From an uncultured Gammaproteobacteria bacterium (GTDB taxonomy: Bacteria > Patescibacteriota > Microgenomatia > Woykebacterales > RBG-16-39-9b): a stretch of DNA of 64,000 bases. The stretch covers positions 100,340 to 164,339 of the forward strand of contig CAYIWY010000001.1 of NCBI GenBank assembly GCA_964367355.1, read 5' to 3'. A model generated the notes under the pieces. It saw only the letters and a list, made by a program, of their open reading frames with translations. It ran no database searches and was not told the DNA's origin. Positions 1-64,000 of this stretch are shown piece after piece. How positions within the stretch are numbered: position 1 is the first letter of the stretch; each line of letters begins with the position of its first letter. The position numbers and the translations under genes are program-made.

Positions 1-606
1 TATCGTTTTGGTCTTTGGCAACTTTAGAGATTTTCACAACTACACCCTCACCCTCAATAACTTCACCAAAAATTGTATGTTTGTTATTTAAATATTCCGT
101 TGGGGCTACTGTAATAAAGAATTGACTACCATTGGTGTTGGGACCAGAATTAGCCATCGCCAACATCCCAGGTTTTGCAAATGTTAGGTTTTGGTTAAAC
201 TCATCTTCAAATTGATAACCCGGACCGCCGCGTCCTGTACCTTCGGGATCGCCGCCTTGAATCATAAACTGATCGATAACACGGTGAAAAATTAAACCGT
301 TGTAAAAGCCATCTTTAGCCAAGGTTATAAAGTTGCTAACAGTTTTTGGCGTTTTATCTCCGAAAAGTGAAATCGTAAAGTTACCTTGATTGGTGCTAAA
401 CTTAGCCTTCTTTCCGATTAACTCTGACTCTGGTAATATTGCTGGAGACTCTGAATAAGATTTTTTTTCCACCGAATTTTCCTCCTTTGTTTGTTTTTGG
501 TCTGCACTTGAACTATTTTCTTTGCCTTGTTTTCCACTTGTTACTAGGGTGAAGAAGACACCGCCGACTATTAGTAGTGAAACTAGAATAAAAGGTAAGT
601 TTTTCA
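1..606 (-). CDS. Peptidyl-prolyl cis-trans isomerase, cyclophilin type, with N-terminal signal/TM. The start codon is at 606 and the 3' end runs off the window.
   Basis: The minus-strand translation contains [37 protein letters not shown] and KHTIFGEV, which are cyclophilin hallmarks. It is absent from the ORF track because it is partial. Confidence 0.8.
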
Positions 607-650
607 TAAATCTTCATTTTGGCAGATTTATTGTAAATGGTAAAAAATAA

Positions 651-1010
651 TTATACCAGATTAATTTTATCATCAAGTTTTATTGAAAATTTCTCAATTG
701 AGTGAGTAGGCATTTCCAGAACATATTTTGCTTGCCAAACAATTGGCGAGATTCTGAACGGTTTTAGATAACTAACCAATCTTATTATATGCATATTTTT
801 ATCAAGAAAAACTAAATCCATTGGGAAACGTACAAAGAATGTGTGAACTGAGTTGGTATTTGTTAATAGTAAACCATTGAAGTCTCCAAAACTTTTCCAA
901 CCAATTACTCCAATACCAATACTAATAATATCGTTGGCTTGTTTTATTTTCGTCAAATTGACTTTACTCATGCTAATTAATAATACCAGATTGTTGACAG
1001 TTAGCTTCAA
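651..1010 (-). CDS. DUF192-family protein with N-terminal signal/TM
   Basis: The FPMDLVFLDKNMHII and AKYVLEMP motifs resemble the DUF192 core (iPLDiiFlD ... yVLEl). Confidence 0.55.
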   Translation of the reverse strand: MKLTVNNLVLLISMSKVNLTKIKQANDIISIGIGVIGWKSFGDFNGLLLTNTNSVHTFFVRFPMDLVFLDKNMHIIRLVSYLKPFRISPIVWQAKYVLEMPTHSIEKFSIKLDDKINLV

Positions 1011-1022
1011 GCTGTATATAAT
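994..1022 (+). promoter_or_regulatory. Consensus sigma70 promoter (TTGACA-17 nt-TATAAT) for the str operon
   Basis: TTGACA lies at 994-999, an exact 17-nt spacer follows, and TATAAT lies at 1017-1022, about 40 nt upstream of rpsL. Confidence 0.7.
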
Positions 1023-1063
1023 CGGTCAGCTACCAGAATTAGGTAGTTTTTTGAACGTAAATT

Positions 1064-1483
1064 ATGCCTACTATAGCACAACTTATACGCAAGGGGCGTA
1101 AAAAAACATCAAAGAAAGTGAAGGCGACTGCGCTTCGGGCAAGTTTTAATGCCAAAGACCGCCGGCCAGTTTCAACATTCAACCCGCAAAAACGGGGAGT
1201 TTGTGTAGTGGTAAAGACAATGACTCCAAAAAAACCAAACTCTGCTTTACGAAAAGTTGCACGTGTTAGATTATCAAATCGTAAGGAAGTGACAGCCTAT
1301 ATTCCAGGAATTGGCCACGAATTACAAGAGCATTCTATTGTTTTAGTTAGAGGCGGACGTGTCAAAGATTTACCTGGTGTAAAATACCACATTGTTCGTG
1401 GGCATTTTGATGCTTCTGGAGTACAAAATCGTAAACAAGGTCGTAGTAAATACGGAGCTAAAGCAATGAAAGAGAGTAAATAG
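1064..1483 (+). CDS. rpsL: 30S ribosomal protein S12. It is 139 aa and has an insertion near the N-terminus.
   Basis: [11 protein letters not shown] ... [11 protein letters not shown] ... [17 protein letters not shown]. Confidence 0.95.
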
Positions 1484-1550
1484 ATCGCTTCGCGCTCTGC
1501 GACTAGGAAGTCTAAATTATTAATGAGATAAATAGTTAGTTTAGGAAATT

Positions 1551-2027
1551 ATGCCAAGAAGTGGACGTATAATTAAAAGAAAAATTGAACCAGACCCAAT
1601 TTACGGAAGTAGATTGCTCACTCGTTTTACAAACCGTTTAATGTTTGATGGTAAAAAAAGCACGGCCTCAAGAGTTATTTATTCTGCACTTGAGATGATT
1701 AAAGAAAAAAACCAAAATCCTCTCGAAGTTTTTGAAAATGCTTTGAAAAACGTATCTCCTAGAATGGAAGTTAAATCCAGGCGTGTTGGCGGAGCCAACT
1801 ACCAGGTTCCAATGGAAGTTCGTGGAGACCGCAAAGAAGCCTTAGCGATTCGTTGGATTATTACTGCTGCCGACAGTCGGCCAAGTACTGAGTACAAAAC
1901 CATGGCTGCTAAACTAGCAGCTGAGTTTATGGATGCAGCCAACAACACTGGTGTTGCAATCAAGAAAAGAGATGATACTCACCGAATGGCGGAAGCGAAT
2001 AAGGCGTTCTCTCATTTTCGCTGGTAG
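1551..2027 (+). CDS. rpsG: 30S ribosomal protein S7
   Basis: S7 signature; lies in the str operon. Confidence 0.95.
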
Positions 2028-2108
2028 CGAAAACTCGCTGCCGCCTTGCATTTTGGCTGCGCCAAAAAGTAAAGCTTAGCAGACTAACACCAAGGGGGGT
2101 GTTTTTTG

Positions 2109-2354
2109 ATGGAAAATAAACAAGCAGAAGAAAAGTTAAAAGATTTTGAAAAACTTGTCGAAGATAAGAAAACAGAATCAGAAAAATCTACTTTTCTGCA
2201 AGGATTGGGGGATAGGAGCAACTTACCTTGGCACCAGCAAGACTGGCCAATCGAGACGATAGCTAGGAAAAGTTTACTAACGGCAATAATTATAATGGTA
2301 GTTGGTTTTATCGTCGTAGCGTTATTGGTCGCAATTTTTAACTGGAAATATTAA
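2109..2354 (+). CDS. Small hypothetical protein with a C-terminal TM helix, inserted between rpsG and fusA
   Basis: The SD aaggggggtg lies 8 nt upstream of the ATG. The product is a charged N-terminus followed by one hydrophobic helix. I recognise no homolog. Confidence 0.45.
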
Positions 2355-2359
2355 ATTTT

Positions 2360-4480
2360 ATGGCAAAAGAAGTTACGCTTGATAAGATTCGAAATATTGG
2401 AATTATTGCTCATATTGATGCCGGGAAAACCACGGTGACTGAACGTATCCTTTTTTATACTGGAAAAACTTATAAAATTGGTGAAGTTCATGAAGGTGCT
2501 GCGGTTATGGATTGGATGGCACAGGAACGGGAACGTGGTATCACGATTACCTCAGCGGCCACAACAGCCTTTTGGACTACCAATGTCGGTCCAAACAAAG
2601 ATCAAAAACACCGTATTAATATAATTGATACTCCTGGGCACGTCGACTTTACCGCCGAAGTTGAGCGTTCACTAAGAGTTCTCGACGGCGGTGTTGTCGT
2701 TTTTGATGGTAAAATGGGAGTTGAGCCGCAGTCCGAAACTGTTTGGCGTCAAGCCGACAAGTATCACGTCCCACGAGTTTGTTTTGTTAATAAATTAGAT
2801 GCTATTGGCGGTGATTTTTATATGTCGCTCGATTCGATTAAAGAGCGTCTTGGTGCTAACGCTCATCCGATTCAACTTCCAATTGGGGAAGAAAACGGCT
2901 TTAAAGGTTTGGTCGATTTAATCCGCCGCAAAGCTTTAGTCTATACGGAAGACATGACCAAAGATCCAGAGGAAGTTGAAATCCCAGCCGATATGAAGGA
3001 AAAGGTTGAAGAGTATCGTTCAAAACTGGTTGAAGCAGTTGCCGAGCAAAACGACGACCTACTGGAAAAATATCTTGGTGGGCAAGAATTAACCGAAGAG
3101 GAAATTGTCAAAGGTTTACGCGCTGCAACGGTTAATTACAAAATTGTACCAGTCCTTTGCGGATCAGCTTTGAAAAATAAAGGGGTTCAGCCGCTTCTCA
3201 ATGCTGTTGTAGACTATCTTCCCTCACCGCAGGAATTACCGGCAGTTAAGGGAGAAAATCCTAAAACTGGAGCAGAAGAAGAAAGAAATACTGATGATAA
3301 TGAACCGTTTTCGGCCTTTGCTTTTAAAGTTATGACCGATCCGTTTGTGGGACGATTAACATATTTCCGAGTTTACTCTGGAAGTATTACTGCCGGTTCT
3401 TACGTCTATAATTCAACTAAGAATTCAAAAGAGCGTTTAGGTCGTATTCTTTTAATGCATGCCAATAACCGCGAAGATATTACCGAAATCAATGCTGGAG
3501 AAATTGGGGCAGCCGTTGGTTTGAAAGATACTTTCACTGGAGATACTCTTTGCGACGAAGCAAAACCAATTGTTTTGGAAAAAATTACTTTTCCCGAACC
3601 GGTTATTTCACTAGCAATTGAGCCAAAGACAAAGTCCGATCAAGAGAAAATGGGTATCGCCCTGTCAAAACTTTCTGAAGAGGATCCAACCTTTACTGTC
3701 AAAACTAACCAGGAAACAGCGCAGGCAATCATTTCTGGAATGGGTGAACTACATTTGGATATTATTGTTGATCGAATGAAGCGAGAATTTAATGTCGAAG
3801 CCAATGTCGGGCGTCCGCAGGTTGCCTATAAAGAAACGATCCATAAAATTGCCCAGGGTGAAGGTAAGTATATTAGGCAATCTGGAGGTCGAGGTCAGTA
3901 CGGCCATTGTTTAATTCGAGTGGAGCCTAAAGCACGCGGTGAGGGCTACGAATTTGTTTCTGAGATTGTTGGTGGAACAATTCCAAGAGAATTTATCAAC
4001 CCGATTGAAAAAGGGGTTAAGGAAGCCATGGACACCGGTGTCTTAGCTGGTTACCCAATGGTTGATATGAAGGTTGCAGTTTATGATGGTAGTTACCATG
4101 AGGTTGACTCGAGCGAATTTTCTTTCAAAATTGCAGGGAGTATGGCTTTGAAAGATGCTACCAGAAGGGCCGATCCGGTTATACTTGAGCCAATCATGAA
4201 AATCGAAGTCGTAACCCCGGAAGACTTCTTGGGAGATGTTATCGGGGATTTATCAAGTAAACGAGCGCAAATCGAAGGTAATGAACCGCGCGGAAATGTA
4301 CGGGTTGTGAAGGCTCAAGTACCACTTGCGGAAATGTTTGGTTATGTCACTACACTTCGAAGCATGACTCAAGGTCGGGCAAGTTCTAATATGGAACCGT
4401 CGCACTATCAAGAGGCACCGACTAGTGTTGCAAATGCAATAATAGCTAAAAATACCAAAGGCGAAAACAGCTCTGGTTAA
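2360..4480 (+). CDS. fusA: Elongation factor G
   Basis: AHIDAGKTT and DTPGHVDF GTPase motifs; 706 aa. Confidence 0.96.
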
Positions 4481-4633
4481 ACAAAGCTGGTTAATTGTTG
4501 ACTTGATCTGGTAAAATGTCTTCGGTTAATTACTTGTTGCTACTAGCAACATAACAGTTGTTGTGATAGAATAGCTTCGTCCTGAAGCTAGGTCAGTTAT
4601 TAAAATTATTAAAATTGTCAGGAGGAATTTTAC

Positions 4634-5824
4634 ATGGCAGAATCAAAGAAATTTGAAAGAACCAAGCCGCACGTTAATGTTGGAACTATTGGGCATGTTG
4701 ATCACGGTAAGACCACATTGACCGCTGCAATTACTAAAGTATTGGCCGACAAAGGTATGGCTGATTTTCGTGCCTTTGATAGTATTGACAACGCTCCAGA
4801 AGAGCGCCAGCGTGGTATTACGATTGCTTTAGCTCATGTTGAGTACGAAACTGAAAAAAGACATTACGCCCACATTGATGCTCCGGGACACGCTGATTAT
4901 GTTAAGAACATGATTACCGGTGCTGCTCAAATGGATGGAGCAATTCTCGTTGTATCTGCAGCTGATGGTCCGATGCCACAAACCAGGGAACACATCTTGC
5001 TTGCTAAACAAGTTGGAGTTCCAGCAATTGTTGTTTTCATGAACAAGTGTGACACGGTTGATGACAAAGATCTTTTGGACCTTGTTGAAGAAGAAATTCG
5101 AGAGCTTTTGACAAAATATGAATACCCTGGAAAAGATGTACCTGTAATTCGTGGTTCAGCCCTAAAAGCACTTGAAGGTGACGCTGAAGCAGTCAAAGGA
5201 ATTGAAGAGTTAATGAGTAAAGTTGATGACTACATTCCTACTCCAGTACGAGAACTTGATAAGCCTTTCTTGATGCCAGTTGAAGATGTTTTCTCAATCA
5301 AAGGACGAGGAACTGTTGTCACGGGAAGAATTGAACGTGGTAAGGTGAAAGTAAACGAAACAGTTGAAATCGTTGGAATTAGACCAAAAAGCACAAACAC
5401 AGTTGTTACTGGAGTGGAAATGTTCCGCAAACTTCTTGATGAAGGCCAAGCCGGCGACAATGTTGGTTTACTACTTCGTGGTATTGAAAAAGACGATGTT
5501 GAACGCGGTCAAGTAGTTGCAGCACCAAACTCAATCAAACCACATACCGAATTTGAAGCTGAAGTTTATGTTTTGACTAAAGAAGAAGGTGGACGTCACA
5601 CCCCATTCTTTTCTGGTTACCGACCACAGTTTTATCTTCGAACAACCGATGTAACTGGTGAAACTACACTAGCTGAAGGAACAGAGATGGTGATGCCTGG
5701 TGATAACACTAAAATGAAAGTCAAACTTATTGGACCGATTGCTCTTGAAGAAGGTTTAAGGTTTGCTATCCGAGAAGGCGGTCACACTGTCGGAGCTGGA
5801 GTTATTACAAAGATTATTGCTTAA
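4634..5824 (+). CDS. tuf: Elongation factor Tu
   Basis: [18 protein letters not shown] and NKCD motifs; 396 aa. Confidence 0.97.
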
Positions 5825-5850
5825 GAAAAGAGTAAGACCAACAAAATTTT

Positions 5851-6159
5851 ATGGCAAAGGGTCGTATTAGAGTACGTTTAAAGTCATATGATAGCCGAGT
5901 CATCGATGACTCTGCAGAAGAGATTTTGGATACCGCTATCCGCACTGGTGCAAAGGTAGCAGGTCCTGTTCCTCTACCAACCGACAAAGAGCGGTTTACG
6001 GTAACCACTTCTCCCCACGTAGATAAAGATGCTCGTGAGCAGTTCGAAATTCGAACTCACAAGCGGCTTATTGATATTATCGAGCCAACACCAAAAACCC
6101 TTGATGCACTTATGCATCTTGAACTACCAGCCGGTGTCGATATTGAGATAAAGATGTAA
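5851..6159 (+). CDS. rpsJ: 30S ribosomal protein S10
   Basis: [10 protein letters not shown] ... S10 signature. Confidence 0.95.
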
Positions 6160-6162
6160 CCG

Positions 6163-6215
6163 TCAAAAACGGTTTTTCTTTTAGAAAAAGCCTAAAAAAG
6201 GCTTTTTTCTTTTCG
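6163..6215 (+). terminator. Two tandem terminator-like hairpins with T-runs between rpsJ and rplC. They may be an attenuator.
   Basis: aaccgtcaaaaacggtttttctttt and aaaagcctaaaaaaggcttttttctttt. Confidence 0.5.
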
Positions 6216-6262
6216 GGAAAATATGTAGATCTCTAAAGAGCTCTGCATTTAGTAAGAACAAA

Positions 6263-7042
6263 ATGTTGAAAGCATTGATTGGGAAAAAACTAAATATGTC
6301 ACAGATGTTCGACTCGCATGGTCGGGTAACTCCAGTGACAAAAATAAAGTTTGAGCCAAATGTTATCGTAGCCTTAAAAGAGAAAGAAACCGATGGTTAC
6401 AAAGCAGTACAGATTGGTTCTGGGAATTCTAGGAAAGTGACAAAGTCTTTACAAGGACACTTTGATAAGGCCAAATTAGTTAACAAACCTAGAATATTGA
6501 AAGAAGTTAGTTTTGATGGTGAATTGAAACTTGGTCAGGAAGTAATAATCGAGGAGGTTTTTCATAAAGGCGCTTTGGTTGATGTTGTCGGTAAATCTAA
6601 GGGTAAAGGATTTGCTGGTGTAGTAAAAAGACATGGTTTTCATGGAGGTCCAAAGACCCATGGTCAGTCCGATCGTCATCGTGCTCCAGGGTCAATCGGT
6701 TCGGGAACTACTCCCGGACGTGTTATGAAGGGTTTAAAAATGCCTGGTCATATGGGAGACGAGCGAGTAAGCATTTTCGGATTAGAAGTAATGCAAGTTG
6801 ACAAAGATGAGAACATTTTGGTTGTAAAAGGTTCAGTCCCTGGTCCAACTGGTGCTGTTGTTTTAGTGAAAAAATCAAAGAAGAAGAAAGCAGACTATCA
6901 CGAACCAGAAATTCCAGCCATGCCTACTATTGGTGGGAGTACAGAAGAGGAAAAACCAGCTGAAAACCAGGAAATTTCTACTGAAAATAAAGCTGTAGAG
7001 GTAAAAGTGGAAGAAACAAATACTGAAAAGATTAAGGAATAA
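6263..7042 (+). CDS. rplC: 50S ribosomal protein L3 with a C-terminal extension of about 50 aa
   Basis: LIGKKLNMSQMF ... L3 core, followed by a Lys/Glu-rich tail. Confidence 0.93.
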   Translation: MLKALIGKKLNMSQMFDSHGRVTPVTKIKFEPNVIVALKEKETDGYKAVQIGSGNSRKVTKSLQGHFDKAKLVNKPRILKEVSFDGELKLGQEVIIEEVFHKGALVDVVGKSKGKGFAGVVKRHGFHGGPKTHGQSDRHRAPGSIGSGTTPGRVMKGLKMPGHMGDERVSIFGLEVMQVDKDENILVVKGSVPGPTGAVVLVKKSKKKKADYHEPEIPAMPTIGGSTEEEKPAENQEISTENKAVEVKVEETNTEKIKE

Positions 7043-7061
7043 ATTAATATAATCTAGAACT

Positions 7062-7084
7062 TATATCTCGCTAAAGCGTGATAT
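7062..7084 (+). promoter_or_regulatory. Conserved hairpin tatatcTCGCtaaaGCGtgatat (followed by tttgaagac) 12 nt upstream of rplD. Sister copies lie upstream of rpmC at 10717-10739 and rplE at 11861-11884.
   Basis: Three near-identical copies lie inside the r-protein operon, each just 5' of a start codon. Confidence 0.55.
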
Positions 7085-7096
7085 TTTGAAGACAAA

Positions 7097-7816
7097 ATGG
7101 AAAAAAAGATTACAGCAGTAAAAAAGAAAATAACAAAAGAAGCAAAACCAAATGAAGGTAAAGAAGTTGTCAAGAAAAAAACTCCCTTTTCAGTTGAGGT
7201 TTTTGATATCTTCGGAAAAAGTGTTGATCAAATTGAACTCTCACGAGAGGTCTTTGGAGTTAAACCAAACAAAGACTTGATTGCCCAGGCAGTTAGAGTT
7301 TTTTTAGCTAACCAAAGAGAAGGTAATGCAGATACAAAAGTACGTGGAGAAGTTCGAGGAGGCGGTCGCAAACCGTGGAAACAAAAAGGTACTGGTAGAG
7401 CTAGAATTGGATCCACGCGTGCCCCACATTGGCGAGGCGGAGGAGTTACTTTTGGACCAACACCAAGAGATTTCTCATTAAGTTTACCTAAAAAAATGAA
7501 AAAAGCAGCTTTAATTTCTGCTTTGTCGGCAAAGTTTAGTGATAAAGCCATAGTAGTGTTAAAAGACCTTAAATTTAAAGAAGCAAAAACAAAGGAAGCA
7601 GTAGCGATGTTAAAGAATTTAAATATTAAAGAAAAAAACATGATTGTGGCAACAAGTTTTGATAATACCGAAAAACGAGCTTTGGCAAACTTAACCAAAA
7701 CAAAAATACAAAGAGCCAGTGATCTAAATGTTTACGAGGTACTTAATAATAAAAAGATGTTAATAACAAAAGAGGCCGTTGGAAAAATTGAAGAAATCTT
7801 AAAAGGCAAGGAATAG
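7097..7816 (+). CDS. rplD: 50S ribosomal protein L4 with a Lys-rich N-terminal extension
   Basis: L4 core GGGRKPWKQKGTGRAR. Confidence 0.93.
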   Translation: MEKKITAVKKKITKEAKPNEGKEVVKKKTPFSVEVFDIFGKSVDQIELSREVFGVKPNKDLIAQAVRVFLANQREGNADTKVRGEVRGGGRKPWKQKGTGRARIGSTRAPHWRGGGVTFGPTPRDFSLSLPKKMKKAALISALSAKFSDKAIVVLKDLKFKEAKTKEAVAMLKNLNIKEKNMIVATSFDNTEKRALANLTKTKIQRASDLNVYEVLNNKKMLITKEAVGKIEEILKGKE

Positions 7817-7818
7817 TT

Positions 7819-8112
7819 ATGGATGTGAGCAAAGTAATTGTTAAACCAGTCTTAACGGAAAAATCCTTAAAAGATGCTTCTCGTGGCGAGTATACATTTG
7901 TCGTTGACAAAGATTCTTCAAAAAGCCAGATCTTAAGGGCAGTAAAAGAATTATTTAAGGTTGATGTGCTATCAGTTAGTACAAGAACAACCAAAGGTAA
8001 ATCTAAAAGAGTTTTTAGAACTAGAGTTAGAACTACTTTGGGACCGATCAAAAAAGCAACCGTAAAAATTGGTAAGGATCAGAAGATAGATATATTTGAG
8101 GTAAAAAGCTAA
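7819..8112 (+). CDS. rplW: 50S ribosomal protein L23
   Basis: Position and L23 signature. Confidence 0.9.
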   Translation: MDVSKVIVKPVLTEKSLKDASRGEYTFVVDKDSSKSQILRAVKELFKVDVLSVSTRTTKGKSKRVFRTRVRTTLGPIKKATVKIGKDQKIDIFEVKS

Positions 8113-8936
8113 TGGCTATTCAAAGAATTGGTGGGAATACCCCATCGAATCGTTTTGCAACGAGGGTAAAAGAAAATATTTCAAAAAAGCGGCCGGAGAA
8201 ACGGTTAACTTCAGCTTTACCAAAAACCGGTGGTCGTGACGCATCTGGTCAGGTTAGTGTGCGTCAAATTGGCGGTCGTCACAAAAGACTTTATCGCGAG
8301 ATTGATTTTAAAAGAAATAAGTTTGATGTAGCCGGTAAGGTTGTTTCGGTCGAATATGATCCAAACAGAACCTGTTTTATTGCCCAAGTTAATTATATAG
8401 ACGGTGAAAAGAGATATATTCTTGCTCCGTTGGGTCTCGAAATTGGAGTGGAGGTTGTTTCTGGAGAAAAAGTTGAGATCAGGATGGGAAATGCCATGCC
8501 TTTGAAGAACATTCCTGTTGGGACGGTTATTCACAATGTCGAGCTTATTCCAGGGAGAGGAGGAGCGATCGTTCGTTCCGCTGGGGCAAGTGCAACGTTG
8601 ATGGCAAAAGAAGGTGGTTTTGCACACTTGCGTTTACCTTCAACTGAGGTAAGAAAAGTTAGTGTTAATTGTATGGCGACAATTGGAAGTTTAGGAAACC
8701 TTGATTGGAAAAACATAACTCTTGGAAAAGCTGGACGAAGTCGCAGAATGGGTATTCGCCCGACTGTTCGAGGAGTCGCCCAAAACCCAAGTAGCCACCC
8801 ACACGGTGGAGGAGAAGGCCGTTCCGGTATCGGAATGAGTTCTCCTAAAAGTCGCTGGGGTAAGAAAACATTGGGAAAGAAAACAAGGAATAAGAGAAAA
8901 AGTAATAAATTAATTGTCCAAGGAAGGAAACGATAG
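8112..8936 (+). CDS. rplB: 50S ribosomal protein L2
   Basis: GRNN..GR.T...RGGGHKR-like core; [11 protein letters not shown]. Confidence 0.95.
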
Positions 8937-8937
8937 A

Positions 8938-9222
8938 ATGTCTAGATCGCTAAAAAAAGGTCCTTATGTGGACGCGAAACTTTTGAAAAAAGTGAAAAAA
9001 GCAAAAGAAGAGAACTCAAGAACTGCAATTAAGACTTGGGCTCGTTCTTCCCAAATCTCGCCAGACATGGTTGGTTTGAATTTCTCAGTGCATAACGGCA
9101 AGAATTTTATCAATGTTTTTGTAACTGAACCGATGGTTGGGCATAGACTTGGAGAGTTTTCTCCGACTCGTAATTTCAGAAGCCACGGTAGAATTACTGA
9201 CAGAACTGTAACGCCAACCTAA
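8938..9222 (+). CDS. rpsS: 30S ribosomal protein S19. The start is the ATG at 8938, not the track's 8914.
   Basis: [12 protein letters not shown] ... The SD aggaagga lies upstream, and rplB stops at 8936. Confidence 0.93.
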
Positions 9223-9232
9223 GGAGTAAACT

Positions 9233-9571
9233 ATGAGCGAAATAATTGCTGAAGCAAAAAATGTTAGGATCTCGGCCAGAAAAGCCCGTTTGGTTGGGGA
9301 AACCTTATCAGGTAAAAACGCCTTATCTACACTCGAGACTTTAAAGTACGAACCTAGAAAAGCTGGACTTATGATAGCTAAAGTATTAAAATCAGCAATC
9401 GCGAACGCAACTAACAATAATAAGCTTACAGATAAGAAATTGGTTATTAAACAAGTAATCATAAACGAAGGCCAGGATTTAAAAAGAGCAAGACCAAGAA
9501 GTCGAGGTATGTCACATCCTATTCTTAAAAAGAGCAGCCATATAAGAGTAATTTTAGAAGAGTCAAAATAA
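9233..9571 (+). CDS. rplV: 50S ribosomal protein L22
   Basis: Position and L22 signature. Confidence 0.9.
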   Translation: MSEIIAEAKNVRISARKARLVGETLSGKNALSTLETLKYEPRKAGLMIAKVLKSAIANATNNNKLTDKKLVIKQVIINEGQDLKRARPRSRGMSHPILKKSSHIRVILEESK

Positions 9572-9619
9572 TATGAAGAAATATTTAGTAATAAGTAAAA
9601 AGAAAGGTTTTTGTTAATA

Positions 9620-10258
9620 ATGGGACAGAAAGTTAATCCAATAGCCTTTCGGCTTTCGTTAAATAAAGATTGGTCAAGCAAATGGTTTGCTGAAAAAGGT
9701 CGTTATAAAGAACTTTTGGCGATGGATATTAAAATTCGGGAGTTTGTTATGAACAAGCTAAAACCTGCTGGTGTTAGTCGATTGGTAATTGAGCGATCAA
9801 TAAATAAAATTAACGTTATTATCCATGTTTCCAGACCAGGTATGGTTATTGGAAGATCTGGAGCTGGAATTGAGGAAATAAGAAAAGAGCTAGAAAAAAT
9901 GGTTGGTCAAAAAATTTCTGTTAACGTTGAAGAAATCAAAAGACCGGATTTAAATGCTTATCTTGTAGCTCGAGGAATTGCCGACCAAATTGAAAGACGA
10001 ATGCCAGTAAAGAGACTTATGATTCAGTCGTGTGATCGAGTAATGCGTTCAGGGGCACGCGGTGTAAAGATTATTTGTTCCGGAAGATTAGGCGGGTCCG
10101 AAATAGCCCGATATGAAAAACGATCTACTGGAAGTATTCCGCTGCATACTCTGAGAGCTGATATTGATTACGCAGCAGTTCCAGCAAAAACTTTGACAGC
10201 CGGTATTACCGGTGTAAAGGTTTGGATTTACAAGCCAGCAGAAAAGGAAGGTAATTAA
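9620..10258 (+). CDS. rpsC: 30S ribosomal protein S3. The likely start is ATG 9620 (MGQKVNP).
   Basis: [14 protein letters not shown] domain. Confidence 0.93.
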
Positions 10259-10299
10259 AGGAATATGGCGGTCGCTTCGCGAGCCGCATAATAAGAATT

Positions 10300-10713
10300 A
10301 TGTTGCAACCTAAACGAGTAAAATTTCGTAGGCAGTTTCGGGGCTCTAGAGATGGGGTTGCTACTCGTGGTGCTAATATCGAGTTCGGAGATTTTGGATT
10401 AAAGACAATGGAATCTGGTTGGGTTACGGCTCGTCAAATCGAAGCGGCCCGTCGAGCAATGACACATCACACAAAACGTGGTGGGCGTATTTGGATTAGA
10501 ATTTTTCCTGATAAACCAGTAACCAGAAAACCACTGGAAACACGAATGGGATCTGGAAAAGGTGCAGTTGACCATTATGTTGCCGTCGTAAAACCAGGGA
10601 CTATTTTGTTTGAAATGGGTGGTATCGAGAAAAGCGTTGCTCAAGAGGCAATGCGTTTGGCAGGAAGAAAAATTGCTCTTAATTTAAGATTTATTGATAA
10701 AAACGAAATTTAG
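10300..10713 (+). CDS. rplP: 50S ribosomal protein L16
   Basis: [12 protein letters not shown] ... Confidence 0.95.
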
Positions 10714-10753
10714 AATTATATGCCGCTAAAGCGTCATATTTTAGAAGACTAAA

Positions 10754-10954
10754 ATGAAGAAAATAGATTTACAAGGAAAAAATATTGAAGAACTAAGAAA
10801 AGATCTCAAAGACGAGCAGAAAGCTTTATTTGATCTTAAGATTGAAAACGCTTTGGGGAAATTGAAAAACGGTAAAAGTATTGGTTTTAACAAAAGACAA
10901 ATAGCTAGGCTAAAAACCGAAATTACAAACAAGGAGTTAATTAATGCGAGGTAA
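10754..10954 (+). CDS. rpmC: 50S ribosomal protein L29
   Basis: Position and size (66 aa); coiled-coil. Confidence 0.88.
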   Translation: MKKIDLQGKNIEELRKDLKDEQKALFDLKIENALGKLKNGKSIGFNKRQIARLKTEITNKELINAR

Positions 10955-11177
10955 AGTGGTTAGTACAAAAATGAATAAAACAGTAATTGTAGAAGTGGAA
11001 CGATTAGTTGTTCACCCGATCTACAAAAAAAGAGTTAAAAAAACCAATCGTTTCGCCGCACACAACGAGGTTTTAGTTAAAGTTGGTGATACTGTTGAAA
11101 TTGCAGAGACTAAGCCATATTCAAAAACTAAGAAGCATAAAGTTGTGGCGGTAATTGATACAAGGAACAAAAAATGA
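10944..11177 (+). CDS. rpsQ: 30S ribosomal protein S17
   Basis: GKVVSTKMNKTVIVEVER ... Confidence 0.93.
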   Translation: MRGKVVSTKMNKTVIVEVERLVVHPIYKKRVKKTNRFAAHNEVLVKVGDTVEIAETKPYSKTKKHKVVAVIDTRNKK

Positions 11178-11542
11178 TTCAAAATAGAGCAATGATAAAT
11201 GTAGCAGATAATAGTGGTGCAAAAATCTTACAGATGATAGGGCAACCAGGTCGAAGTCGTCAAAGGTGGGCAATTTTAGGTGAAGTGGTAACTTGTGTTG
11301 TCAAAAAAGCCGATCCAAATGGGACAGTGAAAGACGCTGAAATTGTAAAAGCAGTTTTGGTGAGAACCAGAAAAGAGAATAGACGAGTCGATGGCTCTTA
11401 TGTACGTTTTGATGATAATGCTGCCGTTATAATCGATAAAGATGGTAATCCAAAAGGAACACGTATTTTTGGACCAATTGCCAGGGAAATTCGAGACCGA
11501 GGTTTCTTAAAGATTGTTTCTTTAGCTCCGGAGGTAGTCTAA
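11174..11542 (+). CDS. rplN: 50S ribosomal protein L14
   Basis: [17 protein letters not shown]. Confidence 0.95.
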
Positions 11543-11544
11543 AA

Positions 11545-11850
11545 ATGAAGCTTAAAATTGGTGATGAAGTCTTGGTTGTTTCCGGACGCGAAAAAGGAAA
11601 AAAAGGAAAAATCGAGAAAATAATACCAGATCTAAACAAGGTTGTGGTTACGGGAATAAATCTTTACAAAAAAAATAAGAAAGCCTCAGGTAGTAATCAA
11701 AAGGCAGGAATTATTGACATTATTAAACCTCTTCCTGTAGCAAACGTAATGTTTCTTTGCCCAAAGTGCAAACTGTCAGCCCGACTTGGGTTTACGGTTA
11801 AAAATAACGAAAAAAGTAGAGTTTGTAAGAAATGTGATCAGATAGTTTAG
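11545..11850 (+). CDS. rplX: 50S ribosomal protein L24 with a C-terminal CxxC...CxxC motif
   Basis: KOW domain KIGDEVLVVSGREKGKKGKI; C-terminus CPKC ... CKKC. Confidence 0.92.
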   Translation: MKLKIGDEVLVVSGREKGKKGKIEKIIPDLNKVVVTGINLYKKNKKASGSNQKAGIIDIIKPLPVANVMFLCPKCKLSARLGFTVKNNEKSRVCKKCDQIV

Positions 11851-11895
11851 AGCGGAATAAAATATCCCGCTAAAGCGTGATATAAATAATAATTT

Positions 11896-12441
11896 ATGAA
11901 AGTCTTGGAAAAATACGAAAGCAAAGTAAAAGAAAACCTAAGCAAAAACTTTTCAATAAGCAATATTTTTGCATTGCCAAAAATTGACAAAGTAGTTTTA
12001 AACGTTGGTTTTGGCAAATCAAGTTCTGATGATAAAGCTATAGAGCAAATAGCCAGTGATTTAAACAAAATAACTGGCCAAAAACCATCAGTTCGCAAAG
12101 CACGAAAAGCAATAGCGGCCTTTAAGTTAAGAGCCGGCCAACCAATCGGTGCTCAGGTTACTTTACGAAAAAAGAAAATGTACGACTTTTTGGATAAACT
12201 AACGGCAATAGTTTTACCAAGAGTTCGTGATTTTCGCGGCGTTTCCGAAAAATCCTTTGATGGTAGAGGCAACTACACACTTGGGTTTCGGGAAATTAAT
12301 GTCTTTCCTGAAATTGAGTACACAAAGAACGATAAGCAAAATGGGGTGGAAATAACAATAGTAACTAGCGCAAAAAATGATGAAATAGCTAAAGCATTGT
12401 TGGAAGGAATTGGTATTCCTTTCCGAAAGGCACAAGAATAA
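11896..12441 (+). CDS. rplE: 50S ribosomal protein L5
   Basis: L5 signature. Confidence 0.93.
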
Positions 12442-12626
12442 TGGCTAGATTGGCAATGATAGTAAAAGCAAATAAACCGTCTAAATTCCCAGTTCGGGAC
12501 AAAAACCGCTGCAGTCAATGCGGACGTTCTCGAGCCTATATTAGAAAATTTGGAGTTTGCCGAATATGTTTTCGACAACTTGCCCACAAAGGAGAATTAC
12601 CAGGTGTAATTAAAGCCAGTTGGTAA
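12441..12626 (+). CDS. rpsN: 30S ribosomal protein S14, type Z (zinc-binding, 61 aa)
   Basis: [22 protein letters not shown]. Confidence 0.93.
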
Positions 12627-12656
12627 CATAATTATCAATTATTTAAGAGGAAAAAG

Positions 12657-13046
12657 ATGACAGACCCAATTGCAGACATGTTAACAATAATTAGAAACGG
12701 ATACGCTGCTTCGAAGGAAGAAGTTACTGTGCCGTTTTCAAAATTAAAAAAAACCCTTGCTGATAAACTTTTGGCGATTGGTTATCTTGATTCTGTAAAG
12801 GAAGATAAAGTGAATGAAAGAAAAACTATTCGTATTGGTTTGAAATATGAAAAAGGCGAACCTGAAATTCAAGGTATTAAGAGAATTTCTAAACCTGGTC
12901 TAAGAATTTATCGTGGTAAAACCAAGATTCCTTATGTTTTAGGAGGTTTAGGTTATGCGATTATTTCTACCAGTGAAGGTTTGCTTACTGATCAAGAAGC
13001 AAGAAAAAAACAAGTGGGCGGAGAAATTATTTGTGAGGTTTGGTAA
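12657..13046 (+). CDS. rpsH: 30S ribosomal protein S8
   Basis: TDPIADMLTIIRN. Confidence 0.95.
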   Translation: MTDPIADMLTIIRNGYAASKEEVTVPFSKLKKTLADKLLAIGYLDSVKEDKVNERKTIRIGLKYEKGEPEIQGIKRISKPGLRIYRGKTKIPYVLGGLGYAIISTSEGLLTDQEARKKQVGGEIICEVW

Positions 13047-13057
13047 GGAAAAATAAG

Positions 13058-13600
13058 ATGAGTAAAATCGGTAAACTACCAATTAAATACGAAAACAACG
13101 CTCAAGTTTTACTTGAAAGAAATAATCTTAAAGTTACTGGACCGAAAGGTACTTTAGAGTTAAATCTCCCAGGTGAAGTTAAAGTAAACATTAAAGATAA
13201 TGTGATTTCTGTTGTTCGAAAAGATGACGCTGACAGATCAAAAGCAATGCATGGTTTAATTAGAACTTTAATTGCAAATATGATTGAAGGAGTGACCAAA
13301 GGTTACGAAAAAACACTGGAGATTTCTGGGGTGGGTTTTCGCTCTGCGGTCCAAGGATCAAAACTAGTTTTAACCGTAGGTTACTCTCATCAGGTTGAGA
13401 TTGAAGCGCCAGAAGGAATTACTTTTCGTACAAATGAAAACAAAATTACCGTTTCTGGTTTCGATAAACAATTGGTAGGAGAAATGGCAAGTAAAATAAG
13501 GAAAGTAAGACCAGCAGAACCCTACAAAGGAAAAGGAATAAAATACGAAGGTGAGGTTATTAGACGAAAGGCTGGTAAAGCTGGAAAGGCTGCGGCATAA
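13058..13600 (+). CDS. rplF: 50S ribosomal protein L6. The start is at 13058 (MSKIGKLPI).
   Basis: L6 signature; the SD aaggaaaaa lies upstream. Confidence 0.92.
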   Translation: MSKIGKLPIKYENNAQVLLERNNLKVTGPKGTLELNLPGEVKVNIKDNVISVVRKDDADRSKAMHGLIRTLIANMIEGVTKGYEKTLEISGVGFRSAVQGSKLVLTVGYSHQVEIEAPEGITFRTNENKITVSGFDKQLVGEMASKIRKVRPAEPYKGKGIKYEGEVIRRKAGKAGKAAA

Positions 13601-13603
13601 AAA

Positions 13604-13951
13604 ATGAAAAATTCAAAAATTAGGTTAGAAAAAAGACATTTAAAAATAAGAAGTATTATTAAAGGAACAAAGGATCGTCCAAGATTTGTAGTTTTTCGTT
13701 CTAATGCTCATATTTATGGAATGTTAGTTGACGATAAAACCGGTAAGACAGTAATTTCTGTTGCAGATAAGACGATAACTAAAAAAGACTTAACAAAAAC
13801 AGAAAAAGCCAAAGAAGTTGGGAAATTGGTTGCAGAAAAAGCCGCCAAAGAAAAAATAAAAAATGTGGTTTTTGATCGAGCCGGTTATTTGTATCATGGG
13901 CGAGTAAAAGCTTTAGCAGAAGGTGCTAGAGAGGGAGGATTGAAATTTTAA
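13604..13951 (+). CDS. rplR: 50S ribosomal protein L18
   Basis: Position and signature. Confidence 0.9.
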
Positions 13952-14499
13952 TGGATTTTAGAAGACCAATGGATAATTATTATCAAGACAGCGAATTTCA
14001 GGAAAAAATAATTCAAGTTAGTCGCGTTTCGAAAAAAACTAAAGGAGGAAACAAAATTGGTTTTTCAGTACTTGTTGTCGTTGGTGATAGAAAAGGTCAA
14101 GTTGGAGTTGGTTTGGGAAAATCACCAGAAGTTCAATCTTCGATAAAAAAAGCGGTTACTTATGCAAAAAAGCATTTGATCACAGTGCCGATGAATGGTA
14201 CTACAATCCCTCATCCAGTGAATATTAAACTGGGAGCAGCAAAAATAATGTTGAAGCCAGCTTCACCTGGGACTGGAGTTATTGCTGGAGGTGCTGTACG
14301 GGCGGTGACTGAGGCGGCTGGAATTCACGATATCCTTTCGAAAGTATTGGGAACTTCCAACAAAGCATCAAATGTTTATGCAACTCTTGCTGCGTTGAAA
14401 AGTTTACGTCCGGTTGAGGATTTGAAAATAAGAAGAGGAAAAAAGTTAGGAGAACAAGACAGAAAAAGTCAAAAAGACAAAGTTGAAGTCAAGGAATAA
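13951..14499 (+). CDS. rpsE: 30S ribosomal protein S5
   Basis: [24 protein letters not shown]. Confidence 0.94.
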
Positions 14500-14502
14500 C
14501 CT

Positions 14503-14973
14503 ATGGAATTAAACGAAATTTTAAAAATTAAAGGTACCCCAACTAAAAGAGTCGGACGTGGCGAGTCTTCTGGAAAAGGTAAAACTTCAGGAAAAGGTAA
14601 CAAAGGTCAGAAAGCCAGGGGTCGTGGAAAAGTTAGGCTTGGTTTTGAAGGCGGGCAGCTACCTTTAATTAAAAGGTTACCTTTTCGACGTGGGGTTGGA
14701 AATCATTTGGCAAAAAAGACTTTGACAATAACTCTTGACCAACTTTCAGTTTTTGATTCTGGCGATGTAGTCGACCCAAAAAGCTTAATCAAGAAAGGCC
14801 TATTGAAAAAATCTGCACGACCTGATTTTATTCGAGTTGTAGCTAAAGGGGAAATTGATAAGCCGTTAACTATAAAGGTAAGTTATACTAAAACAGCAAA
14901 AATAGCGATAGAAAAAGCCAAAGGAAATGTAGAAGCTATCAAGGAAGAAAAAGAGGAACAGATAAATGCTTAA
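14503..14973 (+). CDS. rplO: 50S ribosomal protein L15. It directly follows rpsE, so no L30 gene is present.
   Basis: L15 signature; 3-nt gap after rpsE. Confidence 0.92.
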
Positions 14974-16249
14974 AACCTTTCGGGATATTCTCCGAACTCC
15001 AGACTTAAGATATAAAATTCTTTTCACAGTTGGTATTATTTTTGTTTTTCGCCTGGCAGCTCATATTCCAGTTCCGGGTGTTGATCCCAGCGCTTTGAAA
15101 AATTTGTTTTCAGGCAACCAACTTTTAGAACTTTTGGATTTATTTTCCGGGGGTACATTATTTAATTTTTCGATTATTGCTTTAGGCTTAAATCCATATA
15201 TTAATGCCTCGATTGTGATGCAGTTACTTGGAATTATGGTTCCTAAACTTGAAGCACTCCAAAAAGAGGGTGAGTACGGTAGAGCCAAGATCAATCAATA
15301 CACTCGTTATCTGACAGTGCCCTTGGCTTTAGTACAGTCTTTTGCAGTTATTACATTCCTTAAACGAAGCAGCACAGGTGTTATCGGAAATTTAAGCCCC
15401 CTAGAGATGATTGCTGTTATGCTGACTATGACGGCCGGAACAATAATGCTTATGTGGCTAGGTGAACTGATAACTGAGCAAGGTATTGGGAACGGTATTT
15501 CGGTTTTGATATTTGTCGGGATAGTTGGTAGTATGCCGGTTTCGTTTTTTAGGGCAGGTGGGCTGATAACTGCGGATAATATTCTAACTTATGCGGCAGT
15601 ACTGGTTGCTGCCCTGGTGATAATTATGGGTGTTGTGGTTGGAAGCGAGGGGTTAAGAAAAATTCCTGTGCAATATGCAAGACGTGTTCGCGGTAACCGT
15701 TTATATGGGGGTCAAACGACGTTTCTACCTTTGAAGGTGAACCAGGCGGGAGTAATTCCGATTATTTTCGCTGTCTCTTTGGTTTTAATACCCGGAGTTG
15801 TCGGTACTTTTTTGAGTAATTACCCTAATATTCAGATTAAGAACTTTGCAGATGCCTTAGTTAATTTTTCTCGTAATGTGCCACTTTATAGCGGTGTTTA
15901 TTTCTTTTTGGTGGTTGTTTTTACTTATTTTTACACCTCGGTAATATTCAATCCAACTAAGGTTTCGGATGAAATTAAGAAATATGGTGGTTTTATTCCA
16001 GGAATTAGACCGGGTAAGGCTACGGCGGACTATTTATCTTTCATAGTCAACCGTATTACTTTGGTCGGAGCAGTTTTTCTTGGGTCAATTGCAGTTATGC
16101 CTTTTATTTTACAAGAAATTACCAAGATCAGTGTTTTGGCTGTCGGAGGAACAGGACTTTTGATTGTCGTTTCTGTAGTTCTAGAAACAGCCAAACAACT
16201 AGAGTCACAACTAGTTATGCGTTCTTATGAAGGTTTTTTAAATAAGTAA
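14966..16249 (+). CDS. secY: Preprotein translocase SecY
   Basis: 10-TM SecY; 427 aa. Confidence 0.95.
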
Positions 16250-16258
16250 CTTACCAAA

Positions 16259-16804
16259 ATGATTGTACTTGTTTTTGGGATTCAAGGTAGCGGTAAAAGT
16301 ACACACGCACATTTTATTGCGAATAAATTAAATATTCCTTACGTTTCAACTGGCGATCTTCTTCGAGAGATTGAAAAAGAACCAACTGAAACTGGGAAAA
16401 AAGTAAGATCCTTGATGGAAAAAGGAATGATAATACCTGACGAGATCACAGTACCAGCTTTGGAGAATTATTTAAGGGAAAATAATTTCGACGATAATTT
16501 TTTAATCGAAGGTTTTCCAAGAACAATGAAGCAGGTTGAAATGCTTAATCGAAAAGTCGATCTGGTATTTGAGATAGTTGTCCCGGAAGAAATAGCAATT
16601 AAGAGGTTAAAAGAACGAGGTCGGTATGATGATATTGAAGATTCGATAAAAACAAGATTAGAACTTTTTAAAGAGAAGACGTTGCCGGTAATAGAGCATT
16701 ACAAAAAAAGTGGGACTAAGGTACAAATCGTAAATAACGATAAAAGTATTGTAGAAGTTCAGAAAGAAATAGATGAGTTACTCAAAGACAAAACAAGAAA
16801 TTGA
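16259..16804 (+). CDS. adk: Adenylate kinase, short form without a zinc lid
   Basis: GIQGSGKST P-loop. Confidence 0.9.
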   Translation: MIVLVFGIQGSGKSTHAHFIANKLNIPYVSTGDLLREIEKEPTETGKKVRSLMEKGMIIPDEITVPALENYLRENNFDDNFLIEGFPRTMKQVEMLNRKVDLVFEIVVPEEIAIKRLKERGRYDDIEDSIKTRLELFKEKTLPVIEHYKKSGTKVQIVNNDKSIVEVQKEIDELLKDKTRN

Positions 16805-17519
16805 GTTGATACGAAAAGCCGGTAACATCAGCGCTCAGGCGATGGTAGAAGTTGAGAAAAAACTCAAACCAGGAGTAAGAACTTTGGAAATAGATCAAGC
16901 AGTTGAGGAAATTTTTAAGAAGAATGGGGCAGAAAGCGCTTTTAAAAAAGTAAATAAGTATAAATATAGTATCTGTGCCACACCAAATGATTGGGTTGTA
17001 CATGGATTACCAGATAAAGATAAACTTGAGAACGGTGATATAGTTGGTATTGATCTTGGAGCACTTTACAAAGGTTATAACTCTGATATGGCTCAAACAT
17101 TTGTTATTGGAAGTGTGCCAGAGGCAACCAGAAAATTTTTAGAAGTTGGTGAACGTACGCTTTGGAAAGCTATTGATCAAGCAAGAATCGGTAATCACAT
17201 TGGCGATATTAGCGCAACAATTCAGGCAAATATTGAGTCTTGTGGGTATAGTGTGGTTCGTGAGCTTGTTGGACATGGGGTTGGAAAAGAATTGCACGAA
17301 GATCCGATGATACCTGGGATTGGAAATAAAGGTAAAGGTGAATTAATTAAAGAAGGCTTAGTTATTGCTGTAGAAATTATTTATAATCAAGGCAAACCGC
17401 AGATAGTTCTTTTAGACGACGGTTGGACAATTGCAACTCGCGACGGATCTTTAAGTGGTTTATTTGAGAGAACAATTGTAGTAACAAAGAAAGGGCCTGT
17501 AGTGTTGACGGCTGTTTAG
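16773..17519 (+). CDS. map: Methionine aminopeptidase type I
   Basis: M24A family motifs. Confidence 0.9.
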   Translation: MSYSKTKQEIELIRKAGNISAQAMVEVEKKLKPGVRTLEIDQAVEEIFKKNGAESAFKKVNKYKYSICATPNDWVVHGLPDKDKLENGDIVGIDLGALYKGYNSDMAQTFVIGSVPEATRKFLEVGERTLWKAIDQARIGNHIGDISATIQANIESCGYSVVRELVGHGVGKELHEDPMIPGIGNKGKGELIKEGLVIAVEIIYNQGKPQIVLLDDGWTIATRDGSLSGLFERTIVVTKKGPVVLTAV

Positions 17520-17560
17520 CTTTCTGTTAAAATAAACGCCGCACAACCAAAAGGTAAGTA

Positions 17561-17797
17561 ATGCCAGAAGATAATATTGAAATAACTGGAAAAGTGCTGG
17601 AATCTCTTCCCAATACTCAATTTAGGGTTGAAATAGGGAAAACTGCTCCAGAAGGATTAGCTGGACAAGTAATTCTTTGCCATATTGCGGGAAAAATGCG
17701 TATGAATTATATCCGTATTTTACCTGGAGATAAGGTGAGGGTTCAGATAAGTCCTTATGATTTAACAAAAGGACGAATTACTTATCGGGAAAGATAG
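17561..17797 (+). CDS. infA: Translation initiation factor IF-1
   Basis: S1-like fold; [20 protein letters not shown]. Confidence 0.9.
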
Positions 17798-17906
17798 AAA
17801 ATGTCGGTTTATATCGATCAGTATGAAGTTTATTAAAAACAAAATATTATTATATTACGATCGATATTTTTTAACTAAGAATCGTAGAATCTAAGGTTGT
17901 TAAAAC

Positions 17907-18020
17907 ATGAAAGTACAAGCTTCAATTAAAAAAAGATGTATGAAATGCAAAATCGTCAAAAGACGAGGTACTTTATTTGTTATTTGTGAAAACCCCCGTC
18001 ACAAACAAAGACAAGGTTAA
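17907..18020 (+). CDS. rpmJ: 50S ribosomal protein L36 (37 aa). It is not in the ORF track.
   Basis: [37 protein letters not shown]. Confidence 0.93.
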
Positions 18021-18023
18021 GCT

Positions 18024-18449
18024 ATGGCTAGAATAAGTGGTGTGGATTTACCAACAAATAAAAAAGTTCTGTTTGCCCTACCTTATATTTTTGGGGTTGG
18101 TCCCTCTCTTTCTAAAAAGATTCTCGAAGAAACTAAGGTTGATCCTGACAAGAGAGTCAAGAATTTAGAAGAAGCAGAAGTATCAAAGATACAAAAAAAA
18201 GTTGATGAAATAATTGTCGAAGGAGATTTGCGAAGAAACATCCAACAGAATATCCGCCGTTTGGAAGAGATTGGAACCTATCGAGGTTTACGGCACAGAA
18301 AAAACCTACCGGCTCGAGGACAGAGAACCAGAAGTAATGCAAGAACTAAAAGAGGAAAAAGATTGACTGTTGGAGCAATAAAGAAGGAGGTCGCTCAAAA
18401 GATGGAAGTAGCCGCTAAAAAAGACGCGAGTTCAGCAGCGGCTAAGTAA
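18024..18449 (+). CDS. rpsM: 30S ribosomal protein S13
   Basis: MARISGVDLP. Confidence 0.95.
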   Translation: MARISGVDLPTNKKVLFALPYIFGVGPSLSKKILEETKVDPDKRVKNLEEAEVSKIQKKVDEIIVEGDLRRNIQQNIRRLEEIGTYRGLRHRKNLPARGQRTRSNARTKRGKRLTVGAIKKEVAQKMEVAAKKDASSAAAK

Positions 18450-18535
18450 TATTTATTTAATAAATTATACCTACGCTCGCGCGTGATGTAATTTAAAACC
18501 AGAAATAATAAAATTGATAGCAGAAATTTTTAATT

Positions 18536-18910
18536 ATGGAAAAGAAAAGAAAAACAATTAAAGAAGTAGTCAGCGGAAAAGTTTATGTTAACGCTACTTT
18601 CAATAATACTTTAGTTACCATCACTGATCTTGATGGTAATGCTTTGGGTTGGAGTAGTTCAGGAGCAGTTGGGTTTAAAGGTGCTAGGAAAGCAACTCCG
18701 TACGCGGCTACAACTGCGGTAGAAAACTTAGCTAGAAAGCTTATGGTCCATGGGTTAAAAGAGGTAGAAGTTTTTATTAAGGGCCCAGGTTCTGGCAGGG
18801 ATGCTTCAATCAGAGCACTGAAAAATTCAGGGTTGGCGATAAAAGCGATCGCTGATGTTACACCGATTCCGCATAATGGACCAAGATCAAGGAAAAGGAG
18901 AAGAGTTTAA
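18536..18910 (+). CDS. rpsK: 30S ribosomal protein S11
   Basis: S11 signature. Confidence 0.94.
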
Positions 18911-18916
18911 AAATAT

Positions 18917-19546
18917 ATGGCTCGTTATACTGGACCAAAATTTAGATTAGATCGACGTGAAGGCACCAACCTTTTTCTTAAGGGCAAGAGAAGTGTTTCT
19001 GGTAAACATCCTTTAGCGAAAAAAGGTGCTATTCCTCCAGGTCAACACGGTCAGAAAACTTTAAATAAGAAAAGATCTGAGTACGGTTTACAGCTTCGGG
19101 AAAAACAAAAAGTAAAAAGAATGTACGGAGTTTTGGAGCGCCAATTTAGGAAATATTACGAACAAGCCGCAAAGAAAAAAGGGGCAACTGGTGAAACATT
19201 ACTTCAGATACTGGAAACAAGATTAGATAACATTGTCTTTCGACTGAGCTTTGCCTTTTCAAGAGCTCAAGCAAGACAATTAACCACTCACGGGCATGTT
19301 TTGGTAAATGGAAAAAAGGTTAATGTCCCCTCTTTCAATGTCAAAGAAGGTGACGTGATAAGCTTAAGTGGTAAAGCCTCTGACTTTGTTTTTGTAAAAG
19401 AGACAGCAAATGAATTTGATAAAGATAAACTACCAGCTTGGTTGGACAGAAAAGGTTTGGTGGGTAATTTAAAGAAACTTCCCGTTCGGGAAGATATTGA
19501 AGCAGATATTAATGAGCAGGCAATTGTTGAGTTCTACTCTCGTTAG
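18917..19546 (+). CDS. rpsD: 30S ribosomal protein S4
   Basis: MARYTGPKFRLDRREG. Confidence 0.95.
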   Translation: MARYTGPKFRLDRREGTNLFLKGKRSVSGKHPLAKKGAIPPGQHGQKTLNKKRSEYGLQLREKQKVKRMYGVLERQFRKYYEQAAKKKGATGETLLQILETRLDNIVFRLSFAFSRAQARQLTTHGHVLVNGKKVNVPSFNVKEGDVISLSGKASDFVFVKETANEFDKDKLPAWLDRKGLVGNLKKLPVREDIEADINEQAIVEFYSR

Positions 19547-19613
19547 AGAGCAGAGGTTTTAAAGTTCTATAGCCGTTAGACTGCAGACAGTGAAATAGTC
19601 TACTCACGGTAGT

Positions 19614-19642
19614 TTTGACAATATTATTATGACTTTTTAAAG
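19614..19642 (+). promoter_or_regulatory. Possible internal promoter (TTGACA-17 nt-TAAAGT) ahead of rpoA
   Basis: ttgacaatattattatgactttttaaagt; preceded by the hairpin tagact ... agtcta. Confidence 0.3.
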
Positions 19643-19685
19643 TTTTAGAATTAACGCCCCTTTAAAAAGTTTAGGAGGTAATAAA

Positions 19686-20591
19686 ATGGTTGATCAAGTT
19701 AAAATTAGTCACGATGGAAATAACCACGAAGGGTTTATTATTATTGAACCCCTTCCACAAGGTTTAGGTATGACATTGGGTAATGCTCTGCGAAGAGTTT
19801 TGCTGTCTTCGTTGCCTGGTGCAGCGATTACTCAAGCAAAAATCGCTGGGGTTTCGCACGAGTACTCTACTATTAAAGGAGTGAAAGAAGATGTTGTTCA
19901 AATTCTACTGAATTTGAAAAAAATTCGTTTATCGATTGAGGGAGATAAACCAGTAAAATTGGAATTGGATGTAAAAGGGCCAAAAGAAGTAAAGGCTTCA
20001 GATTTGAATTTACCAGCAGGAGTAAAGGTTTCGAATCCAGATCAGGTAATTGCAACCTTAGCTGACAATAAGTCAAAACTTGAAGTCGAATTGACAGCTG
20101 AAAAAGGTGTTGGTTATGTACCCGTTGATGATCGACGTGGTTATGGGATTGGTATTATTCCACTTGATGCAAACTTCACCCCGATAACAAAAGTAAATTA
20201 CAAAGTTGAAGCAACTCGTGTTGGGCAAATAACTAATTTTGATAAACTTACCTTTGAAATTAGTACTGATGGTACTGTAACGCCAGCCGAAGCTATCAAG
20301 GAAGGGTCAAAAATACTTACTGATTACTTTACAGTTTTGGTTGAACAGAAAAAGGCGCCGAAAAAAGACAAGGAAGACGAAGTTGTAAAACCAAAAATTG
20401 ATAAATCAGCTACGATTGAGGAGCTTGAGTTATCAACAAGAATTACAAATTCTCTAAAAAATGCAGGTGTAGAAACAGTTGACGATCTTTTGAATGCTCC
20501 GAAGGAAGAATTGGTAAAGTTGAAGAATATGGGAGCAAAATCACTATCAGATATCGAGGAAAAACTTCGAGAAAAGGGATTAGTTAATTAG
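19686..20591 (+). CDS. rpoA: DNA-directed RNA polymerase alpha subunit
   Basis: N-terminal dimerisation domain plus C-terminal domain (ELELSTRITNSLKNAGVETVDDL). Confidence 0.94.
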   Translation: MVDQVKISHDGNNHEGFIIIEPLPQGLGMTLGNALRRVLLSSLPGAAITQAKIAGVSHEYSTIKGVKEDVVQILLNLKKIRLSIEGDKPVKLELDVKGPKEVKASDLNLPAGVKVSNPDQVIATLADNKSKLEVELTAEKGVGYVPVDDRRGYGIGIIPLDANFTPITKVNYKVEATRVGQITNFDKLTFEISTDGTVTPAEAIKEGSKILTDYFTVLVEQKKAPKKDKEDEVVKPKIDKSATIEELELSTRITNSLKNAGVETVDDLLNAPKEELVKLKNMGAKSLSDIEEKLREKGLVN

Positions 20592-20597
20592 GAAAAT

Positions 20598-21077
20598 ATG
20601 AGACATAGAGTTGCAGGAAAAAAATTAGGACGTACTAAAAATCAACGAACAGCACTGTTTCGTAGTTTAGCGAATAATTTAATCTTGCATGAAAAGATTG
20701 TCACAACACAGGCAAAAGCAAAAGCAGTTAAACCATTGGTCGAGAAATTAGTAACTCGAGCGAAGATAAATAGTATTCACAGCAGAAGATTGTTGATAAA
20801 GGCATTAGCATCTGAAAACACTGCTAAAAAAATGCTTGAGGTTATTGGACCGCAGTTTAAACAAAGACCGGGTGGTTATACCAAAATTATCAATCTTGGA
20901 AATCGAACCGGAGATCAAGCACCGATGGTGACGCTGATGTTTGTAGAAAATCTTAGCTCAATAAAACCAGTTAAAGTTATTGATGGTGAGAAACCTGGCA
21001 AAAAAGCAGAAAAGAAAATCGTAATTAAAAAAGAAATTAGGAAGAAACCAGAGGTTAAGAAAAAGAACAAGGAATAA
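20598..21077 (+). CDS. rplQ: 50S ribosomal protein L17 with a Lys-rich C-terminal extension
   Basis: MRHRVAGKKLGRT. Confidence 0.93.
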   Translation: MRHRVAGKKLGRTKNQRTALFRSLANNLILHEKIVTTQAKAKAVKPLVEKLVTRAKINSIHSRRLLIKALASENTAKKMLEVIGPQFKQRPGGYTKIINLGNRTGDQAPMVTLMFVENLSSIKPVKVIDGEKPGKKAEKKIVIKKEIRKKPEVKKKNKE

Positions 21078-21095
21078 TTTAACTAGTTAATTAAA

Positions 21096-21608
21096 ATGGA
21101 AAACAAAAAAGAAGTAAAAACTAAAGAATCAAAAAAAACCCTTTCTACAAAAGTGGAGGTCTCTGATTCTATAAATAAGACTAAAAGGAAAACGGTAAAG
21201 AAAACTGAAACTCCAAAGAAATGGTTTATCGTTGACGCCAAAGGTTTAGTAATTGGTAGACTTTCTACTAAAATTGCTACAATACTTCTTGGTAAAAATA
21301 AGGTTAGTTACTTGCCTTATAAAGACAGCGGGGATTATGTTGTGGTTGTAAATGCTGCTAAGGTTGCCGCAACTGGAAAAAAAGAAGACCGAAAATATTA
21401 TTATCGATACTCGGGTTATCCTGGTGGGTTAAAAACTGAAAACCTAAAGACCTTAAGAATAAGAAAACCAGAAATGATAATTGAGCATGCAGTTTCTGGA
21501 ATGTTGCCAAAAACAAAATTAGGAAAAGCAGTTATTAAGAAACTCTATATTTACCCTGGAGAAAAGCATCCTCACGAAGCTCAAAAAGCTGAGGAACTAA
21601 AGTTTTAA
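21096..21608 (+). CDS. rplM: 50S ribosomal protein L13 with a Lys-rich N-terminal extension of about 35 aa
   Basis: KWFIVDAKGLVIGRLSTKIA. Confidence 0.9.
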   Translation: MENKKEVKTKESKKTLSTKVEVSDSINKTKRKTVKKTETPKKWFIVDAKGLVIGRLSTKIATILLGKNKVSYLPYKDSGDYVVVVNAAKVAATGKKEDRKYYYRYSGYPGGLKTENLKTLRIRKPEMIIEHAVSGMLPKTKLGKAVIKKLYIYPGEKHPHEAQKAEELKF

Positions 21609-21621
21609 TAAGGACAAAGAC

Positions 21622-22077
21622 ATGAAAAAAGTAAAAGAAGTTGAAGTAATTGAAGAGGTAGAAACAAAAAAGAAAACTTTGAAGGAAAAAGATTATTTTA
21701 AAGGTGTTGGTCGAAGAAAAACTTCAGTTGCCAGGGTTTGGTTAAAACTAGAAAAGGGTCCAATAACTGTTAATGAAAAAAAGCTGGAGGATTATTTCGC
21801 TGGTTTAAAAAATGATAAACTTTTTGAAGAACCTTTCCGAGTTGTAAATCGTATTGGTCAAATGTCTGGTCAAATAAAAGTGAATGGTGGTGGTATTGCC
21901 TCCCAAGCTGGAGCAGTAATTCACGGTATTTCCAGAGCACTTCTACAGTACGACGAAACATTCAGATCAGCGCTATCTAAGAAAAAACTTCTGACCCGTG
22001 ACCCGAGAGCAAAGGAAAGAAGAAAATATGGATTTGCTGGTAAAGCACGGGCAAAAAAGCAATCTCCAAAGCGTTAA
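21622..22077 (+). CDS. rpsI: 30S ribosomal protein S9
   Basis: C-terminal ...AKKQSPKR. Confidence 0.93.
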   Translation: MKKVKEVEVIEEVETKKKTLKEKDYFKGVGRRKTSVARVWLKLEKGPITVNEKKLEDYFAGLKNDKLFEEPFRVVNRIGQMSGQIKVNGGGIASQAGAVIHGISRALLQYDETFRSALSKKKLLTRDPRAKERRKYGFAGKARAKKQSPKR

Positions 22078-23206
22078 AAACCTTTGGTTCAAAATACCCA
22101 AGGAAATAAGAGTAGTTTTACTAATATTTTTACTTTGGAAAATAATTCTGACCTTATTTGCTTACATTGCTGCAACCAAGTTGCCAACTTCTTTGCCAAA
22201 CATTTCCCATCCACAAAGTGAAATAGATCATCTTCTCTCCATTTGGTTCTACTGGGATGCTAAATGGTACTATTCGATTTCGACAGTCGGTTACTCCCCA
22301 AACAAGGACTTAGTCGTTTTCTTTCCCCTTCTTCCTTTTATCACCAGGTTTTTTGCAAATTTAATTAATTTCAATATTGCTTTGGTCGGACTAGTTTTAA
22401 ATAGTATTTTCAATCTCGTTGCAGTTATATTTATCTATAAATTAGCTAGGCTAGATTTTGATAAAAAGACTTCTTTGCGAGCTTTAATATATTTTCTGAT
22501 TTTTCCAACGGCAATCTTTCTCTTAGCATTTTATACTGAATCCTTGTTCCTAGCTCTTTCAATCCCAAGTTTGTACTACGCTAGAAAAGGAAATTTTGTC
22601 AAAGCTGCGATTTTTGCTATGTTTGCCTCAGCAACACGAATGCAAGGGATAGTCCTATTTTTACCTTTACTAACCGAGTACCTGGAGCAAAGGAAATTCA
22701 AATGGAAAAAAATAAAACTGGATGTTTTATGGTTTGGTTTGGTGCCAGTCGGACTTTTTTCTTATATGGCGTATTTAAAAGCGAACTTTGGTAACCCGAT
22801 CTTATTTTTAGAATATCAAAAAAATTGGGACAGAGTTTTTTTTGTAAGTAAACTTTTGCGTCCGGGGTTTTTGCTTCCTCTTTTCCAAAACCCAATCCCA
22901 GTATTATTTAAGTTTTTCTTAGCCCCAACAGTTCTAGTCACTATATTTTTTACTGGTCTTGGGGTTAAAGCTCTCTCGATTAGAAAATCCTACGGAGTTT
23001 ATGTACTTGTTAGCATCCTATTTTTTATTTCTTCCGGAACCTTTGATAGCGCGATTCGGTATTGTCTAGTTTTAGTTCCGGGTTTTTTTGTTCTGGCAAA
23101 ATTGGGTGAAGACAATCCTTTGGTGGAAAATCTAGTAATAGTAGTTTTTACTTTGTTTCTAGCACTATTTACTGGTTCCTACGTTAATGGTTATTGGGCG
23201 AATTAG
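22028..23206 (+). CDS. Polytopic membrane protein, GT-C-fold glycosyltransferase-like (mannosyltransferase-like). The start is uncertain and overlaps the rpsI 3' end.
   Basis: About 10 TM helices. The WFYWDAKWYYSIS ... GY ... FFPLLPF motif is typical of GT-C family membrane glycosyltransferases. No ATG/GTG/TTG start lies downstream of the rpsI stop ahead of the first TM helix. Confidence 0.5.
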   Translation: MDLLVKHGQKSNLQSVKNLWFKIPKEIRVVLLIFLLWKIILTLFAYIAATKLPTSLPNISHPQSEIDHLLSIWFYWDAKWYYSISTVGYSPNKDLVVFFPLLPFITRFFANLINFNIALVGLVLNSIFNLVAVIFIYKLARLDFDKKTSLRALIYFLIFPTAIFLLAFYTESLFLALSIPSLYYARKGNFVKAAIFAMFASATRMQGIVLFLPLLTEYLEQRKFKWKKIKLDVLWFGLVPVGLFSYMAYLKANFGNPILFLEYQKNWDRVFFVSKLLRPGFLLPLFQNPIPVLFKFFLAPTVLVTIFFTGLGVKALSIRKSYGVYVLVSILFFISSGTFDSAIRYCLVLVPGFFVLAKLGEDNPLVENLVIVVFTLFLALFTGSYVNGYWAN

Positions 23207-23406
23207 TATCTGTTTTTAAATATTGCCTGGTAGAAAAATAAACCACCAAGGAAAAGCGGTAATATTGCAAGGGTTCTGAAAAAATTTTTCCAAAACGGTA
23301 TCAATACAAGAAGACCAGTTATTATTAGTAAAATAATTGCCCAAACTAATGGACTCATTCGGCTGAGTTGGACTAAGGGGCTGTTGAATCTATTACCTTC
23401 GTACAT
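23203..23406 (-). CDS. Small 2-TM membrane protein, hypothetical
   Basis: ORF with two hydrophobic helices at the end of the glycolytic operon. Confidence 0.4.
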   Translation of the reverse strand: MYEGNRFNSPLVQLSRMSPLVWAIILLIITGLLVLIPFWKNFFRTLAILPLFLGGLFFYQAIFKNRY

Positions 23407-23408
23407 TT

Positions 23409-23828
23409 TTATTCAAAAGACTTTAATTTTAAATAGATTCGATAGAGTAAAAAGAAAACCAAGATGAAAATAGCTGTCCCGATATAACCGTTATTTATGA
23501 AATAGTAAAGAGCAAAGGGTATTGAGAGCAACGCAAGTAATAGGTAAGCTTGGGGATTGTCCGGGCTGTAACTTTCGGAACTGTGATTCCTTTTGCCAAA
23601 TTTTGGTTTTTCACCGGTGATTAAAGCAGTTAACATCGTGATTGTAATCATTAAACAAATAAACGGGAAGGCAAGCAGTAGTGTATCGCTAACAGAATGA
23701 GAATTGGAGTTTGAAAGAAACATTATATAAATAATTGAGAGAAACATGGTTAAGATTACGCTGTAACCTTGCCAAGTCAGAGGATACCAACCCCAGAAGG
23801 GGCTTACACCAAACCAAGGTTTTTTCAT
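23409..23828 (-). CDS. Membrane protein with 4 predicted TM helices, hypothetical
   Basis: Hydrophobic ORF adjacent to the dehydrogenase gene. Confidence 0.45.
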   Translation of the reverse strand: MKKPWFGVSPFWGWYPLTWQGYSVILTMFLSIIYIMFLSNSNSHSVSDTLLLAFPFICLMITITMLTALITGEKPKFGKRNHSSESYSPDNPQAYLLLALLSIPFALYYFINNGYIGTAIFILVFFLLYRIYLKLKSFE

Positions 23829-23848
23829 AAATTCATTATAACTTAAGT

Positions 23849-24826
23849 TTATTGCACAGATAAGATGTTCTCAGTTGTCGTGTTGAGAATTCTAGTTAAG
23901 GCTTCTCTCGAGTTGAAAGCATTGTGGGGAGTAATAATGACATTTTCCATATCGATTAGAACGTGATTTTCAATTATAGTCCGAAGATCTTTATCGTCGA
24001 GTTCTCTTTCTAAAATAAGTTGTTTTGCATTTTTTAAAGCAGTTTCTTCCTCGAGAACATCAAGGGCAACTCCGCCAAGTGTGCCATCTGCCAAAGCCTT
24101 AACTATAGCCTCGGTTTCAACAATTGATCCACGAGCCGTATTGATAAGTATCGCCCCCTTTTTAAAAAAGCCAATATTGTCATTATTAATTAGGTGATGA
24201 GTTGTTGGCAGATAAGGAACATGTAGGGTAACAATATCAGAAGTCCTCAAGAGTGTTTCCAGATTAACATATTGGAAATTTAATTTAGTTGAGAGCTCAT
24301 TATTCGGAAAAGCATCAAAAGCAATTACCTTCATTTCAAAACCACTGGCAATTTTGATAACATGTTGTCCAATATGACCAGTTCCGACTACCCCAAGAGT
24401 TTTTCCCAATAAATCAAAACCCTCAATTCCTTCCGAGGAAAAGCTACCCTTTTCTTTAACCTTATCGATCGCTTTAGAGATTTTGCGGGAAAGGTTCAAA
24501 AGTAGGGCGAAGGTATACTCTGCAACTGTATTTTCCCCATAAGTTGGAACGTTTTTAACGGAGATGTTTCTAGCTTTTGTTGCTTTTGGGTCAATATGGT
24601 CAATACCGGTTGTTCGAGTGGCAATTAGTTTGAGGTTTGGTAAGGCAGCTATTACACTGTTGTCAATCTTTGAGTCTGTAAAAATCGAGACAATATCAAA
24701 GTCACGTTCGTTCGGGAGGTTGTTTTTGTCTATGAATCCGGGATTAAAGACAAGTTGATGGCTTGGTAATTTTGCTTTTAAATATTCTACTTCCCAATTT
24801 TTTGTTTCAAAAAAGCCAATCTTCAT
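23849..24826 (-). CDS. D-isomer-specific 2-hydroxyacid dehydrogenase (D-lactate dehydrogenase-like)
   Basis: NAD-binding motif GVVGTGHIGQ and a catalytic R/E/H arrangement. Confidence 0.8.
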   Translation of the reverse strand: MKIGFFETKNWEVEYLKAKLPSHQLVFNPGFIDKNNLPNERDFDIVSIFTDSKIDNSVIAALPNLKLIATRTTGIDHIDPKATKARNISVKNVPTYGENTVAEYTFALLLNLSRKISKAIDKVKEKGSFSSEGIEGFDLLGKTLGVVGTGHIGQHVIKIASGFEMKVIAFDAFPNNELSTKLNFQYVNLETLLRTSDIVTLHVPYLPTTHHLINNDNIGFFKKGAILINTARGSIVETEAIVKALADGTLGGVALDVLEEETALKNAKQLILERELDDKDLRTIIENHVLIDMENVIITPHNAFNSREALTRILNTTTENILSVQ

Positions 24827-24830
24827 AGTC

Positions 24831-26054
24831 TTATTGTAACGACTTTTCTATCTCAATTAAACGAGTATATTTAACTAAACGCTGACTTTGCAAAGGCGAT
24901 CCAGCTTTTAAACCATCAGCACCGACTCCAAAAGCAAGATCAGCAATAAAAGAGTCGTTAGTTTCACCGCTGCGGTGGCTGACAATTGTTTTCCAACCGT
25001 AACTCTTTACTAATTTTACCGCATCTAAAGTTTCACTGACAGTTCCAATTTGGTTGGGTTTAATCAGAACCGCGTTGATGCAATCCTGCTCTTTTGCTTG
25101 TCTTATCCGTTTCACGTTGGTGACAGTTAAATCATCGCCAACCAACCAAACTTTATTTCCGATTTTACTATTCAAATTTGCCCAATCACCCCAAGACTCT
25201 TGATTAAAAGGATCCTCGATTGATAGAAGAGGGTATTTTTCCGAAAGAGCCTGATAAATGTTGGTTAACTCATCGATGTTCCAAGAGTGTTCCACCTGTC
25301 CGTTATTCCAAAAATAATCTTTTTGTTCTTTTCTCCAAAGAGATGAGGCGGCGGCATCCAAACCAAAGTAAAAACCATCTTTAATAACAATTTCTTTATT
25401 TAATATATCTTGAAAAGATTGGAAACCAATTTCCGGATTTTCCCCGGTGATGATGAAACCACCTTCATCACCATAATTTATAGTAAGACCTTTTTTTACC
25501 AAGTTTTCTTGCAAAATTTTAATGAAACTAAAAACTTTTTCTAAAGATGATTTTGGCGAGTTTTCCTTCGGAATCAAGAGATACTCCTGAAACGGTAGCG
25601 GAAAAAGAGATTTTGGAACATGAAGACCACCGTTGATTAAATTAAAAAAAAGAAGTGGAAATTTTCCTGGTGCGGTTTCAGCCAGCTGCGAAATGGTTGT
25701 ATAAACTTCTTGATGGTTAATTAGAGAATATAGACGGCAAAAAGCAATACTTAAAGACAGCATAACATTTACGCCCAGGGTCGCCTTATTTTCGGTCTGG
25801 TCAAGCTTAAGCAAAAAATTATCAAAGTCATTTTGATCGCTGTAACCCTTAGCTAAAATCTTGGGCATGATGTCGGAAATAATTTGTTTCGATTTTTCAA
25901 CAGTGTGACAAAAAGCTTCGTTTTCGCCTTTACTTTTTCCGCAGGGGACACTGGCTTTAGTCTCAAAATCCCCGGAAGAAAGAGCTGCCTCGATTGTTTT
26001 TTCACCACGAGAATCGGTGATAATAGCTGCATTAATGGAGTCAATTTTGATCAT
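24831..26054 (-). CDS. eno: Enolase (divergent)
   Basis: DSRGEKTIEAAL ... and SHRSGETNDSFIADLAFGVGADGLKAGSP motifs. Confidence 0.85.
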   Translation of the reverse strand: MIKIDSINAAIITDSRGEKTIEAALSSGDFETKASVPCGKSKGENEAFCHTVEKSKQIISDIMPKILAKGYSDQNDFDNFLLKLDQTENKATLGVNVMLSLSIAFCRLYSLINHQEVYTTISQLAETAPGKFPLLFFNLINGGLHVPKSLFPLPFQEYLLIPKENSPKSSLEKVFSFIKILQENLVKKGLTINYGDEGGFIITGENPEIGFQSFQDILNKEIVIKDGFYFGLDAAASSLWRKEQKDYFWNNGQVEHSWNIDELTNIYQALSEKYPLLSIEDPFNQESWGDWANLNSKIGNKVWLVGDDLTVTNVKRIRQAKEQDCINAVLIKPNQIGTVSETLDAVKLVKSYGWKTIVSHRSGETNDSFIADLAFGVGADGLKAGSPLQSQRLVKYTRLIEIEKSLQ

Positions 26055-28429
26055 TTACCTAAAGTTTTTTCGGTTTTTAGAATTGCTAGGGTTGTTTTCA
26101 AGACTGTATCGGGATTGAGGGAAATACTGCTAATACCTTTTTCAACCAAAAACTGGGCGAAGTCTTCATAATCACTTGGTGCTTGTCCACAAATACCAAT
26201 GTATTTTTGGTGCTTTTTAGCAACTTCGATAACTTGGCTAATTAAAGTTTTGACCGATTCATTACGTTCGTTGGCGATGTGAGAAAGCCCTGCATTGTCC
26301 CGGTCAATTCCTAAAGTTAGTTGAGTTAGGTCGTTGGAACCAATGCTGAAACCATCGAAAAGTTTGATAAACTCTTCAGCTTGAATGACATTGCTGGGAA
26401 TCTCGACCATCATGTAGATTTTCAAACCAGCCTGACCTTTTTCAAGGCCGTATTTTGCCATTGTTTCTAGGACCTGCTCACCTTCTTGTGGTGTTCGACA
26501 AAAAGGAACCATTACAATAACGTTTTCCAGACCCCAAGTTTCGCGGACTATTTTTATTGCAGCACATTCCAATCCAAATGCTTCTGAAAAACGAGTATCG
26601 TAGTAACGTGACGAGCCGCGCCAGCCGATCATTGGATTTTCTTCCTTCGGTTCGAAAGCTTTGCCGCCAAGAAGGGTGGCATATTCGTTGGTTTTAAAAT
26701 CGCTAAAACGGACAATAACTGGATTGGGATAGAAAGCCGTTCCAATTTGCGCAATTCCTGAAGCCAATTTTTGGGTGTAAAAATCTATTTTGTCTTTGTA
26801 ACCTTTGGTCAGTTTATCAATTTTATTTTTGAGTACATCGTCATCTAGTTTTTCGAAATTAATCAAAGCTTGGGGGTGAATTTTAATATGGGAAGCGATA
26901 ATAAATTCTTCGCGGGCGAGACCAACCCCATCGTTTGGTAGAAAAGAAGCTTCATAGGCTTCGTTGGGACTGCCAATATTAACCATAATATGAGTTTTGG
27001 GTTTTTCCAAATGTTGCAGCGGATAAGTTTCTATTTCCCAGTCAGTTTTTCCTTTCCAGACAAAACCGTCAGTGCCACTGGAGCAATCAACTGTTACGAA
27101 CTCTCCGTTGGAAATTTTTTCAGTGGCGTTTCCAGTGCCAACTATTGCCGGTATTCCCAGTTCTCTTGAGACAATCGCGGCGTGTGAAGTCCGTCCACCC
27201 TCATCAGTGACGATCGCAGCGGCGATCTTCATAATTGGTTCCCAATCCGGATCGGTCATTCTGGTGACCAGTACCTCGCCTTCCTGAAAAGTTTTGATTC
27301 CACTTGGGTCGTCGATTATCCTGGCTTTTCCCTCACCAATCTTTGTGCCGACAGCCGCACCTTTAGTAATCAACTCGGTAGTCTTTTTCATTTTGTAGTG
27401 CTTAATTTCTTTTACCTTTTTAGTCCCGTGAATTGTTTCCGGTCGTGCTTGAACAATGAAAAGTTTGCTAGATACACCGTCCTTGGCCCATTCAATATCC
27501 ATTGGTTTTTGGTAATGCTCTTCAATAATTACCCCCCATTTTGCCAAAGTTAATATTTCTTCATTAGTTAGAGTAAAGCTGTTTTGTTTTACTATTGTGG
27601 TTGACATTAATTTAGTTGCTTTGCTACCTTCGCCGTAAATTAAAGTTTTTTCTTTGCTACCCAGTACTTTTGAAATAATTGCCGGATAACCTTTTTTCAA
27701 ACCAACTTTAAAAATTTGGAATTCATCTGGAGTAATCTCGCCTTGGACAATCAGTTCACCCAACCCCCAAGTACTAGTTAAAACAACAACACCTTCGAAG
27801 CCAGTGTTGGGGTCCAGTGTAAACATGACACCGGAACTAGCTTTGTCAGAGCGGACCATTTTCTGTATTCCAACAGAGAGGTAAGTTTTTAAATGGTCAA
27901 AGCCTTGATCTTCACGATAAGAAATTGCACGATCAGTGAAAAGAGAAGCAAAACATTCCTTGACAGCTTTAAGTAAGTTCTCCTTCCCAACAATATTTAA
28001 GAATGAAGCTTGTTGTCCAGCAAAACTTGCTCCCGGCAAATCTTCGGCTGTGGCAGAAGATCGCACTGCAACATCAGTATTATCTGAGTCAAATTGCTTT
28101 GAAAGTGTTTGGTAAGATTCAAAAATTTCCGCTCCCATATCCTCTGGGATTTCTGCCGATCGGATTAGTTGTCTGATTTTTTGGCCGTGGTCTTGGAGAT
28201 TGGTAAGATCTTTGGTGGCTAAAGTTTTGAGGACGTCTCGTATTTTAGATTCCAAGCCGTTTACCTCCAAGAATTTCTGGTAGGCTTGGGCGGTGAGGGC
28301 GAAGCCATTGGGAATACTGACCCCTTCCCTAACTAAATTCGAATACATTTCTCCCAGAGAAGCGTTTTTCCCGCCAACTTTTGGGACATCAGCAATTGCG
28401 AGGTCTTTAAACCAAATAATGTTTGACAT
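26051..28429 (-). CDS. ppsA: Phosphoenolpyruvate synthase (pyruvate, water dikinase), 792 aa
   Basis: Phosphohistidine domain GGRTSHAAIVSRELGIPAIVG. The PEP-utilising C-terminal domain is present and the length matches PpsA. Confidence 0.85.
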   Translation of the reverse strand: MSNIIWFKDLAIADVPKVGGKNASLGEMYSNLVREGVSIPNGFALTAQAYQKFLEVNGLESKIRDVLKTLATKDLTNLQDHGQKIRQLIRSAEIPEDMGAEIFESYQTLSKQFDSDNTDVAVRSSATAEDLPGASFAGQQASFLNIVGKENLLKAVKECFASLFTDRAISYREDQGFDHLKTYLSVGIQKMVRSDKASSGVMFTLDPNTGFEGVVVLTSTWGLGELIVQGEITPDEFQIFKVGLKKGYPAIISKVLGSKEKTLIYGEGSKATKLMSTTIVKQNSFTLTNEEILTLAKWGVIIEEHYQKPMDIEWAKDGVSSKLFIVQARPETIHGTKKVKEIKHYKMKKTTELITKGAAVGTKIGEGKARIIDDPSGIKTFQEGEVLVTRMTDPDWEPIMKIAAAIVTDEGGRTSHAAIVSRELGIPAIVGTGNATEKISNGEFVTVDCSSGTDGFVWKGKTDWEIETYPLQHLEKPKTHIMVNIGSPNEAYEASFLPNDGVGLAREEFIIASHIKIHPQALINFEKLDDDVLKNKIDKLTKGYKDKIDFYTQKLASGIAQIGTAFYPNPVIVRFSDFKTNEYATLLGGKAFEPKEENPMIGWRGSSRYYDTRFSEAFGLECAAIKIVRETWGLENVIVMVPFCRTPQEGEQVLETMAKYGLEKGQAGLKIYMMVEIPSNVIQAEEFIKLFDGFSIGSNDLTQLTLGIDRDNAGLSHIANERNESVKTLISQVIEVAKKHQKYIGICGQAPSDYEDFAQFLVEKGISSISLNPDTVLKTTLAILKTEKTLGK

Positions 28430-28483
28430 TTTGCGAAAAGTAAAGATTTCAACTATTATAGTATCAGATATACTTGACTTAAC

Positions 28484-29890
28484 CTAGACCTTATTTACCC
28501 AAACTAAATTGGTAGTTCCGCTACGACCGAAGGGTGCTCCAGCGCAAATTACAAAGGTTTCTTTTTTCTTAAGGGTTAAGAAGTTATTATTTTTAGCGAT
28601 TTTCCTAGCATCTAAAAGTAGACCATCAAAATCTCTTGTTGTTTTTATCAGTGAAGAATAAACTCCCCAAGTGAAATTTAAATTACGAATGGTCGCGGGT
28701 TCGGGAGAGCATGTAATTATCAACTGTTTTGGACGATGTCGGGAAATCAAACGAGCAGTATGACCACTTTGAGAAAAGACAATAATTAATTGCGAGTTGG
28801 TTCGATCGGCAATATCAACAGCAGAGGTACTGACAGCATCAGCAATAATATCGGAATCGGTAAAATCTTTTTTGGGAATTTTTGTTTCCGCTTCTTTGAT
28901 AATTTTTACCATCATTTTGACGGTTTCAACCGGGAACTTTCCGATTGCCGTTTCAGCTGAAAGCATAACCGCATCAGTTCCATCGAGAATTGCGTTGGCG
29001 ACATCAGTTACCTCAGCTCTGGTGGGGATATGACTATTGATCATTGATTCAAGCATTTGGGTGGCCGTGATTACAGGTTTGGATTTTCTTAAGCAAAGAT
29101 TAATTAAACTTTTTTGGATATGGGGAAGCTCGGCAAGTGGAACTGAAAATCCCAGGTCGCCGCGGGCGACCATCAGTCCATCAGAAACCTCCAAAATTTC
29201 TTCAGCTCTTTCCACTGCTTCTAAGGTTTCAATTTTGGCAATTAACATTAGCGGCTTTTTCGGTGGAAGAAGTTTTCTAACCTCCTCGATGTTTTTGCTG
29301 TTTTGAACAAACGAAACCGCGAGAGCATCGGCTCCCAGATCAGCCATCATTTTAATATCATTCTCGTCTTTTTCAGTTAGAGGAAAACGCATCGAAATAC
29401 CATGGGAGGAAAAACCCATCCGGTCGCGCAGTTCCCCGCCAACAATTATCTTGGTTACTACACCTTCAGGAATTTTTTCAATTACTTCAAGTTTTATCTC
29501 CCCGTCGCCGAGATAAATGTCATGTTTTTTTTCTAAATTTTTTATTATCGTCGGAAAATTAATTGAAATAGATTCAGCCGAGCCGTAAGTTTGTTTGGTT
29601 AAAATTTTGATTTTCTTACCCGCTTCGAGAGTTATTCCGGGGGCAACGGTGCCTATACGTATTTTTGGTCCAACCAAATCCCCCATTACAGCCAGTGGCT
29701 GACCAAGTATTTTTTCTGCTTGCCGAACCCTGTTTATTCGATCAAGAATCTCGTCCTTAACTGCATGGGAAAGGTTGATTCGAAAAACATTAACCCCAGA
29801 TCGTGCCAGCTCAAGAATCGTTTCACGAGAATCTGAAGCTGGACCAAGAGTTGCAATTATCCGCACGCGTTGGGTAGAAAGACTGGACAT
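28484..29890 (-). CDS. pyk: Pyruvate kinase
   Basis: VRIIATLGPAS ... MVARGDLG motifs. Confidence 0.9.
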   Translation of the reverse strand: MSSLSTQRVRIIATLGPASDSRETILELARSGVNVFRINLSHAVKDEILDRINRVRQAEKILGQPLAVMGDLVGPKIRIGTVAPGITLEAGKKIKILTKQTYGSAESISINFPTIIKNLEKKHDIYLGDGEIKLEVIEKIPEGVVTKIIVGGELRDRMGFSSHGISMRFPLTEKDENDIKMMADLGADALAVSFVQNSKNIEEVRKLLPPKKPLMLIAKIETLEAVERAEEILEVSDGLMVARGDLGFSVPLAELPHIQKSLINLCLRKSKPVITATQMLESMINSHIPTRAEVTDVANAILDGTDAVMLSAETAIGKFPVETVKMMVKIIKEAETKIPKKDFTDSDIIADAVSTSAVDIADRTNSQLIIVFSQSGHTARLISRHRPKQLIITCSPEPATIRNLNFTWGVYSSLIKTTRDFDGLLLDARKIAKNNNFLTLKKKETFVICAGAPFGRSGTTNLVWVNKV

Positions 29891-29985
29891 AACGGTTTAT
29901 ATCGTTAAGAAACTCATAGTTTTGCTAAACTATAGAATAGCAGAAATTTGGGTTGAATAACAGAGTAAGTGGTCAAAAATTAACT

Positions 29986-30891
29986 TCAATGGGCGATCTT
30001 TGACTTGTAAAAGAAATAACCAACAGTACCAAAGGTGATTACAGGAGAAAGCCAATGTGGGATATCAAATCCAAAACTATCTAAAATCATGATTATTCCT
30101 AGGAACAGTATTGAATACATAGCTCCGTTTTTCAGATACTTATAGCGTTTTATTCGCTCGATATTACTGACAGTTAATTTTCTTAAGACTAAGGCGCCTA
30201 GACCATTTCCAATTAGGATTAAAGGTACAAAAAAAGTAAATGCAAATGCTCCGATAACTCCGTCGATTGAAAAAGTGGAATCAAGCACTTCAAGATAAGC
30301 AATCTTGCTAATATCCGACATGTTTCTGCTGATCATTTTTTTCTCCTGTTCTTCAGCAAACTGTCTGAATCCGTGAATTATAAAAAAAGAAGTTGAACCA
30401 ACCACAGCGGCAAACCCTAACATAGTACTTTTTTGTAGTGCAAACCAAACAATTATAGTTAGTAAAATTGAGACAACAGCGAAGAACCAGGCCCCCTGTC
30501 TTTGAAAAAATCCTTCGCCCCTTAGGCCAAAGTTTTTTGGTTCTAAAAAGAGCCAGTTAAAAAATAAAAAGATAAGAAATACCCCGCCTCCAAGTAGTAA
30601 CAAAGGGGAAGACTGTTCGATCGCATCGACGATTTTTGGGTCGTTAGAGAAAGCAGCAGTAAGAACACCCATCGGTCCGATACTAGGGTTGGCAACCCAA
30701 ACGATCGCAAAAGGTAGTAAACCTCGAACAACAAAAACAGCGAAAAAGAACCCATAAAGCAGAAACCAACGACGGGCTTTTTGACTCATACCACCGAGAA
30801 CTTCGGCGTTGATGATTGCGTTATCAATGCTTGTAATAATCTCAAACAAAGACAGTCCGAGGACTGTCAATACTAAAAAGCCTATTTCCAT
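29986..30891 (-). CDS. Integral membrane protein, TerC/DUF475-like
   Basis: Polytopic protein with the SIDNAIINAEVL motif. Confidence 0.5.
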   Translation of the reverse strand: MEIGFLVLTVLGLSLFEIITSIDNAIINAEVLGGMSQKARRWFLLYGFFFAVFVVRGLLPFAIVWVANPSIGPMGVLTAAFSNDPKIVDAIEQSSPLLLLGGGVFLIFLFFNWLFLEPKNFGLRGEGFFQRQGAWFFAVVSILLTIIVWFALQKSTMLGFAAVVGSTSFFIIHGFRQFAEEQEKKMISRNMSDISKIAYLEVLDSTFSIDGVIGAFAFTFFVPLILIGNGLGALVLRKLTVSNIERIKRYKYLKNGAMYSILFLGIIMILDSFGFDIPHWLSPVITFGTVGYFFYKSKIAH

Positions 30892-31017
30892 TTCTGAATT
30901 TTAACACTAAATTACTAAAATTCCAGCAAGAAAAGTGCGGGTTCAACAACGAAGTTATACGATTTTCTTATTACTCTCAGGCTAATTTTAAAGTGATTCT
31001 GGAGTTTTTATGGTTAA

Positions 31018-31052
31018 AAAAGAGGCAACCTTTAGGTTGCCTCTTTTCCGTA
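31018..31052 (-). terminator. Rho-independent terminator; perfect 10-bp stem agaggcaacc / ggttgcctct
   Basis: On the minus strand the stem is followed by a U6 run. It lies downstream of the 31070..31540 gene. Confidence 0.75.
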
Positions 31053-31069
31053 GCAAATTAGTATACTTC

Positions 31070-31540
31070 TTAGACTAAACTTCTAAGAAAATCTAATACT
31101 TTGCTCAACACTTGGATTACTTGATCTAAAGGACCACTTATCTTAATCGAGGCACTTGGAGTAGCTGAGTGAGTTGCCGAGACAGTTGCTCCTAGGTGAT
31201 TGTTACCCTTAATACTTATTTTAATTTTTAACTGTTGGCTAGAGTTTTCCCTAATTGCAGCTGTTGCTACGGAACGATGCTCTTTACCTTCTAATTTTTC
31301 TTCGTTTTTGTCATCACCTTCGTCTTGATCGTTTTCCTTATGTCCTTGGTTAGAAACACTTGATGTTCCGTGGTTGTCTTTGGCAACTTCGCTTACTTCT
31401 CCTCCATGATTTCCTTGGTTGTCTTTGGCAATTACTGAAACCCTAGACCCATGATTGTCATTATGATCACCGTTTGCTAAAGCAGACACTGGAGCAGCTA
31501 ATAATAAAAGGGTTGGGAGAACTAAAAGTAATTTCTTCAT
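31070..31540 (-). CDS. Secreted His/Asn/Gly-rich repeat protein with a signal peptide
   Basis: MKKLLLVLPTLLLLAAPVSALA signal; repeated DN.GNHG motifs. Confidence 0.6.
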   Translation of the reverse strand: MKKLLLVLPTLLLLAAPVSALANGDHNDNHGSRVSVIAKDNQGNHGGEVSEVAKDNHGTSSVSNQGHKENDQDEGDDKNEEKLEGKEHRSVATAAIRENSSQQLKIKISIKGNNHLGATVSATHSATPSASIKISGPLDQVIQVLSKVLDFLRSLV

Positions 31541-31656
31541 TTTCTAAAAACTCCTTAAGGTTATTAAACAGGGGCTAAAATTGCCCTCTGCAAATGTATA
31601 ACGAAAAGCCAAGTAATCCGTTACATATTTTAGAGGGATGGTAGAATGAAGATTCT

Positions 31657-32130
31657 ATGGTTGAGGAGTTTACCGAAATTTACCTTAAATATTCCGATAA
31701 GATCTTCCGGTTCCTCTACTGGCACCTTAAAGATGTTCACAGAGCTGAGGATTTGACAAGTGAAGTATTTTTTAAAGCTTTCAAAAACTGGAAGAGATTC
31801 AAAGAAGGCTACCCCCAGGCTTGGCTCTTTCGGATTGCACGCAACTTATTGATTGATTTTTACCGCTCGAAGAAGACAAGTTCACTTGAGCAAGCTGAGG
31901 AGATAAGTGTTGACCTAGATTTGGTTGAAAGTCTAGAAAAGGATGAAGCAGCTCAAAGTTTGCAACAAGCTTTAACCAAACTACCAAAGAATTTACGAGA
32001 GGTAGTGATTTTAAGGTTTTTTGAAGACTTAAGCGCTGTTGAGATTGGTGCTATTCTTGGAATAAGTGAAGGCAATGTTCGAGTACTACAGTTTCGAGGG
32101 TTAAAAAAGTTAAAAGAGGAACTAACATGA
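31657..32130 (+). CDS. ECF-type RNA polymerase sigma factor
   Basis: Sigma-70 region 2 (WLFRIARNLLIDFYR) and region 4 (REVVILRFFEDLSAVEIGAILGISEGNV). Confidence 0.88.
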   Translation: MVEEFTEIYLKYSDKIFRFLYWHLKDVHRAEDLTSEVFFKAFKNWKRFKEGYPQAWLFRIARNLLIDFYRSKKTSSLEQAEEISVDLDLVESLEKDEAAQSLQQALTKLPKNLREVVILRFFEDLSAVEIGAILGISEGNVRVLQFRGLKKLKEELT

Positions 32131-32816
32131 ACAGAGACGAACTAATAAATGAACTAATTGCTGCCGGAGCCGATCCATCGGAGGCAGAAGAACTAGCAAA
32201 TTTTAAGGATTCTTTGAAAAAGCCAATGCTTGAAAGAAACCAAAGTTTTAAGCTGAGACAGGTTAATCAAATATCGAGCAATCTGAATAAACCTTCTGGT
32301 TTTGATTGGCGGCGTTTTATTAGACCGTTTGGTTTAGCCCTTGGAGGCTTGTCTGTTGCCGGAGCCTCTGTTTTTGCTTCGCAAGGTAGCCTTCCGGGTG
32401 AATCGTTATATCCGATAAAAAGGTTGTCAGAAACTGTGTTTGAGAAAATCAAACCTGAGTTTAAAGATGAAATTCCCGTTCGACGCAGCGAAGAGGTAAG
32501 AAGTTTGATTGAGAAAAATAAGAATGACGACGCAATTAAAAGGAGTTTAGAGGACTATCAGAAACAATCTTCTGAGTCTGAAAATAAAAACACTATTAAA
32601 CAAGCAGTGGACAATTTAAGAAAGGCACAAGAGGAGGCATCAGAAAAGTCAAAAGAGGCGATTGAAAGGGTACTTAAAGAAGGTGATGTTAAAGGTGAGC
32701 AAATTAATAAGGAATCTGAAAATAAAGGTAGTGGGTCCAAAGACTCTGAGCAAAAATCAGGTGCTGGTTCCAATTCATCTGGGGAGAGCAACTCCCATTC
32801 TGGCGGGGGAGATTAA
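32127..32816 (+). CDS. Putative anti-sigma factor: single TM, charged C-terminal domain
   Basis: Its start overlaps the sigma gene stop (ATGA). It has one TM helix (FGLALGGLSVAGASVFA). Confidence 0.6.
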   Translation: MNRDELINELIAAGADPSEAEELANFKDSLKKPMLERNQSFKLRQVNQISSNLNKPSGFDWRRFIRPFGLALGGLSVAGASVFASQGSLPGESLYPIKRLSETVFEKIKPEFKDEIPVRRSEEVRSLIEKNKNDDAIKRSLEDYQKQSSESENKNTIKQAVDNLRKAQEEASEKSKEAIERVLKEGDVKGEQINKESENKGSGSKDSEQKSGAGSNSSGESNSHSGGGD

Positions 32817-32938
32817 ACTTTTTTAAAGAACGAGGTTCGCAGAGCACTTTAGTGATCTACTTTGCGAAGCAATGAGGAGCAAAGCGATCTATTTTCACCA
32901 ACAGAACTTAAATAGGTTTATTTTGGTTGCTTAACTAG

Positions 32939-33367
32939 TCAGACTATAAAATGTTTTTGGAGAAATGTTCCTGGAGTTACAATTCTTATTTCAGGGACTG
33001 TACTTTGTGCTTTTTGTGTGAGTATGTGACTTTTATCTAGGCTCAATAGAAAATCCACTTTAGCTTCCATCGCAGAGATTAAAATATGACGGTCTTTAAT
33101 ATCAATTTCTTTAAGATTTTGGAGTTTGTTTTCATCTGGAAATGGTAGGATTTTGAAATAATTACTTTCCAACCAGTTTATAAAAAGATCGTAACTTGCT
33201 TTAGCAAGCTTCCTGCTTATTGCTTCTTCGCTTTCCGCCACTACACCATCGTTTATCCAACCTTCAACTTTTCCTTGGCGAATAGAATTAACAACTTTAA
33301 AAGAACCACCAGTCTTCGAACCTGCAGCAGCAACCAAAACTGAAGAATCGAAAAAAACTTTAAGCAT
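32939..33367 (-). CDS. vapC: PIN-domain toxin (VapC-like)
   Basis: N-terminal FFDSSVLVAA with acidic residues at PIN positions. Its stop overlaps the start of the upstream antitoxin gene. Confidence 0.65.
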   Translation of the reverse strand: MLKVFFDSSVLVAAAGSKTGGSFKVVNSIRQGKVEGWINDGVVAESEEAISRKLAKASYDLFINWLESNYFKILPFPDENKLQNLKEIDIKDRHILISAMEAKVDFLLSLDKSHILTQKAQSTVPEIRIVTPGTFLQKHFIV

Positions 33368-33599
33368 TTAACTTATCTGCTTCGAGAAAACCTTCTATGT
33401 CGCTGTCAGTATAACTGCGTAGATATTTTGTAGGGATACTTCGCAGTGGTTTAACAATCAGTTCGCCTTCTTTAACACTAACATCTAATAGAGAGTTTTC
33501 ATCTATTCCTAACTGCTTGCGGAAAGCCGAAGGTATGGTTATTTGGCCTTTTGCGAGAGGTTTTACAATTTCCGAATTACGAAGTCTAGAAGATTTCAT
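33360..33599 (-). CDS. vapB: AbrB/MazE-fold antitoxin (VapB-like)
   Basis: AKGQITIPSAFRKQLGI ... ELIVKPL, a SpoVT/AbrB swapped-hairpin motif. Confidence 0.65.
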   Translation of the reverse strand: MKSSRLRNSEIVKPLAKGQITIPSAFRKQLGIDENSLLDVSVKEGELIVKPLRSIPTKYLRSYTDSDIEGFLEADKLNA

Positions 33600-33825
33600 A
33601 TAGTTAGAATTATATCGTTAAGAAACTCATAATTTCTATATTATAGAATTTCTAACTTTATCTGTCAATACTAAGGCGTACTCGTTGGATCCGCCAATCG
33701 GCGGACGGGTTTAGGCACCTCTGGCCTCAAACGAACAGTTTCAGTTTTTCACCAGCAAATTTAAATCATTTCTTACTTTTCGCCAATTAAAGCAGTAAAA
33801 TGCTTAATTAGAGAGGTAGGTTCAA

Positions 33826-34194
33826 ATGTTGACGCCAGTGATCCGGTTAATCACCCAAGAGATGGTAAACTCTTACGCTGAAGTATCGGGTGATCACAAC
33901 CCGCTTCATGTAGACAAGGAGTTTGCTGAGAAGTCTATTTTCGGAAGCACGATTGCTCACGGGATGCTTATTCTTGCTTTGGTTTCCGAAATGATGTACG
34001 CGGGGTTCTCAAAAGAATGGGCAACTAGTGGAGGTTTAAAGATAAGGTTCAAGAGACCAACATTTCCGGGAGACACTGTTACTGCAATTGGAGAATTACT
34101 TAGTGAAACGAACAACGCCTCGACCTTTGCAGTGAGCTGTGTAAATCAGAAGGGAGAAGTGCTTTTAGAGGGTAGGGTGTTTGTTAGAAAATAA
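33826..34194 (+). CDS. MaoC-like hot-dog fold dehydratase
   Basis: GDHNPLHVD ... HGML ... FKRPTFPGDTV. Confidence 0.8.
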   Translation: MLTPVIRLITQEMVNSYAEVSGDHNPLHVDKEFAEKSIFGSTIAHGMLILALVSEMMYAGFSKEWATSGGLKIRFKRPTFPGDTVTAIGELLSETNNASTFAVSCVNQKGEVLLEGRVFVRK

Positions 34195-34297
34195 CAAAGC
34201 ATTTGGTTAACAAAGGACATTCTTGGAGGAGATGTCCTTTTTCTTACTTAAGAAGTCCGATTCTCCTTAAGGTTTGAAGAGGTTCCGAAATCAATAT

Positions 34298-34384
34298 CCT
34301 TGGTCGGGCTTGTTGGACTACACTTCGCTAAAGCTTCGCTGTAGCAGGCGATATTCGCAACCTCTGGCATCAATTAAACTCCTT
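34298..34384. repeat. R1 intergenic repeat, copy A (ttggtcgggcttgttggac ... aacctctggcatcaattaaac)
   Basis: Part of a family with at least 6 copies between island cassettes. Other copies are at 33681-33730, 35021-35080, 35781-35860, 36455-36565 and 38252-38335. Confidence 0.75.
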
Positions 34385-35017
34385 TTAGATCTTTTGGATT
34401 TTTAAGTTGATAAAGAACCTTGTAATTTCCGCATCTGTTCCCAGTGTTCCGGTTTGAATATTTGATTCAATAGTTGCGGTTGAAGAGGTTGTGTAGTTTA
34501 CCTGCCATTCTCTATATCCCGGATCATTTTCATAATTTACTCTGATTAATGTAATCGCCCCTGTGGTCTTTGGTTCAGACTCAATCCAACTATACTTGTT
34601 CGACAACCTCAGAAAAACCTGTTGGCCATTACTTATGGCAAAGAACTGACCAAAGTCTTTTTCAGTAATAATTAATTTATACTCTTGTGGAATGGTAGTG
34701 CTCTTCTCGCTCGTCTCAGTATCTTTTTTAGTACTTGTTGGGGTTGAATTTTTTTCAGCACTTTTTGTTGCGACTTTATTCCCAGAGTCAGTTGTGTTAG
34801 TTGTTTTACGATTATAGAACGATAAATAAGCTATGTAAAATAAAGCAGCGACTATTAGCGCGGCAATAACAGAAATTCCCAAAACTAATCTCCAATTAAA
34901 TTTATTTCCCGATTTATTATCGGTAGATGATGGTTGATTTGTTGGTTTAAGGTCTTCACCCATTAAGTAAATTATAGCACTCGTGGGAGCATTTTGTTGG
35001 TTGGACTCTGTCTTCAC
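34385..35017 (-). CDS. Membrane-anchored protein with a Ser/Thr-rich linker and an extracytoplasmic domain of about 110 aa. The start is possibly at 34963 (MGEDLKP).
   Basis: One TM helix followed by a T/S-rich low-complexity segment. Confidence 0.5.
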   Translation of the reverse strand: MKTESNQQNAPTSAIIYLMGEDLKPTNQPSSTDNKSGNKFNWRLVLGISVIAALIVAALFYIAYLSFYNRKTTNTTDSGNKVATKSAEKNSTPTSTKKDTETSEKSTTIPQEYKLIITEKDFGQFFAISNGQQVFLRLSNKYSWIESEPKTTGAITLIRVNYENDPGYREWQVNYTTSSTATIESNIQTGTLGTDAEITRFFINLKIQKI

Positions 35018-35164
35018 CGGTTGGTGAGTGAGGAACCTTTACCCTCAAATCAACTCTTTTAAAAACTGCAGGTCGCAGAGCGCGTAGCGATCTATTTTTG
35101 TTGGCTAACCTAAATACGTTGTTCGATTCTCGCGAAAGACAGTAGAGTTTGATATAATTTATGT

Positions 35165-35773
35165 GTGGGTAAAGATTCCGGTAAAGATTATCTAATAAAA
35201 CTAGACGAACGAGTTAGAAGAAACTTAATTGTAGTTTATATAACGAGTGTTCTAATAAGCTTTCCAATCCTCTTTTATTTTTTTCTTATCCCAACAAAAT
35301 ATATATTATTTAGCCTCCCGTATTTAACTGGCTTTGTTATTTATGGATTCCTCTGGATTAAAAATATCTTTAAATTAAAGGAACGAGCATCTGATTCAAA
35401 TCTGTTTCCTAATCTCGAGAAGGAAAGAAAAAACATAAACATTTCTTTTCTTGTTTTTTTGACCCTTTGGTTAATAGTAGGTCTATTGTCTAAATTAATT
35501 TTTTTGGTTATTTTCACGGTTATTTTAGTTTGGGTTGTAACCTTCCCTTCCGTAGTCTTATATTTCGCTATCTTCCATAAATATTTTTACTTTAATTACT
35601 TTATGTATGGGGTCTACAATTTGAATTATCCAATGACAAACTTTACACTTCCTACCTATATACATATTCCGTTCTGGTTGATATTTGTTCTGATTTTCTG
35701 GGCTCTTGTTAACCCTCAATTAAATGATTCTTCAAGCACTTTGTTTTTACCAAACCTCTTAAAACTACCTTAA
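35165..35773 (+). CDS. Polytopic membrane protein, hypothetical (GTG start)
   Basis: About 5 TM helices; no recognisable family. Confidence 0.45.
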   Translation: MGKDSGKDYLIKLDERVRRNLIVVYITSVLISFPILFYFFLIPTKYILFSLPYLTGFVIYGFLWIKNIFKLKERASDSNLFPNLEKERKNINISFLVFLTLWLIVGLLSKLIFLVIFTVILVWVVTFPSVVLYFAIFHKYFYFNYFMYGVYNLNYPMTNFTLPTYIHIPFWLIFVLIFWALVNPQLNDSSSTLFLPNLLKLP

Positions 35774-35780
35774 CAGAGCT

Positions 35781-35860
35781 CTTGGTTGGGCTTGTTGGAC
35801 TACACTTCGCTAAAGCTTCGCCTAGATATCAGGAACCTCTGGCCTCAGTTAAACTCGTTT
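35781..35860. repeat. R1 intergenic repeat, copy B
   Basis: Near-identical to copy A over about 45 nt (ttggac tacacttcgctaaagcttcgc). Confidence 0.75.
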
Positions 35861-35894
35861 GTAGAACTTGTTCGCAGAGCGCGTAGCGGGCGAT

Positions 35895-36149
35895 TTAACC
35901 TTTATAGATTTCTCTTCGGTGTCCGATACGCAAAATAACTATTTCTTTCCCTTCAATATCAAAAGTTACTCGATAATCGCCGATTCGAAATCGTCTTTTT
36001 CCAAACCTAGATTCTTTAAGAGACTCGCTATATTTCATTGGGTCGTTTTCGAATTCTGCTAATTTTTTAGCAAACCTTTTCTTAACGATTCGATCAAGTT
36101 TTGCCAGATCCTTTAGAGATCTTTGGGTGTAAGTGAGTTGGAATTTCAT
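35895..36149 (-). CDS. relE: RelE/ParE-family type II toxin
   Basis: YRVTFDIEGKEIVILRIGHRREIY C-terminal signature. Confidence 0.8.
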   Translation of the reverse strand: MKFQLTYTQRSLKDLAKLDRIVKKRFAKKLAEFENDPMKYSESLKESRFGKRRFRIGDYRVTFDIEGKEIVILRIGHRREIYKG

Positions 36150-36156
36150 TCAGAGG

Positions 36157-36414
36157 TTATAGATCGCCAAAAACTTGCTCGTGAGTGTATACGCGACCAG
36201 CTTTAAAATCTTCTCTAGCTTCTTTTATACTTTTAATATATTGGGGGGAGTTGGCCATTAGTAGATCTTCAAAGAAATCAATGTTGACCAGTGCAACTTT
36301 TGGCTCACCGCGTTCGGTTACAAGAATATAATCTTCTTTTTCGCTCACCTCGTCTATAACATCTGCTAAGCTGTTCCTAAAAGTTGTTGTCGAGACTATC
36401 TTGGAGTTTTTCAT
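36157..36414 (-). CDS. phd: Phd/YefM-family antitoxin
   Basis: TTFRNSLADVIDEV ... ILVTERGEPKVALV. Confidence 0.8.
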   Translation of the reverse strand: MKNSKIVSTTTFRNSLADVIDEVSEKEDYILVTERGEPKVALVNIDFFEDLLMANSPQYIKSIKEAREDFKAGRVYTHEQVFGDL

Positions 36415-36454
36415 ACATCTGAAGTGTACAGTTGAATTGTAATAATGTCAATAG

Positions 36455-36565
36455 CCATTGGTCGGCCTTGTTGGACCCAACTTCGTAAAAACTACGCTGG
36501 GCAAGCTCCAGAACCTATGGACTCAACTTAACTCTTTCGACTTTAGCCCACAGAACCTAAATCGG
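36455..36565. repeat. R1 intergenic repeat, copy C
   Basis: Shares ggtcgSccttgttggac and aacctatggactcaacttaactcttt ... ccacagaacctaaatcg with copy D. Confidence 0.7.
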
Positions 36566-36682
36566 TTCCTAATTCGTTGATTTACACAACTTTTAGTGTT
36601 ATATTTATAACAATTCGTTTATCGAAGGTGGATAACCCGTAAGGGTATCGTGGAAGGGTTGGCGAGAGCCAACCTCTTTCAT

Positions 36683-37465
36683 TTAGATTAACTTTTTCCC
36701 ATACCCTTTAAAGTTATTAAAAGTTCTTCCAACAACATATTTATTTTGAATAGAATTCAAGATTTGTTTGGTAAAACTTTTAGGTGCTACTTTTAGCTTT
36801 TCATATTCAACCAAAACGTCAAATTTGGTTGGGGAACAGAGTAGGTCAGTAAATTCTAAGCCTTCGATCCCGTATGATTTAATTTTTAATTTAATTTCTT
36901 TTGAAGTTAGAACGGATTGGATAAAATCAGGTTCCCTAAAATTTGTCCCTCTAGTGTAAAAATGTGTATAACTTGCTTTCAATTGTAAGTCTTCTTTTTT
37001 CCCTCTTGCCTCTGCACAAACGTCACCCCTCCCCATAGTTGCAAGAAAATTAGTATATCTTTCGAGCATCACAGTAAGGCAATAATGATAAGGGTGTTCA
37101 GCGGCCTTTGAATACTTTTCTAAATGATCTTTTTTATCAATTACAACGCAGATTATCTTATAATCAACGTCTTTTACCATTGATAATAACTGTCGGTTAT
37201 ACTCTTCTTTAATTTTTGTATCTTGCAGTTTATTAAAGTAGTTCTTTTTATTTACAATATCCTCTCTGTGTAAAATCGGTAAGTTGTCGGGATCGTTTGA
37301 GAATAACTTCTTTATACTTTTTATTCTTGGCTGTAAATCAGATTCATAATTATCCAAACTGATAATTACACCTGTGAGAGATAGGTATTGCTTCCCTACT
37401 TCGTCAGATTGGGAATAGTGATGATTACCTGATTCATCAATATAAAGTCGATAAAGATTTTCCAT
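36683..37465 (-). CDS. DUF3800-family protein. The probable start is MENLYRLYIDESG at 37465.
   Basis: The N-terminal YIDESG motif is characteristic of DUF3800. Confidence 0.55.
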   Translation of the reverse strand: MENLYRLYIDESGNHHYSQSDEVGKQYLSLTGVIISLDNYESDLQPRIKSIKKLFSNDPDNLPILHREDIVNKKNYFNKLQDTKIKEEYNRQLLSMVKDVDYKIICVVIDKKDHLEKYSKAAEHPYHYCLTVMLERYTNFLATMGRGDVCAEARGKKEDLQLKASYTHFYTRGTNFREPDFIQSVLTSKEIKLKIKSYGIEGLEFTDLLCSPTKFDVLVEYEKLKVAPKSFTKQILNSIQNKYVVGRTFNNFKGYGKKLI

Positions 37466-37504
37466 ATGATAACAAGGTACTGATTCTACCACCAAAGTGT
37501 TAAA

Positions 37505-38185
37505 ATGGCAGCTATGAAACTAGATGTTCCTTTAATAAGACAACCAAAAGATTCTGTTGACTGTGGGGTAGCAGCAGTAACTATGGTGCTAAACTTTCAC
37601 AGGACTGAGAAAACTTTTGAGGAGGTTAAGAAGGATATTTCTACTGATGAAGTAGGTACTTATGCCCCACAACTAGGAGAGTATCTAGCAAGACAACATT
37701 TTTCTGTAGATATTGTTGTTAGAAACCCACTACTTTTTACAAGAAATGACGAAAATCTAGATAAAAATTCATTAACTGAGAAGTTTAACCGGTTGCAACA
37801 TAAAGGAGTTAGTATTCATAATCTGAAAGTAATAAATTACTTCAATAACTTCCTAAAATGGCCACAGAATAAGGTTACTGTAAAGATTCCAGACAAAAAT
37901 GATATTGAAGAAGAAATTAATAGTGGGAGACCATTAATTGCCTTTTTAACAAACGCTGCTCTTTATAGAGAAAACATAGCTGAAAAACATAAAAAGGATT
38001 TTTCCTACACCTTTCATACGGTTGTAATTACTGGTTTAGAAAATGGAAAAGTTTTTGTTAATGACCCTTATGCGGAGGAAGACGGTGGGAGTAAAGAATA
38101 CCCATTAGAAGATTTTCTATTTTCAATGTACTCTAGTTCTCTTGGGGATTTGGATAACGGAAGTTTGATAAAAGTTAGGAAATGA
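37505..38185 (+). CDS. Standalone peptidase C39-like (papain-fold cysteine peptidase) domain protein
   Basis: Q..DCGVAAVTMVL (Gln/Cys), then FHTVVITG ... NDP (His/Asp). The triad is complete. Confidence 0.65.
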   Translation: MAAMKLDVPLIRQPKDSVDCGVAAVTMVLNFHRTEKTFEEVKKDISTDEVGTYAPQLGEYLARQHFSVDIVVRNPLLFTRNDENLDKNSLTEKFNRLQHKGVSIHNLKVINYFNNFLKWPQNKVTVKIPDKNDIEEEINSGRPLIAFLTNAALYRENIAEKHKKDFSYTFHTVVITGLENGKVFVNDPYAEEDGGSKEYPLEDFLFSMYSSSLGDLDNGSLIKVRK

Positions 38186-38251
38186 TCCTAGAGGTTCGAT
38201 AACTACTCAGCCCTGCTACAATTTGATATAGTAACTCAGGCACGAATTTTA

Positions 38252-38335
38252 TTGGTCGCCCTTGTTGGACGATATCAGGAACCTCTGGCCTCAACTTAAT
38301 TCTTTTAACTTTAGTCCACAGAACCTAAATCGTTT
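38252..38335. repeat. R1 intergenic repeat, copy D
   Basis: ttggtcgcccttgttggacgatatcaggaacctctggcctcaacttaattctttt ... ccacagaacctaaatcg. Confidence 0.7.
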
Positions 38336-38358
38336 TTATAATAGGTTAACTTTGCCCC

Positions 38359-38988
38359 TTACAACTTAAGCTTGGTAAAATCGTTTTTTGAGTAAGTGCT
38401 TAGGTCTTGAACAGATAAAATTTTAACTGCTTCGGAAAAACCCTCAAACATTTTATTTAACCTGGTTTTTTTACCCTGTATCTGTTCCTCTTCTAATTCC
38501 TCAACAAATAGGTTTATGGAATTTTTGATTTCTGCATAAAATTCCGGTAAATAGATACCGAATCTTTTTAATTTAACGTCACTTCCAATATACCACTCTG
38601 CTATTTTACCCCCTTTCTTAATCCATTTTGGATGATGTGTATGAAGTAACCCGTGTCGAAACACTTCGTAATGTAACCCGTAAGTGGGAGAAAGAATTTT
38701 AAATTTCCTCATAAATTTAGCTACATCTTTACCCTCATTTTTCTTCTTTGGAATATATCCCCAGTATAAATGAGAAAGGTAAGTTAATTCAGCAAATAAA
38801 AATCTCACTGCCGAGTAAAATGCTCCGGGAGAGTTTTTAAGAATGGTATCCATCTCTCGATTTAACGACTCAAGAAGTTCGTTTTCAAGGTACGCGACAG
38901 CAACCGTGTGGTTGAAATACTTTTTATAAACCCTTTTATCTGCAGGTTGCCAAACTCCTTCTAAATAATACCCAATAATATTTTCCAT
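38359..38988 (-). CDS. Hypothetical protein (209 aa), divergent partner of the second C39-like gene
   Basis: ORF with a -10-like box; no recognisable family. Confidence 0.45.
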   Translation of the reverse strand: MENIIGYYLEGVWQPADKRVYKKYFNHTVAVAYLENELLESLNREMDTILKNSPGAFYSAVRFLFAELTYLSHLYWGYIPKKKNEGKDVAKFMRKFKILSPTYGLHYEVFRHGLLHTHHPKWIKKGGKIAEWYIGSDVKLKRFGIYLPEFYAEIKNSINLFVEELEEEQIQGKKTRLNKMFEGFSEAVKILSVQDLSTYSKNDFTKLKL

Positions 38989-39087
38989 CGTTTGGATTTT
39001 ACCACCAAAGTGCTAAAATGGCAGCTTTTTTTAAAATCATTCTTTCTGCTCCTTGTTAATAAATATATAAATTCTACAATCTCCAAT

Positions 39088-39489
39088 ATGAGACCAATAA
39101 AGCAAGAGGATCCTTTTGGATGTGCAGTTGCCTGTGTAGCTTCGGTATTGAGGATTGATTATCAAGAGGCGTTACATATCTTTAGAGATGGTAACAGGAA
39201 GGCTAAGACAACAGGTTTTTATTGCAGAGAAATAGTTAGTGCACTTGAAAAGGAAGGACTAAAGTATGAGTACAAGTACATAAGTAGCAGGTTTAGAAAG
39301 AAGATATACAAGCCAGGTACAATTGTCTTTTTAAGAAGATCTAAGAAATATCCTGAAGGTCACTACCTATGTCGAACTAGTAGTAAGGAGTGGATGGATT
39401 CCTGGTTTAACTTCCCATCTGAGAAACGAGAAGCAGGGTTTAGAAAGAGACTACCAGAAAAATCCATATATTTGATTTACCCACTTTAG
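39088..39489 (+). CDS. Second standalone peptidase C39-like domain protein. The start is ATG 39088 (MRPIKQEDPFGCAVACV).
   Basis: Q ... GCAVACVASVL ... GHYL ... MDSW triad. Confidence 0.6.
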   Translation: MRPIKQEDPFGCAVACVASVLRIDYQEALHIFRDGNRKAKTTGFYCREIVSALEKEGLKYEYKYISSRFRKKIYKPGTIVFLRRSKKYPEGHYLCRTSSKEWMDSWFNFPSEKREAGFRKRLPEKSIYLIYPL

Positions 39490-39494
39490 AGAGA

Positions 39495-40103
39495 TTACAC
39501 AATCTTGCGATCTTCCCCTTCCACAATAACTGCTTGCTTATCAGTTAGCTTGATCAAGTCGTATTTGTCTGAATATTTCTTCACTATTTCTTCATATTTT
39601 GATATGTACTTCTTATTGCCAAAATGAGGTAGGGCAACAAAATCTACCAGACCAAGGCCTTTAGTTGAATCTAGTTTGGCTTTGCTGGGATCATCCATCC
39701 AAGCGACTGGTTCAATGTCTGGACCAACAAGGACAGAACCAGCACTAGAACCAATATAGATAACCCCTTTTTCAACCAACTCTTTAACAACCTCATCAAA
39801 GCCTGATTCTCTGGCTTTTTCTAGCAAGTAGAAAGTATTACCACCACAGACGAAAATTATGCTTGCATTGCCCATTTCTTCTCTCAAATTACCCATACCT
39901 TTTTTCTTCAAATCGACCTCTTGCACCAGATAACCCCTCTCTTTCAGTGCTTTTCTATCGACATCAACAAACCACTTGTCTTCGTACGGATCGGCTGCAG
40001 TAGGAATAAAGGCAACTGTAGTTTTTTCAAGAGAATCAGAGAAAGTATCTACAAATTTGTCTGCAGACTCAGCAAAAACTGAAGCTAAGAAAAGTCTCTT
40101 CAT
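39495..40103 (-). CDS. Peptidase S51 (dipeptidase E / cyanophycinase-like)
   Basis: FVCGGNTFYLL ... IGSSAGS. Confidence 0.75.
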   Translation of the reverse strand: MKRLFLASVFAESADKFVDTFSDSLEKTTVAFIPTAADPYEDKWFVDVDRKALKERGYLVQEVDLKKKGMGNLREEMGNASIIFVCGGNTFYLLEKARESGFDEVVKELVEKGVIYIGSSAGSVLVGPDIEPVAWMDDPSKAKLDSTKGLGLVDFVALPHFGNKKYISKYEEIVKKYSDKYDLIKLTDKQAVIVEGEDRKIV

Positions 40104-40648
40104 AATTTAGTAAACTCTGAACTTTTCACCCTAACCGCTTCTGACATTTTTTCAGTACTAACATAAGCCAAAACATCAACGTCAGGGTCATATAACTCAA
40201 TCATATCTAGGTCAGGTCTTTCAAAGACTCTTGCACCTTCCATTTTCTTACCCGCAATTAGTTCGTCTTTTAGCTGTTTGTATTTTTCAGGTTCTAAGTA
40301 AAAATCTACATCTCCAACGTGATGTCGATAGGGGTCTGGTTTCCTGATATAGAGATGGGTGTAAGTAGTTTCGGGAACATCATCTTGTGCTGGGATAACG
40401 ATTGGTTTAAGTAAAGTGAAATACTTTTGATTTGGATTGTCTGAGGGTTCAGTAAGTTCTTTTCTAAACTTTATCAGAGCCTCATATTCAACATCGTAAT
40501 GACAAAACACTCCAATATTACCAGCATTATTTGGAAGGTAATAACCGAAGGATTGTTTAGAAAGTTTGTGAGCTTCAAAATTAATGTGCTTAGCAGCTTC
40601 AAGCAGTTCATCTATGCTTTGTATTGGACTAAATCTGTACAGTTTCAT
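40100..40648 (-). CDS. Hypothetical protein (182 aa)
   Basis: ORF overlapping both flanking genes by 4 and 1 nt (operon). Confidence 0.45.
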   Translation of the reverse strand: MKLYRFSPIQSIDELLEAAKHINFEAHKLSKQSFGYYLPNNAGNIGVFCHYDVEYEALIKFRKELTEPSDNPNQKYFTLLKPIVIPAQDDVPETTYTHLYIRKPDPYRHHVGDVDFYLEPEKYKQLKDELIAGKKMEGARVFERPDLDMIELYDPDVDVLAYVSTEKMSEAVRVKSSEFTKL

Positions 40649-41376
40649 TACTTGACACCCCTATTTACGTTGGTTGCAAGCCATTCAAAGATTTTCTGGT
40701 TGTAATCAGCCACTTTCTCCTCGGTTGCATTATCTAGCGAATGTGTAACTCCCTTGACAGGAATAACCTCGGGTTTGAATGCATTTGCGTAGGCATCTGT
40801 TGTTTCCCTTGGTATTTCCTCATCGAGTTCGTGAACAACAAGTAGAACCTTACCTTCAAACTCGGAAGCACGAGCGAGTAATGGATGGTTCTTTAAATCC
40901 TCTACATTGTGCCTAAATGCTTGTGTACCATCCCTGTCTTCATTTTTTATCAGAGTGTAAAACTCTGACGGTTTGTAGATTGCTGGTGCTCGTAAAATGA
41001 GACCATCAAATTTCCGATACTTAGTAAGCTGAGTTGCCAAAAAACCACCATAGCTTGAACCGATTACAAAGAACTTGCGGTTAGGATACTTTTCCTTCAT
41101 CCAATCAAAAACAGTTATTACCTCTAGAAAATGTTGGGCTGGTCTAGTTTCTTCGATGTTAAATGGACTATCGCCGTGTCCAGAATAATCAAAAATTAGA
41201 GATGTAAAGCCAGGTTCTTCGGCCAGTCTTGGTAAAAGATTTTGGTAATGTTTTTTGGTTCGGTGTGATGTTCTGCCAATTAGCGAAAGCAATAAAGCAC
41301 CATTTTTGCTGCCTTCATAAATATCCGCTTTCACCGCGTAACCTTTACATTCGATATCAGTGGTAATTGGCTTCAT
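40648..41376 (-). CDS. Alpha/beta hydrolase (serine hydrolase)
   Basis: GSSYGG nucleophile elbow; HGDS motif. Confidence 0.75.
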   Translation of the reverse strand: MKPITTDIECKGYAVKADIYEGSKNGALLLSLIGRTSHRTKKHYQNLLPRLAEEPGFTSLIFDYSGHGDSPFNIEETRPAQHFLEVITVFDWMKEKYPNRKFFVIGSSYGGFLATQLTKYRKFDGLILRAPAIYKPSEFYTLIKNEDRDGTQAFRHNVEDLKNHPLLARASEFEGKVLLVVHELDEEIPRETTDAYANAFKPEVIPVKGVTHSLDNATEEKVADYNQKIFEWLATNVNRGVK

Positions 41377-41563
41377 TTTGTCTCCAACATAGACTTAATA
41401 GTAACTAATTGATTGTATATTACACCAAAAATGCTGGAATGGCAGCTATTGAGATAAACACAATTTAGTTGACTAATTTACCTTTATACAACAATCAATA
41501 TCAGACGAGCAAATTTGACTTTGGGTACGTACCTGATACAATTAACTTAATTAGTAATTTATA

Positions 41564-41818
41564 TTGTTCTGTCAGTCAAAAGAAGCTATTAATATGGCTA
41601 TTTTAACATCTAATTATGCGACAGCTTGGGGACAAGGAAATACGGTTAAAATTTCAAACGGGAAACCAAAAGGCTTTGAAACAGAGTTTGCAATTCCAGA
41701 ACTTTTTCCAAAGTGGGTCTGGGTACGCTATCACTTACCTTGGGATAAATTTATTCCGTTATATAACGAACAACTATCGAAGCTGGACGTCCACGAAATA
41801 GCCTCAAAGGTTCGATAA
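41564..41818 (+). CDS. Hypothetical small protein
   Basis: ORF only. Confidence 0.25.
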   Translation: MFCQSKEAINMAILTSNYATAWGQGNTVKISNGKPKGFETEFAIPELFPKWVWVRYHLPWDKFIPLYNEQLSKLDVHEIASKVR

Positions 41819-41856
41819 TATTTTAGGGTTAAATGAGTTTCTAAGTTCAAAAACCT

Positions 41857-41931
41857 TGGTCGGGGTGAGAGGAATCGAACCTCCGACATCAGGACCCCCA
41901 GCCCTGCGTTCTACCACTGAACTACACCCCG
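41857..41931 (-). tRNA. tRNA-Pro (anticodon GGG) with an encoded CCA
   Basis: Cloverleaf: acceptor CGGGGTG/CACCCCG, D-arm GTTC/GAAC, anticodon stem CAGGG/TCCTG with loop CTGGGGG, T-arm GGAGG-TTCGATT-CCTCT, then ACCA. Confidence 0.8.
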
Positions 41932-41975
41932 CAATTATTCGATTAGTGAAGTGGGAGGACAAGTCGCAGTCTAGC

Positions 41976-41996
41976 CTACCACTGAACTACACCCCG
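41976..41996 (-). repeat. 21-bp exact direct repeat of the tRNA-Pro 5' end (nt 1-21), a truncated pseudo-tRNA copy
   Basis: ctaccactgaactacaccccg occurs at 41911-41931 and at 41976-41996. Confidence 0.8.
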
Positions 41997-42003
41997 TAAG
42001 TGA

Positions 42004-42417
42004 TTAAATTTTTAAATTCTTTAACAAAGCGATATTCCCAGCTTCTTTTGTTTTTTCGAAATACTTTTCGTCGGCGGTTACAAAAGTATAGTTAAGCAAT
42101 TTAGCAAGTACGTGATAAGAAGCATCGTAAAATGAAACGTTAAAGGTTTTTGCAAAAGTTCCAATTTCGATTAGTTCTGTATGGTTAAAGTTATGCTGTC
42201 GGAATCCGATTTCAAGTAGATAAGGGTAAAGTTCCTCAAAACCGACATTTTTTCTTATCAATGTATTTCCAACCTCAAACAACCAAAAGCTTGGCAAGAC
42301 AATATCAGCTTGACCCTCCTGAAAAAGTTTAAGAATAGCCAAAGCAATTTGTTGATCTTCTTCGTTTTCAACAAGAGTTATCTTGAGTATTACCGAGGCG
42401 TCAATAACGAGTTTCAT
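42004..42417 (-). CDS. vapC: PIN-domain toxin (VapC-like)
   Basis: MKLVIDASVILK ... a PIN acidic residue pattern. Confidence 0.7.
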   Translation of the reverse strand: MKLVIDASVILKITLVENEEDQQIALAILKLFQEGQADIVLPSFWLFEVGNTLIRKNVGFEELYPYLLEIGFRQHNFNHTELIEIGTFAKTFNVSFYDASYHVLAKLLNYTFVTADEKYFEKTKEAGNIALLKNLKI

Positions 42418-42430
42418 CTAGAAGGGGTTA

Positions 42431-42670
42431 CTAGTGACTGTTTCTATCCTCTCTTACCCATTTAACAATAGTTCCAGGAGGTAGAGGCTTCTGACCCTTT
42501 CTAAGTTCCAAGAGTCTTTCGTAAATCCCTTCTTTATTTCGTTCTTGCAAGGCTTTTTCCGTAGCACCTACGACTAAGTTGCTACGACTTCCTACGGGGA
42601 TTCTTCTCAATTTTTCAGCTACTTCTCTGGGGAAGATAATATTTATGCGTTCAAAACTTGATTTTTTCAT
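42431..42670 (-). CDS. Ribbon-helix-helix-type antitoxin (VapB-like)
   Basis: ERINIIFPREVAEKL. It lies upstream of the PIN gene, 14 nt away. Confidence 0.55.
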   Translation of the reverse strand: MKKSSFERINIIFPREVAEKLRRIPVGSRSNLVVGATEKALQERNKEGIYERLLELRKGQKPLPPGTIVKWVREDRNSH

Positions 42671-42885
42671 ACGTTAACAATACATCACTCAATACACACC
42701 GTCAATAGTTACGTGCCTCGAATAATAAAGGGATCCTTCGACTACGATCAGGATGACAAGGTCTATTTAAATGTCTTGCTAGAATAAGGAGTGTTAGTTT
42801 GTTCTATTTAGAGAGCGTTGTATAGTAATTGCTTTTGTGTTACTTTTTAAGTAATTAACTTTTGATCAATTGAAAGGAAAACCAA

Positions 42886-43938
42886 GTGGAAAACCAAAAA
42901 CTAGAAGCTATTAAAGCGGCGATGGGTCAGATCGAAAAGCAGTTTGGTAAAGGCTCGATCATGAAACTGGGTGATTCTGGTAGTAAGATGATCATCGATG
43001 TCATCCCAACCGGAGTTATGGGTTTGGATCTCGCCCTTGGAGTTGGAGGTCTACCAAAGGGTAGAATCATCGAAATTTTTGGTCCCGAGGGTGGTGGAAA
43101 AACTACTTTGGCGCTGCATGTTGTTAAAGAAGCCCAGAAAAAAGGTGGAATTGCGGCTTTTGTTGACGCGGAACATGCTCTTGATCCTTCACGGGCAGCC
43201 AGTATCGGGGTGGATATCAAAGAACTTTTGATTTCTCAACCGGACACCGGGGAGCAGGCTCTCGAAATCGTTGAAACTTTAGTTCGTTCTGGTGCCGTGG
43301 ATGTTGTCGTCATTGACTCAGTCGCCGCTCTTGTCCCAAGAGCTGAGGTGGAAGGGGAAATGGGCGACTCGTTTATTGGTTTGCAAGCGCGGTTGATGAG
43401 TCAGGCAATGCGCAAACTTTCGAGTGCAATTTCCAAATCTCACACCCTTGTAATTTTCATTAACCAACTGCGGGAAAAGGTGGGTGTTATGTTTGGAAAT
43501 CCTGAGGTTACTCCGGGCGGTCGAGCTTTAAAATTTTATTCCTCAGTTAGGCTCGATGTCCGCAGAGTTGAATCGATTACTGAAGGACAAGTTGTTACCG
43601 GTAGTCGAGTTAAAGTGAAAGTTGTTAAAAACAAAGTCGCCCCGCCTTTCCGAACAGTTGAATTTGACATTATGTTTGATAAAGGAATCTCTAGCGAAGG
43701 TTCTCTGCTCGATGCTGCGGTCGAAACCAGTGTGGTTGGAAAATCAGGAGCCTGGTTTCAATACGGCGGTCAAAATATTGCCCAGGGTCGGGAAGCTGCC
43801 AAAATATATTTAACTGAGAATCCCAAAGTTTTCACTGAAATTGAGAAAAAAGTCAAAGACGCTTTTGCCAAGGGTGGCGCTCCAATGGATATGAAAGAAG
43901 CTTCGGAAGATACCGAAGAGGAAGAAAAATCCAAGTAA
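42886..43938 (+). CDS. recA: Recombinase RecA (GTG start)
   Basis: [12 protein letters not shown] Walker A; L2 loop. Confidence 0.95.
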
Positions 43939-44029
43939 AAGAAAAGCCTGAGAATTTGCAATGAATTTAATCATAACAACCGCCCAGGCTTCACGACTGT
44001 GTTATTAGTCCCACTTTTGGGTGGTGAGA

Positions 44030-44305
44030 CTAGATGGGCAGAAATCGTCTGAATATACCCCTCCCTTTCTTTGCTTCCTGATCGACTTTCTTCTTGAGGC
44101 GCATGACCTTGGTGCCAGGTGGAACGAACGCCTCGATTTCAGATCTCCCGTCAAGTGTAACGTACCATCTCCGAAAACCCTTAGTTTCCGAAGCAGTTTT
44201 CACCCCACAAACCAGATCGAGCCAACGGAAGTGGTCGAAGTTTGTTATTTTCTCGACCTCCACCATCACGTCGTCTTCCCATTCTCCCAGATTGAACGGT
44301 TTCAT
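44030..44305 (-). CDS. Hypothetical protein (91 aa) in a locally GC-rich segment of about 50% GC
   Basis: The SD aaggaagg lies 9 nt upstream. It sits between recA and recX on the opposite strand. Confidence 0.4.
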   Translation of the reverse strand: MKPFNLGEWEDDVMVEVEKITNFDHFRWLDLVCGVKTASETKGFRRWYVTLDGRSEIEAFVPPGTKVMRLKKKVDQEAKKGRGIFRRFLPI

Positions 44306-44360
44306 TTGTTTGACCTTCCTTTGAAATAATGCTTGTTCCCCACATTATACCAGATTTTAG

Positions 44361-45038
44361 TTGTATAATCAAGTTATTATGAGTTTAATAAGTGACATCC
44401 AACCCCAAAAGAAAAACCCAAAAAGAGTCAACATTTTTATTGATGGGGATTTTGCTTTTGGTATTTCCCGCGAATCAAAAATTGTTAACCAAATTAAAAT
44501 CGGAGAGACGTTAACAGAGAAAAAAACACAGGAGTTAATTTTTAAAGACCAAGTTGAGCGGCTTTATGAAAAAGCGATTAAATTTCTTTCCTACCGCCCA
44601 AGATCGGAAAAAGAAATCCGCGATAACCTGCTGCAAAAACTTAAACTAACTGATAAAGGCGAGGAGGAAAAGAAGAATTTTCAGAAATCGATAGAACAGG
44701 TTTTAGATAAATTAAGGAAACTAGAACTGGTTAACGATCGGGAGTTTACCATTTGGTGGGTCGAGCAGCGGACTAAATTTAGAAAGTCCTCTCCGCGAAT
44801 AATAAAATCAGAATTATTCAAAAAAGGAATCGATAAAGAAATTATTGAGCAGGTGCTGAACGAGGCGGAAATTGATCCTTTTCAACTGGCACTTGAAGGG
44901 GCCAAAAAGAAACTTTCCCTCTACCGTCGACTGGCACCAAAAGAATTTCGCGAAAAAACGAGTCGATTTCTTGCCTCAAAAGGTTTTGATTGGGAAGTCA
45001 TAAAACGAGTCGTTGACACATTAAGTAAAGAAGAGTAA
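44361..45038 (+). CDS. recX: Recombination regulator RecX
   Basis: RecX three-helix repeats; downstream of recA. Confidence 0.8.
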   Translation: MYNQVIMSLISDIQPQKKNPKRVNIFIDGDFAFGISRESKIVNQIKIGETLTEKKTQELIFKDQVERLYEKAIKFLSYRPRSEKEIRDNLLQKLKLTDKGEEEKKNFQKSIEQVLDKLRKLELVNDREFTIWWVEQRTKFRKSSPRIIKSELFKKGIDKEIIEQVLNEAEIDPFQLALEGAKKKLSLYRRLAPKEFREKTSRFLASKGFDWEVIKRVVDTLSKEE

Positions 45039-45141
45039 AATTGGTGTGAAACTTTTTATTGAAAGTTTCTTGTTCTATCAATCATTTATCGACATTAGAA
45101 AGGTCCCGAACTTTTTTGGGAAAATAAGGTGAATACAATTT

Positions 45142-46647
45142 ATGGATCCAATAATAATAGGAATTATCGCCCTCCTTGTGGGTGGTGTTGGAGTTTATGG
45201 TTACCAGAACGTAATTGTTCCGCGTTTAGCTAAATCTCAAAAAACTAAGGGTAAAGAAGAAAAAGATGAAAAAAGCGAATCTACCGATGCGCGGGAGATA
45301 ATTTTGGATGCGAAAAATGAAGCCCTGAAAATTAAGCGTGAAGCTGAAGAAGAAACTCGCAAAGTTCGCAGCGAAGTTATGCAGCTTGAAGCAAGAATTG
45401 CTGCTAAGGAAGAAAGTCTAGACAAGAGAATCAGCGAAGCTGAAAGAAAGGAAAGTGGAATTAGGGTAAAAGATGAGGAACTCGAAAAAATGCGCACAGA
45501 ACTGGCGGCGAAACTTGAAAAAACTGCCGGTATTACACGTGAAGAAGCCAAAAAATTAATTTTGGACGCAACCGAAAGTAAGCTTAAAGATGAGGTTTCA
45601 CGAAGAATTAAAGAAGCCGAAGATCAGATTAAAAAAGAAGCTGATGAAAAGGCCAAAAATATTTTAGTCGATGCGATGCGGGCCGGAGCCACCGATTATG
45701 TTCCCGAATACACAACTTCGATTGTTCGTTTGCCGGATGAGGATATGAAAGGTCGGATAATCGGTCGAGAAGGACGCAATATCAAGGCTTTTGAAAATGC
45801 GACCGGAGTTGATGTTGATCTTGATGACTCACCTGGGACGATTCGTCTTTCGTGTTTTGACGGTGAGCGTCGGGAAATCGCAAAAATCGCTTTGGAAAAA
45901 TTGATGGCTGATGGACGAATCCAACCAACCAGAATTGAAGAGGTTGTTGAACAATTAAGAAAGGATTTTGTTAAAATCCGCCGTGAAGAAGGTGAAAAAC
46001 TTTGTAGTATGGCGGGAGTTCACAATTTGCCAAATGAGTTGGTCGAAACTCTTGGACGTTTTAAGTGGCGTTATTCTTATGGACAAAGTCTTTTTTTACA
46101 CACACTGGAAGAAACCAAAATTGCCATGGCGATCGCCAGAATGGTTGGAGCTGATGTAAACACTGTCCGACTTGGTTGTCTATTTCACGACATTGGTAAA
46201 GTGTTCACTGGAGAGCAAGAAGGTTCTCATGTCCAGCTGGGAGTTGATTACTTAAAGAAATTCAATATTGATCAAAAAATTATTAACTGTGTTGGTGAGC
46301 ACCACGAAGATAAACCTTTTTCCAGCGTTGAAAGTATCATTGTCTACATTGCTGATGCGATTTCCGGATCTCGTCCTGGTGCTCGTCATGAAGAAGTTGA
46401 AGACTATATAAAACGCGTAACCGAAATTGAAAACGTCGCCAGTTCCTTCAAAGGGGTTGATAAATCTTTTGCCATCTCCGCCGGACGGGAGGTTCGTGTT
46501 ATAGTGTATCCAGAGCAAGTTGACGATGCAACTCTGACGATTCTAGCAAACAATATTGCCGAGAAGATACATGATACCCTTACCTATCCAGGAACTGTTA
46601 AAGTTACAGTAATGCGGGAAACTAGGGCCGAATCGGTTGCAAAATGA
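45142..46647 (+). CDS. rny: Ribonuclease Y
   Basis: N-terminal TM, coiled coil, KH domain (GRIIGREGRNIKAFE), HD domain. Confidence 0.92.
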   Translation: MDPIIIGIIALLVGGVGVYGYQNVIVPRLAKSQKTKGKEEKDEKSESTDAREIILDAKNEALKIKREAEEETRKVRSEVMQLEARIAAKEESLDKRISEAERKESGIRVKDEELEKMRTELAAKLEKTAGITREEAKKLILDATESKLKDEVSRRIKEAEDQIKKEADEKAKNILVDAMRAGATDYVPEYTTSIVRLPDEDMKGRIIGREGRNIKAFENATGVDVDLDDSPGTIRLSCFDGERREIAKIALEKLMADGRIQPTRIEEVVEQLRKDFVKIRREEGEKLCSMAGVHNLPNELVETLGRFKWRYSYGQSLFLHTLEETKIAMAIARMVGADVNTVRLGCLFHDIGKVFTGEQEGSHVQLGVDYLKKFNIDQKIINCVGEHHEDKPFSSVESIIVYIADAISGSRPGARHEEVEDYIKRVTEIENVASSFKGVDKSFAISAGREVRVIVYPEQVDDATLTILANNIAEKIHDTLTYPGTVKVTVMRETRAESVAK

Positions 46648-46686
46648 TTATAAGAAGATTTTAAGCCCGAAGGGCGCAGGATTCGT

Positions 46687-47475
46687 ATGCGAATACTATT
46701 CATCGGAGACATTGTAGCCAAGCAAGGTCGAAAAGCAGTTGCGGCTGTTCTTCCAGACCTGCGTAAAAAAGAAAAAATTGATTTGGTAGTTGGCAACATT
46801 GAAAATTTGTCACATGGAAAAGGTGCAACGAAAGAAAGAGTTGAGGAGTTGAGAGAAATGGGTGTGGACATTTTTACTTCCGGAAATCATATTTGGTTTA
46901 AGCAAGAGTTTATGGAAAGTTTGGATAATGATCCGACTGTCTTACGTCCAGCCAATTATCCAGCGGATAACCCAGGTGTTGGTTTCACAATTACAAAAGT
47001 TTCACGAAAAAAAATATTGGTGATAAATCTGTTAGGTAAGCAATGGATTGATCAGCCGGTTGATGAACCGTATAGAAGTATTGACGCGATTTTAACTGAA
47101 CAAGTCGCCAAGGAAAAACCAGATTTTATTTTGGTCGATTTTCATGCGGAGGCAACCAGTGAAAAAAATGCTATGGCTTGGTTTTTAGATGGCCGTGTCA
47201 CAGCACTGGTCGGAACCCATACTCATATTCCGACTGCTGATCCTTGGGTATTGCCGGGCGGAACTGCGTTTGTAACTGATGTTGGTATGAGTGGTGCTAG
47301 ACACTCTGTTTTAGGTGTAGTTCCGGAAATAGTTATTAAGAAACAAAAAGATACAGGGCCTGCTCGATTTGAATGGGTAGAAACCGGACCCAAAGTTTTC
47401 AACTCAGTTTTAGTGGAAACCGACAAAAAAATGAAAGCCAAATCTATCAAACGAATTGATCGGGTTATTGATTAA
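46687..47475 (+). CDS. ymdB: YmdB-family metallophosphoesterase (2',3'-cyclic-nucleotide phosphodiesterase)
   Basis: MRILFIGDIV ... GNHIW ... a calcineurin-like motif. It follows rny as in Firmicutes. Confidence 0.85.
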   Translation: MRILFIGDIVAKQGRKAVAAVLPDLRKKEKIDLVVGNIENLSHGKGATKERVEELREMGVDIFTSGNHIWFKQEFMESLDNDPTVLRPANYPADNPGVGFTITKVSRKKILVINLLGKQWIDQPVDEPYRSIDAILTEQVAKEKPDFILVDFHAEATSEKNAMAWFLDGRVTALVGTHTHIPTADPWVLPGGTAFVTDVGMSGARHSVLGVVPEIVIKKQKDTGPARFEWVETGPKVFNSVLVETDKKMKAKSIKRIDRVID

Positions 47476-47505
47476 ATTACTTTTTTTACTAAAGGAGGTG
47501 ACAAA

Positions 47506-47526
47506 ATGTTAAAAGTAAGAACCTAG
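47506..47526 (+). other. 6-codon upstream mini-ORF (MLKVRT) with a strong SD. It duplicates the first 12 nt of the hup gene.
   Basis: aaggaggtgacaaaATGTTAAAAGTAAGAACCTAG. hup starts ATGTTAAAAGTAGAT 80 nt downstream. Confidence 0.35.
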
Positions 47527-47585
47527 TTGAAATTTGCTAAAATTATTATTGCAAATTTCTCCTAGAACCTTGCTTTTTATTGACA

Positions 47586-47861
47586 ATGTTAAAAGTAGAT
47601 ATTATTGAAAAAGTTGCAAAAGAAGTTAGATTAACTCGTAAAGCAGCCAAAGAAGCAGTTGATGCTACATTTTCTGCAATTGAGGATTCTTTGCAAAAAG
47701 GAGATAAGGTTGTTATCTCTGGTTTTGGAACATTTATTATTCGTGGCCGCCGCGCTCGAACTGGAAGGAATCCTAAAACTGGACAAAGCCTGCAACTTCC
47801 GCAAATGAATACAATTGGTTTTATTGCTGCGAAAAGTATTAAAAAGAGCGTTCGAAAGTGA
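47586..47861 (+). CDS. hup: DNA-binding protein HU
   Basis: GFGTFIIRGRRARTGRNPKTGQSLQLP arm motif. Confidence 0.9.
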   Translation: MLKVDIIEKVAKEVRLTRKAAKEAVDATFSAIEDSLQKGDKVVISGFGTFIIRGRRARTGRNPKTGQSLQLPQMNTIGFIAAKSIKKSVRK

Positions 47862-47925
47862 CCTAAGGTCATCTCGAGGCTTTTTGCCGAGAGATCTCTC
47901 ACTGAGGTTCGAGACGACAATAAGG

Positions 47926-48228
47926 CTACACTAGGTCGTCTTCGTCTGGTAAAATTGATGGGACATTTTCTTGAGGTTCGTTACTTTCCCGATTTTCATA
48001 TTTTGGTTGTCTTGGGGTAACTTCTCCTTGGTCAGAAAATTTTTGAACTCTTCCAATAACTCCGTTTGCTAAACGAACTTTATGGCCTCTAGGGTGCTCG
48101 GGTCTGGAGGTTAGAACGTCCTTAACAGTTCCTTCAACATAGTCCTCTGTGCCGTAATCTACCTTTTGGATGACAAAAACTTTGTCTCCTGGTTTTGGTT
48201 TTCGACTGCCAACAATATAATCTGCCAT
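47926..48228 (-). CDS. YwbE/DUF2196-family protein with an acidic C-terminal tail
   Basis: GDKVFVIQKVDYGTEDYVEGTVKDVLTSRPEHPRGHKVRLANGVIGRV. Confidence 0.7.
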   Translation of the reverse strand: MADYIVGSRKPKPGDKVFVIQKVDYGTEDYVEGTVKDVLTSRPEHPRGHKVRLANGVIGRVQKFSDQGEVTPRQPKYENRESNEPQENVPSILPDEDDLV

Positions 48229-48342
48229 TTTTGAGTCCCCGAAAAAATATAGATCGCTAAAGCGCTCTGCGCTTGAAGACAATCTTCGACCATAATATAA
48301 TAAAATTCTTAGTTTTTCAAAAACAACTTGCTAGACGATATA

Positions 48343-49170
48343 TTAATCAATAAAGAAAACTTCCCTTTTTCTTTTAAAATCAGTTTGGACGTGTTCGGCT
48401 TGGTCGTTAATTACTTTGTGATATTCGTGGCAATTTTTACAATAACCGATCTCAGCACTGCAGGGAAAATCTTGAAATTTAATTGCATCTCCCATTTTGG
48501 CAGCCTTTTCTTTAACAGTTTCTAAAGTTTTACTAAGGTCAGGAATTTTCATCTCTACTGGTTCGTCGTCTCGATCAAGATACCAATAACTTATCTTGGC
48601 GACTGGTTTTTTTAAAACATGTTTTGCTAAAATTGCATAAATCGGCAGTTGCAGAGACTCCTCACCTTCTTCTTTTCCGGTTTTAAAGTCTAGGATATGC
48701 AAACCTTCGGGTGTTTCTTCGAGCCAATCAAAATTTCCCACCAAAACGACATCATCTTCCCCGACCAAAGGAAACTTAGGAAAATTAACTCGGATTGGAC
48801 TACCTTTAGAAAAATAACTATTTTTCATAAAGCGCTCAAGCATTGCCTCTCCGCGCTCCTTAAATTCTTTTTCTTGAGACTCGTCTTTAAAGCCGCCAAT
48901 TCGTCCTGGTTTCAGATGCCAACCACGTTTATATTCATAAACAAGTCGGTCCAGAGTCCGGTGTTCTGGTTCGTAACGTTGTAGAAAGTTATCAATTGCA
49001 TCATGAACTGCTTCGCCCAGAGAAAGGTAAGGTGAGGCAACCTGCAAACGAAAGTTGTTGCCATATTTTTTGTCACGATAAAGATTGCGCAGGTAGTAAA
49101 GTTGCTTACACTTTTCAAAATCGCCGAGGGAAGTATGTGAAATCCAAATTGTGTTGGGGTTGTAGGCCAT
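48343..49170 (-). CDS. PD-(D/E)xK nuclease, Cas4/RecB-like, with a 4-Cys cluster. It is standalone, with no cas genes nearby.
   Basis: An N-terminal Cys, a DFKTGK motif, a QLPIYAIL motif, and a C-terminal CSAEIGYCKNCHEY motif. Confidence 0.65.
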   Translation of the reverse strand: MAYNPNTIWISHTSLGDFEKCKQLYYLRNLYRDKKYGNNFRLQVASPYLSLGEAVHDAIDNFLQRYEPEHRTLDRLVYEYKRGWHLKPGRIGGFKDESQEKEFKERGEAMLERFMKNSYFSKGSPIRVNFPKFPLVGEDDVVLVGNFDWLEETPEGLHILDFKTGKEEGEESLQLPIYAILAKHVLKKPVAKISYWYLDRDDEPVEMKIPDLSKTLETVKEKAAKMGDAIKFQDFPCSAEIGYCKNCHEYHKVINDQAEHVQTDFKRKREVFFID

Positions 49171-49217
49171 AAACGATAGTTTATCACTTTTAAATTAATT
49201 TATGGTAGACTGGCCTC

Positions 49218-50195
49218 ATGCAAAAGCTTTTAGTAATTTGTGGGCCGACGGGGACGGGAAAAACTGACCTTGCACTTTCGCTTGCCGAAAAGTTCAACGG
49301 AGAATTGGTGAGTGCCGATAGTCGACAGGTTTACATTGGTATGGATATTGGTACGGGCAAAGAGCTAGTTGAAGTAAAAAGGCAAAAGGCAAAAGGCAAA
49401 AAATTAATTCAAAAATTCAAGAATTATTGGTTGGTGGGTAATATTCCAACCCATCTCTACGATGTTAAGAATCCTGACGAGAGGTTTTCTTTGGCGGAGT
49501 ATCAGCAGTTAGCATTGGCGAGAATTAAAGAAATTCAGTCACGGAAAAAGTTACCGATTTTAGTTGGCGGTACCGGACTTTACATCCAAGCAGTGACTGA
49601 AGGTTTAAATATTCCCAAAGCACCACCAGATTTTAAACTTAGAGAAAGATTGGAAAATGAACGGATCGAAGTATTGTTATCCGATTTAGAAAAATTTGAC
49701 CCTAAAACCTATCAAAAAATTGATAAGAACAATAAACGGCGGATTGTTCGGGCACTGGAAGTTTACTACCAACTTGGGGAGCCTTTCTCAAAACTGCAAG
49801 AAAAATACAAAGTTAACTTTGACATTTTGAAAATTGGTTTAAGCGCTGAGAGAAATACTTTATACCAGAAAGTTGATAAACGGATTGAACAATGGTTTGA
49901 AAATGGTTTTATCGCAGAAGTTAAGATTTTAATAAGAAAATATTCACCAAATCTAGCTTCCATGTCTTCCGTAGGTTACAGACAGGCAGTTATGTTTATT
50001 CAGGGAAAATTGGACTTAAGTAGTGCTAAACTGAGAATGAAATTTGATACCCACGGTTATATTCGACGCCAACTCACTTGGTTCAAGCGTGATCCAAGTA
50101 TTAATTGGTATGATATAACTATGGAAAATACCAGCGAAGAAGTGAGTTTTTTGGTTAAGAGTTTTCTTGAGAAAGAAAGTAATGATAACTCGTAA
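49218..50195 (+). CDS. miaA: tRNA dimethylallyltransferase
   Basis: GPTGTGKTDLAL P-loop. Confidence 0.9.
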   Translation: MQKLLVICGPTGTGKTDLALSLAEKFNGELVSADSRQVYIGMDIGTGKELVEVKRQKAKGKKLIQKFKNYWLVGNIPTHLYDVKNPDERFSLAEYQQLALARIKEIQSRKKLPILVGGTGLYIQAVTEGLNIPKAPPDFKLRERLENERIEVLLSDLEKFDPKTYQKIDKNNKRRIVRALEVYYQLGEPFSKLQEKYKVNFDILKIGLSAERNTLYQKVDKRIEQWFENGFIAEVKILIRKYSPNLASMSSVGYRQAVMFIQGKLDLSSAKLRMKFDTHGYIRRQLTWFKRDPSINWYDITMENTSEEVSFLVKSFLEKESNDNS

Positions 50196-51216
50196 AAATT
50201 TGATAATTTTACTAATAATTTCTGCTTGTTTAATTTTTTACCTAGCAAGAGACATAATGCTACCGTTTATTTTGGCAGCAGTGTTTGCTTATATATTTAG
50301 CCCAGTTGTAGATTTTATCCAAAAAAAACTTCGAATCAGACGAATCTTTGCTATAATTTTACTTTTCATTATTCTAATCGGACTAATTTCCTATTCTTCC
50401 TTCTGGGTTATCAGTAAGATTTTGGCCGAAACTTTGGAGTTTCAAGAAGAGATTGGTAACATAAATTCTTTTGGAATCAATGCGATAAAAAGACTACCTG
50501 AGTGGGAGATTGGTGGTCATATCTTTGGTTTAAAGACCTTGATTTTGGGGAACCTAGACTCAGTTGTCCTTTACGTGAGCCAAATTCAGGCCTCTTTAAT
50601 CCCGTTAGTTGGTGGCGTTTTGGCCTACAGCCTTAGAATTTTGGTTTTTATTGTTGCCTCTTACTACCTACTTAAAGACGGAAAAAAACTACTTGAAAAA
50701 ATAACAAGCCAATTTCCCCACAAATCCATTAAGGATGTCAGAGAAGTTACACATCAAATTAATATTGCCCTCGGAGGTTATTTAAGGGGTCAGTTGTTAT
50801 TGATCTTAATTATGGCAACTGTCAGTAGTATTGTATTGACAGTTTTAGGAGTAAAATACTCAGTAATTCTCGGAGTTTTAACTGGGTTTTTGGAACTTAT
50901 TCCTTTTATCGGACCGATTGTTGCTACTGCGATAGTGGCCAGTATTGCCTTTGTTTCTGGGGAAAACCATTTGGGTTTGGATCCGACAACACTTTCAATT
51001 CTTATTATTGGGATTTACTTTATACTTAGACAACTTGAGGACTATTTTGTTATCCCGCAACTATTAGGTATGTTAACTAGATTACATCCTTTAGTGATTC
51101 TTTTTTCGATATTAGCTGGTGGGGCGATTGCTGGACCTGTTGGGTTTATTATCAGTGTACCTATTGCTGCTTCGCTTCGTGTTTTGCTAGAATATTATTG
51201 GAAGAAGTCAATTTAA
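50167..51216 (+). CDS. AI-2E family transporter (PerM/UPF0118)
   Basis: 8-TM architecture and length. Confidence 0.7.
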   Translation: MRKKVMITRKNLIILLIISACLIFYLARDIMLPFILAAVFAYIFSPVVDFIQKKLRIRRIFAIILLFIILIGLISYSSFWVISKILAETLEFQEEIGNINSFGINAIKRLPEWEIGGHIFGLKTLILGNLDSVVLYVSQIQASLIPLVGGVLAYSLRILVFIVASYYLLKDGKKLLEKITSQFPHKSIKDVREVTHQINIALGGYLRGQLLLILIMATVSSIVLTVLGVKYSVILGVLTGFLELIPFIGPIVATAIVASIAFVSGENHLGLDPTTLSILIIGIYFILRQLEDYFVIPQLLGMLTRLHPLVILFSILAGGAIAGPVGFIISVPIAASLRVLLEYYWKKSI

Positions 51217-51232
51217 AAAAAAAGTTTCTTTT

Positions 51233-52240
51233 ATGAAGTCTGTCAAAGTAGAAATTTCACTAAAATCGGTTATCAAAATAATTGCCCTACTTATCGCTTT
51301 AGTATTTGTTTGGAAAATTCGATTCATACTGATTGCAATATTTTCCGCATATATTCTAATGATTGGTTTTGCTCAACTTGCAGATTGGTTTATAGCCAAA
51401 GGCCTTAACAAAACTCTTGCGGCGGTTTTTTCTTATTTAATTCTCATTTTATTTCTTGCGGTTGTGTTGTTTTTGATAATACCCCCACTAGTATTTCAAA
51501 TTAAAGGGTTTGTTGAACAATTTCCTAAATATGTTAGTGAGTTAAATTATCTGTATTCAGTTAGTGATTTACCTGGAGTCAAAACTGAGGATTTAACGGC
51601 AATATTATCCAATCAAATAGCTGGAATTCTTACTAATTCCGTAAACCTGATTTTTAATACCGTAAACGTACTTTTAAACTTTTTAACCGTAGCTGTTTTG
51701 AGTTTTTATATGCTGATTGAAAGGGAGCGAATTAAGAACAATATCTTTCGATTATTTCCAAATTTACCAAAAGAAAGAGTGACTTCGCTGGCGCACAAAA
51801 TTGAAAAACAAGTTGGCGGTTGGTTAAAGGGAGAACTTCTTTTAATGTTTATCATTTTTGTAGTGACTTTTGTTGGATTGACTCTTCTTCGGGTTGAGTA
51901 TGCACTGCCATTAGCTTTATTAGCTGGATTGCTCGAAGCGGTACCAGTAATTGGACCCATACTCTCAGCAGTTCCAGCGATTATTGTGACTTTTGCAGTT
52001 AGTCCGGTAGCTGCCTTAGGTGTGATTGTACTTTATATCTTTATTCAACAACTTGAAAATAATTTTTTGGTCCCAAAAATAATGCAAGGAGTGGTTGGTA
52101 TTAATCCATTACTTACGATTTTAGCATTGCTGATAGGTGCAAACTTTTTTGGGATAATTGGAGCGATACTCGCTGTGCCTTTAGCAGCAATTGTTCAAGT
52201 AGTAATTTACGATTTACTTGAACATCAGGATTTCAAATAA
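51233..52240 (+). CDS. AI-2E family transporter, tandem paralog
   Basis: Similar architecture to the preceding gene. Confidence 0.7.
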   Translation: MKSVKVEISLKSVIKIIALLIALVFVWKIRFILIAIFSAYILMIGFAQLADWFIAKGLNKTLAAVFSYLILILFLAVVLFLIIPPLVFQIKGFVEQFPKYVSELNYLYSVSDLPGVKTEDLTAILSNQIAGILTNSVNLIFNTVNVLLNFLTVAVLSFYMLIERERIKNNIFRLFPNLPKERVTSLAHKIEKQVGGWLKGELLLMFIIFVVTFVGLTLLRVEYALPLALLAGLLEAVPVIGPILSAVPAIIVTFAVSPVAALGVIVLYIFIQQLENNFLVPKIMQGVVGINPLLTILALLIGANFFGIIGAILAVPLAAIVQVVIYDLLEHQDFK

Positions 52241-52244
52241 TCTT

Positions 52245-53210
52245 TTAGAAAATTTCATAAATTGAAAAAATAAAAACAAAAAGAAAAACTGTGGTTATCA
52301 ATAGTCCAGCGATTATTTGAATTGGGATTTTTTTCCAAAATGTTAGTAGACAAAGTACACCAACTAAAATAAGCGGGATAAAAAATATCAAATTTATCGG
52401 ATAATTAATTCTGGTCTGACTAAACAAAGAACCTAGTCCAACTCCGATCGACAGATCGATCACCGAAGCCCCGACCAAGACCCCTAAAGCAAGATCTTCC
52501 CGTTTGTGTACCAAAGCGTTGAGTGTGGTAACTAGTTCAGGTAAAGAGGTACCTAGTGCGATTATAGTTGCCGATAGAAACAGTTCGTTTATTTGAAAAG
52601 TACTGGCAATCGAGAGCGCAGAAGTTACCATAAAACTACTACCAACTAGTAAAAACAACGCTCCAAAAATAAATTCAAACAAGGATTCTCTTTCTTTTGT
52701 GAAACTAAAAAAACCAACAATAATCTGAAATCTGTGCTCAATATTTTCAGAAATTGTTTGCGATTTTCCTCCAATTACAAATTCGAGCATAACAAAGAGA
52801 ATTCCAAGTGCAATCAGAAGTATATTTATTGGGTTGCCAAAGCTTGTATTTAAAGAAATGACTAAAAGTAAGATTGCTAAAACAAGAAAAATATTGATAG
52901 CTCTTGAAAAATAACCTAACTTAGGTCTCTGTTTTGTGACAAACAGAGATAAAGCAAGGATAATACCGATATTTATCAATGGTGATCCTAAAACAACTCC
53001 CAAAGCAAGATTAGGCTCGTGGTTGATCGGTCCAGCAACAGTAGCAATCACAAGTTCGGGGAGACTAGTGGCTACAGCTACAAAAGTTGCCCCGACAATA
53101 AAACTTGGGAGCCTAAATTGTCTTGCCCAATTTACACTCGATCTTCCAAGCCAATCAGAACCTTTAATACAAATAGCTAAAGCGGCTAAAAAGACAATAA
53201 TTTCCAGCAT
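52245..53210 (-). CDS. Ca2+/cation antiporter (CaCA / YrbG-like sodium:calcium exchanger)
   Basis: Two alpha-repeats with GATFVAVATSLPEL / GTSLPELVTT. Confidence 0.8.
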   Translation of the reverse strand: MLEIIVFLAALAICIKGSDWLGRSSVNWARQFRLPSFIVGATFVAVATSLPELVIATVAGPINHEPNLALGVVLGSPLINIGIILALSLFVTKQRPKLGYFSRAINIFLVLAILLLVISLNTSFGNPINILLIALGILFVMLEFVIGGKSQTISENIEHRFQIIVGFFSFTKERESLFEFIFGALFLLVGSSFMVTSALSIASTFQINELFLSATIIALGTSLPELVTTLNALVHKREDLALGVLVGASVIDLSIGVGLGSLFSQTRINYPINLIFFIPLILVGVLCLLTFWKKIPIQIIAGLLITTVFLFVFIFSIYEIF

Positions 53211-53261
53211 TAATTACAATTATACCCTGAATTTTAACTTCTGTCAGTCTGACCAAAAGAG

Positions 53262-53290
53262 TTGAAATTTACGCTGAAATGTGCTAAAAT
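53262..53290 (+). promoter_or_regulatory. Sigma70-type promoter TTGAAA-17 nt-TAAAAT driving RNase P RNA
   Basis: The spacing is exact. The predicted transcription start lies 7-8 nt downstream, at the start of P1. Confidence 0.7.
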
Positions 53291-53297
53291 GATTAGC

Positions 53298-53693
53298 GTT
53301 CGAAGGTAGAAGGATGAATACTACATTTTGCGTAAAGCTTCGTGTAGAGGAAAGTCCAGACACCATAAAGCAAAGTGGGCCGTGTAAGCGGTCAGCTGAA
53401 AGGCCTCGTGATCATTAAATTTACTAGAAATTTAATGATACAGAAGATGAATTAACATCTTTTGAGAGCAACAGAGACGAGTCTTGCTAGCTAGTATTTT
53501 TAGCAAGAATGAAACGGGCAATCCGCCTTGGTGCAACCTCCGACTGGTACGTTTGTAGCCCGCTTGGTGAGTACCGAAGACGAGGGCAGTCCGGTAATAC
53601 CGGACAGGAGTGACCAATAGATCACGCTTAGATAGATTTTCATCAGTTCCGACTTTTCGGAATGAACAGAATCTGGCTTACTCTCTACCTTTG
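53298..53693 (+). ncRNA. rnpB: RNase P RNA (bacterial type)
   Basis: Conserved P4 strands GAGGAAAGTCCAGAC and ACAGAATCTGGCTTA. P1 pairs aaggtaga with tctacctt. Confidence 0.85.
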
Positions 53694-53702
53694 AACATCA
53701 GA

Positions 53703-53737
53703 AAACTCAAGCTCGTATGGTTTGAGTTTTTTGTTGA
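53703..53737 (+). terminator. Intrinsic terminator after rnpB
   Basis: actcaagctcgtatggtttgagttttttg. Confidence 0.65.
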
Positions 53738-53769
53738 CAATTTTTGGAACTTAAGATTACAATTAGAAC

Positions 53770-54450
53770 ATGCCTGAAGAAGTAAACCCGCCAGAACAGT
53801 CCAAAGAAGAAAGCACAACTGAAGTTATCGATTTAGATAAAAAAACTCAAAAACCCAAATTAATAGCTATTTCCAGGGGAAAATTTATCGGTTTTATAGC
53901 TCTGTTTCTAGTAGTTTTGTTAGTGGTAGGTTACGGTTCGTATAGTTTTGGTGTCCAAAGTGAAAAAAATAGTAAAAGCGGACAAATCGAAAAAAAGGAA
54001 ACAAAAAAAACTGAGACAAATGAACCAAGAGTAGAAACTGTAGATATTAATGAAGAAGTCACTGTTAAATCCGGAATAACAGTTAAACTTGAAGAAGCAA
54101 AGTATGACGCAGCCTATGAAAAGCAAAAAAATGAAAGCAAAGAATATTACGAAAAGAATGCATCGCAGTCAGCTTATCTAGAGTCTGATTATTTCAAAAA
54201 TTCACAGCTTAATTTAAAAGTTTCGCTGGAAAATCTGACGAAAAAAGCTGTTTCATATAGCCCGTCAAGTTTTCGTCTGAAAGATAGTGATGATGTTCAG
54301 TATGTTGCAAATTATGAAGGGGATAAGCAAGTTTACGGCTTGAACCCTGACGAAAAAACTAAAATATCACTTTCCTACAATGTACCAACTAGCGAAAAAA
54401 AGTTTCGACTAATTTATGAGAACGCAGTGATTGAATTTTCAATCAAATGA
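53770..54450 (+). CDS. Membrane-anchored (N-terminal TM) extracytoplasmic protein, hypothetical
   Basis: A single TM after a charged N-terminus. A terminator hairpin (gtcttc ... gaagac) follows. Confidence 0.5.
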   Translation: MPEEVNPPEQSKEESTTEVIDLDKKTQKPKLIAISRGKFIGFIALFLVVLLVVGYGSYSFGVQSEKNSKSGQIEKKETKKTETNEPRVETVDINEEVTVKSGITVKLEEAKYDAAYEKQKNESKEYYEKNASQSAYLESDYFKNSQLNLKVSLENLTKKAVSYSPSSFRLKDSDDVQYVANYEGDKQVYGLNPDEKTKISLSYNVPTSEKKFRLIYENAVIEFSIK

Positions 54451-54490
54451 CGTCTTCCCGGGCTCCGCTTGAAGACAGGACTAACCTCTC

Positions 54491-54868
54491 TTAACCGATT
54501 ATTTCTTTAACGTGAGCCACTGTAGTTTGTGGAGTTGTGGTGGCTTTTATTAAGTATTCTGTGGCTCCCAGTTTCATCGCTCTTTGGAGAAATTTATCAT
54601 CATCCAAATTGGTCATCATCACCACTGGAATGTGTGCGGTTTTGGGGTTCTCTTTTAATTTCGAGAGTACGTGAAATCCGTCAAATCCCGGAATAATAAT
54701 ATCAAGTAGAATGATATCAAAGGCTTCGTTTTCCGAAAAAGAAACAGCGTCAGGTCCGCTTGAAGCAAGATAAACAATGTATCCGGATTTTTCAAAAAAG
54801 TGTTGGTAAGTTTCTCTCAGAATGCTATCGTCTTCAACTAACAGAATTTTTTTTGTTGTAGAGGTCAT
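54491..54868 (-). CDS. Standalone response-regulator receiver (CheY-like) domain protein
   Basis: The DD...D...T...K receiver pattern: LLVEDD ... LLDIIIP ... MMTN ... K. Confidence 0.8.
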   Translation of the reverse strand: MTSTTKKILLVEDDSILRETYQHFFEKSGYIVYLASSGPDAVSFSENEAFDIILLDIIIPGFDGFHVLSKLKENPKTAHIPVVMMTNLDDDKFLQRAMKLGATEYLIKATTTPQTTVAHVKEIIG

Positions 54869-54999
54869 AATAGTATCTTAACACTTACTATAATGATAAA
54901 AAAGACTACTTGTTTTTGTCCTCAATGTAACTATAATTTATGCAATTGTATCTGAAGCAATTATAAATTATGAGTTTCCCAACGATATAATTTTGTCCA

Positions 55000-56052
55000 A
55001 TGCTTGCTAAAATATATTCGGGTTCATTATTTGGATTGGAGGCTTTGCCAATCACAGTTGAGGTTGATATTGCTTCTCAGGGTTTACCCTCATTTACTAT
55101 AGTGGGTTTGCCTGATAAGGCAGTCGAAGAGTCGAAAGAAAGGGTTCGGGCGGCTTTGAAAAACAGCGGTGCTGATATACCGGCTAAACGGATAACTGTC
55201 AACCTTGCTCCGGCTGATTTTCCTAAAGAAGGACCTGCATTTGATCTACCAATTGCAGTTGGCATTTTACTGGCTTCGGGACAACTCGAAGCTGATCTTT
55301 CAAAAAGCCTAATTTTTGGAGAGCTCTCACTCGATGGTTCAATCTATCCGACAAAAGGAGCTTTGATTTTGGCAACTATGGCGAAAGCACAAGGTTTTTC
55401 TGATCTGCTTATTTCCAAGGGTAACAGTATTGAAGCAAGTGTAGTCTTAGGATTAAATATTTTTCCAGCTAAAAATATAAAAGAGGTTTTTGATCATCTT
55501 TCAAAAATTGAACTTCTTAAAGCAATGGCTCCAGTTGAGTTTAATTTCGAGGAAGAGGATTTAGAGGATTTTGATATGAAAGAAGTAAAGGGTCAGGAAC
55601 AAGCTAAACGAGCCTTAGAGATTGCGGCAGCGGGTGGGCATAATGTATTGCTCCGCGGTTCTCCTGGGGCAGGCAAGACTATGCTTGCGCGTTCTTTTGC
55701 CTCAATTCTACCTAAACTAACTTTTGAAGAAGCCGTTGAGGTTACCAAAATCTATTCCATATTAGGTGGAGTTAAGGAAGGTTTGGTCCAGAAGCGAGCT
55801 TTCAGATCTCCTCATCACACCGCTAGTAGTGTTGGAATTATTGGTGGTGGGACAAATCCAAAACCCGGAGAGATTTCTATGGCCCATCGAGGTGTGCTCT
55901 TTCTTGACGAATTCCCCGAATTTCCCCGAGCTGTACTTGAAGCTCTTCGCCAACCGCTTGAAGATGGTTATGTTGTTGTCTCGAGAGCAAGTAGTAGTGC
56001 TAAATTTCCGGCTAAATTTACATTAATTGCTGCTGCCAATCCTTGTCCTTAA
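55000..56052 (+). pseudogene. comM: comM/yifB (Mg-chelatase-like AAA+ ATPase), 5' part only. It is truncated after ...AANPCP, at the CPCG zinc motif, by an insertion.
   Basis: N-terminal ChlI domain, Walker A GSPGAGKT, Walker B VLFLDEF. The ORF stops exactly where CPCGY is expected. The C-terminal portion of about 150 aa is absent. Confidence 0.7.
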
Positions 56053-56112
56053 GGGTATACATTAGGACTGATTAAGTTTCTCCAACGGTTTTTAGCCGAT
56101 TACAGCGGATTG

Positions 56113-56409
56113 TTATTTTGGTTTATCAAATTGGCGTAACCATTTCCATGCTTTTTCGGGGAGCCAACCATTTCTATTTTTGTAATTAACTTCCATTAAC
56201 AAGAATCGCTGTTGCGGCCATTTTTTAACGATCTCATTTTGAATTGTCTCAAGTGTCCATTGAGATTTGAGTAGGTAGGTTCCAGGCAAATAATGCCACC
56301 AATTTTGAATTTTTGGGCTTTTTGAAATTATTTCGTGAAGTCCGACTTCATCGGACGTAGTGGGATCAAATGACAAAGAGTAAATTTTATAAAAGAGGTT
56401 AACTTGCAT
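56113..56409 (-). CDS. Hypothetical protein (element)
   Basis: ORF. Confidence 0.4.
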   Translation of the reverse strand: MQVNLFYKIYSLSFDPTTSDEVGLHEIISKSPKIQNWWHYLPGTYLLKSQWTLETIQNEIVKKWPQQRFLLMEVNYKNRNGWLPEKAWKWLRQFDKPK

Positions 56410-56809
56410 CGCTTACCTCCTTTATTTTACCTTCTTCTCTTGCTTCAATACTAGGTTGGGAAGTCTCAGAAAATTTAGGCAACGAAAACACTTCAAGTTC
56501 GGTAAGTTCGTTTCCTTTTTCGCCTAAACCCTTTGCTGATAGCTTCATTCCAAGTTTTTGAACACTCTCGCTTGATAGCATATGGGGTGTATTTTTTGCG
56601 AAATGATCGTGTATGTAAACTGTGTAACATAGTACGAGAGTGGAAGGAGCGAAAACAAGCAAATTTTTTGATAATAAAAAGACAATTAGAGAAGCAAGAA
56701 TAACTAGAAAATTTAGAATTAGAATTGGAGTAAAGACACTTGCTCTTTTCGAAACAACTTCTCCAACTGCTCTTGTAATCGATTCTGAAGGATTCTCTAA
56801 CATTGACAC
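56399..56809 (-). CDS. Hypothetical membrane protein (element)
   Basis: ORF with a TM helix. Confidence 0.4.
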   Translation of the reverse strand: MSMLENPSESITRAVGEVVSKRASVFTPILILNFLVILASLIVFLLSKNLLVFAPSTLVLCYTVYIHDHFAKNTPHMLSSESVQKLGMKLSAKGLGEKGNELTELEVFSLPKFSETSQPSIEAREEGKIKEVSDAS

Positions 56810-56842
56810 ATATATTACTTGATTTGCTAGTATAATTAAAGT

Positions 56843-57241
56843 GTGTCAAACAAAAGTATTACATTTCAGGATAAAGAAAAAATAAAGCAGGCCTTGGCGA
56901 AGGGGAAAACTTATCGTGAGGCGTTGTTAGATACTTCTGTGGCTAGCACTAGAACTGTTGGAAAAATAGCAAAAGAGTCGGTTACAGAAATAAAGCAGCT
57001 GAGGGAAACCTACCTTCAGTTGATTGAGAAAAACAAAGCCGGAATGAATGACCGCGCTAAGCTTTGGGCTGATATGACACGTGCTACTAAGCTGATAAAC
57101 GATAAAGAGACCCCCGATTGGTTGAATCGTCGCGAGGCTTTGGTGTATATCGATCAGATAGCTGGACTTTCCAAAGACAATTTGGGTATAAATCTGATTC
57201 AAATTAATTTATCACCAGAAATTCAAGAGCTTGCGCAGTAA
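56843..57241 (+). CDS. Hypothetical protein, possible HTH regulator (GTG start)
   Basis: ORF with TATAAT immediately upstream; helical. Confidence 0.4.
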   Translation: MSNKSITFQDKEKIKQALAKGKTYREALLDTSVASTRTVGKIAKESVTEIKQLRETYLQLIEKNKAGMNDRAKLWADMTRATKLINDKETPDWLNRREALVYIDQIAGLSKDNLGINLIQINLSPEIQELAQ

Positions 57242-57310
57242 GGTGGGGGGTACCCTCGAATCGGAGTCCCACCTAGGAAAAAGAATACTTAGTCAGTAGT
57301 CGCAGTTTTT

Positions 57311-57673
57311 CTAGTTTTTTAAACCATGTGAAAGAAGACAAGATTTATAACTTTGCTCTATTTTTTCTCGGTAAACTGATCCTGGCCACCACCAACCCCA
57401 CGACCCACCAAGTTGGTAGCTGTTATATCTTTCAGGATCATCAGTCCAAACGGCCCAGATTTTTCCTTTTTCCCAGTTTTGGTTTTCCTCACCATACTTT
57501 AGATTAATAAATTCATTAGAGTTGCTTTCCCATTTTTTTAATGTAGTTGCGTAACATTGTTTTCTGATTTCGGTTGGTCTCCATTGAAACCAATAAAACC
57601 AACCACTAATAATAGCGACAATCAAAAGTCCAAATAATACTTTCCATGAACTATTTTTTATTAGATTTTTCAT
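57311..57673 (-). CDS. Small single-pass membrane protein, paralog 3
   Basis: N-terminal TM with a GWFYWFQW motif and paired Cys. Confidence 0.5.
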   Translation of the reverse strand: MKNLIKNSSWKVLFGLLIVAIISGWFYWFQWRPTEIRKQCYATTLKKWESNSNEFINLKYGEENQNWEKGKIWAVWTDDPERYNSYQLGGSWGWWWPGSVYREKIEQSYKSCLLSHGLKN

Positions 57674-58017
57674 TAATAATAAGCTCCATTATTTTCCATA
57701 CAATTTTCCATACTCACTTCATAAAATCCACTAAAATCTTTGTCTGTGAAATTCCCTATTTTTACTGCTTCTTTTGCAAAATTGTTAGCTTTAATTGAAC
57801 AACCTTTTTTTATTTGAGCAGGTTTATAATCAACGAAATACCAGGAACCCGCTATTAAAATAATGACTACGAATAAAAATAGTAACTTCGTCGAGGTTTT
57901 AACTGGTTCCTCACTATTTCCAGTTCTAGATTTATGTAATATTTCCCCAACTCTTTGCCAATCTGACAAAGTATAAGAATCTGTAAAATGGGGGTTATTT
58001 TTGTTTATTTTTTTCAT
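57673..58017 (-). CDS. Small single-pass membrane protein, paralog 2
   Basis: TM with GSWYFVDY and paired Cys. Confidence 0.5.
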   Translation of the reverse strand: MKKINKNNPHFTDSYTLSDWQRVGEILHKSRTGNSEEPVKTSTKLLFLFVVIILIAGSWYFVDYKPAQIKKGCSIKANNFAKEAVKIGNFTDKDFSGFYEVSMENCMENNGAYY

Positions 58018-58328
58018 TTATCTAACCCTTTTTCTCTTAGACCTTTTTGAATACAATTACTGTATTCATTGTCGTAGTTTTCGCCGTAGGATTGGAATGG
58101 GAGACCTACTTTTATTTTTGCAATGTTGACATCAATTAAAAGAGTTGCAGTTTTAATGGCTTTAGCATTACAATCGGTTACTAATTTGCGGCGAAATTCT
58201 ACCTCTTCTTTTTCAACACGAAGTTTTTCCTGGTTGGCTTGGTAAGGTAAGTATTGAAACCAATAGAACCAACCACCAATTAAGGCTACAACTAAAACTG
58301 CAAGAATTTTAGGAATTAGTTTTTTCAT
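58014..58328 (-). CDS. Small single-pass membrane protein, paralog 1
   Basis: TM with GGWFYWFQY and paired Cys. Confidence 0.5.
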   Translation of the reverse strand: MKKLIPKILAVLVVALIGGWFYWFQYLPYQANQEKLRVEKEEVEFRRKLVTDCNAKAIKTATLLIDVNIAKIKVGLPFQSYGENYDNEYSNCIQKGLREKGLDK

Positions 58329-59335
58329 TTTTTTAATTTTGATAGTAGCTTGAATTTGAAGGCTAGAAAACCGGAAACTGCTAAAAGTCCAATTAAGGTT
58401 AAACCAAGAAGAGGCTTTGAAAAAGATCCTTTAATTAAGTTTTTACTGTCCTTGTTTTCTTTTGCGCTAGATTGAGTAGCTGATTTGGTGGCCTTTTTAG
58501 TTTCCGCGAGACCTAGATTTTCAGAAGCATTAGAATTCTGATTGTCGGCACTTTCACCCAAAGATTGTCCGTTTTGGTTACTTGGACTTGGTTGATTTTG
58601 ATTTGAACTTGTGTTTGGTGAGTTTGGGTTGGTTGTAGTGTTGTTTTGCTGCAGAATCGCAGTAAAGAATAACTCCTTCGCAGAACTATTTCCAGCCATG
58701 TCATACGCTTGTGCAACAACTCTGTTCAAACCACTTGTTAAACTAATATTAGTTGAAAATGCCCCATCTGAACCAATAGTTACACCTTGACCGTTGAGTG
58801 TAAGTACACTGATCGGTGATGTAGGATCAGTAACTTTCCCAGTTACGGTCACACTGTTTTGATTAAGTGTTGAATTTTCCCCCGGCGAAGTAAAAGTAAT
58901 ACTAGGAGAATTGGGATCATATTTAACCACATGAGTATATATTGTACTGTTTGGTTGAACTGTCCCGCTGCAGGGTGGGTATCCAGGATAGGTAATGTGA
59001 TGGGTGTACTGAGAATAATAAATTGTGTGGGTACCCACCCCAACGGGGGTACCATCACTTGGACCACTTCTAGCTATATTTATGCTACCAGCATCACAAA
59101 CTCCAGTATGGATATTCCATTCACCTGAGTCGACTTTGTACATAGATGTTGCACCAGATTCTTCGGTTAAACTAAATCTTGGTTGTGTTTTGTAGTAACC
59201 ATTACTACCATCAGGCGTATTCGGTTTAATTGTTAATTGAACTACTCCCACAGCTAAAGCAACTGATTGGTTTATTAGACTTATAAAAGTTAATAAGCTT
59301 GCCAGAGCGATGATTAATTTGAATCTCAGTTTCAT
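58325..59335 (-). CDS. Secreted surface protein: signal peptide, Ig-like domain(s), an N/S/Q-rich stalk and a C-terminal TM anchor
   Basis: Signal MKLRFKLIIALASLLTFISLINQSVALA. Ig-like segment PISVLTLNGQGVTIGSDGAFS. C-terminal hydrophobic anchor followed by KK. Confidence 0.6.
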   Translation of the reverse strand: MKLRFKLIIALASLLTFISLINQSVALAVGVVQLTIKPNTPDGSNGYYKTQPRFSLTEESGATSMYKVDSGEWNIHTGVCDAGSINIARSGPSDGTPVGVGTHTIYYSQYTHHITYPGYPPCSGTVQPNSTIYTHVVKYDPNSPSITFTSPGENSTLNQNSVTVTGKVTDPTSPISVLTLNGQGVTIGSDGAFSTNISLTSGLNRVVAQAYDMAGNSSAKELFFTAILQQNNTTTNPNSPNTSSNQNQPSPSNQNGQSLGESADNQNSNASENLGLAETKKATKSATQSSAKENKDSKNLIKGSFSKPLLGLTLIGLLAVSGFLAFKFKLLSKLKK

Positions 59336-59404
59336 TTCGCCAATTATACACTATTAATACAACTATAAGACTTATTATCGGGTTTACTGTATAATTTAGT
59401 TACT

Positions 59405-59911
59405 ATGAATATGGAAATTAATAACCCAGACCTTGTTCAAAATCTGCTGAAAAAAAGAATTGTTAAATTGTTAGGAAAGGATAACGATCCAAGATCTAAA
59501 GAGGACTTGTTAATTGATGAGGACAAGCTAAAAACTGAGATTGCTGATTACAAAAAAGAAAACCCACCACAGCCGCAATTAGTACTTTACCCACCTTTTA
59601 AGGGTAGAATTAAAGCCATTTTTACTTCTAGTGAAGGTTCCAGCAAAGAAGGAATACTTACTTATGATAGTAATGAGGTTCGCCTATTGAGCAAACTTGA
59701 CAAAAATAAAAATAAACCTTTTACAGCGTCCGAGCTGGGTGATTTTTTAAAGAACCCAAGAAACGGAGTAGATTTTACAAAACCAAAAAGAAGAGGACTC
59801 GACACCAAGAATTCGCTTATAAAGAAGTTTGGACCAGACATCATCAAAACTACCCCTAAAGGATTTGTTTTTAATACTAATACACGCTTCGTTAGTAAAC
59901 TTCCTCACTAA
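59405..59911 (+). CDS. Hypothetical protein (element)
   Basis: ORF with TATAAT upstream. Confidence 0.4.
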   Translation: MNMEINNPDLVQNLLKKRIVKLLGKDNDPRSKEDLLIDEDKLKTEIADYKKENPPQPQLVLYPPFKGRIKAIFTSSEGSSKEGILTYDSNEVRLLSKLDKNKNKPFTASELGDFLKNPRNGVDFTKPKRRGLDTKNSLIKKFGPDIIKTTPKGFVFNTNTRFVSKLPH

Positions 59912-60006
59912 AGTTAAATTTTCCTCAAACTAACCAGAGTTTTAACTTAAACTTCCTCAAAAAAGTGTTTTTCAACCTCCGGGTATAACTCGATAATTGA
60001 TTTATC

Positions 60007-60240
60007 ATGAAAAACGAATTTAGAACAAAGGATTTATATGAAGCTGCCTATTTAGTTTCTGCCAATCTCCCCTTGCTAAAACTTGAAAAAGCAGATACCT
60101 ACTTTGTGTTTGTTTTTTCCGAAAAGTCCAAATGCGAAGCGTATTCCTCAAATTATTGGTCTGGCTTTGCTGTGGGCAAGATAAAAGATTTTGCTGACGC
60201 TTTGAAAATCCTGAAGGAAAGGTTATTCGCAAAAAAGTAA
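60007..60240 (+). CDS. Small phage-associated-type protein (DUF5659-like)
   Basis: DLYEAAYLVSANLPLLKLEKADTYFVFVF pattern. Confidence 0.4.
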   Translation: MKNEFRTKDLYEAAYLVSANLPLLKLEKADTYFVFVFSEKSKCEAYSSNYWSGFAVGKIKDFADALKILKERLFAKK

Positions 60241-60248
60241 AAGTTTAA

Positions 60249-60851
60249 ATGAACATGGAAATTAACGATTGGGTAAGAAAAGGTAAAACAATGATTTTTT
60301 GGCAATATCCGCCAAAGTTTCCTAGTGATGAGGAAATTGAAACTTTTGCTGATGGGCTAAAAGAAACGATCCCAGAAAAGCTAAATGTACTGTACGAACG
60401 TAAAGACTACCTAACGGATCGCTGCAAAAAACTTTTCTCAACTGCAAATAATCTTAGAGGAAAGAAAAAAATCTACTACCGTTCTTGGGCGATTACTGAA
60501 TATGAAGAAGTCTTGGTTATTGATAAGTGGCTTCTTTACTGGGTAACAATAAATTCAAAGTTAAACAGGAAAAAAATAATTGAGCCTAATTATAAATTCA
60601 CTCAAGCTGAGATTGAACGAGCTAAACAGAACACGTATGAATGGAACTTTCCAGGTAACTTAGATAATCGTTCCAAGAAACGTAAGGTTGGTCTTTGTCC
60701 GTTTCACGAAGAGAAGACACCTTCCTTTGTTATTTATTTAGAAACTAACAGCGCTCACTGCTTTGGTTGCCTTTGGTCAGGCGATGTTATTGCCTTTTAC
60801 CAAAAACTACACAATGTTAGCTTTGTTGAGGCAGTAAGGAGATTACTTTAA
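60249..60851 (+). CDS. Protein with a C-terminal CHC2 (DnaG-type) primase zinc finger
   Basis: CPFHEEKTPSFVIY ... HCFGCLWSGDVIAFYQ. Confidence 0.65.
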   Translation: MNMEINDWVRKGKTMIFWQYPPKFPSDEEIETFADGLKETIPEKLNVLYERKDYLTDRCKKLFSTANNLRGKKKIYYRSWAITEYEEVLVIDKWLLYWVTINSKLNRKKIIEPNYKFTQAEIERAKQNTYEWNFPGNLDNRSKKRKVGLCPFHEEKTPSFVIYLETNSAHCFGCLWSGDVIAFYQKLHNVSFVEAVRRLL

Positions 60852-62236
60852 TGGATATTCTGGAACGAGCAGAAAAAGAATTGGAAGCATCTTACCAAAA
60901 AGATAAGAAAAAGGAGAAACCAAACTATACAGCTAATTTTAACGGTCTTGTTGATCTGGTTGAAGATCAGGAAAAGACAAAGTTTCTTACCTTCAAGGGC
61001 GAGATCTTATCTGAAAAAGAAATTGATGGGAAAGTGTACCTACCACCACCAAAGGTTGACTGGCTTCTTCCAAATGGTAAAAAAGTTCTTGAACTTGTGA
61101 AACTACATGATCTGGACACTTCGGACACAATGGACTCTATTCCAGGGTGTACTTATTGTCAGAAAACTCTTCTTCCTAAAATCCTAGCCTATTTTAGAGA
61201 CATCAGTCAGCCGCCCACGGGTTATCATTACTTGTTATTAGTTCTAGCGGCTTTTCATTCTTTCCTAATAGAATATTTCAACTATTCTCCTATCCTTTTT
61301 CTGGTGGCTACCAAAGGACGCGGCAAAACTCCAACCTTAAAAGCTCTAGCTTATATTTCAAGAAGAGGAATTCTCACAGAGACTTTTAGAGAGGCAAACT
61401 TAATACGTTGGGCAAGTGATTATCAAGCGTCTTTATTTCTTGATGTTAGAGACTTTCCAAAAAAGGTAGAGCGTGCTGCAGCTGAGGATTTAATTTATGG
61501 TCGAGCTGAACGTGGAGTTACAAGTTCTCGAGTCCTTTTTCCAGAAAAGGGTGCTTATCTGGACATGGTTACTTTTTCTTCTTTTGGGGTAACAGGAGCA
61601 ACAAGCAATGTGATGGTTGATGCTATTACTGAAGCCCGCTGCATTGTTTTTAATATGCCTTTTTCCAAAAAGGTATATGACATAGAACCTTCCAGAGAAC
61701 TAGGTTTGCCTATAAAAGAAGAACTAACAGCTTTTCGAATGGCTCACTTTAAAAAAGCATTTCTAAACGTTTATAAAAAAAGACCTGGCAAATTAGAAAA
61801 CTACTTACGTGGCTACCACCAAATGGTTCGAACACATTTTCCAACCTATGAAAAATCTTTTCTAAAGCTTAAGGAGGTTATTTACGAAAATAAACATGAG
61901 GAAGCAGAGAACACTTTGGAGGCCAAGTTACTTCTCGCTGTTATAAAACTAATAGAAAAAGTTGAGGACGGTGGCTTTTTAGCAACTGAGTTGGTGGCTA
62001 ACACAGTTAATGAAGGAATTTCAGAAAAATTTGCTCTAAGTACTGACAGAGTTGGTCGTGAGTTGAAGGGAATGGGCTTTAAATCAATTAAAAATTCTTC
62101 TGGGGATAAACGTGGGATTTTTTATAACGTAGATTTAATTGAATCTATAAAAGAACAGTATGGTTTAGTAGAAGCACCCCAAGAAAAAGTGTCAGATATG
62201 TCTGGAGTGCCAGAAAAATCTAAAGGGGAATTATAG
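60851..62236 (+). CDS. Putative replication (primase/helicase-associated) protein, 461 aa
   Basis: It directly follows the zinc-finger ORF with overlapping stop and start. It has a P-loop-like KGRGKT. The family assignment is uncertain. Confidence 0.4.
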   Translation: MDILERAEKELEASYQKDKKKEKPNYTANFNGLVDLVEDQEKTKFLTFKGEILSEKEIDGKVYLPPPKVDWLLPNGKKVLELVKLHDLDTSDTMDSIPGCTYCQKTLLPKILAYFRDISQPPTGYHYLLLVLAAFHSFLIEYFNYSPILFLVATKGRGKTPTLKALAYISRRGILTETFREANLIRWASDYQASLFLDVRDFPKKVERAAAEDLIYGRAERGVTSSRVLFPEKGAYLDMVTFSSFGVTGATSNVMVDAITEARCIVFNMPFSKKVYDIEPSRELGLPIKEELTAFRMAHFKKAFLNVYKKRPGKLENYLRGYHQMVRTHFPTYEKSFLKLKEVIYENKHEEAENTLEAKLLLAVIKLIEKVEDGGFLATELVANTVNEGISEKFALSTDRVGRELKGMGFKSIKNSSGDKRGIFYNVDLIESIKEQYGLVEAPQEKVSDMSGVPEKSKGEL

Positions 62237-62398
62237 ATGCCTATTCCTTTAGATAAATTTGAAGAATGTACTTGTGGAATATGTACAAGCCAAGATATAT
62301 CCGATAATTTTGGTTTTATCGGTAAAAAGTATTTTACAAACCTTGCTTTAGCAGCTTTAGTAGTTAGCAAAAATGATTCTGAAAAATCTAAAAAGTAA
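62237..62398 (+). CDS. Small Cys-containing hypothetical protein
   Basis: ORF immediately after the previous stop. Confidence 0.25.
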   Translation: MPIPLDKFEECTCGICTSQDISDNFGFIGKKYFTNLALAALVVSKNDSEKSKK

Positions 62399-62433
62399 TA
62401 TTGCAAACTGTGTTATTTTAAAAAGACAACACC

Positions 62434-64000
62434 ATGTTACAAACAAATGGTTTAACTAATAACCAAATAACTACCCTCCCAAAAGCACTTTTCCGAGCAA
62501 AGCTTTATGCAAGAGTTTCAACTATTAGTCAAGCGGATGATAACAAATATTCTCTTGAAGAACAGGAAGACTGGGCTAGGAAGTTATGTCAGGAAAAGGA
62601 GTGGGAATTTGCAGGAGTTATCTCAGACACTTTAGTTGGAGATACTGAATATGAAAATAGGCCTGGAGGTACAAGTCTCCTTGAAGATGCAAAGCTTAAG
62701 CTGTTTAACCTAGTCCTTTTTTACCATAGTTCCAGAAACGCTAGAGAGACTTGGATAGGGATGAAAATGATCTCCGATCTTGGAAGGCTAGGTGTACAAA
62801 CTTACATTAAAAACGCTCCTATCGAACCGGTTCCTCAAGATAAGTTTATTTATGGAGCCAATATTGGCGCTGAATATGTTCAAGCCCTGTCGCTGATCGG
62901 CGACAAGCAAGAAAATTTTGCACGAAGCGAGAGAGTTACCTTTGGATTTAAAAATCTTGCACAGTTGGGAGTTTTAGTATTCGCGCCATACGGCTACAAA
63001 AAAATAAAGGAGTTTAAAAATATTAATGGCAAGGATAAAACTGTTTGGCGTTTTGAAGAAGACCCCGTTAAAACGGCGGTAGTAAGGCGAATTTTCAATA
63101 CCTACTTAAAAGGAGACAGTTTGAGAGGAGTAGCAAAAGGTTTAATCAAAGATAATACCCCCTCTCCCAGTGGAAAACTAGGTTTGGAAAGCTGGACTCC
63201 AGCTACAGTCAAAAATATTCTAAGCAATCCTGCATATATTGGTCAGGTTCGTTGGGGAAGAAAACTTGGAAGCAAATTTCGTCAGTTAAGAAGTGTCACT
63301 GGAAAGCAGAAAAGAGTACTAACAAATAAATTAGACTGGGTTATTTCTGATGGAAGTAATTTTTCAAGAATAATTGACAAAGCAACATTTATCAAAGTAC
63401 AAGAGAGGATTAAAAAAAGAGGAAAAATTGCTGGTACACAATTAGCTTCTAAGTCGTTGTTAACAGGTTTAGTTTATTGTAGCGACTGTAACAGAAGAGC
63501 GAACTGTAAGAGTAGAAAGATTAAGAGGCCAAACGGTGAAATTTACTATAAAAGTGATTTTATCGACCAAAGCTATTTTAGAGGTAATAGTTGTCGAAGG
63601 CACTTAATTGCCGCTGCAAAGCTTGAACATTTAGTTCTTGCCAAGCTCCAAGCCCGACTTTACGAGCTAAAGGAAACTGATATAGAAAAAGAGCTATCAT
63701 TTCAGGACCAAAAATCAGAGGACTTGATACAAAATTCGATGAGGCAAATAAATATTCAATTAAGAAGCTATAAAAGTAAACAGGATCGTCTGGTAAACGG
63801 TTACATTGAAGGATTCATTGGAGAGGAGGAGTATAAACAGCAAAAGGAAAAGTTAGCTTTGGAACAAACCTCACTTGACCAGGAAAAAACTGGTCTCCAA
63901 GGGTTACTTGAAGATCAAAGTAAAAAAATTAAGGCATTAGAAACTTTGAGGCAAGTATTAACTATGTTTTCCTCTGTTACGGATCCTCTAGTTAAAAAGG
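62434..64000 (+). CDS. Large serine recombinase (phage-type serine integrase); the C-terminus is beyond the window
   Basis: Resolvase catalytic motif LYARVSTISQ, a recombinase domain, a zinc-ribbon CSDCNRRANC ... C, and a long coiled coil. Confidence 0.85.
   Translation, partial: MLQTNGLTNNQITTLPKALFRAKLYARVSTISQADDNKYSLEEQEDWARKLCQEKEWEFAGVISDTLVGDTEYENRPGGTSLLEDAKLKLFNLVLFYHSSRNARETWIGMKMISDLGRLGVQTYIKNAPIEPVPQDKFIYGANIGAEYVQALSLIGDKQENFARSERVTFGFKNLAQLGVLVFAPYGYKKIKEFKNINGKDKTVWRFEEDPVKTAVVRRIFNTYLKGDSLRGVAKGLIKDNTPSPSGKLGLESWTPATVKNILSNPAYIGQVRWGRKLGSKFRQLRSVTGKQKRVLTNKLDWVISDGSNFSRIIDKATFIKVQERIKKRGKIAGTQLASKSLLTGLVYCSDCNRRANCKSRKIKRPNGEIYYKSDFIDQSYFRGNSCRRHLIAAAKLEHLVLAKLQARLYELKETDIEKELSFQDQKSEDLIQNSMRQINIQLRSYKSKQDRLVNGYIEGFIGEEEYKQQKEKLALEQTSLDQEKTGLQGLLEDQSKKIKALETLRQVLTMFSSVTDPLVKK

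What the first reader, a model, noticed from the sequence alone, without database searches (positions are those of the whole stretch)
7062..7095. Conserved hairpin plus 'gaagac' element immediately upstream of rplD, rpmC and rplE inside the ribosomal super-operon
**Seen in sequence.** Three copies of a near-identical element sit 5-15 nt before start codons of internal operon genes:
- tatatctcgctaaagcgtgatattttgaagacaaaATG before rplD;
- tatatgccgctaaagcgtcatattttagaagactaaaATG before rpmC;
- aatatcccgctaaagcgtgatata ... ATG before rplE.

The first two are 36/39 identical. The core folds as atatc-N-CGC / taaa / GCG-N-gatat. Most other genes in the operon have ordinary SD sequences and no such element.

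**Inference.** These could be RNA processing sites (RNase Y is encoded nearby), internal promoters, or translational operators. Ribosomal protein L4 is a classic autoregulator, and rplD is one target. Their near-identity suggests a specific binding factor rather than generic structure.
Basis: seen in the sequence. Interest (0 to 1): 0.55.

Follow-up and report, generated by a model that had tools for sequence, protein, structure and literature searches.

The report
Dispersed hairpin repeat in ribosomal operon
The three near-identical hairpins before rplD, rpmC and rplE are real, but they belong to a small family of copied, patchily inserted stem-loop repeats found in several candidate-phyla-radiation (CPR) bacteria, not to a conserved ribosomal-protein control site.

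Summary
The window has at least six strong and three diverged copies of one hairpin design. The design is a 5-8 bp lower stem, a pyrimidine-pyrimidine mismatch, a 3 bp C-N-C/G-N-G upper stem, and usually a UAAA loop. Seven copies lie in spacers of the ribosomal superoperon, all in sense orientation.

The regulatory reading does not hold up. In relatives with 66-86% identical S10+L3+L4, the same gene junctions are mostly only 1-10 nt long and have no hairpin. The rplD copy survives in one relative and the rplE copy in another. The same 22-28 nt hairpin also occurs in other CPR-like metagenome contigs. There it sits before greA, recR, topA and a dehydrogenase gene, and sometimes runs antisense to the flanking genes. 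The greA site is empty in a close relative.

The sites match no Rfam family, no sigma-70 promoter pattern and no terminator pattern.

Best reading: a REP-like dispersed palindromic repeat that is copied as a cassette, evolves in concert, and is co-transcribed as an mRNA stem-loop. Any effect on mRNA stability or processing is inferred, not shown.

One thing remains unexplained. The hairpin is nearly identical across deeply diverged CPR lineages, which leaves room for a conserved binding factor.

Interest is modest.

The parts
7063..7084 (+). Type-A hairpin ATATC-T-CGC-TAAA-GCG-T-GATAT in the rplC-rplD spacer, ending 12 nt before the rplD ATG.
   Evidence: 37.1 bits. MFE -6.7 kcal/mol. Retained only in L083 among the relatives.
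7085..7096 (+). Tail TTTGAAGACAAA, the 'gaagac' part. It sits at the Shine-Dalgarno (SD) position and is weakly SD-like (AAGA). It is copied together with the hairpin.
   Evidence: The exact TTGAAGACAA occurs only at 7086 and 48273, both right after a hairpin. A TTTTG/CAAAA mini-hairpin has no meaningful stability, 0 to -1.2 kcal/mol.
10718..10739 (+). Type-A hairpin ATATG-C-CGC-TAAA-GCG-T-CATAT in the rplP-rpmC spacer, 14 nt before the rpmC ATG. It carries a compensatory G:C pair.
   Evidence: 38.1 bits. The junction is only 2-5 nt in L084, L085 and L112, and the genes abut or overlap in L111 and L115.
10740..10753 (+). Tail TTTAGAAGACTAAA, homologous to the rplD tail.
   Evidence: alignment.
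11862..11883 (+). Type-A hairpin ATATC-C-CGC-TAAA-GCG-T-GATAT in the rplX-rplE spacer, 12 nt before the rplE ATG. It has no gaagac tail.
   Evidence: 39.1 bits. The orthologous copy in L084 has a TGAA loop and a GATGT arm.
6223..6248 (+). Type-B hairpin ATGTAGA-T-CTC-TAAA-GAG-C-TCTGCAT in the rpsJ-rplC spacer, 14 nt before the rplC ATG.
   Evidence: 37.4 bits. The lower stem is conserved in L081, L083 and L085, each with a different apical part.
1480..1500 (+). Diverged type-B member ATAGA-T-CGC-TTC-GCG-C-TCTGC. It overlaps the rpsL stop codon and lies upstream of rpsG.
   Evidence: (13.4 bits, weak).
18463..18493 (+). Variant with family-type arms AATTATA...TGATGTAATT and a different apical stem and loop (TCGC), in the rpsM-rpsK spacer.
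   Evidence: (14.4 bits, weak).
32839..32860 (-). Type-B hairpin GTAGA-T-CAC-TAAA-GTG-C-TCTGC in a convergent spacer downstream of a PIN-domain toxin gene.
   Evidence: (30.7 bits).
35075..35095 (-). Type-B member ATAGA-T-CGC-TAC-GCG-C-TCTGC, 57 nt upstream of the gene at 34385-35017(-).
   Evidence: (17.9 bits).
48249..48282 (+). Type-B hairpin ATAGA-T-CGC-TAAA-GCG-C-TCTGC followed by TTGAAGACAA. It lies between two minus-strand genes, so it is antisense to local transcription.
   Evidence: (37.0 bits).

Best explanation
The elements belong to a family of short imperfect-palindrome repeats, REP-like in kind, carried by this CPR (Patescibacteria) lineage and some others. A cassette of about 22-40 nt gets copied into intergenic spacers. 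The cassette is a hairpin, sometimes with a short A/U-rich tail that supplies a weak AAGA Shine-Dalgarno-like box. In this genome it has colonised at least seven junctions of the str/S10/spc/alpha ribosomal superoperon.

Shown:
- The copies are multiple and share one structure, kept by compensatory changes.
- They are present or absent at identical gene junctions among close relatives.
- They also occur in unrelated gene contexts and in both orientations.
- Copies within one genome resemble each other more than they resemble their orthologues, which indicates concerted evolution or re-copying.

Inferred:
- Because they lie inside operons in sense orientation, they are transcribed and fold as RNA stem-loops 12-16 nt upstream of SD-poor start codons.
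- Their most likely effect is structural punctuation of the polycistronic mRNA. That means a barrier to 3'-to-5' exonucleases for the upstream segment, or a protective 5' stem after endonuclease cleavage (RNase Y is encoded at 45142-46647). They probably do not act as a gene-specific feedback operator.
- The copying mechanism is unknown. Transposition of single-stranded hairpin DNA by a trans-acting enzyme, or illegitimate recombination of whole spacers, would both fit.
For: Family and structure:
- The covariance model gives 6 window hits at 30-39 bits, and nothing at or above 23 bits in 927 kb of control ribosomal-operon loci.
- A looser structure scan gives 14 hits against 2.4 expected.
- On 16 copies, 88.6% of cells are paired against 18-64% for slid controls, and 6 of 11 pairs show double changes.
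- The pyrimidine-pyrimidine mismatch is never closed. A U.G wobble is present in 13 of 16 copies, which makes the sense strand fold better: -9.3 against -5.1 kcal/mol.

Insertion polymorphism:
- The rplC-rplD gap is 54 nt here. It is 6 to 10 nt, or an overlap, in L081, L084, L085, L116 and L118, 1-5 nt in L109, L111 and L115, and 33 nt without a hairpin in L112. Only L083 keeps the hairpin.
- The greA site carries two tandem copies in L103 but is empty in L121, whose GreA is 78% identical.

Unrelated contexts: the hairpin precedes greA, recR, topA, a 2-hydroxyacid dehydrogenase and others. It is antisense to the flanking genes in L094, L105, L121 and at window 48249.

Concerted evolution: all three window type-A copies read GATAT, whereas the orthologous copies in L083 and L084 read GATGT.

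Cassette copying: the whole rpmC spacer is homologous to the 3' 46 nt of the rplD spacer. TTGAAGACAA follows a hairpin at both of its two exact occurrences.

No matches to known signals: no Rfam family and no promoter-like or terminator-like match at the sites.
Against: - No transposase (RAYT or IS200-type) was found, but only 30 ORFs of a 64 kb window were scanned.
- The genome-wide copy number is unknown.
- The defining unpaired GTAG or CGTC tag of classical REPs is absent.
- The hairpin sequence is almost identical between lineages whose proteins are deeply diverged. The window's L4 is 51% identical to Woykebacteria L4, while the L103 contig has a GreA 64-71% identical to Woykebacteria. That is unusual for REP families and fits a conserved trans-acting factor better.
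- The orthologous hairpins in L083 and L084 are 20-21 of 22 identical to the window's, although their flanks have diverged beyond alignment. This suggests constraint on the hairpin.
- Orientation is biased towards sense: 17 sense, 4 antisense, 2 ambiguous. The counts are mine, taken.
- No transcript data exist for any RNA-level effect.
Confidence: 0.55

Rival explanations
1. The hairpin is a conserved cis-acting RNA signal, defined by its UAAA loop, Y.U mismatch and U.G wobble. A dedicated CPR protein or RNase would recognise it and mark cleavage, stability or translation start sites of many SD-poor cistrons. Its patchy distribution would then reflect regulatory turnover rather than mobility.
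For: - The 22-28 nt sequence is nearly identical across deeply diverged CPR lineages.
- The hairpin is conserved while its flanks diverge at the orthologous rplD and rplE sites.
- Orientation is biased towards sense, and spacing to the ATG is a consistent 12-30 nt in many copies.
- Features specific to one strand, the wobble pair and the never-closed mismatch, are preserved in both the type-A and type-B arms.
Against: - Closest relatives have empty sites at all three ribosomal junctions and at greA.
- Some copies are antisense.
- Loops and apical parts vary: TTC, TAC, TCGC, TGAA and loops of 13-17 nt.
- The downstream genes share no functional theme.
- No candidate factor has been identified.
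Confidence: 0.2
2. The hairpins are ribosomal-protein autoregulatory operators, for example L4 acting at rplD or S8 at rplE, that mimic an rRNA binding site.
For: The copies lie directly upstream of rplD and rplE, and related hairpins lie upstream of rpsG. In E. coli these are positions where S8 and S7 act; that comparison rests on established knowledge and was not tested here.
Against: - The same hairpin precedes seven different ribosomal genes and also greA, recR, topA and others.
- It is absent from the same junctions in 9 of 10 relatives.
- No Rfam ribosomal-leader family matches, even at E <= 5.
- A single small hairpin cannot mimic several different rRNA sites.
Confidence: 0.03
3. The hairpins are internal promoters, with the 3' arm TGATGTAAT / TGATATAAA acting as an extended -10 box. 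They would drive short-leader or leaderless transcripts of the downstream genes.
For: - The 3' arm resembles TGnTATAAT in many copies.
- In L103 the tandem copies sit in a divergent spacer that must hold the greA promoter.
Against: - The consensus scan flags none of the sites on the + strand, while the genome uses canonical promoters: TTGACA-17-TATAAT at 994-1022, plus others before infA and rpoA.
- The compensatory C:G to G:C variants destroy the TG dinucleotide yet keep the pairing.
- The best-conserved bases would fall in the promoter spacer, not in the hexamers.
- Some copies are antisense.
Confidence: 0.05
4. The hairpins are weak intrinsic terminators or attenuators that tune the read-through ratio between cistrons.
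For: - Two copies are followed by TTTT.
- True terminators in the window can also carry a TAAA loop, for example 31022-31043(-), GAGGCAACC-TAAA-GGTTGCCTC followed by T6.
Against: - None of the TAAA copies is flagged terminator-like; only the diverged 18472-18485 variant is.
- The rplE copy and nearly all metagenome copies are followed by AAAT or AATT, not by a U-tract.
- The stems are weak, -6 to -9 kcal/mol, with z-scores of only -1.4 to -2.4.
Confidence: 0.05
5. The element is a double-stranded DNA palindrome bound by a dimeric DNA-binding protein, such as an operator, a nucleoid protein site or a recombinase site.
For: - The sequence has dyad symmetry with 9-12 bp arms.
- It occurs in either orientation relative to the genes.
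Against: - Both arms change together within one genome, which a sequence-reading protein would not tolerate (C:G to G:C; the ATATC and GTAGA arm types).
- The conserved T.G and Y.Y positions break the DNA symmetry but are consistent features of a folded single strand.
- The central 4 nt, TAAA, are asymmetric and conserved on one strand.
Confidence: 0.07

Closest known systems
REP (repetitive extragenic palindromic) elements, including the GTAG/CGTC-tagged families such as SMAG (Di Nocera et al. 2013, PMC3733652)
   Same: - Imperfect palindromes of 20-40 nt.
- Multiple copies per genome, confined to spacers between genes, including spacers inside operons.
- Insertion polymorphism between relatives.
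- Plausibly transcribed and acting as RNA hairpins.
- An internal mismatch kept as a conserved feature.
   Different: - There is no unpaired GTAG or CGTC tag. The GTAG/ATAG of the type-B copies is base-paired inside the stem.
- No inverted doublets (REPIN/BIME) were seen.
- No RAYT gene was found in the sequence available.
- Most copies sit just upstream of start codons rather than downstream of genes.
- The sequence is conserved across much deeper lineages than is usual for REP families.
Sub-terminal imperfect hairpins of IS200/IS605-family elements, recognised as single-stranded DNA by Y1 (HUH) transposases
   Same: - A hairpin of about 22 nt with a conserved mismatch.
- Strand-specific features.
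- An orientation bias that could follow the direction of replication. This last point is recalled from established knowledge and was not tested.
   Different: No transposase ORF, no left-end/right-end pair and no conserved cleavage tetranucleotide were identified. The copies are solitary.
E. coli ribosomal-protein autoregulatory mRNA sites (S10 leader with L4; spc operon site at rplE with S8; str intercistronic site with S7)
   Same: The location, in spacers of the same ribosomal operons immediately before rplE and rpsG, and near rplD.
   Different: - One and the same hairpin precedes many different genes.
- It is not conserved in close relatives.
- It is also found at non-ribosomal genes.
- It matches no Rfam leader family.
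Intercistronic stabiliser or processing stem-loops in polycistronic mRNAs, such as the REP in malE-malF and the RNase Y-dependent cggR-gapA processing
   Same: Small stem-loops between cistrons of one transcript, in sense orientation, without a U-tract. This is the mode of action I infer.
   Different: No transcript-end or half-life data exist for this organism, so the analogy is functional only and untested.

Membership tests
REP / GTAG-CGTC tagged palindromic repeats | Imperfect palindrome of 20-40 bp that folds as a stem-loop | tested here: met
   22-28 nt; 11 pairs; 88.6% of cells paired; compensatory changes.
REP / GTAG-CGTC tagged palindromic repeats | Unpaired GTAG or CGTC tetranucleotide at one end (PMC3733652 abstract) | tested here: not met
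   Type-A copies start ATAT or TTATAT. Type-B copies start GTAG or ATAG, but those bases pair with TCTGC inside the stem.
REP / GTAG-CGTC tagged palindromic repeats | High copy number, strictly extragenic | tested here: inconclusive
   Six strong plus three diverged copies in 64 kb, all intergenic. The whole genome was not available.
REP / GTAG-CGTC tagged palindromic repeats | Cognate RAYT (Y1 transposase) gene in the genome, flanked by the repeats | tested here: inconclusive
   No Y1_Tnp or other transposase domain among 30 window ORFs scanned against Pfam. The rest of the genome was not seen.
REP / GTAG-CGTC tagged palindromic repeats | Frequent inverted pairs (REPIN/BIME) | tested here: not met
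   Copies are solitary, or in one case a direct tandem (L103).
Ribosomal-protein leader / operator (Rfam r-leader families; S10 leader, S8-spc, S7-str) | Match to a curated covariance model | tested here: not met
   No relevant Rfam hit at gathering score or at E <= 5 over 900-19800.
Ribosomal-protein leader / operator (Rfam r-leader families; S10 leader, S8-spc, S7-str) | Conservation at the same operon position in related genomes | tested here: not met
   The rplD site is kept in 1 of 10 relatives. The rpmC site is kept in none of the 6 relatives that cover it. The rplE site is kept in 1 of 6.
Ribosomal-protein leader / operator (Rfam r-leader families; S10 leader, S8-spc, S7-str) | Binding by the encoded ribosomal protein, through mimicry of its rRNA site | not testable with these tools
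   No rRNA of this organism is in the window, and no binding assay is possible.
Sigma-70 promoter | -35 and -10 hexamers with 16-18 nt spacing | tested here: not met
   None of the hairpin sites is listed on the + strand, while 994-1022 scores 12/12.
Intrinsic terminator | G+C-rich stem followed by a U-tract | tested here: not met
   The TAAA copies are not flagged. Tails read TTTG, TTTA, AAAT or AATT.

The most novel reading that the evidence does not exclude
The 28-nt hairpin 5'-AUUAUAUC-C-CGC-UAAA-GCG-U-GAUGUAAU-3' may be a CPR-wide RNA recognition element. It has an invariant pyrimidine mismatch and a U.G wobble. A conserved cellular factor, either an RNase or an RNA-binding protein, would read it. 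Genomes would gain and lose it as a portable module that sets mRNA segment boundaries or translation starts for SD-poor genes, including much of the ribosomal superoperon. That would be a new post-transcriptional signal specific to a phylum with reduced genomes.
Probability: 0.18. Interest if true: 0.65.

Novelty: new member of a known kind. Interest (0 to 1): 0.33.

Why it matters
If these are simply REP-like repeats, the result is a caution. Near-identical hairpins inside a ribosomal operon need not be operators, and comparing the gene junctions in relatives settles that quickly. It would also be, as far as my literature searches show, an undescribed small repeat family in CPR/Patescibacteria. 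These genomes are usually seen as streamlined and poor in repeats.

If the conservation across lineages reflects a trans-acting factor, the hairpin would give a handle on how these uncultured bacteria process or translate polycistronic mRNAs. That could be tested with existing groundwater metatranscriptomes.

Tried and rejected
- **Genome-contig scan with L4.** It returned only distant relatives, mainly Bacillota with some Omnitrophota and other MAGs (51% identity or less), because the conserved peptide KPWKQKGT dominated. It served only as negative-control sequence.
- **'gaagac' as the loop of a second hairpin (TTTTG-AAGA-CAAAA).** Rejected. The MFE is 0 to -1.2 kcal/mol, and GAAGAC is not enriched.
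- **Target-site duplications.** TTTAGAA flanks the rpmC copy and GAAATTT flanks the L103 copies. This is not consistent across copies and partly belongs to the extended palindrome, so it stays unresolved.
- **CGCTAAAGCT at 34326 and 35808.** These belong to a different repeat of about 110 nt related to tRNA-Pro, not to this family.
- **31022-31043(-).** An ordinary terminator that happens to have a TAAA loop.
- **Half-site search for a larger parent element with the same arms.** None found.
- **Viral contig scan.** No match.
- **Literature search for the sequence and for CPR repeats.** Nothing relevant.
- **Taxon names for the closest L4 relatives.** None available.
- **Comparison with the T3 promoter and lambda boxA.** Considered from memory only and dropped, because type A and type B do not share the resemblance.

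Full report
**Setting.** The window is AT-rich (38% G+C). Positions 1064 to about 22000 on the + strand carry a contiguous str/S10/spc/alpha ribosomal superoperon: rpsL, rpsG, fusA, tuf, rpsJ, rplC, rplD and so on through rpoA and rplQ. The closest named L4 homologues are 'Patescibacteria group' and 'Candidatus Woykebacteria', at only 51-53% identity. Short contigs identical to parts of the window come from Hainich groundwater assemblies (L095, L108, L119, L120). The organism is therefore an uncultured CPR bacterium.

The three elements are at 7063-7084, 10718-10739 and 11862-11883. They read ATAT[C/G]-Y-CGC-TAAA-GCG-T-[G/C]ATAT and end 12, 14 and 12 nt before the ATGs of rplD, rpmC and rplE.
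- CGCTAAAGCG with up to one mismatch occurs 9 times against 2.06 expected, and 0 of 100 shuffles reach 9.
- Copy 2 has a compensatory C:G to G:C change in the lower stem.
- The rplD and rpmC spacers are homologous from TAGAA to the ATG, with 3 substitutions and 2 indels.
- Each hairpin alone is only modestly stable: -6 to -7 kcal/mol, z-scores -1.4 to -2.4. The evidence for structure therefore comes from comparing copies, not from thermodynamics.

**The family is larger than reported.**
- A scan for the architecture alone gives 6 hits against 0.61 in shuffles. The architecture is a 5-bp lower stem, a 1x1 mismatch, a 3-bp upper stem and a TAAA loop.
- With loops of 3-5 nt allowed, the scan gives 14 hits against 2.4.
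- New members carry a second arm type, which I call type B: GTAGA/ATAGA pairing with TCTGC.
  - 6223-6248, before rplC, with upper stem CTC/GAG.
  - 32839-32860(-), with upper stem CAC/GTG.
  - 48249-48270(+).
  - The diverged 1480-1500 (rpsL|rpsG, loop TTC) and 35075-35095(-) (loop TAC).
- A variant at 18463-18493 (rpsM|rpsK) keeps the arms AATTATA...TGATGTAATT but has a different apical part.
- A covariance model built from 16 copies scores six window sites at 30-39 bits. It scores nothing at or above 23 bits in 927 kb of ribosomal-operon loci from other bacteria.
- On those 16 copies, 88.6% of cells pair, against 18-64% when the 3' partners are slid. Six of 11 pairs show double changes.
- Part of this signal is circular, because many copies were found with a fixed pattern or with a structure scan. 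The positions left free in the metagenome pattern are informative. Every AT-rich CPR-like hit pairs at column 9/22 (C-G or G-C) and keeps a pyrimidine at the mismatch. The other hits either mispair at 9/22 or close the mismatch with A-T.
- A U.G wobble at the same stem position occurs in both arm types. It makes the TAAA strand fold markedly better than its complement: -9.3 against -5.1 kcal/mol, and -9.4 against -4.7.

**'gaagac'.**
- The hexamer is not enriched.
- A TTTTG-AAGA-CAAAA mini-hairpin has essentially no stability.
- The exact 10-mer TTGAAGACAA occurs only at 7086 and 48273, each time 1-2 nt after a family hairpin. The second site lies antisense between two minus-strand genes.
- So the tail travels with the hairpin as one module. 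In front of rplD and rpmC it happens to sit at the Shine-Dalgarno position, as a weak AAGA box.

**Conservation test.** L4 homologues gave a graded series of relatives, whose contigs I fetched. Concatenated S10+L3+L4 identity to the window is 86% (L081, L083), 76-78% (L084, L085, L116, L118) and 69-71% (L109, L111, L112, L115).

| Junction | Window | Relatives |
|---|---|---|
| rplC-rplD | 54 nt, hairpin | 6 nt (L081), 8 (L084), overlap (L085), 10 (L116, L118), 1-5 (L109, L111, L115), 33 without hairpin (L112). Only L083 keeps the hairpin (ATATCTCGCTAAAGCGTGATGT), 45 nt from the ATG and without the gaagac tail. |
| rplP-rpmC | 40 nt, hairpin | 2 nt (L084), 5 (L085, L112), abutting or overlapping genes (L111, L115), 64 nt of unrelated sequence (L109). 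|
| rplX-rplE | 45 nt, hairpin | Only L084 keeps the hairpin, with a TGAA loop. L085, L109, L111, L112 and L115 lack it. |

Where a copy is retained, the hairpin is 20-21 of 22 identical while the flanks have diverged beyond alignment. All three window type-A copies share GATAT, whereas their orthologues read GATGT. This points to concerted evolution or re-copying within a genome.

**Other contexts.** A metagenome scan with ATATNNCGCTAAAGCGTNATRT returned 23 loci.
- Two are the window itself.
- About nine AT-rich contigs carry ATTATATC-C-CGC-TAAA-GCG-T-GATGTAAT in unrelated places:
  - two tandem 36-nt units before greA (L103);
  - inside a dnaX-ybaB-recR operon (L091);
  - before a 2-hydroxyacid dehydrogenase gene (L100);
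  - before topA (L105, a variant);
  - before other genes (L089, L097);
  - antisense to the flanking genes in L094 and L105.
- The L103 contig has a GreA 64-71% identical to named Woykebacteria, whereas the window's L4 is only 51% identical to Woykebacteria. The hairpin is therefore shared by deeply separated CPR lineages.
- In L121 (GreA 78% identical to L103's) the greA site is empty, although the upstream sequence is homologous. L121 instead has two hairpins elsewhere with the same arms (TATTATATC...GATGTAATC) and loops of 13-17 nt.
- So the arms are conserved, the centre is variable, and the sites come and go.

**What it is not.**
- No relevant Rfam family matches, at gathering score or at permissive E-values.
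- The promoter and terminator scan flags none of the TAAA sites. The same genome has a perfect TTGACA-17-TATAAT before rpsL and good matches before infA and rpoA.
- True terminators here have U-tracts.
- No transposase domain was found in 30 ORFs around the non-ribosomal copies. Those copies lie in a variable region rich in toxin-antitoxin pairs.

**Interpretation.** The evidence has four strands:
- a shared structure kept by compensatory changes;
- insertion polymorphism at identical gene junctions in two separate lineages;
- unrelated contexts and both orientations;
- cassette copying and concerted evolution.

Taken together they fit a dispersed family of imperfect palindromes of the REP kind best. 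I do not file it as a REP family in the strict sense. The unpaired GTAG/CGTC tag and the inverted doublets are absent (PMC3733652), and a RAYT could not be sought genome-wide.

Because seven copies sit in sense orientation inside one long operon, they must be part of the mRNA. The most plausible consequence is a stem-loop that punctuates the transcript as an exonuclease barrier or a protected end after cleavage. This step is inference.

The orientation bias is 17 sense, 4 antisense and 2 ambiguous, which gives a one-sided binomial of about 0.004, with the caveat that the copies are not independent. The strand-specific wobble pairs agree with this. Both features would also arise if a hairpin-specific single-strand DNA transposition mechanism followed the direction of replication, so they do not separate RNA function from the mode of spread.

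**What remains unexplained.** The sequence is almost identical across lineages whose proteins are about 50% identical. Selfish repeats usually drift with their host, so this argues for a conserved reader, either a transposase or a cellular factor. It is the basis of the 'novel case'.

**Verdict.** The operator and promoter readings are not supported. The processing reading is open. This is a new family of a known kind, of modest interest.

Noticed in passing
window 6160-6222 (rpsJ-rplC spacer); also L081, L083-L085, L109, L111, L112, L115, L116, L118: Right after the rpsJ stop there is a small hairpin with a T-run (CCGTCAAAAACGG TTTTTCTTTT). It is followed by a terminator-like hairpin, GAAAAAGCC-TAAAAAA-GGCTTTTTTC plus TTTT. 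The second hairpin is present in all 11 relatives examined (66-86% S10+L3+L4 identity). It matches no Rfam family. It could be a conserved attenuator separating tuf-rpsJ from rplC onwards, which would make it a better candidate for L4-type feedback than the reported hairpins.
   Followed up: partly
window 33700-38340 and 41823-41931: A repeat family of about 110 nt has copies at about 34267-34400, 35750-35875, 36420-36570 and 38215-38340. It resembles the 3' half and 3' flank of tRNA-Pro(GGG) at 41857-41931(-). It looks like serial att-site remnants of islands integrated at tRNA-Pro. The region holds PIN/MazE, ParE/Phd and PIN toxin-antitoxin genes, a DUF3800 gene and a C39 peptidase gene.
   Followed up: partly
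window 10265-10289 (rpsC-rplP spacer); L109 13164-13204: A different hairpin, ATGGCGGTCGCTTCGCGAGCCGCAT, lies 10 nt before rplP. It is shared with L109 (61% L4 identity), with changes only at bulged positions. It is absent from closer relatives, whose spacer is 3-7 nt. This is another patchy spacer hairpin.
   Followed up: partly
L109 rplV-rpsC spacer; L115 rpsS-rplV spacer (5721-5738): Mini-hairpins ATTATATG-AAGA-CATGTAAT and TTATG-AAGA-CATA use the same arms as the family but have only an AAGA loop. They lie in ribosomal spacers of more distant relatives.
   Followed up: no
window 994-1022: A perfect sigma-70 consensus promoter, TTGACA-17-TATAAT, lies 42 nt upstream of rpsL. This shows that this CPR organism uses canonical promoters.
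   Followed up: no
window 37474-37516, 38987-39029, 41408-41450 (and weakly 30889-30931): A repeated 43-nt element, TTTTACCACCAAAGTGCTAAAATGGCAGCT, contains a small hairpin with a CAAA loop. It overlaps or abuts the start of the + strand ORFs at 37505 and 38992 in the variable region. The context of the other copies was not examined.
   Followed up: no
window 11545-11850 and 6263-7042, 7097-7816: L24 carries a C-terminal CxxC...CxxC zinc-ribbon-like extension. L3 has a C-terminal lysine/glutamate-rich extension and L4 has an N-terminal one. The relatives share the same protein lengths.
   Followed up: no

What the first reader, a model, noticed from the sequence alone, without database searches (positions are those of the whole stretch)
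36683..39489. Two divergent gene pairs share a duplicated compact bidirectional promoter: constant C39-like peptidase plus a variable partner
**Seen in sequence.** The 26-nt segment attctaccaccaaagtg(t/c)taaaatggcagct occurs at 37484-37513 and at 39001-39026. A third, weaker copy lies at 41425-41450.
- On the plus strand it reads TGnTAAAAT, an extended -10, placed so that the first C39 peptidase mRNA would begin at or within a few nt of its ATG (37505 or 37514). That would make it essentially leaderless.
- On the minus strand it reads TGGTAgAAT or TGGTAAAAT, another extended -10. This drives the divergent partner, which is the DUF3800 gene in pair 1 and an unknown 209-aa gene in pair 2.
- Both partner genes begin ATGGAAAAT.
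- Both C39-like proteins keep the Gln/Cys...His/Asp catalytic residues. They have no signal peptide and no ABC-transporter fusion.

**Inference.** This is a modular two-gene arrangement with a conserved core (promoter plus papain-fold peptidase) and a swappable partner. That pattern is reminiscent of toxin-immunity or defence modules. Both pairs sit in an island rich in TA systems. I cannot assign a known system to it.
Basis: partly seen in the sequence, partly recalled or inferred. Interest (0 to 1): 0.7.

Follow-up and report, generated by a model that had tools for sequence, protein, structure and literature searches.

The report
Shared 35-bp two-way leaderless promoter
The repeated 26-mer is real and is the core of a roughly 35-bp two-way promoter that a group of uncultivated groundwater bacteria place in front of many unrelated gene pairs, so finding it beside two cysteine-peptidase genes does not indicate a peptidase-plus-partner system.

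Summary
The repeat is confirmed: 26/26 nt (one Y) at 37488-37513 and 39001-39026, plus a weaker copy at 41412-41446, with none expected by chance.

Related metagenome contigs carry the same element. Its consensus is TTTGnATyTTAC(A)CCAAAAATGCTAGAAT, often followed by GGCAGC. I found 29 non-redundant copies between unrelated genes.
- An ORF starts 6-11 nt (mode 7) after the right -10-like hexamer in 13 copies.
- An ORF starts 6-11 nt after the left hexamer in 14 copies, and on both sides in 10.
- The rate at random positions is 1.6%.

Leaderless starts are common in this genome generally.

The [quoted passage not shown] inference is not supported.
- The two peptidases belong to different families (BLASTP E = 0.2).
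- C39-1 orthologues sit opposite S51 peptidase, NUDIX or FtsK genes.
- In 80 loci, the 133-aa mini-C39 has no recurrent neighbour and no fixed orientation.
- Homologues of the 209-aa partner never neighbour a C39 gene, and there are no PADLOC hits.
- The second peptidase has its own promoter (TTGTTA-16-TACAAT-7-ATG).

The pairs lie in a hypervariable cassette island next to tRNA-Pro. The cassettes are separated by an unexplained ~100-nt repeat.

The parts
37478..37512 (.). Promoter element, copy 1. Plus -35-like TACTGA at 37478-37483 (degenerate). Left (minus-strand) -10 ATTCTA at 37483-37488. 12-nt spacer CCACCAAAGTGT. Right (plus-strand) -10 TAAAAT at 37501-37506. GGCAGC at 37507-37512, whose reverse complement gives the CTGCCA minus-strand -35.
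38991..39025 (.). Promoter element, copy 2. TTTGGA at 38991-38996. Left -10 ATTTTA at 38996-39001. Spacer CCACCAAAGTGC. Right -10 TAAAAT at 39014-39019. GGCAGC at 39020-39025.
41412..41446 (.). Promoter element, copy 3 (subtype ACACCAAAAATGC). ATTGTA at 41412-41417. Left -10 ATATTA at 41417-41422. Right hexamer TGGAAT at 41435-41440, degenerate because it lacks A2. GGCAGC at 41441-41446. It is 92% identical to the copy at the syntenic place in L093.
36683..37468 (-). DUF3800 protein (261 aa). The ATG lies 14 nt from the left -10 of copy 1, so a leader of about 8 nt without a Shine-Dalgarno sequence is predicted.
   Evidence: PF12686, 3.8e-07
37514..38185 (+). Stand-alone C39 peptidase, C39-1 (223 aa). 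The ATG lies 7 nt after the right -10 of copy 1, so a leaderless transcript is predicted. The 37505 start chosen by some gene callers lies inside the -10.
38359..38988 (-). 209-aa protein of unknown family, possibly HEPN-like. The ATG lies 7 nt after the left -10 of copy 2, so a leaderless transcript is predicted.
39053..39080 (+). Separate promoter-like site TTGTTA-16-TACAAT, ending 7 nt before the ATG of the mini-C39 gene.
   Evidence: sequence
39088..39489 (+). Mini-C39-like papain-fold cysteine peptidase, C39-2 (133 aa).
39495..41376 (-). Three-gene minus-strand unit downstream of copy 3: alpha/beta hydrolase (40648-41376), 182-aa unknown (40100-40648) and S51 peptidase (39495-40103). It has a leader of about 34 nt with a GGAG Shine-Dalgarno sequence.
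   Evidence: sequence
36453..36579 (-). R repeat that bounds the pair-1 cassette on its left.
38250..38338 (-). R repeat between pair 1 and pair 2. It is conserved together with copy 1 and C39-1 in L210 and L212.
41857..41931 (-). tRNA-Pro(GGG). Its 3' end faces the island. The same tRNA flanks the island in L212 and L093.

Best explanation
The shared sequence is a lineage-specific element of about 35 bp made of two back-to-back sigma-70-type promoters that share the same DNA. A -10 hexamer for the minus strand (ATyTTA as read on the plus strand) and a -10 hexamer for the plus strand (TAGAAT or TAAAAT, preceded by TG) lie 12 bp apart. Each promoter's -35-like position falls just beyond the other promoter's -10. 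RNA polymerase bound in either orientation would start about 7 nt past its hexamer. In many copies that position is the A of an ATG, so both divergent mRNAs are leaderless or nearly so, with start points about 39 bp apart.

The window holds three copies, all in one accessory island.
- Copy 1 serves DUF3800 (leader of about 8 nt) and C39-1 (leaderless).
- Copy 2 serves the 209-aa gene (leaderless). The mini-C39 downstream has its own promoter.
- Copy 3 serves the hydrolase/S51 operon, which has a leader with a Shine-Dalgarno sequence. Its plus-strand half is degenerate.

The peptidase genes are two of many cargo genes found beside this element. They are not a functional partner of it.

Shown: the repeat, its recurrence, the fixed spacing to start codons, and the lack of conserved gene partners. 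Inferred: that transcription actually starts there.
For: - **The repeat is non-random:**
- **It recurs.** There are 29 non-redundant copies in the window and in related contigs. Their flanking genes are unrelated.
- **Spacing to start codons is fixed.** An ORF of at least 50 aa starts 6-11 nt (mode 7) after the right hexamer in 13 of 29 copies, after the left hexamer in 14 of 29, and on both sides in 10. The rate at random positions is 1.6%, giving P around 1e-16.
- **The left boundary is sharp.** Positions -29 to -22 (TTTGnATy) were not part of any search pattern, yet they are 70-97% conserved, and conservation stops at -30.
- **The consensus scan agrees.** It reports CTGCCA-17-TAGAAT or TAAAAT with an upstream TG on the minus strand at copies 1 and 2.
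- **Leaderless starts are common in this genome.** About 20-25 of 79 genes in the window have a TAnnnT hexamer, often TGnTAnAAT, 6-9 nt before the ATG and no Shine-Dalgarno sequence.
- **C39-1 orthologues keep the element but not the partner.** At 86%, 60% and 58% identity they keep the element 7-8 nt before their ATG, while the opposite gene is S51, FtsK or NUDIX.
- **The syntenic copy is conserved with different genes.** In L093 the copy at the same place is 92% identical while the genes on both sides differ.
- **The element is lineage-specific.** It is absent from 80 other CPR and DPANN loci and from IMG/VR, apart from chance matches inside coding sequence.
Against: - There are no transcript 5' ends, so promoter activity is inferred from sequence alone.
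- The 12-nt spacer (CACCAAAAATGC) is conserved more tightly than promoter function needs. This suggests common descent by copying, or a bound factor.
- In the commoner subtype the minus-strand TG sits directly against the hexamer (GGTGTAAAAT), which is not the canonical TGn spacing.
- The conservation of GGCAGC is inflated by the search pattern. Four copies found without it (L213, L210:1825, L171:812, L197:5505) lack it, so the minus-strand -35 assignment is weak.
- 12 of 29 copies have no ORF at leaderless distance on either side.
- The element occurs only in the island within this 64-kb window, so it is not the general promoter form.
Confidence: 0.7

Rival explanations
1. One reading: each pair is a functional two-gene module, such as toxin-immunity or defence. 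The promoter plus a papain-fold peptidase would form the constant core, and the partner gene would be exchangeable.
For: - Both plus-side genes are papain-like.
- The best PDB fold matches of the mini-C39 include a CdiA-CT toxin (8ssm) and a papain-like toxin/immunity pair (9l5u).
- The island carries type II toxin-antitoxin pairs.
- The block of copy 1, C39-1 and R is conserved while the partner differs.
Against: - The two peptidases are not detectably related to each other (E = 0.2).
- No homologue of the 209-aa protein, DUF3800 or C39-1 lies within 6 kb of 80 mini-C39 loci.
- The mini-C39 family has no recurrent neighbour family and no consistent orientation.
- The partners of C39-1 include the housekeeping gene FtsK.
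- Homologues of the 209-aa protein lie next to AAA_18, DUF4365 or unknown genes, never a C39 gene.
- There are no PADLOC hits.
- The same element flanks many non-peptidase pairs.
- The mini-C39 has its own promoter.
Confidence: 0.05
2. The conserved 35-mer is chiefly the binding site of a regulator, or of a dedicated sigma factor, that co-regulates a set of accessory genes. The promoter hexamers would be embedded in that operator.
For: - The spacer and flanks are conserved far beyond what hexamers require.
- In the window the element is confined to island genes.
- A sigma-70 r2/r4_2 sigma factor with a putative anti-sigma gene lies at 31657-32816, at the island's edge.
Against: - The element has no dyad symmetry.
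- The hexamers are ordinary housekeeping-type extended -10 elements, like those at other genes of the window. They are not ECF-type.
- No regulator gene recurs next to copies.
- This explanation is not exclusive of the best one.
Confidence: 0.12
3. The element is a recombination joint or the end of a mobile cassette. Genes would be exchanged on either side by recombination within or at the 35-mer and at the R repeats, and the promoter reading would be secondary.
For: - One side is constant and the other swapped in three comparisons: window copy 1 against L210, L157 against L130 (left gene shared, right gene and the right half of the motif differ), and window copy 3 against L093 (both sides differ).
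- Cassettes are bounded by R repeats, and cassette content differs between genomes.
- The island is 11 kb here and 1.6 kb in L093.
Against: - No recombinase gene was found in the window.
- 35 bp is marginal for RecA-dependent exchange.
- The fixed 7-nt distance to ATGs on both sides is what a promoter predicts. A crossover site does not predict it.
- Motif subtypes do not track the flanking genes in a simple way.
Confidence: 0.1
4. The shared sequence is a simple local duplication of a segment within this genome, with no wider significance.
For: Copies 1 and 2 share the ACCACC/AAAGTG subtype and the GGCAGCT tail, and they lie 1.5 kb apart.
Against: - Similarity ends within a few nt of the element, and the flanking genes are unrelated.
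- The same element occurs in at least 20 other contigs from other samples and genomes.
Confidence: 0.03

Closest known systems
Extended -10 (TGnTAnAAT) sigma-70 promoters giving leaderless mRNAs, as mapped in Mycobacterium tuberculosis and Streptomyces. The general point is from my own knowledge; these studies appear as references 58-59 of PMC12641261.
   Same: The -10 hexamer with an upstream TG lies about 7 nt before an ATG, there is no Shine-Dalgarno sequence, and there is no strong -35. Many other genes in the window have this layout.
   Different: Here two such promoters are fused back to back in one 35-bp unit. Its whole sequence, spacer included, is conserved across unrelated gene pairs and across genomes.
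Bidirectional promoters arising from -10 element symmetry (Warman et al., bioRxiv 10.1101/2020.01.31.928960).
   Same: Divergent transcription from one short stretch of DNA that RNA polymerase can bind in either orientation.
   Different: That class has overlapping -10 elements and start sites 7-25 bp apart, most often 18 bp. Here the hexamers are separate, 12 bp apart, and the predicted starts are about 39 bp apart.
C39 peptidase domains of bacteriocin-exporting ABC transporters (ComA, PCAT1).
   Same: Papain-like fold with the Gln/Cys...His/Asp catalytic residues.
   Different: Both proteins here stand alone (223 and 133 aa). There is no transporter fusion and no adjacent transporter or double-glycine peptide gene.
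Integron cassette arrays, and tRNA-linked accretion islands. The latter include Prochlorococcus islands with repeated tRNA 3' fragments and tycheposons; this comparison is from my own knowledge and was not checked in the paper library.
   Same: Small promoter-bearing or promoterless cassettes of 0.5-1.8 kb are separated by a conserved ~100-nt repeat. Cassette content varies between related genomes, toxin-antitoxin cassettes are present, and the island abuts the 3' end of tRNA-Pro in three genomes.
   Different: - No integrase was found.
- The R repeat has its two RYYYAAC-type boxes in direct rather than inverted order, and it does not fold better than shuffled sequence.
- Cassette genes lie in both orientations.
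- R resembles the tRNA only over about 10 nt plus the flank.

Membership tests
Sigma-70-type extended -10 promoter | TAnnnT hexamer with TG one base upstream. | tested here: met
   The plus strand has TGyTArAAT in 27-29 of 29 copies. On the minus strand the spacing is canonical (TGGTArAAT) in window copies 1 and 2. In the commoner subtype the TG abuts the hexamer.
Sigma-70-type extended -10 promoter | Transcription starts about 7 nt downstream of the hexamer. | not testable with these tools
   No transcript data are available. Indirect support comes from ATGs of real ORFs lying 6-8 nt downstream on both sides.
Leaderless mRNA | The start codon lies at or within a few nt of the start site, with no Shine-Dalgarno sequence. 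| tested here: inconclusive
   The spacing fits for C39-1 (7 nt), the 209-aa gene (7 nt) and the mini-C39's own promoter (7 nt). DUF3800 would have a leader of about 8 nt, and the hydrolase operon has a GGAG leader. The start sites are predicted, not mapped.
Bidirectional promoter in the sense of Warman et al. | Overlapping -10 elements on opposite strands, with start sites 7-25 bp apart. | tested here: not met
   The hexamers are 12 bp apart and the predicted start sites about 39 bp apart.
Peptidase C39 (Pfam PF03412 / PF13529) | Profile match above the curated cut-off, plus the catalytic Gln/Cys/His/Asp residues. | tested here: met
   This row concerns C39-1, which scores 49.8 bits against a cut-off of 24 for PF13529 and 39.5 against 22 for PF03412.
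Peptidase C39 (Pfam PF03412 / PF13529) | The same features, tested for the 133-aa protein. | tested here: inconclusive
   - The window protein has no Pfam hit, even at E = 10.
- Five of 94 homologues carry PF03412.
- Q6, C12, H92 and D/N104 are invariant.
- Foldseek matches ComA and PCAT1 C39 domains at TM 0.5-0.6.
- It is papain-like and C39-like in fold, but it is not a demonstrated family member by sequence.
Bacteriocin-processing C39 system | Fusion to, or adjacency with, an ABC exporter and a double-glycine leader peptide gene. | tested here: not met
   Neither is present in the window or in related loci.
Two-gene toxin-antitoxin, toxin-immunity or defence module | The same two gene families are adjacent across genomes. 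| tested here: not met
   Searches show no conserved adjacency. No PADLOC model matches.
Integron (considered for the R-repeat array) | An IntI tyrosine recombinase, and attC sites with inverted R''/R' boxes that form a hairpin. | tested here: not met
   - No Phage_integrase hit appears among the window proteins that were scanned.
- The boxes GTTTAAC and GTCCAAC lie in direct order.
- Fold z-scores range from -2.6 to +1.4, with no shared structure.
HEPN domain (considered for the 209-aa partner) | A four-helix bundle with an R-x4-6-H motif, and a profile match. | tested here: inconclusive
   [not shown]

The most novel reading that the evidence does not exclude
The 35-bp two-way promoter and the ~100-nt R repeats together form the fixed scaffold of a cassette-shuffling island at tRNA-Pro that has no integrase, in one lineage of CPR bacteria. 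The promoter would double as a universal joint, so that any gene can be placed at leaderless distance on either side. Recombination at the promoter and at R would generate the observed gene swaps.
Probability: 0.15. Interest if true: 0.7.

Novelty: new variant of a known kind. Interest (0 to 1): 0.4.

Why it matters
Almost nothing is known from experiment about transcription signals in CPR bacteria.
- **A testable prediction.** A sharply bounded, recurrent 35-bp element that predicts two leaderless transcripts can be tested directly against metatranscriptome 5' ends.
- **A practical part.** It would be a ready-made compact dual promoter for work on these organisms.
- **A fix for gene calls.** Several callers start these genes inside the promoter, for example the 226-aa MAAMKL... 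product, the 270-aa DUF3800 product and the 242-aa product in L214.
- **A caution.** It removes a tempting but unsupported "new defence or toxin module" reading.
- **A separate lead.** The surrounding island, bounded by R repeats and next to tRNA-Pro, deserves its own study as a possible gene-cassette system.

Tried and rejected
- **Relatedness within the pairs.** BLASTP of the two peptidases against each other and of the two partners against each other found no significant similarity.
- **Family searches.** Pfam, NCBIfam and PADLOC searches of the 209-aa, 133-aa, 182-aa and 74-aa proteins gave nothing useful.
- **Motif beside mini-C39 homologues.** No copy was found in 80 genome loci.
- **Metagenome scan.** Most of the 120 hits to the 19-nt degenerate pattern were chance matches and had to be filtered by the flanking sequence.
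- **IMG/VR scan.** It returned only chance matches inside coding sequence.
- **Half-motif searches in the window.** They were not enriched over shuffles, so the element is not the general promoter form.
- **R repeat as a structured RNA or attC.** There was no Rfam match, no consistent or significant fold, and the boxes lie in direct order.
- **Integrase in the window.** None was found.
- **HEPN assignment of the 209-aa protein.** It has no support at sequence level.
- **Organism name.** None could be obtained.
- **AFDB fold library.** It was unavailable.
Full report
**Observation.**
- The sequence ACCACCAAAGTGYTAAAATGGCAGCT is present at 37488-37513 and 39001-39026. No match arose in 100 shuffles, even with three mismatches allowed.
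- Ungapped similarity runs over 43 nt (37474-37516 against 38987-39029, 79%). A third copy at 41408-41450 is 74% identical.
- The 10-mer AATGGCAGCT occurs only at these three places in the 64-kb window.
- All three copies have the same orientation, and each lies directly upstream of a minus-strand gene. These are DUF3800 (ATG at 37468), a 209-aa gene (ATG at 38988) and an alpha/beta-hydrolase, 182-aa, S51-peptidase unit (ATG at 41376).
- The readings as TGnTAAAAT on the plus strand and TGGTArAAT on the minus strand are correct. So is the shared ATGGAAAAT start of the two minus-strand genes.
- A consensus scan independently lists CTGCCA-17-TAGAAT (37511 to 37483) and CTGCCA-17-TAAAAT (39024 to 38996), both preceded by TG.

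**Source and setting.**
- The window comes from a 186,945-bp contig of a Hainich groundwater metagenome. Nearly identical contigs occur in several other runs.
- It carries a ribosomal-protein operon, recA, RNase Y and other core genes, so it is a bacterial chromosome.
- The best relatives of its small proteins are from Levybacteria, Curtissbacteria and other CPR bacteria.
- The pairs lie in an accessory stretch between TerC (29986-30891) and tRNA-Pro(GGG) (41857-41931). That stretch holds PIN-MazE, ParE-Phd and PIN toxin-antitoxin pairs.

**The proteins.**
- C39-1 (37514-38185, 223 aa) is a clear stand-alone C39 peptidase (Peptidase_C39_2, 7e-13).
- The second "C39-like" protein (39088-39489, 133 aa) has no Pfam hit, even at E = 10. 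It is not significantly similar to C39-1 (E = 0.2 over 44 residues).
- It does belong to a well-conserved family of about 132 aa, with 94 clusters.
  - The family has invariant Q6, C12 and H92, with D/N at 104.
  - A few members carry PF03412.
  - The AlphaFold model is confident (pLDDT 96.6).
  - Its closest solved folds are papain-like: a CdiA-CT toxin, staphopain, and the C39 domains of ComA and PCAT1, at TM 0.5-0.6.
- Both proteins are therefore papain-fold cysteine peptidases, but of different families.
- DUF3800 is confirmed at 3.8e-07.
- The 209-aa partner has only seven homologue clusters and an invariant FRHGL(M/L)H(T/S)H motif.
  - Sequence profiles give no support for this.
- None of the island proteins matches a PADLOC model.

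**Is there a conserved two-gene module? No.**
- I fetched 80 genome loci that encode relatives of the mini-C39. They come from CPR bacteria, DPANN archaea, Caedibacter and Paracaedibacteraceae, and Bdellovibrionia.
  - None has a homologue of the 209-aa protein, DUF3800 or C39-1 within 6 kb.
  - The upstream neighbour is divergent in only 24 of 70 cases.
  - Clustering the three genes on each side gives no family that recurs beyond local synteny of close relatives.
- Orthologues of C39-1 face different genes:
  - an S51 peptidase in L210, L211 and L171 (86% identity);
  - a NUDIX hydrolase in L213 (58%);
  - FtsK in L214 (60%).
- Homologues of the 209-aa protein lie next to an AAA_18 gene, inside an operon of unknown genes, or after a DUF4365 gene beside an integrase. 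They never lie next to a C39 gene.

**What the repeat is.**
- A metagenome scan with AAARTGYTRRAATGGCAGC returned mostly chance hits, but about 20 contigs also matched the sequence upstream of the pattern.
- Adding the loci found through C39-1 orthologues gives 29 non-redundant copies. Their consensus is TTTGnATyTTAC(A)CCAAAAATGCTAGAAT, usually followed by GGCAGC.
- The flanking genes are unrelated to one another. They include NUDIX, HAD-like, uridine-kinase-like, PNPOx-like, S51, small membrane and zinc-ribbon proteins.
- The layout is regular:
  - a left hexamer ATyTTA, whose reverse complement is TAArAT;
  - 12 nt of spacer;
  - a right hexamer TAGAAT or TAAAAT preceded by TG.
- An ATG-initiated ORF of at least 50 aa begins 6-11 nt (mode 7) beyond the right hexamer in 13 copies, beyond the left hexamer in 14, and beyond both in 10.
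- At random positions in the same DNA the rate is 1.6%, so P is around 1e-16 for either side.
- Positions -29 to -22 were never part of a search pattern, yet they are 70-97% conserved, and conservation stops abruptly at -30. That is where a -35 hexamer for the plus-strand promoter would begin with a 17-bp spacer.
- On the right, GGCAG is the mirror position, a CTGCCA -35 for the minus-strand promoter. Its conservation is inflated by ascertainment, because four copies not selected through it lack it (L213, L210:1825, L171:812, L197:5505).
- The C39-1 orthologues in L213, L214 and L210 all carry the element 7-8 nt before their ATG.
- The element is absent from the 80 CPR and DPANN loci fetched for the mini-C39. 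Its matches in IMG/VR are chance hits inside coding sequence.
- In the window it occurs only at the three island sites, and its halves are not enriched elsewhere.

**Mechanism.**
- The simplest reading is two sigma-70-type extended -10 promoters, interdigitated back to back within about 35 bp. Each starts transcription about 7 nt past its hexamer. The divergent mRNAs are then leaderless or nearly so, with start points about 39 bp apart.
- This fits the genome's general habit. About 20-25 of 79 genes in the window have a TAnnnT hexamer, often TGnTAnAAT, 6-9 nt before the ATG and no Shine-Dalgarno sequence.
- The window's three copies would work as follows.
  - Copy 1 gives C39-1 a leaderless start at 37514 and gives DUF3800 a leader of about 8 nt.
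  - Copy 2 gives the 209-aa gene a leaderless start at 38988. Its plus half is followed by no ORF for 62 nt. The mini-C39 has its own TTGTTA-16-TACAAT, 7 nt before its ATG at 39088.
  - Copy 3 has a degenerate plus hexamer (TGGAAT). It serves the hydrolase operon through a leader of about 34 nt with GGAG.
- This arrangement differs from the bidirectional promoters described by Warman et al. Those have overlapping -10 elements and start sites 7-25 bp apart, most often 18.
- Promoter activity itself is inferred. No transcript data were available.

**What the promoter reading does not explain.**
- The 12-nt spacer and the flanks are conserved more than hexamer recognition requires.
- The element keeps its place while genes on one or both sides change.
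  - Window copy 1, C39-1 and the following R repeat form an 81%-identical block with L210 and L212, and that block ends at the left hexamer.
  - L157 and L130 share the left gene but differ in the right half of the motif and in the right gene.
  - Window copy 3 is 92% identical to the copy at the syntenic site of L093, where both flanking genes differ.
- Possible causes are copying of the element together with genes, a bound factor, or recombination at the element. I rank all of these below the plain promoter explanation, and they are not exclusive of it.

**Surroundings.**
- The pairs are cassettes in a hypervariable island. A repeat of about 90-130 nt (R) occurs six times between 33.7 and 38.3 kb. 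It ends, on the minus strand, in GTCCAACAAGGCCGACCAA and has a variable central insert.
- R also occurs five times in L171/L210, and once each in L212 and L093. There it separates cassettes with different content.
- The island abuts the 3' end of tRNA-Pro(GGG) in the window, in L212 and in L093. It is 11 kb here and 1.6 kb in L093.
- The end of R plus its flank resembles the tRNA-Pro 3' end plus its flank (families D2 and D6).
- R is not an integron attC.
  - Its two RYYYAAC-type boxes lie in direct order.
  - It has no shared or significant fold.
  - It has no Rfam match.
  - No integrase was found in the window.
- I could not determine what R does.

**Verdict.**
It is a lineage-wide, portable, two-way leaderless promoter.
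- The proposed peptidase-plus-partner module is not supported.
- The element is a new variant of a known kind and is of moderate interest.
- The more novel possibility is that the promoter and the R repeats together scaffold cassette shuffling at tRNA-Pro. This remains open, and I put its probability at about 0.15.

Noticed in passing
window 33683-33777 (weak), 34296-34389, 35029-35096 (partial), 35777-35902, 36453-36579, 38250-38338; also L171/L210 (5 copies), L212:894-985, L093:1355-1497: A repeat family of about 90-130 nt (R) with a variable central insert separates small gene cassettes in the island next to tRNA-Pro. It is more conserved between genomes than the cassette genes are. It is not attC-like, has no Rfam match and no significant fold, and its function is unknown.
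   Followed up: partly
window 29986-41931 compared with L093:374-2962 and L212:131-1515: The interval between TerC and tRNA-Pro(GGG) is hypervariable: 11 kb here and 1.6 kb in L093. In L212 the block of C39-1 and R lies next to tRNA-Pro and the end of the ribosomal-protein operon. The tRNA's 3' end faces the island in all three genomes.
   Followed up: partly
window 41976-41999: A 24-nt copy, 96% identical, of the 5' end of tRNA-Pro lies 45 nt upstream of the intact gene. It is a partial tRNA duplicate on the side facing away from the island.
   Followed up: no
window 39088-39489; loci L010-L089: The 133-aa mini-C39 family (invariant Q6, C12, H92, D/N104) occurs in CPR bacteria, DPANN archaea, Caedibacter and Paracaedibacteraceae endosymbionts, and Bdellovibrionia. 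All are host- or prey-dependent organisms. It is always a stand-alone gene with no fixed neighbour.
   Followed up: partly
[not shown]
   Followed up: partly
whole window (79 called genes): About a quarter to a third of genes have a TAnnnT hexamer, often TGnTATAAT, 6-9 nt before the ATG and no Shine-Dalgarno sequence. Leaderless initiation therefore appears common in this organism.
   Followed up: partly
window 37495, 37505; L214:4408: Gene callers extend ORFs into the promoter element. Examples are the 270-aa DUF3800 product from TTG 37495, the 226-aa MAAMKL... product from 37505, and the 242-aa C39 product in L214. The conserved spacing indicates the shorter starts at 37468, 37514 and L214:4462.
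   Followed up: yes
window 39489-39495: The mini-C39 gene and the S51 peptidase gene converge with only 5 nt between their stop codons, and no terminator-like sequence lies between them. The island is also unusually rich in hydrolases: two papain-like peptidases, an S51 peptidase and an alpha/beta hydrolase.
   Followed up: no
window 31657-32816: A sigma-70 r2/r4_2 sigma factor and a DUF5667 protein, a possible anti-sigma factor, lie inside the variable TerC to tRNA-Pro interval.
   Followed up: no

What the first reader, a model, noticed from the sequence alone, without database searches (positions are those of the whole stretch)
55000..64000. comM (yifB) is split at its CPCG zinc motif by an integrative element carrying a large serine recombinase and a primase-like module
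**Seen in sequence.**
- The comM-like ORF has the ChlI N-domain, Walker A/B and sensor motifs.
- It terminates at ...AANPCP-stop, exactly where full-length ComM proteins continue CPCGY into the zinc motif and the C-terminal lid and Mg-chelatase-C domain. About 150 aa of comM are missing.
- Immediately downstream lie genes unrelated to comM:
  - several small membrane proteins and an Ig-like surface protein on the minus strand;
  - a CHC2 (DnaG-type) zinc-finger ORF, translationally coupled to a 461-aa putative replication protein;
  - a large serine recombinase at 62434 with Y.RVSTISQ, a zinc ribbon and a coiled coil, running off the window.

**Established knowledge.** comM is a recurrent integration hotspot for genomic islands in other bacteria. 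Large serine recombinases are integrases of phages, ICEs and SCC-like elements.

**Inference.** An integrative element of at least 8 kb sits in comM, with its right end and the comM 3' remainder beyond position 64000. This host looks like a CPR/Patescibacteria-type genome. Integrated elements with a separate primase zinc-finger ORF and a serine integrase are poorly described in such genomes.
Basis: partly seen in the sequence, partly recalled or inferred. Interest (0 to 1): 0.72.

Follow-up and report, generated by a model that had tools for sequence, protein, structure and literature searches.

The report
Small integrative element splitting comM

Summary
The observation and the interpretation both hold. 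The comM ORF (55000-56052) stops at AANPCP*, missing 153 aa. An identical longer contig (L001) shows the missing part 8,061 bp downstream, just past the window end. A conspecific strain (L032) and a relative (L005) have an intact 503-aa comM with the same flanks. An 8,091-bp contig with a 30-nt terminal overlap (L003) is the excised circle.

The four junctions are reciprocal. They share only TCC, and the attP dyad centres on CC (56047-56048 at attL). That is the architecture of a large serine recombinase (LSR) site.

New points:
- attP overlaps the last codons of the LSR gene. The free LSR is 559 aa (…KPHP*). The integrated copy is a 712-aa in-frame LSR::ComM-C fusion.
- The same fusion occurs in about a dozen relatives at 46-60% identity in Woyke-, Woese- and Parcubacteria.
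- More distant LSRs hit the same comM position in another orientation.
- The 461-aa protein has an SF3 helicase fold.
- Relatives carry repressor, excisionase-like, small-terminase and restriction-modification genes but no capsid genes.

This points to a satellite-like or plasmid-like element. LSR insertion into comM-family genes is already known (phage WO), so this is a new variant of a known kind.

The parts
55000..56052 (+). comM' : 5' fragment of the host comM/yifB gene (350 aa), ending NPCP followed by a stop codon supplied by the element
   Evidence: Pfam ChlI plus Mg_chelatase 1-160/207. TIGR00368 1-349/499. Intact 503-aa versions in L032 and L005.
56046..56048 (+). attL core TCC. The probable crossover dinucleotide is CC at 56047-56048. 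The B arm lies to the left (in comM) and the P' arm to the right, 56049 to about 56076.
   Evidence: Comparison of attL, attR, attP and attB. The attP dyad is centred on CC: 15 of 28 symmetric positions against 5-11 for shifted centres.
56113..56409 (-). 98-aa ORF, unknown function; the leftmost gene of the element
   Evidence: ORF list. Weak match to phrog_1090 only. Lies next to the LSR gene end in the circular form L003.
56399..56809 (-). 136-aa membrane protein, unknown function
   Evidence: Hydrophobic segment at residues 29-59. Weak match to phrog_27377.
56843..57241 (+). 132-aa ORF, unknown function
   Evidence: No significant Pfam, PHROG or NCBIfam match. No match to a small-terminase (TerS) profile built from a relative.
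57311..58328 (-). Three small single-pass membrane proteins (120, 114 and 104 aa). The 120- and 104-aa proteins are paralogues.
   Evidence: Hydrophobicity scan. BLAST cluster 'fam 8'.
58325..59335 (-). 336-aa secreted, membrane-anchored protein with an Ig-like domain (cargo)
   Evidence: Pfam Glucodextran_B E = 5e-18 and Big_7. N- and C-terminal hydrophobic segments. Weak match to NCBIfam CPR pilus PamR.
59405..59911 (+). 168-aa ORF, unknown function; first gene of the rightward operon
   Evidence: ORF list. No family match.
60007..60240 (+). DUF5659 protein (77 aa), a backbone gene shared with related elements
   Evidence: Pfam PF18903. Homologues at the same relative position in L007, L013, L014, L016 and L023.
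60249..60851 (+). 200-aa protein with a C-terminal CHC2 (DnaG-type) zinc finger. No catalytic primase domain was detected.
   Evidence: PF01807 E = 1e-18 and primase PHROGs, zinc-finger part only. The N-terminal 140 aa have no match. The AF2 model was unusable.
60851..62236 (+). 461-aa SF3-type replicative helicase (Rep), translationally coupled to the zinc-finger ORF
   Evidence: AF2 pLDDT 85.8. Foldseek matches to NrS-1 C-terminal helicase, ASFV PrimPol, PriRep1 and the SaPI5 primase-helicase. Walker A motif GRGKT read from the sequence. TAATG overlap.
62237..62398 (+). 53-aa protein of a family (core DNFxxIGKxNFxxLALSAL) that sits just upstream of the LSR, or of the HTH_17 gene preceding it, in nearly all clade-A relatives. 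Candidate directionality or regulatory factor.
   Evidence: phmmer hits in 9 related loci. Alignment A5.
62434..64000 (+). Large serine recombinase gene. The free form is 559 aa and would end at window-equivalent 64110. In this integrated copy the ORF continues in frame through attR (CC at 64108-64109) into the comM 3' part and ends at 64572, giving 712 aa.
   Evidence: Pfam Resolvase, Recombinase and Zn_ribbon_recom. L001 712-aa ORF against L003 559-aa ORF.

Best explanation
An 8,061-bp integrative mobile element occupies window 56049 to 64109 (the last 109 nt lie beyond the window end). It alternates between a circular form and a chromosomal copy inside comM of a Woykebacteria-like CPR bacterium.

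Mechanism:
- Its LSR recombines attP with attB at a CC dinucleotide in the Pro350 codon of comM (NPCP|CGY). attP is a dyad whose left arm forms the last codons of the LSR gene itself.
- Integration truncates ComM at residue 350 with a stop codon brought by the element. It separates the Walker A/B and sensor-1 part of the ATPase from the C-terminal 153 aa, which by my reading of the sequence carry the zinc motif, arginine finger and lid. The host's ComM helicase, which promotes recombination during natural transformation, is therefore most likely inactive while the element is in place.
- Excision restores comM exactly.
- Because the LSR stop codon lies just beyond the crossover, the integrated copy encodes a 712-aa LSR::ComM-C fusion instead of the 559-aa free enzyme.
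- The zinc-finger protein and the SF3 helicase most likely replicate the excised circle.
- The left half of the element (four small membrane proteins and an Ig-like surface protein) is cargo.
- Judging from relatives, the lifestyle is that of a phage satellite or integrative plasmid, not a complete phage.

Shown: the junctions, the circle, the empty site and the family pattern.
Inferred: catalysis by the LSR, loss of ComM function, episomal replication and the route of transfer.
For: - L001 is identical to the window over 13,150 bases and shows the comM 3' part after the LSR.
- Junction sequences: attL ...AATCCTTGTCC|TTAAGGG, attP ...AGCCACATCC|TTAAGGG, attR ...AGCCACATCC|GTGCGG. The deduced attB rebuilds NPCPCGY and a 503-aa ORF.
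- The empty site is seen in L032 (ComM differs at 4 of 503 residues) and in L005.
- L003 is 8,091 bp with a 30-nt terminal overlap. It differs from the integrated copy at 1 of 8,061 positions.
- Contigs L034 and L035 end exactly 30 nt (k-1) from the start of TCC. This is expected if attL and attP coexist in one sample.
- The attP dyad is centred on CC. All four half-sites share CC at positions -6/-5.
- The LSR has the expected domains and the invariant R27, S29, T30 and Q33.
- The 461-aa protein has an SF3 helicase fold.
- Relatives carry HTH_3, HTH_17, TerS, AAA_25 helicase and restriction-modification genes, with no capsid or large terminase.
- A second free attP in the clade (L041) has the same layout.
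Against: - No activity was measured.
- A head-to-tail tandem would also give a contig with a terminal overlap.
- Read depth was not available, so neither copy number nor the ratio of attP and attB to attL and attR is known.
- No directionality factor is identified in this element. It lacks the HTH_17 gene that most relatives have next to the LSR.
- No catalytic primase domain was found.
- No packaging, conjugation or mobilisation gene was found in this element, so the transfer route is a guess from relatives.
- The role of ComM in CPR bacteria has not been tested.
Confidence: 0.85

Rival explanations
1. It is a true temperate virus. A small membrane-containing or otherwise non-tailed virus would have structural proteins (the Ig-like surface protein and the small membrane proteins) that current profiles do not recognise.
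For: Five of the 13 element ORFs (the Ig-like protein and four small proteins) are membrane-anchored or secreted, and several others have no known function. The element excises and carries its own replication module.
Against: No capsid, portal, terminase or packaging ATPase was found in Pfam or PHROGs. Searching IMG/VR with the LSR family found nothing. The membrane and Ig genes are not conserved in related elements, which carry other cargo instead.
Confidence: 0.08
2. It is a phage satellite (PICI-like). It would be excised and replicated on helper-phage infection and packaged in the helper's capsids.
For: Relatives sharing the DUF5659, helicase, p53 and LSR backbone carry Cro/CI-type repressors, HTH_17 excisionase-like genes and small terminase subunits without a large terminase or capsid genes. 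Some also carry restriction-modification systems. The helicase resembles the SaPI5 primase-helicase fold. The size of 8-10 kb fits.
Against: The window's own element has no detectable TerS, repressor or excisionase. No helper phage is known.
Confidence: 0.35
3. The in-frame LSR::ComM-C fusion is functional, not incidental. The appended ComM lid domain would change recombinase directionality or tether the enzyme, making a built-in sensor of the integrated state.
For: All clade-A integrated copies examined are in-frame fusions reaching the natural comM stop, at LSR identities down to 40%. The free forms end one base after the crossover dinucleotide. In L014 the comM 5' part has decayed but the fusion ORF is intact. 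This element has no HTH_17 excisionase-like gene.
Against: The same P-arm DNA (…ATGTAAAGCCACATCC) is conserved in clade B, where it is non-coding. The 'KPHP' tail is therefore a by-product of the binding site, and the frame is frozen by the site itself. The comM 3' part is equally intact in the unfused clade B lysogens. From general knowledge, C-terminal extensions of serine integrases are usually tolerated.
Confidence: 0.15
4. comM is a naturally split or decayed gene in this lineage, and the intervening DNA is ordinary chromosome.
For: None beyond the truncated ORF itself.
Against: Intact comM with identical flanks exists in L032 and L005. The intervening DNA also exists as a circle. The junctions are exactly reciprocal.
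Confidence: 0.01

Closest known systems
Gene-splitting elements integrated by large serine recombinases: Listeria phage A118 in comK, Bacillus SPbeta in spsM, skin in sigK
   Same: An LSR inserts the element inside a host coding sequence at a short core. The gene is rebuilt exactly on excision. The att sites are short, with a 2-bp crossover and a dyad-symmetric attP.
   Different: This LSR is only 23-27% identical to phage LSRs. The element is 8 kb with no virion genes. The host is a CPR bacterium. attP overlaps the 3' end of the LSR gene, so integration makes an in-frame recombinase-host fusion.
Wolbachia phage WO, sr1WO group, integrating into the magnesium chelatase (YifB/ComM family) gene with an LSR (PMC9203015)
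   Same: Same enzyme class and same target gene family. Gene halves flank the element.
   Different: WO is a full tailed phage of tens of kb in an alphaproteobacterium. Its recombinase is about 23% identical. I could not determine whether WO uses the same position in the gene, because the att sequence is not in the held text.
Acetoanaerobium phage ANDSL2_ph1 (PP197248.1)
   Same: It carries an LSR and an att region at the same comM codons (…MNPCP|C).
   Different: It is a complete 36-kb phage of a Firmicute. The phage itself carries a comM fragment (about aa 170-351). Its LSR is convergent with that fragment and 22% identical.
Phage-inducible chromosomal islands (SaPI / PICI satellites)
   Same: Size of 8-10 kb. 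Integrase plus a self-loading helicase replication module with a SaPI5-like fold. Relatives add a repressor, an excisionase-like gene, TerS and defence cargo.
   Different: The integrase is a serine rather than a tyrosine recombinase. No TerS or repressor is detectable in the window's element. No helper phage is known.
AbaR-type islands and other mobile elements inserted in comM of Gram-negative bacteria (PMC4774983, PMC11441513, PMC12378983)
   Same: They disrupt comM. Their proposed benefit to the element is blocking transformation-based removal.
   Different: The insertion machinery differs. From my own knowledge, not checked here, AbaR islands use Tn7-like transposition and the others mostly tyrosine integrases.
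Myxophage Mx8 intP/intX and fusellovirus SSV1 (attP inside the integrase gene)
   Same: Integration changes or splits the integrase coding sequence, so free and integrated states encode different proteins. This is from my own knowledge and was not checked in a paper here.
   Different: Those are tyrosine recombinases. Here the change is the addition of a folded 153-aa host domain to a serine recombinase.

Membership tests
Large serine recombinase (serine integrase) | N-terminal resolvase-type catalytic domain with the conserved R-x-S-T-x-x-Q serine motif | tested here: met
   PF00239 at residues 24-129. YARVSTISQ motif. R27, S29, T30 and Q33 are invariant in 16 relatives.
Large serine recombinase (serine integrase) | C-terminal recombinase domain, zinc ribbon and long helical (coiled-coil) insert | tested here: met
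   PF07508 E = 2e-23 and PF13408 E = 2e-6. C349, C352, C387 and H390 are invariant. I read the region of about residues 400-520 as the coiled coil from the sequence; no coiled-coil prediction was run.
Large serine recombinase (serine integrase) | Short att sites: dyad-symmetric attP, a non-palindromic 2-bp crossover, and identity between attP and attB limited to the core | tested here: met
   Shared core is TCC only. The attP dyad is centred on CC (15/28 against 5-11). The element is not flanked by any direct repeat longer than the 3-nt core.
Large serine recombinase (serine integrase) | Catalyses attP x attB recombination; needs a directionality factor for attL x attR | not testable with these tools
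   Only the products are seen in assemblies: integrated copy, circle and empty site.
ComM / YifB AAA+ helicase (the interrupted gene) | ChlI-like N-domain, Mg_chelatase AAA+ core and Mg_chelatase_C lid in one ~500-aa protein | tested here: met
   The two fragments join into a 503-aa ORF. It is 99% identical to P0215 and 91% to P0001, which have all the domains.
Phage satellite (PICI-like) | Integrase, master repressor, excisionase and replication module, plus a gene that redirects helper packaging (such as TerS), without capsid genes | tested here: inconclusive
   In the window's element the integrase and helicase are present. No repressor, excisionase or TerS was found. Relatives have HTH_3, HTH_17 and TerS.
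Phage satellite (PICI-like) | Induction and packaging by a helper phage | not testable with these tools
   No helper phage is known. No member was found in IMG/VR.
Complete temperate phage | Capsid, portal, large terminase or equivalent virion genes | tested here: not met
   None found by Pfam or PHROGs in the window's element or in 119 ORFs of nine related loci.
Integrative conjugative or mobilisable element | Relaxase, coupling protein or type IV secretion genes | tested here: not met
   No such Pfam, PHROG or NCBIfam match in the element's ORFs that were scanned. An oriT was not searched for.
DnaG-type primase | Zinc finger together with a TOPRIM catalytic domain | tested here: not met
   Only the zinc finger matches, at residues 141-199. 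The N-terminal 140 aa have no match. The AF2 model had pLDDT 45.6 and was unusable.

The most novel reading that the evidence does not exclude
The recombinase would exist in two state-specific forms by design. The circle makes a 559-aa integrase. The integrated copy makes a 712-aa integrase carrying the ComM lid domain. That appended host domain would act as a built-in directionality switch, or as a tether to the ComM N-fragment. The element would thereby 'know' whether it is integrated without a separate excision factor.
Probability: 0.12. Interest if true: 0.8.

Novelty: new variant of a known kind. Interest (0 to 1): 0.5.

Why it matters
It adds a defined, apparently active integrative replicon to the Candidate Phyla Radiation, a group whose mobile elements are little described and for which, to my knowledge, few genetic tools exist. 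My literature searches found no description of LSR elements in Patescibacteria.

The report gives an integrase, exact attP and attB sequences and a candidate replication module. Together these are the raw material for an integration or shuttle vector.

It shows that comM is a repeated target of mobile elements in CPR bacteria as well. At least three LSR lineages use it, and two different positions in the gene are hit. This extends the idea, developed in Gram-negative pathogens, that elements disable transformation to avoid being removed.

It also flags an annotation trap. The roughly 710-730-aa 'ComM' or 'recombinase' proteins in public CPR genomes are junction artefacts of integration. Each one marks a lysogen.

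Tried and rejected
- **L004 as a second element.** I first read L004 (comM ORF of 364 aa) as a different element at the same site. Alignment showed the sequence after the junction is the reverse complement of the comM 3' part plus the next gene. It is an inversion or a chimeric contig, not an element.
- **Exact look-ups.** The rebuilt 503-aa ComM and the 559-aa LSR are not in the collection. A sequence with four differences (P0215) was found through its cluster.
- **Small terminase.** No Pfam or PHROG hit in the window's element. BLASTP of the 132-aa ORF against a relative's TerS, and an HMM built from that TerS, found nothing.
- **Zinc-finger protein structure.** Predicted without an alignment; pLDDT 45.6, unusable.
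- **IMG/VR.** A scan with the LSR family found no relative.
- **Origin of replication.** The repeat search on the circle found no convincing iterons, only one weak 19-nt pair 52 nt apart.
- **Promoter and terminator scan.** Fewer sites than in shuffled sequence; uninformative.
- **Rfam.** Only a tRNA in 40000-64000.
- **Literature.** No paper on LSR elements in Patescibacteria. 'comM' together with 'large serine recombinase' gave nothing relevant.
- **Phage WO attB position.** The att sequence is not in the held text.
- **yifB case of PMC7192596.** No details in the held supplements.


Full report
**1. What is in the window**

The ORF at 55000-56052 (+) encodes 350 aa ending ...[11 protein letters not shown].
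- It has the ChlI N-domain.
- Its Mg_chelatase AAA+ match stops at profile position 160 of 207.
- It covers positions 1-349 of the 499-position YifB model TIGR00368.

- four small membrane proteins and a secreted, anchored Ig-like protein on the minus strand;
- a rightward block: a 168-aa ORF, DUF5659, a 200-aa CHC2 zinc-finger protein, a 461-aa protein overlapping it in TAATG, a 53-aa ORF, and an LSR gene from 62434 that runs off the window.

**2. The missing half of comM and the element's limits**

An exact-protein look-up with the 461-aa protein returned three useful contigs. L001 is a 40-kb contig identical to the last 13,150 bases of the window. In L001 the LSR ORF does not stop after 559 codons. 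It continues in frame into CGYFGDQVKACICLP...Mg_chelatase_C and ends at the natural comM stop, giving 712 aa.

Joining the two comM pieces gives a 503-aa ORF reading ...AANPCPCGYFGD....

L003 is an 8,091-bp contig from another sample of the same run series.
- It has a 30-nt terminal overlap, so it represents an 8,061-bp circle.
- In it the LSR is 559 aa (...LNVKPHP*) and is followed directly by the element's leftmost genes.
- The circle differs from the integrated copy at one base.

The four junctions are exactly reciprocal:

| Site | Sequence |
|---|---|
| attL | ...GCCAATCCTTGTCC\|TTAAGGGTATACATTAGG |
| attP | ...ATGTAAAGCCACATCC\|TTAAGGGTATACATTAGG |
| attR | ...ATGTAAAGCCACATCC\|GTGCGGTTATTTTGG |
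| attB (deduced) | ...GCCAATCCTTGTCC\|GTGCGG |

Only TCC is shared. attP is a dyad centred on CC, with 15 of 28 symmetric positions against 5-11 for centres shifted by up to 6 nt. It has TAATGTA at equal distance on both arms. All four half-sites have CC at positions -6/-5.

This is the layout of a serine-integrase site with a non-palindromic 2-bp crossover. In window coordinates the CC is 56047-56048 at attL and 64108-64109 at attR, so the element's right end lies 109 nt beyond the window.

**3. The empty site**

The rebuilt ComM finds full-length 503-aa relatives at 91% and 87% identity. Its 90% cluster also holds P0215, which differs at four residues.
- P0215 lies on L032. The flanks match L001 at 93-97.6% nucleotide identity, with the same genes on both sides and an uninterrupted comM.
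- L005, from GCA_025450795.1, shows the same for a more distant relative.

Two short contigs from further samples end exactly 30 nt (k-1) after the start of TCC. This is what a de Bruijn assembler produces when attL and attP are both present in a sample. It is indirect evidence that integrated and excised forms coexist.

**4. The host**

The nearest named ComM homologues are from Candidatus Woykebacteria, then other Microgenomates and Patescibacteria.

**5. The recombinase family and the fusion**

Homologues of the LSR fall into two groups.

*Clade A.* In one search these are 46-60% identical; L023 in the locus scans is 40%.
- Nearly all are ORFs of 698-729 aa that carry Resolvase, Recombinase, Mg_chelatase and Mg_chelatase_C domains.
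- They are therefore the same in-frame fusion, found in Woykebacteria, Woesebacteria, Parcubacteria and unnamed MAGs.
- Some are named 'Competence protein ComM' or 'recombinase family protein' by their sources.
- The alignment shows the LSR part always ending ...N-V-[KN]-P-[HCQY]-P, followed directly by CGY.
- A second free form (P0127 on L041) again ends KPHP, with a stop codon right after the Pro codon and a symmetric P' arm.
- In all three attL junctions available, the P' arm starts TAAGG. The element therefore supplies the stop for both the free LSR and the truncated ComM.

*Clade B and L009.* These are 35-43% identical and 520-540 aa.
- Clade B uses the same comM position, but the LSR gene points away from the comM 3' part.
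- In L009 the LSR has the same orientation as in clade A but is not fused.

The P-arm DNA (…ATGTAAAGCCACATCC and variants) is conserved in all of these loci, whether or not it is coding. I conclude that the 'KPHP' tail and the preserved reading frame follow from the binding site lying inside the gene's last codons. They need not reflect selection on the fusion protein.

The comM 3' part is equally intact in unfused lysogens. This is explained by recent or reversible integration. A function for the fusion is not excluded: in L014 the comM 5' part has decayed while the fusion ORF is intact. I rate it unlikely.

The family is small. Of 1.84 billion representatives, only 17 score E <= 1e-30. The best phage LSRs, including phage WO, are 23-27% identical.

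**6. The rest of the element**

*Replication module.*
- The 461-aa protein has about 50 relatives, none with a Pfam domain.
- An AF2 model from 33 sequences (pLDDT 85.8, pTM 0.81) matches SF3-type helicase modules: NrS-1 C-terminal region, ASFV PrimPol, PriRep1 and the SaPI5 primase-helicase. Foldseek probability is 1.0, with E from 1e-5 to about 2e-3.
- It has a GRGKT Walker A motif.
- The zinc-finger protein has no detectable catalytic primase domain.

*Backbone shared with relatives.*
- Across clade-A loci the conserved backbone is DUF5659, a helicase (this SF3 type or an AAA_25 type), the 53-aa protein family, often an HTH_17 excisionase-like gene, and the LSR.

*Cargo.*
- Everything else varies. 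Across 119 ORFs from nine loci there are Cro/CI repressors, small terminase subunits, type I and cytosine-methylase restriction-modification genes and macro domains.
- There is no capsid, portal or large terminase.
- None of the family is in IMG/VR.
- The window's element has none of the repressor, excisionase or TerS genes.

The family therefore looks like phage satellites or integrative plasmids. For this member the transfer route is open.

**7. Comparison with what is known**

- Mobile elements inserted in comM are well documented in Gram-negative bacteria. They are interpreted as a way to block transformation-based removal (PMC4774983, PMC11441513, PMC12378983).
- LSR-mediated insertion into a YifB-family 'magnesium chelatase' gene is known for Wolbachia phage WO sr1WO (PMC9203015).
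- The Firmicute phage ANDSL2_ph1 carries an LSR next to a comM fragment that ends at the same NPCP|C codons.
- Another CPR element (L038) has a different LSR and a comM remnant that starts about 35 codons earlier.

Insertion of an LSR element into comM is therefore not new. The new points are:
- the CPR host;
- the small replicon-like element;
- the exact att sites;
- the family-wide arrangement in which attP overlaps the 3' end of the recombinase gene, so that lysogens encode a recombinase-ComM chimera.

My searches found no description of this.

**8. Verdict**

I class it as a new variant of a known kind, of moderate interest. Its main value is practical: a defined integrase, att pair and replicon for a group with few genetic tools, and a correction for misannotated fusion proteins. 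It also extends the theme of comM as a target of mobile elements into the CPR. The idea that the fusion is a state switch is unproven and, on balance, unlikely.

Noticed in passing
L004:3880-4568 (Logan SRR27710314): In a 91%-identical relative, the comM 5' part is joined to the reverse complement of the comM 3' part plus the start of the next (VTT/DedA) gene. The join lies within about 10 nt of the same NPCP position, at an imperfect microhomology. It is either a real inversion at the att site or a chimeric contig.
   Followed up: partly
L013:11672-18256 (Woesebacteria GW2011_GWB1_38_8 contig): A second, partial comM 3' copy (about aa 36-153, 79% nucleotide identity to the first) lies 5.8 kb downstream of the LSR::comM-C fusion. 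A two-component system and a HlyD/MacB-type ABC exporter sit between the copies. This suggests an older insertion or a captured gene end.
   Followed up: partly
L014:858-1181 and 10016-12148: In this lysogen the comM 5' fragment has lost residues 38-278, yet the 710-aa LSR::comM-C ORF is intact.
   Followed up: no
L037:2926-5086 (Acetoanaerobium phage ANDSL2_ph1, PP197248.1): A complete 36-kb Firmicute phage carries a comM fragment (about aa 170-351, ending AAMNPCPCV*). The fragment overlaps the 3' end of a convergent 546-aa LSR gene. The same comM codons therefore appear to be this phage's att region.
   Followed up: partly
L038:2884-5769 (ENA ERZ23498356): Another CPR element has a homologue of the 461-aa helicase and a different LSR (561 aa, ending FYKTD*). 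It lies next to a comM remnant that begins at about residue 316 (QPxEDG). This is a second target position within comM.
   Followed up: partly
L040:9372-14784 (GCA_964583105.1): The zinc-finger plus SF3-helicase pair also occurs with a shorter (389-aa) serine recombinase in a locus with no comM fragment among its called genes. The replication module is therefore shared between different integrative elements.
   Followed up: no
window 53211-53769: A stretch of about 560 nt with no convincing ORF lies between the Na/Ca-exchanger gene and the DUF4352 gene. The same gap appears in the gene lists of L005 and L032. There is no Rfam match.
   Followed up: partly
public records behind P0122, P0123 and P0126 (L006, L007, L013): The 717-718-aa junction ORFs are deposited as 'recombinase family protein', 'Competence protein ComM' or 'hypothetical protein'. 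Each one marks an integrated element rather than a native gene.
   Followed up: yes
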